DNA of 64,000 nt, from positions 1,612,001-1,676,000 of the forward strand of contig OX597815.1 of NCBI GenBank assembly GCA_951406725.2, given 5' to 3'. Source of the stretch: Octopus vulgaris (Eukaryota). The translations under genes and the position numbers were made by a program. Under the pieces are notes generated by a model, which saw nothing but the letters and a program-made list of their open reading frames with translations, ran no database searches and was not told the DNA's origin. Below, one piece after another: positions 1 to 64,000 of the stretch (the stretch's first letter is position 1; each line of letters begins with the position of its first letter).

Positions 1-735
1 CAATGGAAGTGGAAAGTGTGGGGCAAATTCACACCACCAAGAATAAGTAGGGTTGTAGACATATTGAGGGAAACTAAGAGTTAGAAATTATGGGAGTTGG
101 GTTAAAAAGAAAATTTATAAAGGGATATAGTGATTTCTCCAGTTCATATCACAGTTGTGGCATGTAAAAAGCACCCACTAGACTCTCGGAGTGGTTGGCA
201 TTAGGAAGGGCATCCAGCTGTAGAAACTTTGCCAGATCATGACTGGAGCCTGGTGCAGCCATCTGGTTCGCCAGCCCTCAGTCAAAATCGTCCAACCCAT
301 GCTAGCATGGAAAGAGGACGTTAAACGATGATGATGGTGATGATGAGTCAGTATTGATCCCTGGGGTGTGGGTCTATGTGGCTACCCAAACGGTCTTGAG
401 CATTAAGGGTGCTGAATTATCAGCGAATTAAATCTAGAAGAATGTGAGTAATTTAAAGCAAAAACTCTCTAATTTCTGACCAAATATCGATGCAATATTA
501 ATTAATATTCCCCAAACATATATTTCACACTTAAATATTTCAACTTTATAATAATAGGACTGAATTTTTATTACGGAGTGGGAGCGCTAAGCAGTTTTAT
601 TAGCAGTTCATCTTATTACCGTTCCAAACGTGCCACAAGCGTATTTGAACTGGTAAATAACACTGCATAAATGTTTTATTGTTCTTCACCAATTGAAGAA
701 TTTTCATTAAATTTCTTTGACTATTTCTTATTTAA

Positions 736-954
736 CCCTTTAGTATTTAAACCGGCCATATCCAGCCAAAGTGGTTAATCTGTTTTATGTTCAAACTGAC
801 CAGATCCAGGCTCTCACACCTACCCTACAATGTTATTCTACATTAAGTAATTACACCATCAAGATCTTGAAGATATGAGATAATGCATGATTAATTCAAA
901 TCAATGTGAATCAATTAGCATTATGTTTGATAGAATAATCTGAACACTAAAGGG
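736..954. mobile_element. piggyBac-type MITE
   Basis: TTAA|CCCTTTAG ... CTAAAGGG|TTAA termini. Homologous copies at 2923-3143 and ~21400-21625. Confidence 0.75.
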
Positions 955-1213
955 TTAAAAGTGGTTAATGACCCAAGAGACCCAAAGATGTTAGCTTTTA
1001 AGTCAACACTTTTTTTTTAATAATATTATCTTTTATCTATTACTTGTTTCAGTCTTTAGACTGTGGCCATGCCTTGAAAAAATTTAGTCAAAGGAATTGG
1101 CCCCAATATTTAATGTTTTTTAATCCTGTTACTTATTCAATCAACCACTTTTGCCAAACTGCTAAATTATGGGGATGTAAACAATGATGAGGGACAGACA
1201 AAGCCACACACAC

Positions 1214-1269
<56 letters not shown>

Positions 1270-1297
1270 GTATGTATGTATATACCCACATAATGTA

Positions 1298-2016
1298 TTG
1301 GGTCATCCCATAAATAATGCGTTTTTTTTATACTGCTATTATTTTTCAAAATTAAGATAAAGTTCATTTTTAATCTAAAATATACTCTCCTTCATTTTCT
1401 ACAATGCTCTTCCATCTATCTTGTTGACTTGCAAGGCCCCTCTTCCAAAATTCACTTGTCCATGATGAAAAATACTCCTCCAGTACTGTTCTGACCTCAT
1501 TTACAGAATCCATATCTTTTCGGTCTAAATGATTTTGAAGACTGCAGAATAAATGATAATCAGATGGAGCAATGTCCAGCGAATATGATGATGGGGCATT
1601 GTTTCTCATTCAAACTTCTCCTACCTTTGGAATGTCATCCTTGCTGTATGTGGCTAAGCTTTATCCTGATGGAAGAACATCTTTCGTCTTGAAACCAAAG
1701 ATGGTCGTTTTTCTTCTAGTGCTGACTTAAGCCGCTCAAGATGTTCACAGTAGATCTCCTTTTTTTATTGTTTGGTTGGGTTTAAAAGTTCAAAGTGGAC
1801 TAAACCTTTCATATCCTACTAAAACAGGTAACAACACCTTATGTGGGTATAGACCTTCTTCAGCCTGGGGTGTCAGTGTTTCTCCTTTTCCTACCCACTG
1901 TCTTCGGCCCTTGACATTTTTATAGAGGACCCATTTCTCATCACCAGTCACTATTCAGTCCAAAAAAGGTTCATTCATGAGACGTGACAGCAAAGAACAT
2001 ACATTCACTCTTTGCA
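1298..2016 (-). mobile_element. Truncated, degenerate mariner (DD34D) transposon
   Basis: Minus-strand motifs IVTGDEKWVLY (~1921-1954) and YSLDIAPSDYHLF (ORF 1370..1609). Probable terminus TA+TTGGGTCATCCCATAAAT at 1296-1315. Stops and frameshifts present; cut at ~2017 by another element. Confidence 0.85.
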
Positions 2017-2018
2017 CT

Positions 2019-2381
2019 CAGACTTCATCAGGTGTCTTGGGGAAATTTCGAACCTGGGTTCTCATTCCTAAGGTATTTTTCGATGTTATTATTACACCAT
2101 ATGCCCACGGACATATGGCATAGTTGTTAAGAGCATGGGCTACTAACCCCAAGATTCCGAGTTCAATTATAGGCAGTGACCTGAATAATAATAATAATAT
2201 TAAAAAATACCTTAGGAATGAGAACCGAGGTTCGAAATTTCCCCAAGACACCTGAAGAAGGCTGGAGGATATGTCAGCTGAAACATTGTGTTAATAACAA
2301 ATAAGATGAGGACAAATATCCGTCAAATGTAAATAATGTAGATAATGTACATAATTCCTCATCACTTAAATATAGAACTGT
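2019..2381. mobile_element. Composite repeat: tRNA-like head flanked by inverted Penelope-LTR-like arms carrying a hammerhead-like core
   Basis: 2023-2080 is the reverse complement of 2203-2260. tRNA-like A/B-box segment at ~2109-2180. CTGAAGA..GGCTG/CAGCT..GAAA motif at 2252-2283. Second copy at ~37400-38083. Confidence 0.6.
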
Positions 2382-2855
2382 ATGATGCAATTGTTTGGCC
2401 TCTTAGAAATAAAGACCAGCTCTACCTTGAATCACATTCTGTTGTTTTAAGAAGAGAAGGACTTGCTGAATAGTATAGTTCTAGAAACACTGACAAAAAT
2501 ATGGAAAAGTTGCAGCCAAAAGGTTTTCGGTGGTGCAACAGTCACTAGCAACGGAACTTATAGGAGGGGCAATATTTCCTCTTACTTGCTGGGCCAATCC
2601 GGTTGTTAAACCTTGATCAGTAGAATTCCCTGTTGTTGTCATCATTGTTTTATGTCCACTGTACCACACTGGCATGGGTTGGGTGGATACTATAGTGTCT
2701 TGCCATGTGCTACAGTCCTTCATCTCACATCAATAGAGAAAACTGTTAACATTTGTTGGTGAATGCCCTCTTTTATTGTCACTTTTGACCATTTTATAAC
2801 ATTGGCTGGGTGTATTTTATTTTCCACCAATACAAGAGAGGTTTGTCTGGCAGGA

Positions 2856-3774
2856 TTAAACCTTTAGGTACCATTCTGCCTGCGCTCTTGGTTCTTTGAT
2901 TCAAACTTGCCTCCTGGCTTAGCCCTTTAGCACTCAAACCAGCCATGTCCCGCCAAAATATTCTACCTTTTTTTAAGTTCAAACTGACCAAATCCAGCCT
3001 CTCACACCTACACTACAATGCCATTGTGAAAATGAACAATCACATTGTCAAAATCTTGAAGCTGTGAGAGAATGCATGATTACTTAAAAACAATATGAGT
3101 AAATGAGCAGAATATTTGACAGAGAAATCAGAATTCTAAAGGGTTAAAGGAATTTAAATTAAAACCTTCCATTTCATGTTGATTTATTATTCCAAACATC
3201 AGATTTTTTAATTTTTTACTCTATCTAGTTTCAGCTCACGAGCTGTGGCCATGCTGGGGCACCGCCATTTGGTGTTGTTACATGATTTTACTTCACGAAT
3301 GCTTTTTAGCCATTGACATTTGGTGCATGAGAGAGTTTGATGCAGCTACCCTTATCTGCACCTCTTGCCGTGAAGTTGGTTCATCTGGGACACCTGACAG
3401 GAAGAGGTCCAGCTTTATTTTGAAGACACCTGCATCCACCCCATGCAGGTCTCTCTGGTCCTTTGGGAGGATATTGAAGAGCTGTGGACCTCTGAAGCCC
3501 AGGCTATCACAGTATCTTGTCCTACATCTTGATGGCAAATTTGGAGTACTTGGCACTATGCAGTGGTGCCCAGTTCTAGTATTTGTGTAACTCTCGATGC
3601 CAAAGTTTGGGACAAGTCCTTCCAGGATCTTCCAGATGTATATTATGGCATATCTTTCTCGCCTACGCTCCAAGGATTATGATAAAGTTGCTTTACTAAA
3701 TTCTACCTTATTTTCAAAATTAATTGAAATAAAGGAAGAGTGCTTCACCAGGATTAGAGTAACAAAAGGGTTAA
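2856..3774. mobile_element. TTAA-flanked element hosting a nested piggyBac-type MITE (2923-3143) and a LINE fragment
   Basis: TTAAACCTTT at 2856 and AAAGGGTTAA at 3765-3774. The inner MITE matches 736-954. Confidence 0.5.
3215..3673 (-). mobile_element. 5'-truncated CR1/L2/Jockey-group LINE 3' end
   Basis: ORF 3293..3673 (ERRRERYAIIYIWKILEGLVPN...GPQLFNILP...FKIKLDLFL) is a typical post-RT C-terminus. It is followed by the tail GGCGGTGCCCCAGCATGGCCACAG...CTGAAAC. Confidence 0.75.
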
Positions 3775-4087
3775 AATGGTTCATCTACCTGATGTGAGCT
3801 TTTAATCCCAGTTTCCTTGCTTGGTGGCACCTTATAGAATCTCTTGTGGTGTAAATAGAGATGGCAGGCTTTAAGTTCAAGCGATATATTCCATATTTAG
3901 GATTTATTTAGATGCAGGCGTGGCTGTGTGGTTTTAGAAGTTTCTGTCTTGACCATGTGGTTTTGAATTCAATCTCATTGTGTGGCACTTTGGGTGAGTA
4001 TTTAATACTGTAGCTCTGGGCTGACTAAAGCCTTCTGAATGGTAGACAGGAACTGAAAGAAGCCCATCATGTCTGCTATATCCATCC

Positions 4088-4118
<31 letters not shown>

Positions 4119-6294
4119 TAAATATACATGGCAGTGGTGAGAAGTTAGCTTCCCAACCATATGGTCCTGGGTTCTGTCCCTCTGTATGGCAGCTTGGAAA
4201 AGTGTTTTATACTATAGCCTTGGGCTGACCAAAACTCTGTGAGTTGATATGGTCAATAGAATCTGAATGAAGCCCAATGCGTGTATATGTGTGTGTGTGT
4301 GTGACAGAGTGGCTAACTGGCTTCCATGCCAGTGAACCATAAATGTCACCATTCGAGTGTGATCGTTACCAGCGTCGCCTTACTGGCACTTGTGCATGTG
4401 CTAGTAGGGTGCCAAGAACACCATCTGAGTGTGATTGTTGCCAGAGCAGCCAACTGGCTTCTGTGCTGGTGGCACGTAAAAGAGCACCATTCAAGCGTGA
4501 TCGTTACCAATGTCGCCTTGCACCTATGCTGGTGGCATGTGTAAAAGGATTCGAGCAAGGTCATTGCCAGTACTGCTTGACTGGCACGTAAAAAGCACCC
4601 ACTACTCTCTCGGAGTGGTTGGCGTTAGGAAGGGCATCCAGCTGTAGAAACTCTGCCAGATTAGACTGGAGCCTGGTGCAGCCTCTTGGCTTCCCTGACC
4701 CTGGTCGAACCGTCCAACCCATGCTAGCATGGAAAACGGACGTTAAACGATGATGATAGTGATAGTGATATATATATGAATCTCTGTGTGTGTTTGTGTT
4801 TCCCCCCATCCACGCACCACTTGACAATTGGTATTGGTTTGTTTACACTTGCATGTCCTAGTGGTTCAGCAAAAGAGACTGATAGAATAAGTACCCAGTT
4901 TAAAAAAAAATTCCTGGGTTGATTTGTTTGACTAAAAACTCTTCAAGGTGCTGCCCCAGCATGGCCGCAGTCGAATGATTGAAACAAGCGAAAGATAAAA
5001 GGTGCTCGTTATTGTCTTCTTGTTTTAACATCATGTAAACGAGCATCACCATCCTATAAGCAGTGTCCTTCATCTCCAATCCTCCATGAAAATATTCCTG
5101 GCCTTGGGAAAATGTTACCCTACCTGGAAACAGGTGTGATTTAGTGAACGAAAGGGCCTCCAGTTGTGCAACAATTAGCCTCAATGTATTTTGTCCAATT
5201 TTGCAAGCATGGAAAAGTGGATGTTAAAATGATGATGATGATGATGCTCGACCTGTCCAGTATTGCTGTTACATTTTGGTCCACAAAGCTTCCTCTCGTC
5301 CAGTTTTACCATACAGAATAATTCTTTATTCTATAAGCACAATTTTGGTGGGGAGGGGTCAAGTGGATCACATCAACCTCACTACTCAATTCGGTACTTA
5401 TTTTATCAGCCCTAAAATGATGAGAGGTATGGTTGACCTCAGCAACATTTGAACTCACAATGTCAAAAACAGACAAAGCGCTGTGAAGCTGTTTGCCAGC
5501 TTGGTTCCTCATCATCATCCAGACACCAGGGGTTCTCAGCCATTCTTTGCCGAGGGACCCCTTTCCTTCATATTTTACTTTGCTCTACACCTAAACTATT
5601 TCAAGTTTTCAAAATCCTATTATATTTGTATTCTTTTACTTGTTTCAGTCATTTGACTGTGGCCATGCTGGAGCACCACATTTAGTTGAACAAATCAAAC
5701 CCCCAGAACTTATTCTTTGTAAGCCTAGTACTTATTCTATCAATCTCTTTTGCCAAACCTCTAAGTTACGGGGGATGTAAACACACCAACATTGCTTGTC
5801 AAGCAATGGTGGGGTGGCAAACAGACACAAATGCATATATATACATATATATATATATATATCATCATCATATATATATTAAGCAAGATATAAGTTAGAG
5901 GTTAGGTAACCATCTAAGAGATAGACATATCCATAGTACACCTGGTGTATTACCTCACTATGTATAGTCCTAGTTATAAGGTGTATGGTAGTAGGTAATT
6001 TAAAGGTAAGACTGTGGTTTTAGTATATAAAAAAAGATAAGTAATGGAGCAATAATTAACAATGCAAAGTGGATCATTGGTGTTTAAATGTCATTGTTTG
6101 TTTGGAACCATTTACAGGTGTTTCTGTTTATCAGATCAGAGTAAATATGCATTTACCTCATTACGTTTAATAAACATCTTCAGAATGATTAGAAGGAAAA
6201 AAAGGCAAAGAAAAAGAAAAAAAACGTTTGTTAAATGACTTTTAAACACTAATGATCCACTTCTCATTGTTAATTATTGCTCCATTTCTTCTCT

Positions 6295-6379
<85 letters not shown>

Positions 6380-9300
6380 GCACACACATACACATATATG
6401 CGATGGGCTTCTTTCAGTTTCTGTCTACTAATTCCACTCACAAGGCTTTGGTCAGCCTGAGGCTATAGTAGAAGACACTTGCCCAAGGTGCCATGCAATG
6501 GGACAGAACCCGGAACCATGTGGTTGAAAAGCAAGTTTCTTATTTCTTTACTACCCACAAGGGGCTACACACAGTAGACAAACAAGGACAGACAAAGGGA
6601 TTAAGTCTATTACATCGACCCCAGTGCATAACTGGTACTTAGTTTATCGACCCTGAAAGGATGAAAGGCAAAGTCAACCTCGGTGGAATTTGAACTCAGA
6701 ACGTAACGGCAGGCGAAATACCACAAAGCATTTCGCCCGGCATTCTAACGTTTCTGCCAGCTCGCCACCTTCTTACCACACAGCCACTCTTATGCCTTGT
6801 GATTAAATATTATTAGGAATTGTATTTGAAAAAATTATTAAAATATTTTGTGTATTTTCGAAGTATAAGCAATTTATTGCGAATCTTATATGAACCCTTA
6901 AGGGCCATATGAACCCTTGTTGAGAGCCACTGATCTATCGAACTAACTCCAGTCATAACTATGTAAATCGTTTCAGAATCGTCTTTATGATGATGTCTGA
7001 TTTGCTCACAGACATCTTCAGTCTCAGAATCTTTACAAAAGGTCATTTACTTTGACCTTTGACCTCTGATTAAACCAAAAAAAAAAAAAAAAAAAAAAAA
7101 GATGTGAATAAAAGCAATGAAACTTCCTTGAAGCCTATACAGAAGAATTTTGTAGAGCTATAAATTAATTATATGGAAGACAGATAACGGAAGATTAATA
7201 AATGAGTCAAAAACAGAAATATAAACAACTGAATGAGGTAGAGCCAATAGGTTCCAATGTGGAATTTGACAGTAAATAGTCTGCAGGAAGAACTCTTTGC
7301 CTTTCGATTGTGCAATTAAATAGTTGGATATGAGAGCTCCGTCCAACCCATGCTAGCATGGAAAACAGGCGTTAAACAATGATGATGATGATGATGATAG
7401 TGTTAATCCATTTTTAAATGAAAGATATTGGCACAGACAAGGTCACTTTTAATTACATATGATAATTATTGATGTAATTATGTATGTGAGAGTTTAGTCA
7501 TGGCTTACATCTCTAACGATCTCAATTAAACTTTAAAAGTTATTAAAATATATTCTATCATTTTTAATTAAGTAGCGGTTTGTCATTCATTCATTATTAT
7601 TATTATTATTGAGTGAGAGAGCAGTGCATGCCATCAAAGTGACACTGGAGTAAAATATACGAAGCCCAGTATACCCATCATGACTACCCGTCTGATAAGG
7701 GTACACTAGGCACATGCAGCACATGATCTTGTAGGCAGGGCCCAGTTAGGATTTTCTTGTCGAGTAACCCATCCCGCTCAAAAGGTCCCTGAATAAGGGT
7801 TGTTTAAGGATGTTGAACGAAGCACCCATGTTTCCAGCGGTGAGTTATTCAAATCCCAAAGGATCCCTCTCAACACATGGCTATGATGCTCCTCCACTGC
7901 TTCTGCTCATAATCAGAGATGCACATATCGTCAGCCACTAAGAGACATGCTCAACTGGTTACAGTCTATTATTATTATTAATATGTTTGCATGCTGGGGA
8001 AAATGCTTGGCAGTGTTTCTTTTGACTCTTTATGTTCTGGGTTCAAATGCAGCTGGAATTGACTTTTTCTCTCATCCTTTCAAGGTCGATAAAATAAGTA
8101 CCAGTTGAGTATTGGGGTTGATGTAATCAACTTACGCCCTCCCCTGAAATTACTGGCCTTGTGCCAAAATTTGAAATTATTTTTTCCTCTCCATGCATCC
8201 AGCATTCCTGCTGCAGTTGTAGTAACCAATCTTCAGATCTCAGTTCTTCAATATTTGTTTTGAAAGCATCCTGACCAAAACTCTTTTGAAGATCGTGCAT
8301 CTACTTTAGTTTCTTTTAAAACTGTCCTGATTAAAGCCATGCTGGAACAAGCATTCCAAATTATCTGTCAAATTCTTTATAAATAATTCTGTTTTATATC
8401 AAATGAAATAATTCCAAATTTTCTACTCTATACTTTCGTTTCTTGCCAATTCCACATCAGAACCTATTCTGATTCCATGTGAATCCTTTGTTTTTTTTTC
8501 CTGTATTTTTTTGTTGTTTTATCATAACAGACTTGCACGGGTCACATCCCTACTTCCCAACATAGTCACCGTTTCTCTCAATAGCAATGTTCCACCTTCA
8601 AATGAGAGCACGTATTCCTGCCCCGTAAAATTCTGTTGCCTGTTCTTTGAGAGACTTCTTCACTACAGTTTTCACTTCCTCATCACTGGAATAGTGTCTG
8701 CCTCTGAAACCCTCCCTCATGGGGCCAAAGACATGATAGTCCAGTGATGATGATGATACTGCCTCTTTTGACTAATTCCACTTGAAGTAGGAAGAAAACC
8801 TCAATATTCAAGAATTCTCAGGGGTCACTTGTCCAGTGTATGAACTAGTGGGGCTGGATTAGAAACCTTGAGGTTGGGAAACAAACTCCTTAGCCATACA
8901 CCCTTGTTTGCACCTCATCTTAAGGGGATTTTTCTCTCCTCTCCTCTTGTTGGCTTCAGTAGGTTTTACTGCTTCCATTCACATTTTTATGGCTTAATCG
9001 GAGGTCAAAGGTCGTTTTGTGTGATCTTTTGTAGAGACTGACCCTAAAGACACCAGTCAAGAGCAATGAGACTTGGTCTGAATATTTCACTACAGAATGG
9101 GCGCTACTTAGTCACCAAGGATGATCCGGGTGGTCACTCAAGAACAGATGCACTTCCATGGATTGTCTTGACCCAGATTCAGTGACGACAAGTATTGGCT
9201 TGACCTGAGCCTGTGATTTAAGACATTTGTCCATCACACTGTAAGGTCAAACCTTGATCAGATTATTGTGGACTTCTCAACAACACTGGATCATTCCTTC

Positions 9301-9699
9301 GTGCTGTGCATTAAACCACACAGGCCACACCTGTGCGTTGCTTACTGAACCCACGTTTACCTGTACTTGTCATATTGTTTGTTTTTTAGGCCAGCTGGAG
9401 CACTATAAGTGGTAGAAATAATTTAATCCTTCCAGATGGCAAATAGTTTAAAGAATGGCTTCATAGGCAGTCTTGTTAAGAAACTCTTTCAGACCATTGT
9501 TGTTTTGGTTGAAGCTAAGTTCAATGTCTTAGAGAAGAGAAAAGTAGGGATCGATGTTATTTAGCTCCAGATCAACCACGGTTGAGTAGCGTTACGTTCA
9601 GAAATGTTCTAGCTGCCAACATTCAGTCGTTGTAACTGCCACTATTGCAGTAACCATTTTCAAGGTCACAATTCTTCAATATTATTTCTGAACATAAAA

Positions 9700-10440
9700 C
9701 GGTGAGCTGGCAGAATCGTTAGCACGCCAGGCGAAATGCTTCGCGGTATTTCGTCTGCAGCGACGTTCTGAGTTCAAATTCCGCTGAGGTCGACTTTGCC
9801 TTTCATCCTTTCGGGGTTGATTAAATAAGTACCAGTTATGCACTAGGGTCGATATAATTGACTTAATCCGTTTGTTTGTCCCCTCTGTGTTTAGCTCCTT
9901 GTGGGTAGTAAAGAAATAGGTATTTCGTCCATCATTATGTTTCTGAGTTCAAATTCCACTGAGGTCGACTTTGCCTTTCATCCTTTCGGGGTCGATTAAA
10001 TAAGTACCAGTTATACACTAGGGTCGATATAATCGACTTAATCCGTTTGTTTGTCCCCTCTGTGTTTAGCTCCTTGTGGGTAGTAAAGAAATAGGTATTT
10101 CGTCTGCAGCGACGTTCTGAGTTCAAATTCCGCCGAGGTCGACTTTGCCTTTCATCCTTTCGGGGTCGATTAAATAAGTACCAGTTATGCACTAGGGTCG
10201 ATATAATCGACTTAATCCGTTTGTTTGTCCCCTCTGTGTTTAGCTCCTTGTGGGTAGTAAAGAAATAGGTATTTCATCCATCATTATGTTTCTGAGTTCA
10301 AATTCCACTGAGGTCGACTTTGCCTTTCATCCTTTCGGGGTTGATAAAATAAATACCAGTTGAGCACTGGGGTCGATGTAATCGACTTAGCCCTTCCCCA
10401 AAATTGCTGGCCTTGTGCCAAATATTTGAAACCTATATTA
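9700..10440 (+). repeat. SINE family B with ~180-bp head-to-tail internal amplification (about 4 units)
   Basis: TTCTGAGTTCAAATTCC..GAGGTCGACTTTGCC..GTAAAGAAATAGG recurs at ~9766, 9941, 10115 and 10290, with units alternating between two variants. Confidence 0.85.
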
Positions 10441-11543
10441 TTTCTGAACATCAAACGCGACAATATTGGAAGAAGTCAGAAGGAACGTTTTTTGCTTTCA
10501 CATTTTTTTCTCCTTTCTTTTCTTTTCTGACTTCCTGATCTTCTTTCTTTCAAATTATGTTCGTTGCAATATCAGACAGTGTAGTTAATGTTTCCATCTG
10601 TAAAATTGTCAATACTCCGTACATTTAGTACAGACTCCTCCAAGAAATAATCTTGTTTGACTGAACACGACGACATTCAGGTCTGTGAATATTCTTGGCA
10701 CCGTGCGTTCTTTGGATTCTTATGTGGTGCGAAGGAATCGCCTGACCATACATATTCCAGTCAAGACCATCTCGGGTTTTTTTTTTATATATTTCTAGGA
10801 CTAAATAATCTGATGAACGGAATGGTGATGGGGAGTTGAGGGAAATTTGGCTGCTATTTTGAGAGAATTTAGTGGCTGCTAAGTAGAAGCTCTTTCTTTA
10901 GTTCCTTGAATCAAAATCGTTATAGTAAAGCGTCCACGTCTTGGGTGGTTTATTTCTGTGGCCACCTCGTCTGCTCGCCATTTGGAAGTTCGAATAAATA
11001 TTATAATTAGACTTTTTCATTTTGATCAATTTATTCGAATTCGTTATATAAAATATCGGTTTCCAATTTTGGCACAAGGCCAGCAAATTCGGGGGAGGGA
11101 GTCGATATAATCGACTCCAGTGCTTAACTGTCACTTATTTTATCAACCCTTAAACGTAAAGCCGGACGAAACGCCGCTGAACATTTTGTCCGGCATGTTG
11201 ACAATTATTTTGATGATGACAAGAGGAAGATAATGAAAGTGAAATAGTTCCAAGGGACGTAACAATGCCATTTGGCAGGGAAGAGTTATGCGTACATGTG
11301 CACCAAGTGATGAGTGTGGGTATGTATGTATTTAGTATATTATAGACACCATTGTGCGTCTTTCGTTTATTTACCCGTGTCATTGGACGACAGAGGGGCT
11401 GAGGCACACAGCCTTGAAGGGTTTTATTGTTGAACTAATAGACCCAGTACTCTTTTCCTTTTTTTTTTATCTTCTCCTTTTGCCAAACCGTTAAGTTAAG
11501 ACAAAGAAATCAACATCTGTTGTCAAGCGGTGGAGAGGGACAA

Positions 11544-11593
<50 letters not shown>

Positions 11594-11991
11594 GGTAAGA
11601 AGCTTGCTTCCCAACCACATGGTTCTGGGTTCGGTAACCATGTGTAGCACATTGGATGGATGTCTCCTACAATAGGTCTGGGATGACTAAAGCCTCGTGA
11701 GTGTTTTTTTTTTTTTTGTTGATGGAAACTGAAAGAAGCCTGTCGTGTGTGTGTGTGTATCTATATATATATAGGTTATGAGAGGTAATGGTGGTGTCAT
11801 TGAGACCCAAAGTTGTCAGGTAATGCTGAATAAATGCTGTAGACAGACCATCGTTAAGTTCAGGTTCGGTGATTTTGCGATTAAGGGGTTCAACTTTGGT
11901 CATATGTCTGTGTGTATATAAAATTTTTTTCGTAATGAGATAAAAAAAAAAACCAAGGCTGTGTAGATATTAGAACAGTTATAGATAGAAG

Positions 11992-12039
11992 GTCTTACAG
12001 CTGTTTCCAGGATATTTATTATATCCCTTCATCAGAGAC
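11992..12039 (-). ncRNA. Minimal type-I hammerhead ribozyme motif (Penelope-associated)
   Basis: Minus strand reads GTCT-CTGATGA-AG-GGATAT-AATAA-ATATCC-TG-GAAA-CAGCTG-TA-AGAC: stem I GTCT/AGAC, stem II GGATAT/ATATCC, palindromic stem III, UA cleavage site. Confidence 0.6.
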
Positions 12040-12329
12040 AGTGTGAGAGGATAGGGCAGAGGGTAAAGACCTTCAGTTACAAATAACCATGGGATTGCAC
12101 CTAGGAAGTTCCCCCTTCAAAGCACAAGTCCGGGCAAAGTTGTTTATGGAAGACCAGCTGTCACCCATGCATACCAGCCTACCCTCTCCACACCACCGAT
12201 GTTATCCAAGGAAAAGGCAAAGGGGCCGATACAGCTTGGCACCAATGACATCACATCTCATTTCTGCAGCTGAGTGATCTGAAGCAACATAAAATAAAGT
12301 GTCTTGCCTAAGAACACAACACACACCCT

Positions 12330-14180
12330 TCAGTCTATTTGGCTTGGTTTTCTACGGCTGGATGCCCTTCCTGATGCCAACCACTCTGAGAGTGTATTGG
12401 GTGCTTTTGTGTGCCACCAGCATGGGTGCCATTTGTGTGACATCCAGCTGCATTTACGTGCCAATTTGTGTGACACCTGTATACTGCCACGACTGAGTTT
12501 TGCTTGGTTTGGTGGGTCTTCTTCTCAAGCACAACATAATGCCAAAAGTCTTGGTCATTACCTCCATGAGACCCAACTCTTGAAAGGAACTCAGCCACTT
12601 TGCCTCCATCAGGCCCAACATTCAAAAGATGTTCTTTACATGCCACCAGCATGGGTGCACTTGGCTTGATGGGTCCTCACAAGCACAGCACATTGCCAAA
12701 GGTCTCGGTCATCAGTCATTGCTTTTGTGAGGCTCAAAGATCATACTTCACCACCTCATCCCATATCTTGCTGGGTCTACCTCTGTCACAGGTTCCCTCC
12801 ACAATTAGAGATCTGCACTTCTTCACACAGCTGTCCTCATCTATACACATCACATGACCATACCAGTGCAGTTGTCTCTCTTGCACACCACATCTGATTC
12901 CTTTTATGCCTAACTTGATGCTTTTATGCCTAACTTGATGCTTACACTCTGTTAAACATACATGTCCAGCAAAGCATACTGGCTTCATTTCTTTCAAGCT
13001 TATGCATGTCCTCGGCTGCCACAGCCCATGTTTCACTGCCATGCAGCATAGCTGTTTGCATGTGGGTATCATACAATCTGTCTTACACTCTGAGGGAGAG
13101 GCCCTTTGTTGCCAGCAGGGGTAGGAGCTCTCTGAACTTTGCCCAGACTAATCTTATTCTCACAGCTACACTCTCAGAGCATCCACCTCCATTGCTAACC
13201 TGGTCACCTGAATAATGGAAGCTATCTACTACCTCTAGCTTACCCACCTGGCAGTTGATGGAGTCTATTTTCTGCGCATTTTCAGTGTTTATTGTACGTG
13301 TGTACCTTCCACATACAAAAGCTGGTTTCCGTGTTAACCTTCCTCGGATATTGCTGCACCTTTTATGTGTCCAAAGCTTACACTGGGTGCATCTTATGGA
13401 GTTTCTGCCAACACCTTTTCTACAGATTGAACAGAACCATCTACTTGAAGGGATTTGTGAGCTGTCTGCCTTCCTACTTACTACAACTTTGGTTTTTGCT
13501 AGGTTAACGCTAAGGCCCTTTGATTCTAGACCTTGCTTCCATACCTGGAACTTCTCTAGTTTTGGTAGTGATTCATTTATAAGAGCAAGGTCATCAGCAT
13601 AGAGGAGCTCCCAGGGGCAGCTTGAATTCCTCTGTTATTGCCTGGAGAACTATGATGAACAAGTGGTGGGGTTTGCACTGATCCTTGGTGAACCTCTACT
13701 TCTATCTTGAATTCTTCGCAGCACTTATTGCCTACCCTCACCTTACTGGTAGCAACTCTGTACAAGGCTTATATGGCTCTCACCAACCACTCATATATCC
13801 CTAGTTTCTGCATTGACCACCAGATAAGGGATTGGGGGACTCTATCAAAAGGCTTTCTCCAAGTCAACAAGGGCTAAGTCGAGAGGTTTATCTTTGGCTA
13901 TGTATTTTTCCTGCAGCTGCCTTTGCCAGAAATATAACATCAATGGTGCTTCTGTCTGGCACAAAACCAAACTGCATCTCATCTAGGCTAACTCTCTCCC
14001 TAATTAGTTGGGCTACGATCTCTGTAACTTTCATCACCTGATCCAATGATTTTATACCCCTGTAGTTATTTCTATCTAAAGCATCACCCCTTATAGCAGT
14101 TGACTATGGTGTTACTACTCCAGTCATAGAGTATGACTCCTTCATGAACTACCTGATTTACAATACGGGTGCCTCAGCAA
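12330..14180 (-). mobile_element. Degenerate RTE-clade LINE (RT and 3' end)
   Basis: Minus-strand RT motifs VHQGSV and LLYADDLALI (~13580-13700), plus C-terminal WYGHVM...GRPSKIWDEVVK (ORF 12734..13072). Many stops. Confidence 0.85.
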
Positions 14181-15045
14181 ATTGCATCTGACCCATGCAA
14201 GCATGGATCAGATAAAGTGGATGTTAAATGACTGATGATGATGATGAGTGTAATAACACATCTGTTCATCCATAACAGATTCTGGCAGAATCTGTTATGA
14301 ATGTCTGATTGCTGTTTTTTTAAGTCAGTAGAGAACATCTCCCTTCAGACACCTTTCATTCATAAGATGTAATTAACCATTGGAGGAGTTTTGAAATACC
14401 AAGATGTTTTGACCTTATTTTGTGTCTCCTCAGAATGAGCTTTTGTTTATAAGAATCAGCCATCATGCATGCTCCTCCCTGTAAATTACTGGTTTGCCAG
14501 ACATCAGCAAATGTTTTGTTTGCTGATTTCTATAAGCAAGAGCTCACCAGTTCAGTAAGTAGGGGGGGGGGCAACTTTGACTAAGGAGACATACAATAAG
14601 GCCGAAACACTGCAGGATTTCAAAGCCCTTTTATATCAATGGATTGTGCCTGTTATGGATGCTTAAAAGGGAGGAGATGTTCTCTGATGAGGAAAAATCA
14701 CAGCAATCAACATGTTTGCACTGGAACCTGTCCAGACCTATTGAAAATAAATAGATGCATCATTGTTTGGAGTTTGGCTGTTGTGTACCCAAGTCAAAAT
14801 TGTTAGAAGTGAATATGATCATGTCTATTGGTTAATATGACAAGCACTATGAAGGTGGTTAGCTGGCAGAATTGTTAGCACACTGGGCAAAAAGCTTAGC
14901 AGCATTTTGTCTGTCTTCATGTTCTGAGTTCAAATTCAGTCGAGGTTGACTTGGCCTTTTGTCTTTTTGGGCTCGATATTATCAACTTACATCTTCCCTT
15001 TAAAATTACTGGCTGGTGCCAAAATTTGAAAACAGTATGACAATA

Positions 15046-16304
15046 TAGGGGTTGGACAAAATAATGGAAACACCTTAAAATTTCAAACAAGTTTATTTTA
15101 ATATGGGGTAGGACTATCTTTGGCAGTAATTACAGCTTTAATTCTATGAGGTATGGGCTCGTACAAAGTTTGAATTGTTTCTAAAGAAATTTTTGTCCAT
15201 TCTTCAGCTAAAACCGTCTCAAGTTCTTGTAGTGATGATGGCGGAGGATATCGACTCCTTACCTGTTTTTCTAAAATGTACCATAAATGTTCAATAATAT
15301 TGAGATTTGGGGACTGTGGTGGCCAGATAAGATGTTCAGCTTTAGCAGAATGTTCCTTTGTGCCATTCTGTAACAACTTTAGCTGTGTGAATTGGTGCAT
15401 TATCATCCTGAAAGATTGCGTTTCCCTCTGGAAGCAGTTTCGCAACCATAGGAGGAATTTGATCTGATAAAATTCTTGACTATTAATTATTCCATGAAAG
15501 GAAACCATTGGGCCAGTGGATTTTCAAGATATAGCCTCTCCAGATCATAGATCCTCCTCCATATTTAACAGTTGGAAGAAGGTAGTCTGGGTCAAATGCT
15601 TCTTTTGGCTGTCTCCACACATATACTCGGCTGGTGGTTGGAAACAAGGTAAAGGATGACTTGTCCAAGAAAATGACATTCTTCCACTGCTCTAGGGACC
15701 AATTCTGTAGGCTTTTGCTCCATTCTGAAAGCTTTGTGACGTTTGTATTTGAAAGTAGTGGTTTTCTGAATGCAGTCCTCCTGTGAAATCTGGCTTTGTG
15801 CAGCTCCCAGTGAACAGTTTTTATGGAAACTGGGTTTTCAAGGTGGTCATTAAGCTCTGCAGCAATTTTGGAAGCTGTACTTTTGTGATCCTTTCTAATA
15901 ATTTGCATAAGAGTGTGATGGTCCCTATCTGAAAGTTTTGGTTTTCTTCCGGAGTTTTGTTCCGACGAGGTTTTTCCCTCTTCCTCAAAGGCTGTCATTA
16001 CTTTCGAGACAGTACTTCTTGATACACCAAACATTTCGGCTGTTTCCGTTACGCTAGCGCCTGCCATACAAGCACCAACAATTTGACCTCTTTGAAAGTC
16101 TGATAGATCTGTCATTTTAATGAATTTTAATTACCTTTTTCTGATGATACCTGAAAAGAAACAGCAATTTTAGCCAAACATATTAAGCAACACTAATAAT
16201 AAATCAAAAAACATAAAAATAAACAAGCTTTTGATGGTTTTACAGATATTCCAAAATTATGATTCTATGATGCCAGGTGTTGACATCATTTTGTCCAACC
16301 CCTG
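15046..16304 (-). mobile_element. Full-length Tc1 (DD34E) transposon with frameshifted transposase
   Basis: TIRs (C/T)AGGGGTTGGACAAAAT..ACACCT at both ends, TA flanks at 15044-45 and 16305-06. ORF 15483..16115 (HTH, GRKPKLS, VIFLDKS, TVKYGGGS) and ORF 15098..15508 (WPPQSPNLNIIEHLW). Confidence 0.95.
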
Positions 16305-16659
16305 TATATTACACTTGTTCAGTCAATATTCATCATCATCATCATCATTTAACGTCTCATAACCATTTAACCATTATTTATAGATAAACCCTGTTTACTC
16401 ATATAATTCCTACTATTTTATACATGATTTTGAATTGCAAAAACTGGGGGGTGACTTAAACATGGGGCTAAGCTAAAACTGGGGATTGTGACGAATAGTT
16501 TTGTTTTGTTGTTTCTCTTTCTATTTTGATCTTTTTTTCTTTTCTATTTTATTCAGTGTCCAACGATGAAATATTTTCCTACCTGTCCTGCATTGTTGTA
16601 ACATTTACCTGACGTTGCTTTTCAAAGAGAATTTGATGAAGTAATTCTTTCTGGAAACT

Positions 16660-17053
16660 ATGCCTCGAGTTAAAAAAAAATCAGTCGAATATGGAAATCG
16701 CAAAAGAAGGAAACTAGCAGCTACAAAGCGCAGCACCCTCTACTGTTCATCGCCGGTGGATGAGCGACAGTTTGTGCAGATGCAGTCGATGGAGAATCAC
16801 TTTCAGTTAACAGTAACGCCTACACCGTCACCGCCGCCACCACCACCAGTACCACCACCACCTCCACTACAGCCATCACAACTTCAACCACCACGACCAA
16901 CACCACAGCCAACACCACCACCACGACCACCACCACCAACAACAACAACTACAACAACAATAAAAGCCCGTTATTCACCCGTGTTGTTGCCCAAGTCTTG
17001 TCCAGTTGAGGTTCAAACGGAAGAGAAATGTTTAGACCCCTTAAAAATGGAAG
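16660..17053 (+). CDS. Coding exon 1 of a 4-exon gene encoding a 1433-aa putative LRIF1-like chromatin protein
   Basis: ATG at 16660 with in-frame upstream TAA (16642-16644). Polypyrimidine tract and CAG acceptor at 16554-16556 (5'UTR part 16557-16659). Basic NLS-like N-terminus (RVKKK, RKRRK) and Pro/Thr-rich tract. Donor G|GTCAGT at 17053/17054, phase 1. Confidence 0.8.
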
Positions 17054-17800
17054 GTCAGTTACACAGCATCTCTCTCGTTTCCTTCACTTTTATTCATCAC
17101 TTATTTGAAATTCCTTTTTAAATTCTGTTTACCATTGTATGTATTTCTCTCTCTCTCTCTCTTTCTCTTGAGACAGCATTCACCCGGGGTGGGTTGAGCT
17201 GGTGGATCTACCAAGCCCTAGTGCGAACGATTCTCCTTTACGGCAGCGAGTCATGACCAATGAGGGTGGAAGATATTAAGTGACTAGAATCCTTCAAACA
17301 TTCCCCTCTCTTTCGTACCTTTGCTTTTTCTTTCTCCCTCCCTTTTCCATGTCTGCTTCCTGCCTGTCCCTCTCATTCTAATACTAATCATTTGACAGTG
17401 TGTACTGTCTTTAACCATGGCACCAGCATCAGAGGGGTGGTTGTGCCAGCGAGAACACTAAACAGCCCTCTTCATTGTAAGGGGCTCTTGTATCTTCTAC
17501 TCAGCATCTTAGGAATTATCATTTCGATCCCAAATACTTCTGTACAACAAACAGTTATTAAATCTGATAATATTGGTTTCAGATTTTGGCACAAGGCCGG
17601 CAATTTCAGAGAGGAATAAATCAATTACATTGACTCCCAATACGCAACTGATATTTACTTTATTGACCCTGAAAGAATGAAAGACTAAGTCGACCTCATT
17701 GGAATTTGAACTCTGAACATAAAGGTAGATGAAATACTGGCAAGCATTTTGTCTGGAATGCTAATGATTCTACCACTACAACAACAACAACAACAACAAT

Positions 17801-18237
17801 AAATGCCCTGATGCAGTACCAGGCAGTGGCTCTCATGGCTTCTGATCTTAGCTGATTGGAAGTGTTATCATGTACATTGTTTTGTCTTGGTATAAAAGAT
17901 GGGCTACAGCAAATATTCTGCTCAATACCACAGATTTGCTTGTCAGTTGTTTGACCGTAACCATTTGAGCATGTCCCTCGGTGACTGATGATATGTGCAT
18001 CTCTGATCACGAGCAGAAGTGGTGGGGGAGCATCATAGCCATGTGTTGAGAGGGATTCTTTGGAGTTTGAATAATTTATCCCTCGAAATCTGGGTGTTTC
18101 ATTCATCATCCTGAAACAAACCTTATTCAGGGACCTTTTGTGAGGGATTAGCTACTTGACCTGAAGAAAATTCTGACTGGACCCCACCTGCAAGTTCATG
18201 CGTTGTTTATCTTGATATGGGATCACCATGTCATGCC
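17801..18237 (+). mobile_element. Partial copy of the (TAA)n-associated ~560-bp non-coding retroposon (family D)
   Basis: Matches 55329-55887. Another partial, inverted copy at 7609-7967. Confidence 0.75.
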
Positions 18238-19089
18238 TGGTGTACTCTTATCTAATGGGTATAGTCATCATCATCATCATCATTTAACGTCCGTTGTCCA
18301 TGCTGGCATGGGTTGGACGGTTTGACCAGGGCTGGTAAGCGAAGGGGCAGCACTAGACTCCAGTCTGTTTTGGCATGGTTTCTAATGCCAACCACTTTGA
18401 GAGTGTAATGGGTGCTTTTACACGTCACTGGCACAGGGGCCACTTGCATGACGCCAATATTTACCACAACTATGATTTTGCTCAGCTTTATAGATTTTCT
18501 CAATCATGGCATAATGCCAGAGGTCTCGGTCATCATCTTTGCCTCCATGAGGCCCAGCACTTGAAAGGTGTTTTGCACATGCCACCAGCATCAGCCACTT
18601 TGCCTCCACGAGGCCCAGCACTTGAAAGGTGCTTTTTATGTGGCACAGGTGCCAGTTATGTGACACCAGCATCAGCCATGACCACGATTTCACTTGGCTT
18701 GACCAGTCTTCTCAAGCACAGCATATTACCAAGGGTTTCAGTCACTAGTCATTCCTTCCATGAGGCCAAATGTTCAAAGATCATGCTTCACCACCTTGTC
18801 CCACGTCTTCCTGGGCCTAATTCTACCACAAATTCCCTCCACAGAGATCAGCACTTCTTTACACAGCTGTCCTGGGCTTTGTTTGTTTGTACCTTAGCAT
18901 CACTTTGATGGTGTGTGCTGCTCTCTCAATAATAATAATAATAAGAAGAAGAAGAAGAAGAAGAAGAATGAAAACATGTTAGACATGACCTGGACCAATC
19001 TTTGGTCGAAACATATCTAAGTTACCATTCTAACTGCCATTGACTGCTAACCTCTCATACAAAAATATACTCACCTCTACCTTCAGAAC

Positions 19090-19420
19090 CATCATAAATA
19101 TTAACTCAGAGGTTACAATCTGTCATGTTATAAACCTATGTCATGTGGACATGAACTGGTCTTCCAGGATCTGTAGTTTCATGCATGGAGTACCTCAAAG
19201 ATCATGCATGGAGTACCTCTCACCCATTCTCTTCTCAACTTATACTCACATGGCACCATCACACAAGGTATATGGACAACTGCATATGCAGATGGCACCA
19301 GATTTACATCCTCTCATCTTTACACGCTGCTACACAACTGTTTCAACTTTATATAACCAACCATCACACACACAGAAGATACTAGAAGTCAAGAGTTACC
19401 TGCTACTCCTCCACAATACT
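19090..19420 (+). pseudogene. Highly decayed Penelope-like RT remnant
   Basis: ORF 19185..19385 MEYLK...WHHHTRYMDNCICRW resembles the PLE RT pattern ME.LE...W.RYVDD.F..W. Confidence 0.4.
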
Positions 19421-20981
19421 CACAACACATCATCATCATTTATCGTCATCCATTTTCCATGCTGGCATGGGTTGGATAGTTTGACAGGAATTGGCAAGCC
19501 AGAGAGCAGGTTCCATTGCCTGTTTTGGTATGGTCTGTATGACCTTCCTGACACCAACCATTTTACAGAGTGTACTGGGTGCTTTTTACGTGGAACCATC
19601 ATCAGTGCTTTTTATGTGGCACCATCACGAGTACTTTCTGCATGGTCCCCACACAGAGGCCCCAAGGTAAACAACATACCTAGGCCAGTGTTCACAGTTG
19701 CTACATGGAAACAGCATCAGTGAGAGTGTTATACAAACAATACTTTAGGTCCATCATGGACTCTGCCAGTGCTACCTGGACCCCCTAATCTGCCTGCAGT
19801 AAACTACAAACAACTCAAAAAGAGGAACCTTACACATCGTAACCATTTGTACAGACTGCAATAAAATCAAACTGCTATAAACAAATGTGTGTTTGTTTGT
19901 TTGCGTCCTGATGGCACTGTTTAAGGAATGGTGTTTTTATGTCTCCTGTAAACAATATGTTCTGTAGCTTGGATGCCTTTGTGATTTTTTTTGTGAAAAC
20001 TGCTGGAATTAGAAACAAAATACCTTACTTGGAAAAAGCAGCTTGCCAACAGGAAAGTCTTCTCTGACTGTGAAACCATGCTTCAGTAAGTCTCACCAAA
20101 GCCATAAACCCAACCAACAATGAAAAAACTGGACTAGAAACGCTGATGATTATTTTATATAAGATTGACTAAAGTTACTGGGGCTGTGGATAAGAAAGGT
20201 TTATTAAAAATCAATCATCATCGTTTAACGTCCGCTTTCCATGCTAGCATGGGTTGGACGGTTCGACTGGGGTCTGGGAAGCCAGGAGGCTGCACCAGGC
20301 CCAGTCTGATCTGGCAGTGTTTCTACAGCTGGATGCTCTTCCTAACGCCAACCACTCCATGAGTGTAGTGGGTGCTTTTTATGTGCCACTGGCACAGGTG
20401 CCAGGGGAGGCTGGCAACAGCCACGATCGGTTGGTGCTTTTTACGTGCCACCGGCACAGAGGCCAGTTGGGGCTGCGCTGGCAACGGCCCCGTTTGGATG
20501 GTTCTTTTATGTGCCACTGGCACTGGTATCGCAGCTACAATTTCCATTGATTTTTGATCGATTTCGATTTCCCTTGCCTCAACAGGTCTTCACAAGCAGA
20601 GTTTTGTGTCCCAAGAAGGAAAGGTATGCATAAGTGGACTGGCTACATCCCAGGTAGAGGCCACGGGTTATGGTCTCATTTGTCCTGCCGGGTCTTCTCA
20701 TGCACAGCATACTTCCAAAGGTCTCGGACACTAGTCATTGCCTCGGTGAGACCTAATGTTCAAAGGTCGTGCGTTTAATATCTGCTTTGGGTTGGACAGT
20801 TTCACTGGAGCTGGCAAGGGTGGAGGGCTGCACCAGGCTCCTTTTGTCTGTTTTGGAATGGTTTCTATGGTTGGATGCCCTTTGCAGTACCAACCACTTT
20901 ATAGAGTGGACTCTGTGTTTTTAATATCTAATAATATTGATTAGCATTGCTCATTCTCTCTTTTTCCTTTATTTCCAACAG

Positions 20982-21083
20982 ATTCAAAGACAGAATTGAA
21001 ATATTCTACCTTCCCAGAAGCTCTCAAAGACGAGTCACTGAGCGAGGTGCAGAGATCTGAGTTACGTCGTAAATATTTCTCAG
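20982..21083 (+). CDS. Coding exon 2 (102 nt, phase 1-1): DSKTELKYSTFPEALKDESLSEVQRSELRRKYFS
   Basis: Acceptor TTTTTCCTTTATTTCCAACAG ends at 20981. Donor CAG|GTACAT. Open in the frame required by exon 1. Confidence 0.75.
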
Positions 21084-21107
21084 GTACATAACATTTTATT
21101 GGATGTT

Positions 21108-21375
21108 TTTACCATTCTATATCTGCTACATGTTATTAATCAATGTCTTTACCATTCTATATCTGCTACATGTTATTAGCAATGTTTTTAACCATTCTAT
21201 ATCTGCTACATGTTATTGGCAAAGTCTTTACCATTCTATATCTGCTACATGTTATTAACAATGTCTACCATTCTATATCTGCTACATGTTATTAGCAATG
21301 TCTTTACCATTCTATATCTGCTACATGTTATTAGCAATGTTGTTACCATTCTGTATCTGCTACATGTTATTAGCA
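21108..21375. repeat. ~39-bp minisatellite, about 7 copies (ACCATTCTATATCTGCTACATGTTATTAGCAATGTCTTT)
   Basis: Unit starts at 21111, 21151, 21192, 21230, 21267, 21306 and 21345. Confidence 0.95.
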
Positions 21376-22107
21376 GCCACACAATTGTCAATAACCACTT
21401 TAGCCCTTTATCATTTAAACTGACCATATCTGGCCTAAATATTCTATTTGTTTTATGTTGAAACTAGCCAGATCCATCCTCTCACACTTACCCTACAATG
21501 TCATTTTTAAAATAAACAGTCACATCGTTGAAATCTGAAAGCTATGAGATAATCCAGGATTAATTCATGACAATGTGAATCAATAAGCATTACATTTGGC
21601 AGAGTAATCCGGATGCTCAAAGTCAAACTTTTACACTCCCCCCCTCTCTCTCTCCCACCCCCTGCTACTTTCTGCAGTACCTTATTTCTAACCTGTGTTG
21701 GTGATTGAATGTATTGTGCCTTCAATAAAATGTCCTGAGCTTATTCATTCCATGTCTTGCTGTGGTCAGCTTTGCCTTTCAACCTTCAAAGGTCAATAAA
21801 ATAAGGGGCTTGTCTAGTTCTAGTGTGAATTTAATTGAACTCTCTCCATCTACACAAAATTCCTCACTTTGTGCCAATATTAAAACTAATTATCATTTCC
21901 ATTCATGACCTTCCACCCTCCCAAAGACAGTTTCTAACATCTAACCCTATTGCACTGAGTCCTTGCTTTTGCAACAATAGCATGAACGGAATCTCTACCA
22001 GATTCCCAGTAAAGTGGTAATGGACAACACACAGAAAATTATCATTGTCGTTGTTTAACGTCCGCTTTCCATGCTAGAATGGGTTGGACAAAATAAAAGC
22101 TATCGCC

Positions 22108-22170
22108 TGAGTCGGCCAGGAGTTGAACCCGGATCGACTGCTTGGAAGGCAATCCTGCTAACCGTTACAC
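22108..22170 (-). pseudogene. 5'-truncated tRNA-Gly(TCC) pseudogene
   Basis: Minus strand GTGTAACGGTTAGCAGGATTGCCTTCCAAGCAGTCGATCCGGGTTCAACTCCTGGCCGACTCA resembles metazoan tRNA-Gly(TCC). Anticodon at 22144-22146. The 5' acceptor strand is missing; a TTTT run follows downstream. Confidence 0.75.
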
Positions 22171-22569
22171 GGTTGCCTTCCAAGCAGTCGATCCGAGTAC
22201 CAAAACACAGACAACTGATCCACGTTGCAGCAGCAGCTTTGGAACCAAGTGTGTTTTATGGTTTCTTGTTAATGGTGTCTCTCACCAACGCTGTTGTTTG
22301 CTTTTGTTTTTAATGAAAAAACAAATGATTTTGCAATGAAACAAGTGTGTGATGAACCCAGCCCTTCATCTTGTAAACATGCAGGGCCATGACTTTTTGC
22401 AGTTGAGAGAATTATTGATGATGTTTATTCTTGGGACGAAGAGTTCACCCTTACACAGACAATGAGAGTGATTTGGACAATCCCACTGGTGAAAGTAATG
22501 AGGAAAGTAGCGATTCGGATGGACAAATACAGGAGTTGAGGAGAGATTGGCCTTTTATTCAGTTGTCCT

Positions 22570-22800
22570 GTTTACTCTTTTTACTCTTTTACTTGTTTCA
22601 GTCATTTGACTGTGGCCATGCTGAAGCACCACCTTTAGTCGAGCAAATCGACCCCAGGATTTATTCTTTGTAAGCCTAGTACTTATTCTATCGGTCTCTT
22701 TTGCTGAACTGCTAAGTTATGGGGACGTAAACACACGAGCATCCGTTGTCAAGCGATGTTGGGGCGACAAACACAGACACACAAACATATACACACACAG

Positions 22801-22856
<56 letters not shown>

Positions 22857-23017
22857 GACGGGCTTCTTTCAGTTTCTGTCTACCAAATCTACTCACAAGA
22901 CTTTGGTCAGCCCGAGGCTATAGTAGAAGACACTTGCCCAAGGTGCCATGCAGTGGGACTGAACCCGGAACCATGTGGTTGGTAAACAAACTACTTACCA
23001 CACAACCACTCCTGCTC
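22570..23017 (-). mobile_element. tRNA-derived SINE family A, full length
   Basis: Head GGAGTGG(C/T)TGTGTGGTAAG..GGTTCAGTCCC, central (TA)n and tail GGTGCTCCAGCATGGCC..GAAACAAGTAAAAGAG. Many copies in the window. Confidence 0.85.
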
Positions 23018-23285
23018 CTGAATGGTTTTTTTCTTGTGATTCTGTCCATTAGTTTTGCTTGCTATTGTTACTCTTGGGCTGTGTATGCAACTATTTATTA
23101 TTTTGTTTTTGCTCAGGAGCCCAGATGAAGGGTAAAGCTAGAAACAGGGGCCCAGAGCTGAGAGGATTAACATGTCACTCTCTCACTATTATTTCCTATG
23201 AGTGGAATTCAACTCTGCTAGTCATCAGGACACCAGTTTTACCGCACCAGCACCTACCATCTTGGGGTAACTACTTACAACCAGG

Positions 23286-23517
23286 AAAGGCGGTGAGCTG
23301 GCAGAAACGTTAGCACACCGGGCGAAATGCGTAGCTGTATTTCGTCTGTCGTTACGTTCTGAGTTCAAATTCCGCCGAGGTCGACTTTGCCTTTCATCCT
23401 TTTGGGGTCGATTAATTAAGTACCAGTTACGCACTGGGGTCAATGTAATCGACTTTATCCCTTTGCCTGTCCTTGTTTGTCCCCTCTGTGTTTAGCCCCT
23501 TGTGGGCAGTAAAGAAA
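23286..23517 (+). mobile_element. SINE family B with 18-bp target-site duplication
   Basis: TAACTACTTACAACCAGG at 23268-23285 and 23518-23535. Head GGCGGTGAGCTGGCAGAAACGTTAGC..GAGTTCAAATTCC. Confidence 0.9.
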
Positions 23518-23837
23518 TAACTACTTACAACCAGGTGAACTTGGCTGCTGATATTGTCCTTTCTTTTAACTGACCCTTCTCAGTAAAAATTAATTACAAT
23601 GCTGGACTAATTAATCACTGCTACTTTGTTACATCCCTTTAAGTTCTTAGTTCAAATCTTGCTTGGTTAAACTTGATTGCTAAAAAATTGCCAGGTACAA
23701 TTTTGCCAAGACCCCCCCCACACACACACACACACGTTCACGTTTCCTGTGTACCAAAGTTAGAAATCAATCAATCAGTAAAAATTAATGTTGTAACTAA
23801 TCAAGGTGGCTGATTGCTTTGTGTCCGTTTCTTCCAG

Positions 23838-23997
23838 ATTTACTCTCCAGGTGTGTTATTACTGCTGATAAAGCTGCTGCTGCTGTGATGGCTGTCAGGT
23901 GTGATTCTGTGTCTAAAAAACCCACAGCCGTTCGCAAACCAAGGGTACCAAGGAAACCAAAAGTCGAGAAAGTAAACAAACAGAAAGTTTATGCAGC
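23838..23997 (+). CDS. Coding exon 3 (160 nt, phase 1-2): DLLSRCVITADKAAAAVMAVRCDSVSKKPTAVRKPRVPRKPKVEKVNKQKVYA
   Basis: Acceptor GTCCGTTTCTTCCAG ends at 23837. Canonical donor GC|GTAAGT. Same frame as ORF 23819..24001. Confidence 0.8.
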
Positions 23998-25295
23998 GTA
24001 AGTCTTTATGAATTGCTTGTATTTGAGGGTGGATTGCCCAGGGTGGGTTGTGTCCTTATGATTATTATATCGTTACCCGTTCATGTTTGCAGAGGAAACA
24101 CCAGTGGTACTTTAGAATTGGTTTTTACAGCCAGATGCCCTTCCTAATACCAACCACTTTACAGGGAGTGTTGGGCCCTCCTTTCATGCCACCAGCACTA
24201 GTGAGGTTGTCATGCAGCAGCTTGCACGACTTTCCAACAAAGGTGGCTTTATGTTAGGAAATGAGGGGTCGTAGTGTGATAGAAGGGGCCAGAGCAGAAC
24301 AGGTTTCTTACAGGGGAGAGGCCAAATGGTTACTCATACTTTAGAAGGGAAGGTGGTGGGGTGACAGATTAGGGTGGAGTGGGGGAAGAGATGCAAAAAG
24401 TAGGGATGAAGCATCTGTGTGGAGGAGTGAACGGAGGCAGAAGAACTGGGGTTGTGGATGGGTTGAGGTTGCAAGAGTGTCTGAGAGGAGTGGGAGATGG
24501 GGGAATGGGTGACGGAGGTGAATGTAATGAATGTTGAGGGAAGAGTCTGTGATAACTGTAAACAATTTCTAGTATATATATACAAGTATGGAAATCAGAT
24601 GCTGAATGATGTTGGTGATTCCACCATATTATCTAGGGTGTGTTTGTATGGTATATATATATACAAAATATGGGGGTTTAGTTCACAGGTGATCTAAACG
24701 GCTAGGTACGCTAGGTAAGTGCTGTAACGGATTACTAGGGCTCCAAGGTTATAGCTGAGATGGTAGTTATGGAGCCATTGCAGATTTCGGATGCAGCGGT
24801 GTATATCATCATCATCGTTTAACGTCCATTTTCCATGCTGGCCTGGGTTGGACAGTTTGACCGGGGTCTGGGAAGCCAGGAGGCTGCACCAGGCTCCAGT
24901 CTGATCTGGCAGTGTTTATACAGCTGGATGCCCTTCCTACACTTTGAGAGTGTAGTGGGTGCTCTTTATGTGCCACCGGCACAGAGGCTAGATGAGTTGG
25001 AATCGACCACGATCGGATAATGCTTTTTACGTGCTACCAGAATGGGGGGGGGTCACAACTACAACTTCCATTTGATTTGATATTGATATTGATGTTGATG
25101 TACTTGACCCAGTAGGTCTCCTCAAGCACGGCATGTCGCCCTACGATCCAAGATACTTTTGACTGGGCTGGTTATGCGACACTGGTGTAGGTTACAGCTG
25201 TGAACTCACTTTATTTGCCGAATTTTCTCAGTCACAGCATACCTCCAGAGGTCTCGGCTTTTTGTCATTGCCTCTGTGAGGCCCAACGTACAAAG

Positions 25296-25342
<47 letters not shown>

Positions 25343-25579
25343 TAAACAAATAAGAAACTGGAGAAACAAATTTGGTTTGTTCATCAACTTATGGATAATA
25401 TAATGTTGAATTATTTTATTCATTTTACAAATGAGAACATCAAAAGCATACAAAAATATTACGAAAATCAATAGATAAGATAATAATAATAATACAAATA
25501 CAGATTTTAGAAGTCATAGTATAAATTAATGAAATTCTAAATATTACTTCTTACAGCTGTTTCGAGAAAAAGGAGGCAG

Positions 25580-26109
25580 TCAGAATTCTGGATAATCTTT
25601 TATTGGTGCTTTTGTTTATTTATGAACTCGTCAAGACAAAATCAAAATGGTAAAAACAGGTCATTTCATTGTTCATTTTTATGAACAGGATGTTGTTTTT
25701 TGTTTTTTTTTGAAGAGGAAAAATTTGTTTTTGGGGAAAAAGAGAAGCAAAGTGCTTTCAAGGCAATCAGGAAAGAGGAGAAAAAATAACAGTAATAAAA
25801 GATGGGAAGAGGATAGAGAGAGAGAGAGAGGTTTCTTTTCAATTTGGTGTGGTCAGTTCCTTGAAATTTCATTGTTTTTTCTATTTCTTTTCCCATTGTA
25901 TACTTATCAAGATATTTGTAAATAAACACATTTTCTCACAAGGGCTGGTGACCTTTCAGAGGTGTCAGTTTCCTAAAATTTTAGGAAACTGAAAGGTCAC
26001 CAGCCCTTGTGAGAAAATGTGTTTATTTACAAATATCTTGATAAGTATACAATGGAAAAAGAAAAGAAAAAGAATACTTTGAATTGACCACACCAGATTG
26101 AAAAGAACC

Positions 26110-26158
<49 letters not shown>

Positions 26159-26415
26159 CTTTCCCCATCCTTTATTATTATTATTTTTTCTCCTCTTTCC
26201 TGATTGTCTTGAAAACTCTCTATCTGTTCCCCCTCCCCCACTTTGCCCCTCTCTCTCCAAAAAAATTAAAATATTCTCCTTTTCTGAACAAAACAAAAAA
26301 ACCCATCTGATTCATATAAATGAACAATCAGACATTCTGTTTTTACCATTTTGATTTTGTCTTGACGCGTTTGGTAAACAAATAAAAGCGCTAATAAAGA
26401 ATTATCCAACATCTG
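25580..26415. repeat. ~830-bp fold-back palindrome, probably Penelope-derived
   Basis: Centre CAGTTTCCTAAAA|TTTTAGGAAACTG at 25978/25979. Arms pair outward, e.g. CGTCAAGACAAAATCAAAATGGTAAAAACAG with its reverse complement at ~26338-26368. A GAAACAGCTGTAAG half-motif lies on the minus strand at ~25550-25563. Confidence 0.85.
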
Positions 26416-27313
26416 TACACCACTTCAAACACTCTGTACATATTATACATATATATATATATATAACCGTATTATCTAATGTCTAATGAGCGTGATCGTT
26501 ACCAACGTCACCTTACTGGCACCTGTGCCAGTGGCATGTGTAAAAAGATTCGAGTGAGGTCGTTGCCAGTACCATCTGATTGGCCCTCGTGGTGGTGGCA
26601 CGTAAAAGCACCCATTACACTCACGGAGTGGTTGGCATTAGGAAGGGCATCCAGCTGTAGAAACTCTGCCAAATCAAGATTGGAGCCTGGTGCAGCCATC
26701 TGGTTTGCCAGTCCTCAGTCAAAATCGTCCAACCCGTGCTAGCATGGAAAGTGGATGTTAAACAATGATGATGATGTACATAGGTGCAGCCATAGCTGTG
26801 TGGTTAAAGACTTTGCTTCACAACCACATGGCTTTGGGTTCAATCCTATTGCATGGTACCTTTGGTTAGTATCTTCTGCTATAACCTCTGATTGACCAAT
26901 GCCTCATGAATGAAATCGCATGTGTATATTTGGTTTTTTTGTTTATGCCATTTGGGCAGAGGTAACATTAGTTCAAATCATACAACTCTGCTTTTCTACA
27001 GATGAAGATTTTATTTATCCTTTATTTGTAAACCAGTAAAAGCTAGTGTTAGGGTTAGTGTGTCTCATTGTAGGATGCTGCTTCAGAAAGTCTTGTCTAA
27101 GGCAGCCAGTATGGAAAGATGATAGTGATGTGCTATACTTCCTTGTTGAAGCTGTAGGGTGTGATTTGAGGATGCTGTTGCTACTAATGGCTTCCTCGTT
27201 AATGTCTAGAGTTGTTTGGTGGCATTTCTTTCAGTTAAACTTTTGTTTGTGTTATTTATCATTAATGTGTTGTTATTGTGACTTATTTTGTTATTTTATC
27301 ATTTCTTTTCCAG

Positions 27314-30300
27314 AGTTTCAAAAGTGCCGCATTCTGAGACTGCGGTTTCAAAGGCGCCACCAGCACCGAACCAAACTGCAACCAGCAAAGTGACAACGGC
27401 TAACTCCAAAGCTGTTGGCAGTACCCCTCCGGCTAGCAATACCCAGAAAGCATATGCTCTTTATGTTGGGGGCCAGTTGAAGTACATTCTTCCATACAAT
27501 GGTCTTTTAGCAGCCACCAATCCCAACCAACCCGAAGGTGAGATGAAAAAGTTGATTTGTCGAGGAGTGAATGGCAAAACAGAAATAGCTCTGGCAAAAC
27601 CGACAATTGTGTGTGATAACGAAAAGAAGAAGATTGTGTTTGTTGTGCAGAAAAAGTCCCCTGACTCACCGAACCAAATTGTCACTACGAAAACAACAAC
27701 AACAACTGAAACTAAAGCCACCACAAAATCTTCGAATCTTCTTACGTACAATTCTTTTCTAAACCATGGCATCTCGGACAACATGTTGAAACTGTTGCTG
27801 CCAAGTTTTGTTCCTTCTGAAGTCTCCACAACAGCAACTACGACCACGACTACAACAAAGTCAACCACCACACCAATACTTCCAGCTCCCACTGTTGGTT
27901 CCAAGGTAACCTCAGCCAAAAGCCAGTCTGATATGAATGGTTCCCAAACTGGACCAGCTTCAACAGACAGACCAAAGGATGTTCCTGTAACCACTTGTGT
28001 GAATTCTACAGGGAATAATCAGAACGTGCGCACTCCTGGTACTGCACTCACCACAACTACGACATCTACTAAAACACTGACCACTGCCGTAGTAACATCA
28101 ACAACAACACCAGCAGCAGCAACACCACCAACATCAACAGCAGCAACACCGCCAGCACCGGCAGCAGTAGCAATAACTCCAGCAGCAGCAGCAACAGTAG
28201 ATGGAACAGCAGAGGATTCTGGGTCAGTCCACCCTGTGAAACTGTTTTCACGAGATTCTGCCAGAAAACTTTGTCCTCCGACTTCTTCCTCTCTATCATC
28301 GGCGCCTGTTCCAACTATTTTGGATGCCAGTGAAGTACAGAATAGTTCTGGCAAATCTCTGTTGAGATTTTCTTCTGTCTTGAATGAAAACAAACACAAA
28401 ACACAGTCCCATAGCAAACAAACAAACGAAACGGCAGCAGCAGCAGCAGAGAGGACGAACCTAGCACCAACAGAGAGTCATCCTGATAACATTGTTCACC
28501 AGGACAAAACTGAGAATAGTGGGAAAGCCATCGGTAATAGTGACACAAATTTTGTTAAAAATCTCTCACAGCAATCTGAATCTGTAATGGAAGAATGCCA
28601 TTCCGATGGTAAAGAAGTATCGCAAGAAAATGCTGATGACGCTGATGACGATGGCATGTTTGGATTGAAGATCTCTTCTGTTTTCTCTTTGGCTGAAGAA
28701 CAACTGCGATCCAGTGAGGATGATGTTACAGCTTCACAACTTGGAGAAAATTCTGAATTTGTTAAATCTTCTTCAGATTCCGGTTTCTTCCATGTAGAAC
28801 AACCTCAAATAGATGGCTTTGCTGAAAATGACAACCTCCCAAATGAATCTAAATTCCAAAGAGTTTTAATCAATTCTCCGCAGTCAACGAGTTCCTTGCT
28901 AAGTCCACGGACCGTTGTCGTCAGCATGAACAACGAGGCGTTCACCTCTCCTGTGCAGCTGACAAATGCAAACGAGGAAGTCAGTGTGGACATCAGCATA
29001 GATTCGGCCAGTCACACGAAACACCCGAGCACTGACCATGAGAAAACTCTAACAACAAAATCACCACCAAATGTCGAACAAGATTTGGATAACAACTTCA
29101 ACATGACCGATTCTCAGCTGAACAATTCGCAGAAAGAAAATGCTTCACCAAAGAATTCTAGCAGTTCTGATAAAAGTGAACAGGATCCGAAGTACATTTC
29201 TGTTGACATACGACGGCGTAATGGTCAGACAAAGGTAACAGCTGTCACTAATCCTAATCTGAAGAAAGAGTCTGCTAAATCGATTGCCAGCACCTTGGAA
29301 AGTGTGTCTTCAGTGACTTCTTTAGGTTCTGTCATACCTCAAGGAAATAGTTCCACTCGTCTTGCAGATGAGCTGCAGTGTGCTGCCCATTCGCTACCAA
29401 TGGGTAAATATGTTTTCATTCCATTGTCTGATAAAACAGTGGCCATTCCTTCACAAGGTGGCAAAGCCAGCAGATCTGCCTATATTTTTGAAAAGAGTTT
29501 CAACCAGAATTCTATGCAAGTTAAAATGCCAAAATCTTTTATTGTAAATACTAAGGATGGTCCACCTCCAACAGTCGTATCAAATACTAATAATGGATCC
29601 CAAATAGTTTTCCAAACTAACAATGCTTCTAAGTCTTTGAATGATGTTATTACTACTCCATCTGCAGATCCACTTCCAAGCTCTACAAAAGAAACGGTAC
29701 CAACTCTGGAAGCCCCACCTATAATTACTGGTAAAAGAATACGTAGACCAAAAAAACATACTGGTTTTGAAGAAGATATTGATTTCATTCCTCCAGTTAG
29801 GAAATATCGGAAGAAATCCAAATCTGTTCTGAAAGAGAAAAAAAGCGGAATGGTTGCCAGTGATAATCCGAAGAAGATGAAAAGTCATGTTCCAACTCCC
29901 GAGAATAACAATTGTCTGTATTATATGAAGGAAGGGAGTAATAAAATCCAACTTTTTGATTCTAAATCGGAATTAGCTACCGTATTACGAGCGACCGGTA
30001 CAGCTCTTGAAATTTCCAAAGTCGATCCAGTAAATGGCCATCGCTTGTTACCATCTTGCTCAACACCTGTTGTACCAAATGTAACTATGGTAACACCGAA
30101 AGTGGCATCTTCTGTTGGAACTGTAGTTGATCAATCATATCAGAGTTGTAATTCTTCAGGTCTGCGAATTGATAATGTTCTTTCTCTGCAACCTAATACG
30201 GTTCATATCAAATCTGAACCCATAACTTCTGGTTATGGCGATGAACCAGTGAAACATCCTCCTCATGTATCCATCCTTCCATTAAACCCTCTCATCACTT

Positions 30301-30959
30301 TACCTCCTACTAGTGTACCAGATTCCTTAAATCTTGTTCAGAATATCAAAAAGGAACCGGTAAAATATGGTTACGAAGGGGACATCAATCCTGATTCATC
30401 TGACTCGTTATTAGCTCCCATCAACCAACAGACTTCCCTGTCATCAATCAAAGAAGAGAAATTTGGGCTTTGCCCAGAGAATGTTGCTTTTAAAAACTTA
30501 GCCTCCACACGAAAAGACGTTGGTCATTTAAGTGATTCTTCTAAATTATTCAAGATGGACAAGTTTACCTTGTCAGGGTCTGGTAAAAAATTGAACTGTA
30601 AAAAGAAAACAGTTGGTAAAAAGGCAGCTGTCAAGATAACAGGTTTTCCTTTAGAAACTCAAACATCATCCTCATCGTCTATGACTGACGACCTTTCATA
30701 CAGCACTCCATCTCCTTCCAACCTTTCTCCTCTGCTCCCTGCCTCCCCCTCCACCTCCTCATCTTCTTGTTATTCTTCACATGTCAGCTCTTCAAAACAC
30801 AACAGTCTAGAACTTCCAAGTGCCTCCACGTCATCGGTGACTCTCTCTGGGGAGACACCCCAGGAGGAACGGATTCGCCGCTTGAGGGAGATTCTGCGGG
30901 AGAAAGAACACAGCCTTGAGTTGATTCGACAGAATCTTGCTGTATCATCTTCTCTTTAA
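27314..30959 (+). CDS. Large terminal coding exon (3646 nt); Ser/Thr-rich disordered region ending in an LRIF1-like coiled coil
   Basis: 1223-codon ORF. Acceptor TTTCTTTTCCAG ends at 27313, and phase 2 matches exon 3 (GC+A=Ala). Stop TAA at 30957-30959. C-terminus GETPQEERIRRLREILREKEHSLELIRQNL. Confidence 0.9.
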
Positions 30960-31222
30960 TTACAGGCAACAGCACCGTCGTTGTTACCGTTACTACTACT
31001 ACTATTACTACTGCTACAGCTACTATTACTACAATCATACACCATTCCTGCTTCAGAACAATCTTTCGTCTCTCATCACATCTATCATGTGTCAACATTC
31101 ATCATTCAATTGTTACTGTATATATAAAACCTCATTGGTTCCATACCATTTTCTCATTGTTCTCAACAATAGCCTGACATTCAGTTTCTGTGATTCTATC
31201 TTGAAGCTTCTATTTGAGACAG

Positions 31223-31263
<41 letters not shown>

Positions 31264-31392
31264 CACACTCATAAACACAAATCCAAGCAAACAAACAGAA
31301 CTGTGTTTCCTGCTCAAATAATTTGCAATAATGGTATGTGTATGGTTTGAAGTGATAGCAAGAAAGGGACATTTTACTCATATGTAGTGACT

Positions 31393-31428
<36 letters not shown>

Positions 31429-33225
31429 CATGTTTCCCTGGGTATAATGCATCCTCATTAAGATTCCTTAAAAAGAAAAAGAAACCCAACCAACTAAGCA
31501 ATCAGCCTGTGTGTTAATGGATCAATGTCATTCTAAATTTATGTCTGGGTCCTCTAAAGTCAATATTAACTGACCATTTATAAATATTGACCATATATAA
31601 ATATTTTGTTTCACTGTCTTTTCATACCAGGTCTTGCATTATACACTGAAATGCGTGTTTATGTGTGTAAATACACGCACACACACACATACTGGATTCC
31701 AGTTAATTGGCAAACCCAGAGACAATAACCCCTTGGCCTAATCCACTCCAGCTGTGGCCAACACCCAAGGGTTTAGAACAATCAAGTAACATTTTTATAG
31801 CTGCTTTCCTCCCCCAAAGCAGAGTTGGCTTTGCTGGGTCCTGGGTCCTCTACCAATCTGATTATGTTCTTGTCATGGTTCCCTTTTTGATGCTGTTTTA
31901 TGGCCAGAAGCCCCTCTTTGTCATTGACCCCTTTTATTCACTTCTTATAGCAAGCAGGAATATATGGTGTAACTTGTCAAAAATCCGAGTAAAGCCAATT
32001 ACTCTGGTTGTAAATTGCTGAAGCCTGGCCATTGCCTGCACCATTTGGTGGCGGTTCTCCCTGATATTCTCTGGGTGGGGGTCTATTGATAGCATCTATC
32101 AGAAATAAGAGACAACAGAGCAACTATTTTCCACTCTGACAAGAATAGATATTCACAACCCAAATCCAAACTTGGAACCGATTCTTGCTGCAATGTTATA
32201 CATTCTATAATATTCTACTTACTGCTGCCTCTGGGCCATGAATGCCTGAAATCTTCAAAGATTTTAGTAATTCTCTTCAACTGGTATAAATAACAACATA
32301 ATTAACTAATGACCCAATTAACCAGAATCTCCAATGTGTGTGTGTGTGTGTGCAAACAAAAATTCTCATAATTACAATGTTTTGCATATGTCTGCAGTAT
32401 TTTCTGTGGTTTTTTTTGTTCATATATATTTATATACATGTATATATCTATAAATACAGACATACGTGTGTGTGTGCTTGTGTATCTAAGCAAAGGCGTG
32501 GCTGTGTGGTAAGAAGTTTGCTTCCCAAACACGTGTCTTTGTGTCTGTATTCGTCCCCCCCCACCGCTTGACAACCAGTGTTGGTGTGTTTACATCCCCA
32601 TAACTTAGCAGTTCAGCAAAAGATACCAATGAAATAAGTACCAGGCTTAAAAAACATCAAGTGCTGGAGTTGATTCTTTCAACTAAAATTCATCATTACG
32701 GTGCCCCAGCATGACCACAGTCTAATGACTGAAACGAGTAAATGTAAAAAAGTAAAGTATGTCTATGTACAGGTGTGTGTGTGTTTGTGTGTATTCGTTT
32801 GTTTTACATCTGTATTTCCATGCTAGCATGGGTTAGGTGAATCTGTTATCAAGGTAATGTTTTACAAGCATGCTTTCCCTGTCACTAACCCTTGCCACCT
32901 GCTTTTCAAGTCGGGAATCAGAAGAGCCCTTCTTGACAGGAGAAAGAATGGCAACTGTGTCACCACTTTGACTTTGTTAGTAACTTTGGGAGGATATGTA
33001 AACACCCGCACACGTGTGGCTGTGCTCATATGTATGTGTGTGTGTGTATATATATATATATATAGTCATACATGATAGTCTTCTCTCAGCTTCAGTCTAT
33101 CAAATGCATCTTCTGTCATTTCATTGCTATAAAAGATATGCCCAAGGTGCCATGCAGTGGGACTGAACCAAAAACCATGTGGTTGTGAAGTGAACTCCTT
33201 AACCACACAGCCATGCTTGCACTTA

Positions 33226-33590
33226 TTAAATATATATATATATGTATGTATATATATATGTATGTATGTATATGTATATATGTATGTATATATATATGTA
33301 TATGTATATATATATGTATATGTATGTATGTATGTATATATATGTATGTATGTATATGTATGTATATATGTATATGTATGTAAGTATATGTATGTATGTA
33401 TATGTATGTAAGTATATGTATGTATGTATGTATATGTATGTATGTATATGTATATATGTATATATATATGTGAGTATATATATATATGTGAGTATATATA
33501 TATATGTGAGTATATATATATATGTGTGTGTGTGTATATATATATATGTATATGTTTGTATATATATGTCTATATATATATTATATGTAT
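33226..33590. repeat. Compound (TA)/(TATG) microsatellite
   Basis: Direct reading. Similar tracts at 1216-1285, 56770-57120, 57915-58092 and 61830-62110. Confidence 0.95.
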
Positions 33591-34305
33591 AAACAAAACA
33601 CACTATGTTTGTGCAAGCGATGATGTTATTACTGGATTTGCTTTTAACTCCAGAATTATTCTATCCACCCACGCAGAGCAGACGGGTGTATACGAACCTT
33701 GGCAATGCCATTTCAGTCTGTCTCAGTGAACAGTGAGATATTGAATTGACCGAGTTTGCTCAAAGACTAACTAGGTAGTCGGTGCTATGAGTTTATGTGA
33801 ATCAGACAAATAGGAAGAATGAATTAGTAACCTGTTTCTTTGTTGCAGTCCTCCGTACCCACCCTCAACCCTTTGCTGTAGTCGTAGGAAGGACATCTCG
33901 AAGTCTGACTGCTGTTGATTTCTTTTGGCAGAGACAGACAGACAGACAGAAAAGAATCTATCGACTCCGCCACATGACTAATACTTTATCTATTGACTCC
34001 AACATGATGACCTTGGTTGAATTTGAACTCAGCGCATGGAGAACTGGAATGATTACCACAAAGTAATCTAATGACTGCCATCATATACCTGTGTGTGTGT
34101 GTGTGTGTGTGTCTTTATATATTTTTGTGTGTTTGAGTGATGTGTCTATACACAGGTGTACCTGTATAGATTCATATATGAATAGACACACACACACACA
34201 CTCGTAGCCATCAACTCTTACCAAGCAAAGTAATTCTTCTGCATGTGTTTCCATGCAAAATTGGAAATAAGGGACATGTCATATTCAAGGGTTGGACGGT
34301 TCGAT

Positions 34306-34654
34306 TAGGGCTGGTAAGCTGAGGGGCTGCACCAGACTCTATTCTAGGGCTGGTAAGCTGAGGGGCTGCATCAGACTCTAGTCTAGGGCTGGTCAGCTGA
34401 GGGGCTGCATCAGACTCTAGTCTAGGGCTGGTCAGCTGAGGGGCTACACCAGACTCTAGTCTAGGGCTGGTCAGCTGAGGGGCTGCATCAGACTCTAGTC
34501 TAGGGCTGGTCAGCTGAGGGGCTACACCAGACTCTAGTCTAGGGCTGGTCAGCTGAGGGGCTACACCAGACTCTAGTCTAGGGCTGGTCAGCTGAGGGGC
34601 TACACCAGACTCTAGTCTAGGGCTGGTCAGCTGAGGAGCTGCATCAGACTCCAG
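34306..34654. repeat. 39-bp minisatellite x9 (TAGGGCTGGTCAGCTGAGGGGCTRCAYCAGACTCTAGTC) derived from an RTE-tailed SINE
   Basis: Exact 39-bp period from 34306 to 34618. An inverted copy of the unit follows at ~34678-34715. Confidence 0.95.
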
Positions 34655-35307
34655 CTGTAGAAACCATGCTTAATCAGACTGGAGTCTGGTGCAGCCCCTC
34701 AGCTGACCAGCCCTGGTCAAACCGTCCAGCCCATGCCAGCATGGACAACGGATGTTAAATGATGATGATGGCACTTGTCTACAGCTGTCACACAGTACCA
34801 TGGCAAAGAGGCACAGGCACATACATACACACATGATGGGGCTTCTTACATTTTTCAGCTATCAGATATTGTCACCTATGCAATGGGACTGAACCCAAAA
34901 CCCAGCAGTTAGGAAGCAAGCTTCTTAACCACACAGTCATGTGTGTGTGTGTGTGTGTCTGGTATGTGTATGTAGTATTATATACAAGTGTTATGTGTTT
35001 ATACATGACCTAATAATTATGGACAATACTGTGTACATATGTATGTCTACCTTGTGATTGTATGGAAGAGTGTGTGTGTTTGTAATTTTCTACAATGAGA
35101 CGACATTGCTATATCAACTTTCCATTAAATGCATTTATGAAATAATAAAGACCCTCAATCATTCTCTTCTATGTCCATATCCAGAAATGTGTGTAATTTC
35201 TGTTCTTTTTTTTTTCATTTTTATTTTTTCTTCATTCCAATGTTGTGGTGAATGGTTTCTTTTAACCAGGAAGTTAGTCTGAAGATGTAGCTGACGTCTG
35301 GCAGCTG

Positions 35308-35725
35308 ACTTGGCAGACACCCATAAAATTATTAACCATCTTACCAACAATAACTCTGAGCACCTTTTCAACCTCCACCTGTCTAACACCCGTGGACATG
35401 TTTACAAAGTCAGAAAACAGCACAGTTCCCATGACTTTAGGAAACATTTTTTCATGCTAAGAGTTGCTGAAGCATGGAACAAACTGCCGGCATCAGTTGT
35501 TAGTTATCGGAGCACTGCATCCTTCAAAATTTCCATGCTTCCTGAGATTCGCCAACACTACACCTGATTTTCTCCCCTCCATACACACACAAGCATATAT
35601 CTGACTCATACACTGTTCACTTCCCAGACATTTGTACATTACTACATATGCTTTATACGCACTTTTTGACAAGTTGTGGTGCACCTGAGCACTGTATACA
35701 ATAATTTCATTATTATTATTATTAT
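35308..35725 (+). mobile_element. 5'-truncated CR1/L2-group LINE 3' end with (ATT)n tail
   Basis: ORF 35310..35567: NTRGHVYKVRK...RKHFFMLRVAEAWNKLPASVV...SFK. Confidence 0.8.
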
Positions 35726-35879
35726 TATATACATTATAACCGATGTACAGAATGGGATGATTAATGGAAAATTGAGAAGAGTGGGATGGGTGTCAAAGGA
35801 AGTGGTTCCGAGGATGGGGCAGGATAATTGGTCAGAGGCAAAAGGGATTGGAATATGTCTGCTTCTACTCTTGTATAAT

Positions 35880-36110
35880 TTACAGCACTAGTGAAAGCAA
35901 ATACTCACAAGGTGGACAGAAAAATCACTTGAAGGACACACTCGGAGCTTCACTGAAGGACTTTGAGATCAACCCCCAGCACCTGGGAAATGCAAACACA
36001 AGACTATCCCGCCTGGTGAAGCTGCACCAACAGAGCTATCACTTCATATGAACCGAACAGGATTCCAGGGACACAAAAAAAAAATCAATGTGAATTACTC
36101 AAGTGCAGAG
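35880..36110 (+). mobile_element. RTE (BovB-like) LINE C-terminal remnant
   Basis: SQGGQKNHLKDTLGASLKDFEI resembles the RTE motif GGQKKR.KD.LK.SLK...I. Confidence 0.55.
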
Positions 36111-37399
36111 CCTCTTCCACAAGTCCCACATTTAGTGATCAATACTTCATCATCATCATTGTTTAACGTCCGCTTTCCATGCTAGCATGGGTTGGACGAT
36201 TGACTGAGGGCTGGCGAACCAGATGGCTGCACCAGGTTTCAATCTTGATCTGGCAGAGTTTCTACAGCTGGATACCATTCCGAGAGTGTAGCGGGTGCTT
36301 TTATGTGCCATGGGCACGGGGCCATTCAGGCGGTACTGGCAACGACCTCGCTCGAATCTTTTACACATGCCACCGGCACAGGTGCCAGTAAGGCGATGCT
36401 GGTAACGATCACACTCGAATGGTGTCTTTTACATGCCATGCCACTGGCATGGAGGCCAGATAGCAGCTCTGGCAATGATCACGCTCGGATGGTGCTCTTA
36501 GCACCCTATTAGCACGGGGCTCGAGTAAGGTGACACTGGTAACGATCACGCTCGAATGGTGCTTTTTAAGTGCCACTGGCACAGAAGCCGGTTAGCCACT
36601 CTGTCAATGGTCACACTCGTATAGTGCTCTTTGCACCCCACTAGCACGGATGCCAGTCATCGAATTTGATTTTGATTTCACTTGCACCAACAAGTCTTCG
36701 CATACAGAGTTTTAGTGTCCAAAGAAGAAAAAGGTACGCACAAGTGGGCTGGTTACACTCTTGGCATAGGCCATGAGATTATGGTCTCATTTGGCTTGCT
36801 GGCTCTTCTCACGCACGGCATATTTCCAAAAGTCTCGGTCACTTCTTTATACTATTGCTCTTATCCATCAGCTGATGAAACCAGTACAGTCTCCTTTCTT
36901 GCACTCTGGATTCCTCATTTTTTCTCAGCACCATTTTTGTCATACATGCACAGATGATGTTACTCATCTCCCAGAGCATTCTAACTTCATTCCTCTCTCT
37001 GCCCTCTCCATTCATGACCCATTTTTCACTGCTATTCATACAAAATATCATACAATCAGCCCTTCTTTCTAACAGAGAGGCCCTTTGTTATCAACAAAAC
37101 TAATAACTTTGAACTTTCTCCAACCACTTCTTATTCTAGTTATTACACTTTCAGAGCATTCTCCTCCACTGTTAATTTTGTCACCTAGCTAACAGAATCT
37201 ATCTACTACCTCTAAGGATCCCCTTTGGCATTTGAAGAAATCCATTTCCTCTATGTTCTTGCACATCTGCCACACACACACATGGACTACTTTCTCTGTC
37301 AACCTTCTTGTGATTCTTCTACACTTATCTGCCCATAGCTTGCACTGGGTACTCTCTATGAAATATTGTCCAGTACCTTTTCTACTGGATATCAACTAA

Positions 37400-38083
37400 G
37401 GCTTTATTTACATTTGATGGATATTTGTCCTCATCTTTTTTGTTGTTAACACAATCTTTCGGCTGATATACCCTCCAGCCTTCATCAAGTGTCCTGGGGA
37501 AATTTCGAACCTGGGTTCTCATTCCTAAGGTATTTTTAGATGTTATTATTATTATTATTCTATGTTTGACTTTTGCTTTACATTTGTACAAGTTGGCTCC
37601 AAGTCTCACCCGGAGACCTCAAGAGACAAGAAGTTGGAAGTTCATGTTGGTGTTATGCCTAGGGTGCCATATATTTGGTTTTGTACTAGTGAATGTCTAA
37701 AAAAAAACCATACAAAAATTGTTTGTTTTAAAACTTGAGATTACATAGAAAGTATTTTGTGTAGGATATGAGCAGTTCCCATGAGCACTATCTTTTGAAT
37801 TTCTGCCATTTTGGGGTTTCCTGGTATCTGAGCTAGGTAGCAATCAGCCCCTTTTGCTATCATTCCCAGGGTACCTATTATTATTATTATGAGTTCAATT
37901 CCAGGCAGTGACCTGAATAATAATAATAACCTTAAGAAAGAGAACCCAGGTTTGAAATTTCCCCAAGACACCTGATGAAGGCTGGAGGGTATATCAGCTG
38001 AAACGTTATGTTAACAACAAACAAGATGAGGACAAATATCCGTCAAATGTACATAATTCGTCATCACTTAAATATAGAACTGT
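37400..38083. mobile_element. Second tRNA-head/inverted-arm composite, interrupted by an R4/Dong LINE 3' end (37560-37875, minus strand)
   Basis: Arms ~37400-37540 and ~37930-38060 are reverse complements. The insert encodes IGTLGMI...IQKIVLMGTAHILHKIL and is flanked by (ATT)n on both sides. Confidence 0.7.
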
Positions 38084-40013
38084 ATCCACCAAGGCTATCC
38101 CTGTTTGTTTACCAAAACTTTAGTCTTTGCTAGGTTAACTTTAAGGCTTTTTGGTTCCTGGGGTTGATGAAATAAAGTGCCAGTAAAGTATTGGGGTTGA
38201 TGGTATTTATTAACCCTGCCTCTGCTCTAAATTAGAAGCAATTATTTTGGTCATATTTTTTCTTGTTTTTAACTTTCTGATTTAGGAGGAAGGGACAGAG
38301 CCCACTGTGTTGGCAGAATCTTCCAAAACAGGTGAGATGAACGTCTTGTGTCAACTGATAGGTTAGTGCCTGTAGGGAAGGAGTTCCAGGGAGTCAATGT
38401 TCTGAGTGAAGTAGAAAGTGTAAGGGGTGGGGGACACTGATAAGATAAGAACCAGTCGGGTCCTGTAGTTGAGGACATCAACTAACAAGCCCTTTCCCTT
38501 AAAATTGCTGGCCTTGTGTCATAATTCATCATCATCATTTAATGTCTGTTTTCCACACTGGCATGGATGGTTTGGCAGGGGCTGCTGCACCAGGCACTGT
38601 TGTCTGTTTTGGAATACTTTCCACAGCTGGATGCCCTTCCTAATGCCAACCACTTCACAGAGTGGACTGGGTACTTTTTATGCAACACCAACTGACACCC
38701 AAGGTTTCTGTCATTTCACCTTCGTTAAAGTCAGATTTCCTCGTCACCCTAAATAACAGTGAGGAATTGTAATTAAACAACAGGAATAAAATGTGTTGCT
38801 TCACAAAGCAGAACATTTGTAGCTGTTGGATCCCATTAACAGCTGCTCCTTACAGTTTGAAGTTGGGGGCTTTCTGACCCTTTTTTTAACAGCAATATAA
38901 AGGGAAACATTTTTTATTGATGTTTTGCAGCTTGTTGAGATGTATTTTGTTGATAGGCGTCAGTCTCATCTGTTGTCCCCAAAAGTTCAACGAAAGAGAC
39001 GAGCAGTGTTTAGGTCGCCTGTCCACTAGACATTTTGGGTCCTAAAGTGTAATACACATCCCGTTCTTTTCTTCTGAGCAGTTATTAAGGGTTTGTGTTC
39101 CTGTCCCATACTTTGCTGTATCGTTTCTCTTTCACTTATTTCAGTCAACAGACTGTGGCGATGCTGGAAGAAATTTTAGTTGAATGAATGAACTCCAGGG
39201 TTTTCTTTTTTAAGCCTAGTACTTATTCCATTGGACTCTATCACCAAACCCCAACCGGTGTTGGTTTGTGTATGTCCCTATAACTTAGTTGTTCAACAAA
39301 AGGAGTCTGATAGAATAAGCACCAGGCTTTTAAAAAACCAAGTCCTGGGGTCGATTCATTCAGCTAAAAACTCTTCAAGGTGGTGCCCCAGCATGGCCAC
39401 ATTCTAATGACTGAAACAAGTAAAGGATAAAAGATGGGCACCTCCTCCCGAGTGACCCTAAACTCCCTGTTGATGCCCCCATCCCACCCTCACAACACAG
39501 TGAAGTTCAATAATAAAGAAATGCAAAAGATTCTTAGAAGACGTCTAAGACTCCAGTTTTACGACATTCTTTCCAGGGCCCAACTGGTGCTTATCGGAAA
39601 GGATAAACACACAAGCTTCAAGCATATTTGAACTGAAAACAGGTTTGCATTTATGCACAACACTGCCTCACCATCTAAAAAGATCTGTGGCTCTTCTTTC
39701 AATAGACAGGAAAAAACTAAGAAACGGTTCCATGTGATGAAGCTTTTCTTTCTTTTTTTTTTCTTCTTCGTTGTGATAAATGTTAACCCGAAAGAAAATT
39801 GGTTTTGAATAATTTTGGCACAAGGCCAGCAATTTTGGGGAAGCAGGAAGTTCATTGCATCAAGCTCAGTGTTCCACGGCTGCTTAATTTGTAGATCCTG
39901 AATTTATCCTCAGATCGTAAAGATTAATGAAATTCTGCTAAGCATTTCGCCAGGCATGGTAACAGTTGCGTCAGCAGAGCCTCTTTGAAGTATTAATGAT
40001 TATTTATAAAATA

Positions 40014-40392
40014 CTAGCAGTATCGCCCGGCGTTGCTCGGGTTTGTAAGGGAAATAACTATATAAGCATTTTTAGAGACTTATAGCCAAAAAATAGCAAA
40101 AAAATGGGAAAAAAATTATGGTAAATTTTTTTAAAAATCGTTGTCTCATCGTAGACATTTTTAGAGAGTTACTTCCCTTATATAATAGCGAAAAAATGCA
40201 TTAAAATGGAAAACAATGATGGTAAATTTTTTTTTAAATCGTAGACGCGCGCTAATACCCAGAAGGGCTCAATATGAATCACGACTATAAGATACCCGGT
40301 TTTGGTTAAACTGCACCGCAAAATGTGGGAGTAGTTAGGAATCTAAATCGAAGGGGACAGACAGCACACAACCTCACTTTTATATATAAAGA
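40014..40392 (-). mobile_element. Non-autonomous Helitron
   Basis: Minus strand A|TCTTTATATATA ... CCCGAGCAACGCCGGG hairpin ... CTAG|T. No TSD. Confidence 0.8.
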
Positions 40393-40520
40393 TAAGTATT
40401 ATATATCAATAAAAGGTACACTACGAAAAAAGAAAAGTATTATAGGGTTAAGTTTATGAATTCAGAGGCAAGAAAGGTAAATTTTCAATGGGATTTATAT
40501 TTAGCATATAAAGAGCTGGT

Positions 40521-41195
40521 GGGGCTAATGCAGTTTCGCACCTCTCTTTGGAAAAGGCATTTTAATGCATTTTTCGCTATTATATAAGGGAAGTAACTCT
40601 CTAAAAATGTCTACGATGAGTCAACGATTTAAAAAAATTTATCATCATTTTGTTTTCCATTTTTAATGCATTTTTTGGCTATAACTCTCTAAAAATGCTT
40701 ATATAGTTATTTCCCTTACAAACCCGAGCAATGCCGGGCGATATTGCTAGTATTTTATAAATAAATGGAAAGGGATAAATAGATAAATAAATAAATAGAT
40801 GAAAAAATTTAAAATTGGGGGAGGGGTGAAATTTGAGCCCTTTATTAAACTTTATAACATTAATTATTAAATATTAATGTTTGTTTCTCATAAAATGATA
40901 TTTAATTTACATTGTATTATTTACGATTATTTAAGACAAACGCAAATTCTTTTAATTTTAATGTTTTTGTCTATTTAATTTCGATTAGCATATGTTCGTC
41001 AATTCGCTATGATCTCTTTAAAGTAAGCAAAATCAAAATTTTAAATTGGGGTCAGTATGTGAAAGAGGTGGGGAATAAAAAGACATTTTTTCTTGCCTAT
41101 TCGTAATCTCCGACATCTAAAACGTAGGAATCCGATAACAAAATGGTTCAAAAGAATACATTTTTCAAGGAGAGGTGCGAAACTGCTTTAGTCCC
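40521..41195. mobile_element. Merlin/MULE-type non-autonomous DNA transposon containing an inverted Helitron 3' half (40557-40750)
   Basis: TIRs GGG(G/A)CTAA(T/A)GCAGTTTCGCACCTCTC. Flanks AGAGCTGGT and AGAGCTGGA form a 9-bp TSD with 1 mismatch. Confidence 0.7.
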
Positions 41196-41960
41196 AGAGC
41201 TGGAACATGAGAGAATAAATACAAGTTATTTATTCCCTGATAATCTAAAGAATCAGTTCCCCGTTACTTAGCGGTTCGGCAAAAGAGACCGATAGAATAA
41301 GTACTGGGCTTACAAAGAATAAGTCCCGGGGTCGATTTCCTCGACTAAAGGCGGTGCTCCAGCATGGTCGCAGTCAAATGACTGAAACAAGTAAAAGAGT
41401 AAAGAGAGAGAGAGAGAAGATTTCCAGGTTAAATATGGACGTGCACTCGCAAGCTTCACGAAATAAATTTAATTCAGCAACATCGACGAAATAGAAACAA
41501 AACACCAGAAGAAATTTGAAGGGAAAAAAATCTCTTCATGAAAACCAACGCAAAAACCGAAAGCTTAATGTTATCTAAATTCTAGTTTGTCTCCTACAAA
41601 CGATATTTCATTGAGACATTGCAGACCAAGGACTGCGAAGAGAGACCAGGACATTCTTACCGAACAACACGATGCGTTAATTAATTCATTAATTACGTAT
41701 TTTAATGTTTATACAATCACGTACACATTTTAATTTTTGTAGGGTTCCACCTCCACTCAAATGTTTTATACGTATACAAAAATCAAATGATTCTACAACT
41801 CCTAAGACCCACAGAAACTTCTTGTTGCAAGAAAAGCAAAACAAAGATGGCGAATTTCTAAGAACGAATATTTTTCAAAGGCGACTCTAGAAGTATTGAA
41901 AATAGTACGAAAGAGTTTTGAACGGAGATTGCGGAGATCAACAAATGAAAATAAGCTATT

Positions 41961-42182
41961 TGAGAACAGTGGTCCCGGTGCGCGCACTCGCGTATCCGCG
42001 CTAGACAGTCATGACTAGTCGATCCTTACTTTGTGTTTTTGCTTTATTTACTTTGTTTAAAAAATGATTTATTTTGTGTTTTATTTACTTTGCTCGGTAG
42101 TCGTTGTAGGATCAACTAGTCACGACTAGCTAGCGCGACTACGCGAGTGCGCGCACCGGGACCATTGTTCTCAGGTAGTACC
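41961..42182. mobile_element. Hairpin MITE (same family as 45515-45788), left end clipped
   Basis: ~65-bp GC-rich TIRs GAGAACAGTGGTCCCGGTGCGCGCACTCGCGTA..GACTAGTCGATCC around a T-rich spacer. Confidence 0.85.
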
Positions 42183-42919
42183 CTATTTCGGCCTTTGAGT
42201 ATCAAAGGATCCACAATACGAAAGAAATAAGTCTTCTTTTAAGGAGGAACTCTGAGACAGTCTCAAAGTTAACATTGAACAGATTGACTGATCTTCTGAT
42301 GTTGTCATCCAACGGAAAACAACATTAAAAGACAACGTTGGACAAATGGCGACGATATTGAAATGTCTGCATTCGACATAAAAAAAACTCTCTGTCTCTC
42401 TCTCTCGGCGGGAAACATCCAAGAGTCGTAAAAGAGACAGCAACTATGGAAGAAGAAGAAATGGAAAGTATAACACCCAAATGGGATCTAGTTGGTTTGG
42501 CTGCCAGCATTTCAAAAATTTATCGAAAATTTTAGAATTTGGCACAATAATATACTTTTCCAAGCTAAATTTCACTTTTTCCAGAAAAAATGTTTTAAAA
42601 AAAAGTTAAAGAGGTTTAAAGTTCGATCATTTTCACCCAATCAGGAAACAGGATTTGGAAGCTGCCATTTTGTGCGGGACTGCACTCTTTGCTGCCAGCA
42701 TCCTGAAAATGGCGCCGGCTTCGAGCATTCGGTCAGGCTTTTAAGGCAAATGCCATAAACACACATTTTCGCCTTACAAATGGCTTCAATAGTTTTAACA
42801 GAAAGATTTGCAAGAATTTGATGAAAGTTCTCCGGTAATTTTCTTTCCTTTAAATGTATTTCGTTTTTGGATTTGGTTTGCAAGATTCTTTATGTGAGTT
42901 CGTGTGTTGAAGCATGTTT

Positions 42920-43342
42920 TGTTGTGTCTGGGGAGAGTCAGTCTCTTTTTCTGCCTTTCTCAGTTCAAATTCCGCCGAGGTCGACTCTGCTTTTCATCCT
43001 TTCGGGGTCGATAAATTAAGTACCAGTTGAGTACTGAGGTCGATGTAATCGACTTAATCCGTTTGTCTGTCCTTGTTTGTCCCTTCTGTGTTTAGCCCCT
43101 TGTGAGTAGTAAAGAAATAAGAGTCATTCTCTTTTGGTGCCTTATAATGTAACACACTCACCGGTAAAATTTCCACTTATTTCTTATTTTTGTTGCTTGT
43201 TGAAAAGTCTTGACTATTGAAAAGGTTTCAAGACGCAACGAAAATTTTAGGTAAATAAAAATCAGAAATAAGTGGAAATTTTTACGGGTGCGTGTGTTAA
43301 ATTATAAGGCAGAAAAGAAAATGATTCTCTCCAGACACAACA
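42920..43342. repeat. Inverted repeat interrupted by a family-B SINE fragment (42960-43120)
   Basis: 43121-43195 pairs with ~43255-43330. GTTGTGTCTGG at 42921 pairs with CCAGACACAAC at 43331. Confidence 0.7.
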
Positions 43343-43702
43343 GAATTTAAATAAATGTTTATGTTAATTAAAAAGTTTTATTCAAAAAACGTTATTTAGC
43401 TGTTATTTTTAGCATCCCCCACAACTACCTTAATGACAAAAAGAAACGAATTAACAAGTAGTTTTAAGCATTCAATATCCATTTAATGCAGGTGCGATGA
43501 ACACCTTACAAATTAAATGTTTTTTGAAAAACAAGCATTTTGTTGATCAGTTCATAGATTTTCAAACTTTAATTGCTAATTACTCTCTTTTTATTGACTT
43601 ATAATGAAAATGATTTTCACGTCATTCATTAACCAATAAAGGTGTATCATTACACTGAATATTAAATTGATTCAAACAGAATTGATGCTGGCTGCCAACC
43701 TA

Positions 43703-44239
43703 GGGTCAAACTAAAGGGTCTCTGCTGACTTGTATTATATTGTCTTTGACTCAATTCTGCGGTGCCAAACCAAAAGTATAGAAACTATTATTTCACTTCA
43801 ATGGTGTTGCTTAATCTATTGATATTGATAACTTCATCACACACACATTCAACTCCATAATAATAATAATAACAACAGATACTAAAGATGGTGCTATGGC
43901 CTTTTCTTTGATAATATCTTTCTTGCTTATCTAAATTCCGTTCAATGCACACTTCCCTTGAACCAACCATTTCTCTTTGTGTGTGTGTGTGTGCTCTTGG
44001 TAATCGTTTAGAACAACTAGTTACACACCTATTACACTTTTTTTTCTTCTTTTTTTTCCGGCCCGGGTCAAACACTACAGTTTAAAGGGCATGGACTAAA
44101 GATGTGAATTTTCCGAGCCCCCCCTCCCTTCGCGAGTGCGCATTTTTTTGTCATATTCGTTTAGAGCAAGTTGTTTTACACATATTTCACTATTTTTTTG
44201 TTTGTTTTTATGCTCGGGTCAGACCCTTTAGTTTGACCC
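43703..44239. mobile_element. Putative non-autonomous TIR element
   Basis: GGGTCAAACTAAAGGGTC at 43703 and its reverse complement at 44222-44239. No clear TSD. Confidence 0.45.
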
Positions 44240-44964
44240 ATCCCCCAAATCAAAGTAAAATTATGTAGTACAGGGTTGTCCATACACAAAATGCACGGCA
44301 CAGCAGATCAGAACTACACACAAAAACGTGCACCAAGGGCTTAAACGGCCGCCATCAGTTTGCGATGGTTGCTGTCGAGACCTCAGGTGTTCTTGAACCC
44401 TGCACTGCCAAATTCCATTGCAAAATTGGAATAACTGAAGACCGTCTGAGAAGCGAGTCCTGTGAGGTATGATGATGGCTGCTGCATTAAGCGTCACTGG
44501 CCATTCTCTGCCACAACAACGCCCTTGCAATCATGTCTGCAAGGAATGGCCAAACACGTCCTTTGCTCTGGGGTTTACAACTTCTTACTCCCCACCATAT
44601 TCTGCTGCTTCATTTCCACCCTTTTTTCCCCCTTCGTTTCTTTGGTAATTATGTTTTTTTTTTCCTCTCGATAATTTTTTTTTTTTTTCTTTTCTTCCTG
44701 TAAAAATCTCGGCGATCTTTCGGCACAAGTACCATAACTGCCAATTATAAACTCACGTGGGTTTATTTACATTTCTGAAGAAAAAAGAAACCCTTTCCCC
44801 AACCCCTTTCAAAGCTGAAGTTGTCTGTGTGTGTGTGGCAGGTTTGGTAGCCTTCAACTAACACTATTTCCTCCGAGACCCTGCAGCGCAAGTTGACCAA
44901 AATTGAGAGTATGATAGAACACGGCTTGCTCTTCCTTCCGTAGAAGAAAAATTTCAAATCAGAC

Positions 44965-45194
44965 CATGTTAACACCAAAAATTATTTATGTCAAAAAGGT
45001 GCTTATTTTTCTATGAAAATCCCTATTTTTTACGATTTTTTGACTGCTGTGTCGCCATTTTTCAGTGTATTTCAACCAGAAAAATGTTCACTTAAAGAGA
45101 ATAACAAGCTACATAATGCAAAATTGTTACTTTTCAAAAATTCCAATTCTAAAGGGTCGAAACAAACCCGAGCAACGCTGGGCGATACTGCTAG
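44965..45194 (+). mobile_element. Helitron 3' end
   Basis: AAACCCGAGCAACGCTGGGCGATACTGCTAG|T, same terminus as 40014-40392. The 5' boundary is uncertain. Confidence 0.65.
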
Positions 45195-45514
45195 TTTATG
45201 ATAAAAGTTGTTTATGTTTAAAAAAAAGACAAAGGACAGAACATCTGAATGAAAGGATGACTATAAGAATCCTGCAGGAATATGTGCTCAGGATATGAGT
45301 CTGCCTGGAGATGAACAGTTTGAACGACTTGGTCTGCTCTGTAGCTATAGAGATATCAAGAGGTACAGCTTGAATTTCATGACCATAAAAGGAAAAAAGA
45401 TAGTATAGCATGCAAAATCAGAAAAACCAAGAAAAGACCTTTTTTTGGTTAATTTTTGAGTTTGAAAAAAAAAAAAAGATCTGACATTTAAAAGAAAGAA
45501 AAAGAGGGAATCCA

Positions 45515-45788
45515 GGTACTACTTAAGAAGAGTGGTCCTGGTGCACATACTTGCGCATCCGCACTAGCTAGTCGTGACTAGTCGATCCTTACTTTGTGTT
45601 TTTGTTTTATTTACTTTGTTTAAAAAAATTATTTACTTTGTGCTTTTGTGTTTTATTTACTTTGTTTTAAAAAGAAATTATTTTGTGTTTTATTTACTTT
45701 GCTAGGTAGTTGTAGGATCGACTAGTCACGACTAGCTAGCGCGGATGCGTGAGTGAGCGCACCGGGACCACTCTTCTTAAGTAGTACT
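45515..45788. mobile_element. Merlin-type MITE with perfect 9-bp TSD
   Basis: GGGAATCCA at 45506-45514 and 45789-45797. TIR starts GGTAC, matching the Merlin GGNRM consensus. TIRs are ~75 bp. Confidence 0.85.
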
Positions 45789-46221
45789 GGGAATCCAATA
45801 GCAACGAAATAGAACACAAACAGAAAAAGGTAGACATCTTGGAAGCGAAAGGAAAACTAAAGCAGAGCCTAACAGCGAAACCATGTTGCATAGAATGCTG
45901 TGAGAAACCCGAATGCTTCTTCCAAGAATTTGAGGTAAGCATTAAATGTTTCTACAGAAATGGTTTTTGTGTTTTTATGTATTTATATACTTTCTAAATC
46001 ATTTGACAGGAACTGGAACCATTCTCTTTATTTTTTGGATTTGTCTCAATACTTAATGAAAAAATTTTCTAAAATTGATGAAGGGCTCTGTCTAAATAAT
46101 CCTATCTTTCCTCTCCCTCACAACAAAGGAATATCTAGAAAGGTTTGTCAGTCTGCTTCAGGGTCCCAGCAGACAAAAGAGGCAGAAAAAAAATTAAAAG
46201 AAAAAAGAAAAAGAAACTGCG

Positions 46222-46610
46222 TAGACGTAGGAGTGGCCTGTGTGGTAAGTAGCTTGCTTACCAGCCACATGGTTCCTGATTCAATCCCACTGCGTGGCAC
46301 CTTGGGCAAGTGTCTTCTACTATAGCCTTGGGACCACCAAAGCCTTGTGAGTGGATTTGGTAGACTGAAGCTGAAAGAAGGCTGTCGTATATATGTGTAT
46401 ATATTTATATGTATGTGTCTGTGTTTGTCCTCCAATATTGCTTGACAACCGATGCTGGTGTGTTTATGTCCCTGTAACTTAGCGGTTCAGCAAAAGAGAC
46501 CGATAGAATAAGTACTAGGCTTACAAAGAATAAGTCCTGGGTTGATTTGCTCAACTAAAGGCGGTGCTCCAGCATGGCCGCAGTCAAATGACGGAAACAA
46601 GTAAAAGAGA
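46222..46610 (+). mobile_element. SINE family A
   Basis: Same head and tail as 54494-54887. Confidence 0.85.
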
Positions 46611-46619
46611 AAATAGAAG

Positions 46620-49600
46620 ACTCACCAACAACCTCAGAAATGCAGACATTATTGGGGGGGAATGTGGAGGGGAGAAAATCTAATATAACCAAACTGCAAA
46701 ATGAGTAAGAATGGAAGACGGAGTGAAAAAGTTTTTTATAACAATAGACATGGCCAGCTGTAGCCATTGAAGGAATCACTGAGACATTGAGAATCACCAG
46801 CAACAGGGAAACATCACGAATAGACAGGATTCCTCACTCCTGGCTAAAACACCTCATCATTATCCCTGTGGTGCCTATATTTAGTGATATGTTAAGGTGG
46901 TGAGCTGGCAGAGTCGTTAGCACGCCAGGCGAAATGCTTAGCGGTATTTCGCCTGTCGTTACGTTCTGAGTTCAAATTCTGCCAAGGTCGACTTTGCCTT
47001 TCATCCTTTCGGGGTCGATAAATAAAGTACCAGTTTCACACTGGGGTCGATGTAATCGACTTAATCTCTTTGTCTGTCCTTGTCCCCTTTATGTTTAGCC
47101 CCTTGTGGGCAGTAAAGAAATAGGTATTTAGTGTTAAATGTTAAGCAGACCAGAATTGACCCCTGACTGGATGCTGGAAGACTAAAACCGTCTTCCAGCA
47201 TCTAATCCCTAAAAACAAACACACCATACATCTACAAAATTGTGGGCCCATAACATGCCTACCATCAATTATGTACAACCAGCTAATTGCATATCTGGAA
47301 AACAACAATATCATACCAGAAGAACAAAAATGGTGCCAGAAACGGTTATATGGCAATAAAGAACAGCTGCTGGTGATTTTGGCCATTGATGAAGAATTTA
47401 AAAAGAGGAAAACAGAGTTGCATGGATTGGGTGTGGAGGCACATGGCCTAGTGGTTAGAGCAGCGGACTTGCGGTCGAGGGATAGCCGGTTTGAATCTCA
47501 GACCGGGTGATGTGTGTGTTTATGAGCGAAACACCTAAGCTCCACGCGGCTCCGGCAGAAGGTAACGGTGAACTTCTGCTGACTCTTTTGCCACAACTTT
47601 CTCTCACTCTTTCCTCCTGCATCTTGCAGCTCACCTGCGACGGACTGGTGTCCCCTCCAGGTGGGGAACCTATACGCAAAGGAAACTGGGAAACCGGCCC
47701 TTATGAGCCAGGCATGGCTCGAGTAGGAACATGGATTTAGTATGAGATGCTTTTCAACAGTATTTCATAATTTTGGATACTAAAGTCACTCTACATAGAT
47801 AAGGTTGCCCCAACACTTAGAATAACCCAACCTTGTGAATACAAAATGGAAAACTGTTAAATCATTGAAAACAGGGAGACTATTATCAAAAGAAGCCCAA
47901 TGTATATAAGAGGAATCTTCCAAGGTGACTCACAGTCTCCACTCCTTTTCTCTTGTGCTCTGACTCCACTAATGGCATACAGGTGTTACAGTCAAAATGT
48001 AAATCATTCCTTGAATATGGGTGACTTTAATAAGCAGACTTGTTTATAAACATAACGTGAGATTAGTTACCATGAAGTTGTTGAAACAGTTGTAAACTTT
48101 GAATTAAAAATAATATCACAAACTTCAATTGTTAATTTTTATTATACTCCATGATAAAAATGGAATTTGCAGATTTTCTGTTTATTAAAAAAAAAACCCC
48201 CAAAAAACAGCAGTTCCATAAGGGGGTACTCCCTCACTTTCAATTTTCAGATGACTGCTGTCTGTAGAAGGACTTCCCAAGATGTTGCTGATTGCTTCAA
48301 GTGGAGGGAAATTGTGGAAGTTGGAGACCCAAGAGGACATGAGACAAAGAACTGAAGGACAATCTCAAAACATTGAGCTTTATGAAGGAGCTGACCGAGG
48401 GCCGAGATTTGTGATGCTGGACTCAAGACAACCTGTCTACCACAACAAAACAGATTTCCTAAAACCAAGGTGCTATGGAAAGAGCATTGGTGATGATGCC
48501 ACATAAAAAGCACCCAGCCTACTCTGTAAAGTGGTTGGCACTAGGAAGGGCATCTAGTTTTAGAAACAAGGCCAAAGCAGACAATGGGACCTGGTGTGGC
48601 CCAGGGCCTTACCAGTTCCTGTCAAACCATCCAATCCATGCCAGCATGGAAAATGGACGTTAAATGATGTTGATGATCTCATCATTACTTGATATCTGCT
48701 CTCCATACTGGCATGGGTTGGATGGTTTGACTGGAGCTAATGAGCTGCACCAGGTTCAAGTCTGATTTGGCATGATTTCTATGGCTGGATGCCCTTCCTA
48801 ATGCCAACCACTCCAGGAGGGTAATGAGTGCCTTTTACGTGCCACCAGAATGGATGCCATTTATGTGATACTGGCAGTGACCACGACTACAGTTCATGGG
48901 TGGGGGCCATTTTCATGGCACCAGCAACAACTATGAATATGATGCATGGGTGCCATTTGCATGGCACTGGCAGTGACCATGACTACGAGTCATGAGTGCC
49001 ATTTCCACGGCGCCAGCAGCAACTGTGACTCACAGGTGCCATTTACGAATATTCCTACTTTTCTATGAAGGAATTAAAGAAATGTTGAAGCAAATTAATA
49101 CGATCATTTCAGATTTCGGCTCAAGGCCAGCAAATTTGGTTGTAGGGAGTTAGTTGAGTACATTGAGGCGAAAATCAAGAGAAAAATCTTCTGTGGGGGA
49201 CAGTGTGTCCCCTTGAGTGAAGTACTACAGAAGACAAAGTTGGGGTATGATCTTTGAAGAGGTAAGGGAAAACTGAACCACTTGCTGTGATGGTGATGTG
49301 ATGAGGAAAGCTTGTCAGGACAGAAGGCACAGAAGTGGGTATGCCAAATGGTGAAATGATGAAGGTAATTCCACCTGAATCCAGCAATAAATACCTGGGA
49401 ATACTTGAGGCAGATGGAATCAAACAAGAAGAACATGAAGGAAAAGACAAAGAAAGAGTACCTGTGGCGAGTGAGAAAAAGATTGGCTTCAAAGCTGAAT
49501 GCTAGAAACAGCAGCAGTTTGGTATGGCACTGGAATTCTGAAGTGGACAGAGGAGGAGCTAAAGGATTTTGCACAAGAAGACAAGAAAGCTCCTAACGAT

Positions 49601-50470
49601 GCATGGAGCCTATCATCCATGTGCAGACACTGATCACTTATACATGAAGAGGGCAAATGGAGGAAGGAGACTGATGAATGTGGAAGACTGTGTATGCATC
49701 AAAGTCAAGAGGTAATGGGATACTGAGCCCAAAGTAAGGAAACTTTGCTAGTGACAGGTAGGAACGAGGGAGTATTGAGAGCAGGGTGAAAAGGGGAAAG
49801 CAATGGAAGAAGGACAAAAAGAACATGAAGAAGAATTACGCAAGAAGGGGACAACAGGATTGATTCTATGTAGCCACAACAGAAGTAGCTGGAAGAACAT
49901 GGATGGGGGGATTGGCTGAAGAAAGAGACTGAAAGCACTCTACTGGCTGTGCAAGACCAAGCTTTGGCCACGATCTGGAGGGTCAACCATAGGAATGAGC
50001 AGGTGTCTCTGCTGTGTCACATCAGCAATGGAGCAAATGAAACCATTGCCCATATCGAAAACAAAGTTGTGATATGGGCAAAATCACTACAAGTTGTGGC
50101 GACACGATCAGGTAGCAACTGTGCGATGAGTGGGGGCTAGAGAGAGGCAAGACATGGTATGAGCACTAACCACAGAGGGTGGTGGAGTTGGAGACTAGCA
50201 AAATCCTCTGAGATTTCCCAATACAAACATATCAGGTGCTAGAGCATAACAGCCTGGACCTAGTGGTAGTGGACAAGGTGCACCAAATATGTTATATAGT
50301 TGATGTTGTATGCCCCTTTGACCCCTATGTAGTTGATGTTGCATGCCCCTTTTATATTCCTCATCAAGGGGAATATAAAGGAAATTGGAATCGAGTGCCC
50401 AGTAGGACTGTTACAAAAGGTTTGCTTCATTGGCACGGCCAGAATAACCAGGAAAGTACTAGATAGCTGA
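46620..50470 (+). mobile_element. Fragmented R4/Dong-clade LINE remnants (RT and restriction-like endonuclease) with nested SINEs
   Basis: PITCLP..IIPEEQK..KEQLL (47245-47375), RGIFQGDSQSPLLF (~47909-47950), KYLGILE (~49389), AVQDQALAT (~49946), and HNSLDLVVVDK..CYIVDVVCPFD (ORF 50236..50466). Confidence 0.75.
47431..47730 (+). mobile_element. tRNA(Arg)-like SINE inserted into the R4/Dong RT remnant
   Basis: A box TGGCCTAGTGG and B-box-like GGTTTGAATC. The LINE reading frame appears to resume after the insert. Confidence 0.7.
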
Positions 50471-50967
50471 AAAGAACGGATAATGTGATAAAGAAAAAAG
50501 TAATAATAATAATGGTTTCAAATTTTGGCACAAGGCCAACAAGTTCAGGGGAGGGGGTAAGTTGATCAATCCCCAGTATGCAACTGGTACTTATTTTTTC
50601 AACTTCAAAAGGAAAAAACAAGTAAAGAAGACCTTGGCGGAATTTGATCTAAAGATGGACAGGATGCTGCTAAGCGTTTTGCTTGGCATACCAACAATTC
50701 TGCCTGTTTGTTGCCATAACAACAATAATGATGATGATGATGATAATTATTTGAAATTTTTGTCACAAGAGCAGCTTGGGGAGGTGGGGATGGGTCAATT
50801 ACATTGACCTCAGTGTTCAGTTTTATTGACCCTGAAAGAATGAATGGCAAAGTTGACCTCAGTGGAATTTGAACTCAGAACACAAGGACAGATGAAAACC
50901 ACTAAACATTTCATCCAGCATGCTATCGATTCTGCCAGCTTGCCGCCTTAATAATAATAATAATAAT

Positions 50968-51460
50968 AAAGCTAATAAACCGGATATTATCATAAAAGAT
51001 CTGACAAAAAGGATGTGTTTGTTAATTGACATGAGTATTCCTTGCGATCACAATATAGCGGTGAAAGAATTTGACAAGATCAGTAAATATAAAGACTTGC
51101 TAATAGAAATTGAAAAAATGTGGCATCTCAAGGCGACTACAGTACCAGTGATTGTAGGATCTCTAGGAATGATAAAAAAAAAGGTACTGAAGCCTATTTG
51201 AAAATGATACCAGGCTTACCATCCCTACAGGAAGTGCAAAACATTGTGTTAACTAGAACGGCTCATGTACTGAGAAGAGCATTATTGCTGTGAAAACATC
51301 TATCCATGAATTTATTTATTTATTAATTTTTAAATACATATTTTACCTGTGAATTTGCGTGTGTAATCTGGGAATGCATACAATGAGCTTCTCTGCCCTA
51401 GGTGTACGGAAAACACCCGGCGAGGAACGGAAGAAAATTTGAAGAAAGAAGGAAAAAAAA
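50968..51460 (+). mobile_element. R4/Dong LINE 3' end (RLE domain) inserted after (TAA)n
   Basis: NKPDIIIKD..CLLIDMSIPCD..KISKYKDLLIEIEKMW..VPVIVGSLG (PD..D RLE motif). Preceded by a (TAA)n run; A-rich tail. Confidence 0.85.
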
Positions 51461-51804
51461 AATAATAGCACATGAACCCCAGTGTTTCACTGGTACTTAC
51501 TTTATTGATCTTGAAAGGACAAAAGGCAAAGTGAACCTTGACAGAATTTGAACTCAGAATATTGAGTTGGAAGAATTAGTTTCTAAGTATTTCGTCCAAT
51601 ATTCTAACAGTTCTGCCAATTCCTCATTGACATTTCTTTGATTTGTTTAAAACTGAATTAATTTCGTCTTTTGACAGATAATGTCATGTTTACTTCTGGA
51701 TGAGAAAAGTCTATCTCGGCATACAAGATGTCCATCAGGGAAAACAAAAGCTATTCAGCAAAATGTCTGCATTTGAAACTCATGTCCATTATCCTCATCC
51801 AGCA

Positions 51805-52340
51805 CCATCTGAATGTGGCCAATGCCAGTGCCTCCTGGCTGGCCCCACCCCCTGTGCTGGTGGCACATAAAAAGCACAAACTGAATGTGGCCGATGCCAG
51901 CGCCCCCTGACTGGTTCCTTTGCCAGTTGCATGTAAAAAGCACAAACTGAATGTGGCCGATGTCAGTGCCCCTCGACAGGCTCAATCCCCCCATGCTGGT
52001 GGCATGTAAAAAGCACTATCCGAATGTGACCGATGCCAGTACCCCTTGACTGGTTCCTCTGCCAGTGGCACATAAAAAGCACTAACTGAATGTGGCCGAT
52101 GCCAGTGTCCCCTGACTGGCTCCTGTACTGGTGGTACATGAAAAGCACTATCCAAACGTGATCAATGCCAAGCCCACTTGACTGGCTCCTGTGCCACTAC
52201 ACACTCGGAGTGGTTGGCGTTAGGAAGGGCATCCAGCTGCAAAAACACTGCCAGATCAGACTGGAGCCTGGTGCAGCCTCATGGCTCTCCAGACCTCAGT
52301 TGAACCGTTCAACCCATGCCAGCATGGAAAATGATGAGTC
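51805..52340 (+). mobile_element. RTE-tailed SINE family C with ~60-65-bp internal tandem units
   Basis: Repeated GAATGTGGCCGATGCCAG..CTGACTGG..GGCACATAAAAAGCAC units, then tail AACCCATGCCAGCATGGAAAA..(ATG)n. Related copies at 155-345, 4310-4755, 20215-20770, 26490-26775 and 36147-36840. Confidence 0.8.
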
Positions 52341-53563
52341 ATCTTGAGAGAAAATAGATTTTACCAAAGCAATCCTCTTCACAACTTGAGGAAATGTCTT
52401 CATCATGATGATCATCTTTGTTCTGATGACTGCTTTGCCTCACTTGCAGAGGAGAGACAGCAGGAGTCCTTTAAAGGAATGTTCTTTGAAGGCTGGATGC
52501 ATTTCTTGCCAGCAACCTCTACTTGTTTCCAAATGAGGTAATACTGTTTTAGTCTAGCAAACAGCTAACAGCCCTGACATGTACTATGCAGGGAACTGGG
52601 GAAAAAAGAAACCCTTATGAACGAAATGTCAAGACATGTCAAGAAGTCTGCATATCTTTTTGTGCTGTCCTGCTTTCTTGTGGCACCAGCAGGAAGTAAT
52701 GGCTTATATAGCAGGAAACATGAGGGAATCACATGATCTTTCAAACATGTACATATTTATATCTTGTTTCAGTCATTAGACTGCAGCCATGATGGACACC
52801 ACCTTAAAGAAATTTAATCAGAGGATTTTCATGCAGTGCCTATTTTGTCGTTCTCTTTTAATGAACTGCTAAGTTATGGGGTTCTAAACACACCAACATC
52901 AGTTGCCAAGCGGTGGAGGACACACATGCACACACACACACATATGATGGGCTTCTTCCAGTTTCCATCTACTGCATCCACTCGCATATATGTAAACACA
53001 CACACACACACACACACACACACTATGGATTTTAGTTTCTACTTACCAAGTTCACCGACATTTTCTAGGAGTTTCCTGGCAACATCAGATACGGTTTTAT
53101 CCAATTTACAGTTACCGTTCCTCAGCTGCTTTTTCTTGTAACAGACCCACATGACAGCTGATGAACGGCGAGTGTAAATGCAATAAAATCGCATCCAATG
53201 CTATCGGGAAACTCAGAGTACAGGATATGACTACTCCATGCTTGTATTCTATTTATATATAAACAGATTGATTAGTTTTAGTAAAGTAGCTATGCTTTCA
53301 CCCCATTGTTTGGATCATCAGAAACTATTCATATTAGAGTTGTGAGCAGAACATGTATTGAATCTTGTCTGGATTTTGGTCTCCTTGAACACTGGATCAG
53401 TTGTATGGATGTCCTCCTCCTCCTCCCCCTCATCATCATCATCATTATCTGTCCATTTTCTATGCTGGCATAGGTTAGATAGTTTAAAAGGACCTGTTGA
53501 GCTGCATCAAGTTCCATTGTTAGCTTTGGCATGGTTTCTATGGCTGGATGCTCTTCTTAATGC

Positions 53564-53599
<36 letters not shown>

Positions 53600-54493
53600 C
53601 ATAGACTGATGTTGCTAACGAGTTCATACTTCACTGAACAGCAACTGAGCCCCCAAATTGAACTAATATTACCCCTGACCCTGTGTGATACCCAATACAA
53701 GAAACTGATGCCACTGAAGACATTCCACCACAGCCTGCTGCCAAACAGGCGCCAGCATCATGTCCAAACACACGGACCCCATATAACCTGAGCTGACCAG
53801 TGGAGGTCTAAACACCTGGAAGCCATGTTGAACTCCTCCTCTGCTCTTCACACAGATGGGCAGCTGAGTGAAACTATTTATATAACTGTCTCTGTCTTCA
53901 TTCCTGATCTCTCTCTGGCCAGGTAATCTTGTACCTCCTCTACAGCCTCTCTGTCTCACTGTAACCTGTCATCATCTGACACAAGATCACCTCCTCCAAT
54001 GCCCCACCCCTCTCAAAGATTCTTTGTCTTGCAAGTTACTTGATGATCCTGCCCATGCAGGTGCCACTTAAAAGCACCCAGTCCACACTGTAAAGTGGTT
54101 GGCATTTGGAAGGGCATCCAGCTGTAAAAAAAATCCTTGCCAATACTGACCTCACCTGTGCTTGTGCCATGTAAAAAGCACTGTGGTTGGTGTTAGGAAG
54201 GGCATCCAGCTGTAAAACCCCTTCTAAAACATTCAGAAAAGTCTGGTGCAGGCTTCTACCTGGCCGGTTCCTGCCAAACCATTCCACCCATGCCAGCATG
54301 GAAGGCGGACATTAAACGATGATGCTGATGCTGAATGTGTGTGTAATGCAATATTTTGATTTTTGGAAACTGTTTTCTGCAGTTTTTTTCTGTCAGTTTC
54401 TATGACAGAAGCTGCAAACAGACACAAAACTATTGTCTTCCATAGTCACAGGAGAGAAAGACAAGCAGTGATACTAAAATAATAATAACAATA

Positions 54494-54887
54494 GGCGCAG
54501 GAGTGGCTGTGTGGTAAGTAGCTTGCTTACGAACCACACGGTTGCGGGTTCAGTCTACTGCGTGGCACCTTGGGTAAGTGTCTTCCACTATAGCCTCGGA
54601 CCGACCAAAGCCTTGTGAGTGGATTTGATAGACGGAAACTGAAAGAAGCCCGTCGTATATATGTATATGTCTATGTGTGTGTTTCTGTGTCTGTGTTTGT
54701 CCCCCCAACATCGCTTGACAACCGATGCTGGTGTGTTTATGTCCCCGTTACTTAGCGGTTCGGCAAAAAGAGACCGATAAAATAAGTACTAGGCTTACAA
54801 AGAATAAGTCCTGTGGGCGATTTGATCGACCAAAGGCGGTGCTCCAGCATGGCCACAGTCACATGACTGAAACAAGTAAAAGAGTAA
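54494..54887 (+). mobile_element. SINE family A, full length
   Basis: GGCGCAGGAGTGGCTGTGTGGTAAG head through GAAACAAGTAAAAGAGTA tail. Inverted copy at 58861-59303. Confidence 0.9.
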
Positions 54888-55328
54888 TCGTTTCTTCTAT
54901 GGGGCACAAGGCCTGAAATTTTGTTGGAGGGAACAAGTTGATTACACCAACTTCAGTACCCAACTGGTCCCTATTTTATCAACCCTGAAAGAATGAAAGG
55001 CAAAGCTGACCTTCGTAGAATTTGAACTCAGAATGTAAAGAATTTTGCCTGGCATGCTAACGATTCTGCCAGCTTGTCGCCTTAATTATAATCCTTTCTG
55101 CTATAGGCACAAGGCCTGAAATTTGGGGGCAGGGAGTAGGTTGATTAGATTGACTCCAGTATGCAACTGGTACTTATTTTACCAACTCCGAAAGGATGAA
55201 AATCAAAGATGACCCTGGTAGCATTTGAACTCACAACATAATGACAGGCAAAGTACCGCTAAGCATTTTGTCCAGCATGCTAACAATTCTACCAGCTCAC
55301 TGCCTTAATAATAATAATAATAATAATA

Positions 55329-55887
55329 AATGTCCTGATGCAGTACCAGGCAGTGGCTCTCGTGGCTTCTGATCTTAACTGACTGGAAGTGTTATCATGT
55401 ACATTGATTTGTCTTGGTATAAAAGATGGGCTACAGCAAATATTCTGCTCAATACCACAGATTTGCTTTGTCAGTTGTTTGACCTTAACCAGTTGAGCAT
55501 GTCCCTTAGTGGCTGACGATATGTGCATCTCTGATCACGAGCAGAAGTAGTGGGGGAGCATCATAGCCATGTGTTGAGAGGGATTCTTTGGGGTTTGAAT
55601 AATTCACCTCTGGAAACATGGGTGTTTCTTTCAACATCCTTAAACAACCTTTATTCAGGGACCTTCTGAGCGGGATGGGTTACTCGACCAGAAGAAAATT
55701 CTAACTGGGCCCCACCTGCAAGGTCATGTGCTGTTTATCTTGATATGAGATCACCATGTTGCGCACATATGGTTGTGATGCATGTGCCTAGTGTACCCTT
55801 ATCAGACGGGTAGTCCTGATGGGTATACTGGGCTTCGTATATTTTACCCCAGTGTCACTTTGATGGCATGCACTGCTCTCTCACTCA
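55329..55887 (+). mobile_element. Full-length family D non-coding retroposon flanked by (TAA)n
   Basis: (TAA)n on both sides, no long ORF, three copies in the window. Confidence 0.75.
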
Positions 55888-58029
55888 ATAATAATAATAA
55901 TAATAATTCTTTCTACTGGAAGTACAAGGCCTCAAATTGGGGGGAAGGGATTAAGTAGATTCCATTGACCCCAGTCTGTAACTGGTACTTAATTTATCAA
56001 CCCTGAAAGGATGAAAGGCAAAGAAGACCCCGGCAGCATTTGAACTCAGAACATGAAGGCAGATGAAATACCGCTAAGCCATGCTAATGATTCTACCAAT
56101 TTGCTTCCTTTGTCATCTTAATTATGATAATAATAATTACTATGATTAACAAGTGTGCTGTGCCTCTTGCATGGAGCTTAAGAGCTGAGTACCAAGTCTT
56201 ATGATTTGTAGAAAAAGGTGGTGTGAGATCTTTGACCACAGGATGCTGTCCGTTCTCACAGAAGTAACCAGAACAAGTGAGATTGAGGGCTCTGAGAAGT
56301 AAAATATTAGAATAATGATAATAATAAATCAATAAAAAGCAAAAAGAAAAAAACAGGAATTTTGCAAAGAGGAGGAGATCAAAAAATAAACAACAACAAG
56401 AAAGCAGCATTCTCACCATTTCGTAAATTTTGATAAAATGCAAGGTTTTATTGACTGGACTACAACTGGATAATCTTACAACTGGATAATCTGTCATTTA
56501 ATCTCACTGGTTCATTGACTTTTGAATGAATGATTCCACGGTTCAAATATCAACAAATCCAACAAGAGCTATTTTATAATAGCTCCTTTTTAGGTATTTT
56601 TTTCTTTTAGTTTATTTCTTTCTTGTTATTGAACATCTGAAAAAAATGTTTGCCGTCCCTTAATAATAAGGTCTAGCAGTTTTATATGTCTGGTGTCAGG
56701 TTGACAAATAGCCAGTGGTAACAATGATGATGATGATGGTGATGATGGTGATGACTGTGATGTGGACATTACCACATAATAAATTATTTTTTGTGTTTTA
56801 TATTTATATATATATATATGTTTTTTATATTTATTTATATGCTTTTTATATTTATATATATATGTTTTATATATATATATATATATGTTTCTTTTATATA
56901 TATATATATAAATATATTTTTATAGCGGTGGTGCCCCAGCATGGCCGTGGCCTTCGGGCTAAAACATTTTTAAGGATTTAAAACATTATATATAAAAACA
57001 TTATATATATATAATGTTTTTATATTTATATATTATATATGCATATATAACATATATTTATATATTATATATAATAATAATCATAATATATATACATATC
57101 TAAAATATATAATAATGTATTTGCTTGTTTTGGTTTTGGTTTTGTTTATGTTCTTTAGTCCTTTTACTTGAACTCTATCTTGAAGAATTGACCCTGGGTC
57201 TTATTTTTTTTTTTTTGAAGTCTGGTATTTACTGTAGTGGTCATTTTTTTTTTTTTTACCAAACTGCTAAGTTACAGGGATGTAAATGTACCAACACTGG
57301 TTGTCAAGCTGTGGTGAGGGACAAACACACACAACCATATCATGGGCTTCTTTCAGTTTCCATCTACCAATTCCCCTCACAAGGCTGGAGCTATACTAGA
57401 AGACACTTGTCCAAAGTGCTGCTAAGTGGGACTGAACCCTGAACCCTGTGGTTGGGAAGCCAGCTTCTTACCACACAATGATGCCTGCCCCTAATTAGGG
57501 AAGATGAATGGATTCCTACAGAATGGTGAGATTCATCAAACACTTGAAGAATTCCTATTTCACTGTCAAAACTAGCACTAATAGTCCTAATATTAGTGTT
57601 GCATTGATCAAACGGACTAAGAGGTCTTCCAGCCATGACTCTCCAGTCTTTATTGTAGACTTTGCACTCAGGAACACATTAGCAAATATGTCATTCTTTT
57701 CTAAGACAGTAAAAGTGTAACTAGAGGGTGATTTGGCTGCTGTTTCTAGCACACTGAACAGCTGTTGCATTACAGCCTCCCTTACTGGTTTGTTTGAGCA
57801 GTAAATTAAGCAACTCGTTAAGATTAACCATTTAAAAGTTGGGATTATTTTGTCTTTAAAGAGAGAAAAATATTGAGCTGCCAGGAACAGCTGATATATT
57901 CCTGCACACACATGTGTATACATACACACATGCATATATATATATACACATACATGTATACACATGCATGCATACACACGTGCATATACACATGCATACA
58001 TACACATGCATATATATACACATGCATAC

Positions 58030-58095
<66 letters not shown>

Positions 58096-58317
58096 AATAT
58101 TAGGGAATAAATCCAAATTTACAGGGAAAATCAGATTTAGGATTGAATCCAATTTTATAGTAAAATATTATATAATATTAATTAGAGACAAAACCACTAT
58201 TTTGCAACATAAACACATGAAATGACTTAATCCAATACATAAAAAACATTTAATATAAATTAAATAAAATTAAATAATTTTAAATTGATTTGCAAAATAG
58301 TGGTTTTATCTCACATG

Positions 58318-58372
<55 letters not shown>

Positions 58373-59066
58373 TGCATATATATATATATACACACATATG
58401 TATATCTACACACATGCAGTTGGGTTTTTGCCAACTTTCTCTTGATGAAGGGCACCAGACTACCTGGTATATTTCTGGGTCAATGTTCACTGGTTGAATA
58501 TCCAAGACTCTTTTGCATATTCCATCTGCAAATTCTTTTATTTGTTTCAGTCATTTGACTCTGGCCATGCTGCAGCACTGCCACGAAGGGTTTTTTTTTA
58601 GTTGAACAAATTGACCCCTGGACTTATTTTTTTAAAGCTTATTACTTATTCTATGGGTTTCTTTTGCTGAACTGCTAAGTTATGGAGATATAAGCACATC
58701 GATACTGGTTGTCAAGTAGTGGTGGCAGGACAAACACACAATTCGTAAAGAAGAGTAGAGATTTATTCACCTCCAAAACTTTTATTATTAAAGTTTTCTA
58801 CAGCAGATAGAATACTGACCTACACATGTTTCTATTGCAGCGACTGCACGTTGCTCTGATTACTCTTTTACTTGTTTCAGTCATTTGACTGCGGCCATGC
58901 TGGAGCACCACCTTTAGTCGAGCAAATCAACCCCAGGACTGATTCTTTGTAAGCCTAGTACTTATTCTATCGGTCTCTTTTGCCGAACTGCTAAGTTATG
59001 GGGATGTAAACATACCAGCATCAGTTGTCAAGCGATGTTAGGGCGGACAAAAACACACACACACAT

Positions 59067-59133
<67 letters not shown>

Positions 59134-59739
59134 TATATACGACTGGCTTCTTTCAGTTTCCGTCTACCAAATCCACTCACAAGGCTTTGGTTGGCCCAAG
59201 GCTATAGTAGAAGACACTTGCCCAAGTTGCCATGCAGTGGGACTGAACCCGGAACCATGTGGTTGGGAAGCAAGCTACTTACCACACAGCCACTCCTGCG
59301 CCTATGTGCAATTATGCATTCTACTCTCTGCAATTTCATGAAGGGTCCAAAGTGAATTCATTCAAACAAGCTTCCTGCTTTGATATTCCGTTGAAGGTGA
59401 TAGTATTACTTTTTAAATCCAATGAAATTCCGGTCTTATAATCACCTCTACTACTATTACAGTTGAAGAATGGTTTTAAAATGTTTTATTCCAATTTCAA
59501 GTAATTGTAGCAGTTTATTTACATTTTGCTGTGTGGAGTATATTATTTATTCAGAGGTACTTTGCTTATTTTGGGTTTATATCCTCAATATTATTGTTAT
59601 TATCATTATTGTTATTATTATTGTTATTATTATTATAATTATTATTAATATTAGTAGTAGTATTTGTATAAATATCATTATTATAATCATTATTGTAACT
59701 AGCATAATTAATGTAGATGGTGAGTTGTGTTTATTGAAA

Positions 59740-60145
59740 TTGTTTTAACATGTTTTCTCGAGTGTGGACATCTCAGAGTCTGTTCTTGTCTTGTGTTAAT
59801 AAGTATAAATTTAGAAGTGAGATTTTGGTACATTTCTTCCACACAATGATCACATCTATTTTTGGCTTTTTTCTATAATTCCTTACTAATTATTTCCCAA
59901 GCAACCGAATATATTTTGTTTCTATCTTTTAGTGCCCAGATTAGTTTACTAAGGCTTAGTAGTATTCATTTTGTTCCTATAGCTAAATGAATTTAAGTGA
60001 CTTAATATAATGAGCTAGCTCCTATATAGAAGTACTCCCTATTCTCTGAGGTAACCTTACATCTGTATACAATATTTTATACCTACAAATAGAGTTCAGC
60101 AGACAGACACTGTTCCTTGCGCAATCACATTTGATAGTTCTACTA
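59740..60145 (-). pseudogene. Penelope-like (Neptune-type) GIY-YIG endonuclease remnant
   Basis: Frameshifted minus-strand translation: KCDCARNSVCLLNSIC / IVYRCKV / YFYIGAS / SHLNSFSYRNKMNT / LSKLIWALKDRNKIYSVAWEII / CDHCVEE..LINTRQE..RCPH. Confidence 0.8.
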
Positions 60146-60295
60146 CTTCCGTTATTATTATTTATCTTTTAAGCTATTACTCCTTCCCCCATTGATAACA
60201 TTCTGTAATTGGACCATTGTGGATAGTCAGCACCTATACCGTTTTGTGAGATAATACGGTATCCAGCAGGATAATTTATTCTTTTTATACTCTCT

Positions 60296-60334
<39 letters not shown>

Positions 60335-60685
60335 CTATTTTTTATTTTTTGTTTCTTGTATTTATATTCGTGTGGCATCCTGTCCTTGTTTCGTATACAT
60401 TCGATCCTCTTTCCAAGAAATCTAATGCCCATAGCTTAGTTTTTCTTTGGGGCTGGCCGTATCGGAGCGATATCTGGATTAATCAGCCGAAATTGCTAAG
60501 ATGATCCGGTTCCCGACTGAAGATTAGAGGCTTCGAATGATCCGTCTGTTTTTTTGTGTTGTCTCTTTGTGTGTTTTTGCGTTCTTGTCCCATTTTGTAA
60601 TTTATATTTAATTTCTATACATATATATATATACATATATATATATACATATATACATGATGATGATGATATATATATATATCTA

Positions 60686-61286
60686 CTAGCTTAAGGTGAC
60701 CCGCTCTACGCGCGGGTGAGGGTGTGGTTGTTACTTTCTGTTGATTCCTTTCTGTTCGCCACATTCTCCCTCTTTGTTTCTCTATCCTTTCTCATTTTCC
60801 CACTCTCTTACTCTTCCTTTCTCTTGGACTTTCCCTAGCTTTCTCTTACTCGCAATCTTTCTCTATCTATCTCTCTGCCATTTATAAAAAAATTAGATTT
60901 CCGCATTTAAATTACAAATCCGCTTCCACTTTACCATGTTGAAAATTTGATTGAAATCGGGCAAAAGGTAAATTTGAATTCCCTTCTAGCCCCATTTAGA
61001 CCCCTTTTTGCATAAAAATCCAATTTGGTCTACGTTCACCTTCTTCATTTTATAGATAGGATTAGATGCCAATTGCGCCAATCTGGAGGGGCTTAGAGCC
61101 CCCTTGAATCTTCTCACCATAGCAACTGCATCTTTCCAGATGGTGAGTTTTAACCTACTCAACTCATCGCACCTTCTATGCCTGTGTCAATTTTCAGCTC
61201 TATCTGACCACTGCTGTGGCCGCCAACATCTGACGTAGCAAAACATGCACACAATTTTGACCCAAAGTCTCTTTTATATATATAGA
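60686..61286 (-). mobile_element. Non-autonomous Helitron
   Basis: Minus strand A|TCTATATATATAAAA ... ACCCGCGCGTAGAGCGGGT hairpin ... CTAG|T. Confidence 0.75.
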
Positions 61287-61827
61287 TAGCAGAGAAACCC
61301 GGTCTTGCTCGGGATTAAAATAGTTTATCATTGTTTTATTTGTTTCGGTATTATAACTCGATTTCATTCGGGTCTACGTGGGTCACACTTTAAAGATGAG
61401 GAATTTTGCCCTAGAGGCCACACCTTTCAATTGAGCAAGCTCAAAGTTGCCATGCAAACTCACCAGGACTTTTAACATAGGTGTGCAAATTTTCAACTGA
61501 ATCCTACCATATTTACTAACACTTTTGCCTGTATAACTTGTGAGTGAAACAACGTCTGCCCTTTTCACAAATATGTAGTAAGACCTACAGAGATACCCAA
61601 CCTTACTTGGGATTAAAATGGCATAGTTTTTCATTGTTTTACTTGTTTGGTTAATATAAGCTGATTTCATCCGGGTATAATCGGGCCACAATTTAAAAGA
61701 TGAGGAATTTTGTCCTAGAGGTCACACCTTTCATTTGAGGAAAAAAATAGTTGCCATGCAAACTTACCAGCACTTTTAACATAGGTGTACATATTTTCAG
61801 CTCAACCGACCACATAATGCATACATA

Positions 61828-61867
<40 letters not shown>

Positions 61868-61901
61868 ACGCATTATATATATACAAATGTATATAAATTA
61901 G

Positions 61902-61933
<32 letters not shown>

Positions 61934-61964
61934 ACGCATTATATATATACAAATGTATATAAAT

Positions 61965-62017
<53 letters not shown>

Positions 62018-62594
62018 ACGCATTATATATATACAAATGTATATAAATTAAATATATATATATATAAATACAGATATATACACTTTGTATATATACATAT
62101 TTATATATAGATACAGACACACACACACTCACATATATAAATTAACCCAATAAATATCTGATTCATAATATTTGTTCTCATGATTGTGTGGTGGTGGTGG
62201 CGATAATAAAACTCTATGAATGCAGACAGACATACAGAGAGAGAGAGAGAGAGAGAAGGAGGCGGTGAGGGAAAGAGTGATAACGCTGGCGAAGGCGGCG
62301 GGGAAAGATAGTCGTATCTGTCAAACGTCGTTATAGAGAGAAAGTGATGGGAAGGGAGGAAAGAGAGAGAGAGAGAGACGGAGGAAGACAAACAGATAAG
62401 AGAAGACTTGTCAAAGTGTGCGTTTTTTGCCCTAGTAACCACACCTCTTAAGATAGGGATTTTTAACCTAGCCCACTCATTTTACATGTCCCTGTAAATT
62501 TTGGAGTCAATCCAATGGGATCTAGTGGCCTTTAACCCGTTCCAATGTCAAAACGAGACAAACAAACAAACTTTTCGCATTTCAGATTTATAGA
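61287..62594 (-). mobile_element. Abutting Helitron-like element with ~220-bp internal duplication
   Basis: Hairpin CCCGAGCAAGACCGGG near 61298-61313. Segment 61290-61505 is repeated at 61585-61805. TC-type 5' end at 62594. Confidence 0.55.
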
Positions 62595-64000
62595 TATTGA
62601 TATATATATATATATTTTATATGTATGTGTGTGAAGCCTAATTGTTTATCTGCATCACTACTGCTCTCTCTCTCTCTCTCTCTATCTATCTATATATATA
62701 TCTTCATGTATATGTATACCCATATAAACATAGATACGTGTATGTATGAATACACACACACACACACACACGTATAGAATGAAGAAAGTCACCAAACTGT
62801 AGCAGTGCCATGAATTCCTGGTCTTCAATGTTTATGGTGCCAAATGATGGCTTATCTTGGAGGAAATGGCCAAGCAATCATCAACTGCCAATTAAAACCA
62901 TTTGTTAAGTGCTCTGACTTCCATTAGTTCTTAAGTGAGATTTGGCTGCAGTTTCTAGCTGGTGCAACAATCGTTGAAGTGATTTGGTGATTGTGGTTGA
63001 GGGGAGATGCTGTAGATTTAGAAGCTGATGTGTGAGCGAAAATGTTAGGGGGTCAAATGAAACATGAGTGAGTGATGCAGAGTACTAATGAGTGATGCAG
63101 AGTACTAATGAGTGATGTAAGAATAGAAAACTGTCCTAGTTCCGACTCTCAATCTCAGATTTCTTCCAAAAATGAGTTTCTAAACTCTTTGTGTTTGTTA
63201 TTGACATTACATCAAATGGGAAATCGTCTCTGTGCAGTGATACAGATTTTATTTAGCAAAATAGAATGTGTTAAAGATGCCATGTTTAAAGGAAATGGGA
63301 TGTAATGAGAGTTATCTCTCTCTATATGCACAAGTGTATGCGTGTGTCTGTGTGACCATCCTTTTAATGACCACTTCTCTATGCTTGCATGGGTCAGGCG
63401 GAGTCTTTTGAGGCAGATTTTCTATGTCCTGCTCTACCTGTTTCCAACTAAGGTGACATTTCTCCAAGGTCAGGCATGGTTTTGAATATTAGAAATGAAT
63501 GACACCGACACCGCTTGATTGACAGTGACACTCATTTACAGCTGTCACATGATGTCAGAACAAGACAACACAAACATGCACGCACTCACACCACACAATA
63601 ATACATATATACAAATACACCCCCCACACACACACACATATACGATGGGCTTCTTTGTTTCCATCTCCCAAATCCACCCACAAGTCTTTGGTCAGCCCGG
63701 GGCTATATTAGAAGACACTTGCCCAAGGTGCCACACAGTGGCACTGAACTTGGAGCCATGTGGTTGGGAAGCAAACTTCTTAGGAGGCAACAACATCCAT
63801 GTCTGCACACACACACACATAAAATAGTGTAAGTGTTGTATATATATGTGTGTGTGTGTGTTGTGTTGTTTTCCTTCTTGTTTGTGCGTTAACAACATGT
63901 TGATGTATTTCATTATTTTTCTCAACAACCAGATACAATAACAACAACCATCATCATCATCATAACAATATTTTTTCTAAAACAATGATAGAAATCTCTC

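Follow-up and report, generated by a model that had tools for sequence, protein, structure and literature searches.

The octopus gene described here encodes a protein of 1433 residues, probably a nuclear scaffold that is disordered by prediction. Its terminal coil is, as judged by sequence comparison, specifically LRIF1-like beyond the level of chance, and the protein carries two conserved motifs, newly recognized in this work, that are similar to the FAM by which partners bind ATF7IP. The loading of SMCHD1 on chromatin depends mainly on LRIF1 (PMC13434421, PMC4628070), which has been studied in mammals and zebrafish (PMC9226161). As the best explanation, which we hold tentatively and somewhat short of probable, we suggest that the scaffold recruits SMCHD1 by its LRIF1-type coil and is tied to ATF7IP-SETDB1 by the FAM-like motifs, and not to HP1. 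An earlier interpretation of this DNA, the sequence-only reading, had proposed a divergent LRIF1 that joins SMCHD1 to HP1; taking the two proposals together, the protein is probably an SMCHD1 adaptor of either kind.

The gene is real and expressed. All four exons have GT..AG ends and are compatible in phase, and their splicing and translation yield exactly 1433 residues with one stop, a product letter-identical to the O. vulgaris NCBI model CAI9716859.1 (Table 1). An in-frame stop (16642-16644) is located upstream of the start codon. The transcripts were checked in 4 of 24 runs, none of which is on record as RNA; their RNA nature is a guess, but the contigs skip the introns: single contigs of runs X3 and X7 cross all three exon junctions, one X1 contig crosses the last two, and run X13 had, among the matches listed, fragments alone at this gene. 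The four-exon structure proposed earlier is thus borne out, and GETPQEERIRRLREILREKEHSLELIRQNL (30849-30938), followed by six more residues (AVSSSL) and the stop, as well as CRGVNGKTEIAL (27558-27593) are found where they had been placed. The transcript contigs extend 3' of the last coding exon as far as 31212; at the 5' end they carry letters beyond exon 1 that are absent from this locus. There is probably a non-coding exon upstream of the first coding exon, and among the matches listed it had no placement in positions 1-16700 of the window (the whole stretch of 64,000 nucleotides that was analysed). No neighbouring host gene was identified among 11 window ORFs scanned, and no tRNA genes were found. 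As had been anticipated, annotation pipelines name the orthologues mucin-like, FLO11-like or hypothetical.

Table 1. Features of the gene, with window positions, residues and conservation relative to the homologue P0014.
Feature	Position	Residues (aa)	Strand	Remark
First coding exon (as listed)	16555..17053		+	ATG at 16660
Coding part of exon 1	16660-17053		+	
Coding exon 2	20982..21083		+	102 nt
Coding exon 3	23838..23997		+	160 nt
Last coding exon, large	27314..30959		+	3646 nt
Basic NLS-like start		1-26	+	23/26 identical
Proline-rich tract	within first coding exon	after 1-26	+	
Hydrophobic hairpin-like conserved block, contains CRGVNGKTEIAL	27432..27662	259-335	+	25/29 + 37/43 identical
FAM-like motif 1, LKISSVFSL, candidate ATF7IP FNIII-binding site	28665..28691	670-678	+	9/9 identical
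YISVDIRR, sole loose fit to LRIF1 HP1-motif spacing	29193..29216	846-853	+	6/8 conserved
Conserved block	29355..29501	900-948	+	37/49 identical; no Pfam match
Basic NLS-like conserved block	29688..29795	1011-1046	+	31/36 identical
FAM-like motif 2, LRIDNVLSL	30162..30188	1169-1177	+	7/9 identical
Two conserved psi-K-x-E-P..GY motifs	30207..30374	1184-1200 + 1230-1239	+	
Terminal LRIF1-type helix/coil, candidate SMCHD1-binding segment	30849..30938	1398-1427	+	25/30 identical

Against a background identity of about 37%, conservation is high in the coil, which closes the 3.6-kb last exon, and in both FAM-like motifs. The psi-K-x-E-P..GY motifs presumably match the SUMO acceptor consensus. The earlier description of the protein as mostly disordered agrees with an AlphaFold2 model of the homologue P0009 (mean pLDDT 30), which is confident at the terminal helix alone, the alignment being only nine sequences deep so that low pLDDT is weak evidence. 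The terminal coil was modelled as one helix with a mean pLDDT of 89.5.

Profile, library-wide and reciprocal searches as well as shuffle controls support the LRIF1-like nature of this terminal peptide, as the sequence-only reading had claimed. In Pfam, LRIF1 (PF15741) is the top family for the coil (E 6.5e-6 to 7.9e-6, profile positions 714-743 of 745) and the second-best family reaches E 0.04 or worse; the score of 25.5 bits, obtained with a 59-residue piece, is below the cut-off of 27, and fish LRIF1s reach 364-376 bits. A phmmer search of 1.84 billion proteins returned six matches with E<=0.001, namely the orthologue of O. sinensis, two other homologues, one fluke artefact (P0011, E 3.6e-5, its score being a sum over ten tandem repeats) and two LRIF1 records. 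The latter, Callorhinchus milii XP_042198196.1 (E 2.1e-4) and the LRIF1-like UniRef entry UniRef100_UPI00398E8C0E (E 4.2e-4), are the nearest LRIF1 sequences, both from cartilaginous fish, and the sole named genuine matches outside octopus in this library. With hhalign, the coil matches LRIF1 at 92% (E 5.5e-7), and 18 of 29 residues (62%) are identical to Callorhinchus LRIF1. A fish-only profile gives 31 bits for the gene, whereas unrelated targets, in a set of 10,502 that also comprised SMCHD1 coiled coils, reach 6.1 at most; the peptide scores better than generic coiled coils. In the ESM Atlas, LRIF1 clusters come out on top, at only 0.80 and 0.77, i. e. at the level of a lead, and a PDB sequence search with the coil gave four weak unrelated matches (E>=1.3) and no LRIF1 chain.

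It could be argued that a charged amphipathic helix has come to resemble the end of LRIF1 by chance or convergence: The match is short and under the Pfam cut-off, the region was picked for looking like LRIF1, an unrelated bacterial protein contains a similar word, and a family search of the whole octopus genome ranks the gene second with E 0.9, behind a low-complexity stretch. (The genome match at C5:94.4 Mb was discarded, since the strand translated, opposite to the matched strand, reads as a T/V repeat of low complexity.) This explanation is, however, very unlikely, since the library-wide search gave two LRIF1s, with E 2e-4 and 4e-4, and no further named family. Moreover, the Callorhinchus coil finds this gene as its best match in the whole octopus genome (E 0.004), none of 3000 full and none of 3000 hydrophobic-pattern-keeping shuffles scored as high against three fish coils as the actual sequence, and the coil occupies the C-terminal end, as in LRIF1. 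A common origin of the octopus and LRIF1 coils is, of the four inferences in our model, the one in which we place most confidence.

By the same comparisons, the likeness to LRIF1 is limited to the terminal 30-residue helix: it is the sole match in hhalign and BLAST against LRIF1, and the Pfam family was matched neither by the whole last exon (1214 residues) nor by P0009. The five other conserved LRIF1 blocks have no match in octopus-type proteins, and four such proteins stay under 0 bits with each of the four N-terminal and middle fish blocks, whose profiles were built from two sequences only. Likeness to LRIF1 was undetectable by Pfam, hhalign and block profiles in the whole hairpin-like block, and the N-terminal echo that had been seen in CRGVNGKTEIAL was not measurable by these means; in the ESM Atlas, the N-terminal block retrieved clusters of PHF21B (0.78) and ARID2 (0.77), with LRIF1 absent. 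A faint LPxG..IP..P likeness of residues 913-932 to an LRIF1 block (E 8-10 in two BLAST runs, missed by the block profile) is unproven. The coil is kept in Octopus and probably cephalopod records and was not seen in other molluscs; none of the three outcomes named as refuting the sequence-only reading was observed. No relatives were found in bivalves, gastropods, annelids, echinoderms or arthropods, in searches that are weak for a 40-residue query, and there is therefore no chain of intermediates; nor were any found beyond octopus-type and vertebrate records. Word-based searches found two Octopus proteins only, among 227 and 115 candidates, and a first JGI metagenome scan found none in 599 stretches. 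The single match of a second scan (516 stretches), an ORF of a bacterial efflux operon, was unrelated. We do not class the protein as a member of LRIF1; it likely acts like LRIF1 on the SMCHD1 side. Against our model it counts that, of the 1433 residues, only about 30 carry the homology.

The confinement of the likeness to the coil would also fit a small homologous or shuffled module, with the protein acting as a non-LRIF1, ATF7IP/SUMO-linked chromatin hub that does not serve SMCHD1 and whose helix dimerises or binds another partner. The coil appears mobile, being present twice in both fish LRIF1 genes and once more in the otherwise dissimilar octopus protein CAI9721570.1, and the gene layout is unlike that of human LRIF1 (PMC10307901). 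Yet 14 coil positions are invariant between octopus-type and fish sequences, charged ones among them, and therefore a kept partner surface is suggested; moreover, SMCHD1, the known partner, is present. We regard such a module as unlikely.

The FAM-like motifs would provide the second connection of the scaffold that we favour. Both fit the published key residues I-x-x-V-x-x-L (PMC12303078, PMC7706265), and LKISSVFSL also fits the FAM of MGA, I-x-x-V-x-S-L, as given in PMC12303078. The pattern is short and was written after the motifs had been seen; a count of two was reached in none of 2000 shuffles, and eight control proteins (8,854 residues) hold no occurrence. Neither LRIF1 nor SMCHD1 is mentioned in the main text of PMC7706265 or PMC12303078. 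Both motifs had escaped the sequence-only reading, as had a further octopus gene whose tail is of the same type.

That the protein bridges to HP1 instead, as a divergent LRIF1 orthologue that joins SMCHD1 to existing H3K9me3 by a non-canonical motif such as YISVDIRR, shares all the coil evidence. In LRIF1, a PxVxL-type HP1-binding motif is found upstream of the coil (PMC10307901). The octopus genome has two loci of the HP1-type chromoshadow domain, and YI[ST]VDI.R is the single fit to the psi-x-V/I-x-psi-x-R spacing in all three octopus-type proteins, the LRIF1 motif fitting likewise in two fish proteins. However, this loose pattern was set after the fact and occurs at least once in 15-18% of shuffles. 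The strict PxVxL matches are not conserved (0/5), and the profile of the fish HP1-motif block found no match; the HP1 arm assumed earlier has no support from either. In addition, YISVDIRR was modelled as a low-confidence hairpin, like other stretches of the protein, and may be one hairpin strand instead of an HP1 motif. We thus consider a bridge to HP1 quite unlikely, including the variant that locates the HP1 arm in CAI9721570.1 (CYLVVPKL).

The latter protein (P0040, G000:C4:105439277-105442075) is the uncharacterised product of the second gene, a single open frame of 932 residues with the FAM-like motif LKIDSIYSL and a terminal RIKRLKEILKE coil. Apart from itself, each of the two genes' coils has the other as its best match in the genome; that of CAI9721570.1 is weaker, with 19 bits for the fish profile and a genome-wide E of 1-5, and has no match to Pfam LRIF1. 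The RPRGRPP of this protein is presumably AT-hook-like, and its CYLVVPKL could be an HP1-arm motif. All partners in question are encoded in the octopus genome: SMCHD1, as the sequence-only reading had expected, with collinear exons from ATPase to hinge (G000:C3:8.327-8.405 Mb; the hinge was located by tblastn, and a Pfam SMC_hinge search did not list it), the ATF7IP FNIII domain, split over exons, and a SETDB1-type Tudor domain.

In the scaffold model, the coil would bind the hinge or the flanking coiled coils of octopus SMCHD1 like the vertebrate coil, the step that comes second in our confidence. The FAM-like motifs would bind the FNIII domain of ATF7IP, which ranks third, and thus link the protein to the ATF7IP-SETDB1 H3K9 methyltransferase complex instead of HP1. 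Finally, and with least confidence, one molecule would load SMCHD1 where H3K9me3 is being written. It is a rather doubtful possibility that both octopus genes form an adaptor family that, with LRIF1-type coil and FAM motifs in one chain, forms a direct connection between SMCHD1 and SETDB1, the writer of H3K9me3. If so, the SMCHD1-loading coil would go back to the ancestor of the bilaterians, and the HP1 (reader) wiring of vertebrate LRIF1 would be one form among others. In mammals, clustered protocadherins are under the control of both SMCHD1 and SETDB1, and it is therefore tempting to speculate that the family is a candidate controller of the separately expanded cephalopod clusters. More generally, an invertebrate carrier of the LRIF1 coil would imply that the module predates vertebrates, the invariant octopus-fish positions are residues with which the LRIF1-SMCHD1 interface, of relevance to FSHD2, could be mapped, and the gene offers a testable handle on cephalopod heterochromatin control. 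If the FAM motifs work, they would establish a direct link from writer to SMCHD1; so far, only a shared genetic requirement has been described (10.1101/2025.02.19.639175), in human cells, where SETDB1, ATF7IP and LRIF1, but not TRIM28, are all required at one D4Z4 reporter.

Among known systems, vertebrate LRIF1, the protein CAI9721570.1 and the FAM-bearing partners of ATF7IP come nearest to the octopus protein. With vertebrate LRIF1/HBiX1 it shares the C-terminal helix E-[RK]-I-[RK]-R-L-[RK]-E-I-L-[RK]-E-K-E-x-x-L-E-x-I-R, a long body that appears disordered and contains psi-K-x-E-P motifs, and a genome that also encodes SMCHD1 and HP1. It differs in its length (LRIF1 has 669-1042 residues), in N-terminal, middle and HP1-motif blocks that have no detectable match in it, in the FAM-like motifs, which the two fish LRIF1s lack, and in carrying one coil per gene where the fish genes have two; moreover, in human LRIF1 exons 3-4 come after an exon 2 that is spliced alternatively (PMC10307901), whereas the octopus coil ends one large exon. 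CAI9721570.1 resembles it in FAM-like motif, terminal coil and large open frame, and differs in length and otherwise in sequence. Compared to the FAM-bearing ATF7IP partners ZMYM2, ZMYM4, MGA, ZFP518A and MBD1 (PMC7706265, PMC12303078), no zinc finger, MBD, T-box or bHLH domain was detected in the octopus protein; in common with them, it has I-x-x-V-x-S-L in a long low-complexity region and, like ZMYM2, it carries the FAM-type motif in two copies.

The four-exon gene encodes a protein that ends in an LRIF1-like coil, as the sequence-only reading had proposed, and this is borne out by Pfam, phmmer, a reverse genome search, shuffle controls and a fish-only profile. (i) The last 59 residues match positions 714-743 of the 745 positions of Pfam LRIF1 (E 6.5e-6) with 25.5 bits, which is below the cut-off of 27 bits; the score falls as more sequence upstream of the coil is added, and the whole last exon product gives no match to this profile. 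(ii) A phmmer search with 42 residues from the coil region against 1,835,955,588 proteins returned six matches at E<=0.001: the O. sinensis orthologue, the homologues P0009 and P0010, two LRIF1 records and a fluke tandem-repeat protein, which was rejected. One LRIF1 record is from Callorhinchus milii (E 2.1e-4); the other, an LRIF1-like entry (E 4.2e-4), we take to be from a cartilaginous fish, judging by its 49% identity to the Callorhinchus sequence. (iii) The first match of the Callorhinchus coil in the 2.8-Gb octopus genome is this very gene (E 0.004); the full Pfam LRIF1 profile finds it more weakly (E 0.9), in a search whose initial pass was stricter. (iv) Against fish LRIF1, the coil scores 82, a value attained by none of 3000 full shuffles (maximum 46) and none of 3000 shuffles keeping the hydrophobic pattern (maximum 63). 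(v) The fish-only coil profile gives 31 bits for the octopus protein and at most 6.1 for unrelated targets. Given the shuffles and the reverse search, it is very unlikely that the resemblance to LRIF1 is due to chance. Fourteen positions are invariant among six coils, and AlphaFold2 predicts the terminal coil as one helix. Both fish LRIF1 genes contain the coil twice (P0012, residues 663-693 and 810-835; P0013, residues 839-868 and 980-1007), and P0019, a shorter Callorhinchus record, terminates after the first copy.

The 1433-residue product is identical to O. vulgaris CAI9716859.1, and its annotation is of the uncharacterized or mucin-like kind that had been foreseen: the O. vulgaris record is a hypothetical predicted protein, and the orthologues are named FLO11-like (O. 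sinensis) and mucin-5AC (O. bimaculoides). The gene model itself holds, with both peptides quoted in the sequence-only reading in place. In four sequencing runs, presumably of RNA, all three junctions are crossed by contigs of X3 and X7 and the last two by one X1 contig; the exon ends differ from the predicted ones by 0-3 bases, with the same shift on either side of each intron. An annotated isoform of 1304 residues (P0025, CAI9716860.1) begins at a methionine encoded late in the first coding exon, so that the N-terminal basic and proline-rich part is missing. A Tc1/mariner-type transposase lies immediately upstream of that exon. By eye, there is a tandem repeat of about 40 nt directly 3' of exon 2 (21096-21375), a short self-complementary, tRNA-like stretch in intron 2 (22105-22190; ARAGORN found no tRNA in the window) and, in intron 3 (25290-26480), an apparent long imperfect inverted repeat (about 25.3-25.95 versus 25.96-26.45 kb) that seems to resemble a MITE or foldback element. 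The Pfam BH3 match of the minisatellite was rejected as an artefact, its score being summed over repeats of which no single stretch passes.

Features of the window and the second coil-bearing octopus gene
Feature	Position	Strand	Remarks
Four-exon gene, coding exon 1	16660-17053	+	GT..AG introns, phases fit
Four-exon gene, coding exon 2	20982-21083	+	GT..AG introns, phases fit
Four-exon gene, coding exon 3	23838-23997	+	GT..AG introns, phases fit
Four-exon gene, coding exon 4	27314-30959	+	GT..AG intron before; one stop
Degenerate non-LTR retroelement piece	12734-13634	-	reverse transcriptase end, then PHD-like finger
Broken Tc1/mariner-type transposase	15098-16130	-	HTH_Tnp_Tc3_2 and DDE_3 in two frames
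33-nt (11-codon) minisatellite	34211-34669	-	open in one frame
CAI9721570.1, second coil gene	L038:3277-6075 = G000:C4:105439277-105442075	+	932-aa single open frame

In profile-profile and BLAST comparisons with LRIF1, the coil is the only aligned part of the protein. Five other fish LRIF1 blocks, among them the N-terminal hairpin block, of which an echo had been claimed, and the one with the HP1 motif, scored below zero or not at all in octopus-type proteins; these profiles come from two sequences and have low sensitivity. Because of the whole-protein Pfam score and the N-terminal blocks, we do not class the gene as LRIF1. Between cephalopods and fishes, the searches, which have little power with such a short query, turned up no relative. 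The confinement of the likeness to the coil is what one would expect if a homologous coil had been put to another use, which we consider somewhat unlikely. The protein bears the LRIF1 coil and likely behaves towards SMCHD1 as LRIF1 does.

The partner is present: SMCHD1 lies at G000:C3:8327345-8404885, with three exons above the Pfam SMCHD1_S5 cut-off, one exon matching human SMCHD1 in 6MW7 (E 2.2e-19) and, by tblastn with the sea-urchin protein, collinear exons from the GHKL ATPase through the hinge to the following coil. SMCHD1 is commonplace among invertebrates, with records from sea urchin, tick and clam. The genome also encodes chromoshadow domains at two loci, an ATF7IP-type FNIII domain on C1 and, on C7, a Tudor domain of the SETDB1 type. 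Vertebrate LRIF1 contacts SMCHD1 by its C-terminal coil and HP1 by a PxVxL-type motif (PMC10307901); binding needs the SMCHD1 hinge region, named as the LRIF1-binding part in PMC9226161, with flanking coiled coils preferred by the authors of PMC4628070, and most SMCHD1 leaves chromatin without LRIF1 (PMC13434421). We suggest that the octopus coil would bind SMCHD1 in the same way.

The chromatin side may be different. A bridge from SMCHD1 to HP1, as originally envisaged, is unlikely: the two strict PxVxL matches are conserved at 0/5 positions in the homologue P0014 (probably from another cephalopod; 37% identical overall, 16 conserved islands), and no HP1 motif is evident. One stretch, YISVDIRR, loosely follows the LRIF1 spacing and is conserved at 6/8 positions, but such a fit occurs in 15-18% of shuffles. 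Among the best-conserved islands are LKISSVFSL (9/9 kept) and LRIDNVLSL (7/9 kept), which by motif fit are candidate ATF7IP-binding motifs (FAMs). In the FAM of ZMYM2, V and L three apart are required (PMC7706265), and in that of MGA, IVNVTSLAA, the mutated residues are I, V and L (PMC12303078). Two copies of the pattern, defined post hoc once the motifs had been noticed, occurred in none of 2000 shuffles. Given the conservation of the FAM-like motifs and the lack of an evident HP1 motif, a route via ATF7IP-SETDB1 would be more likely than one via HP1, and we tentatively favour the idea of a putative SMCHD1 adaptor of this kind.

The sequence-only reading had mentioned neither these motifs nor a second coil-bearing gene. 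The coil search of the octopus genome hit a single other place, at C4:105.44 Mb (E 1.08), where CAI9721570.1 is encoded. This protein, conserved in three Octopus species, has a FAM-like LKIDSIYSL, which turned up independently as the search had used the coil only, the terminal coil DRIKRLKEILKEQQRDLEIAR, CYLVVPKL and an AT-hook-like RPRGRPP. It belongs to no Pfam family, and its coil, without a Pfam match and not significant genome-wide on its own, is more weakly of the LRIF1 type than that of the four-exon gene; still, leaving self-matches aside, each of the two coils has the other as its best match.

In the open-access literature searched, we found no published report of an invertebrate LRIF1. 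A link to protocadherins is speculative and comes from one review, which describes the mammalian clusters as regulated by SMCHD1 and SETDB1 and the octopus clusters as expanded (PMC7811963). In a human reporter, SETDB1, ATF7IP and LRIF1 are all needed and TRIM28 is not, a shared requirement that does not in itself show a physical link (10.1101/2025.02.19.639175). The FAM pattern occurs in none of eight control proteins, the two fish LRIF1s among them; unlike these fish proteins, the octopus protein has two FAM-like motifs.
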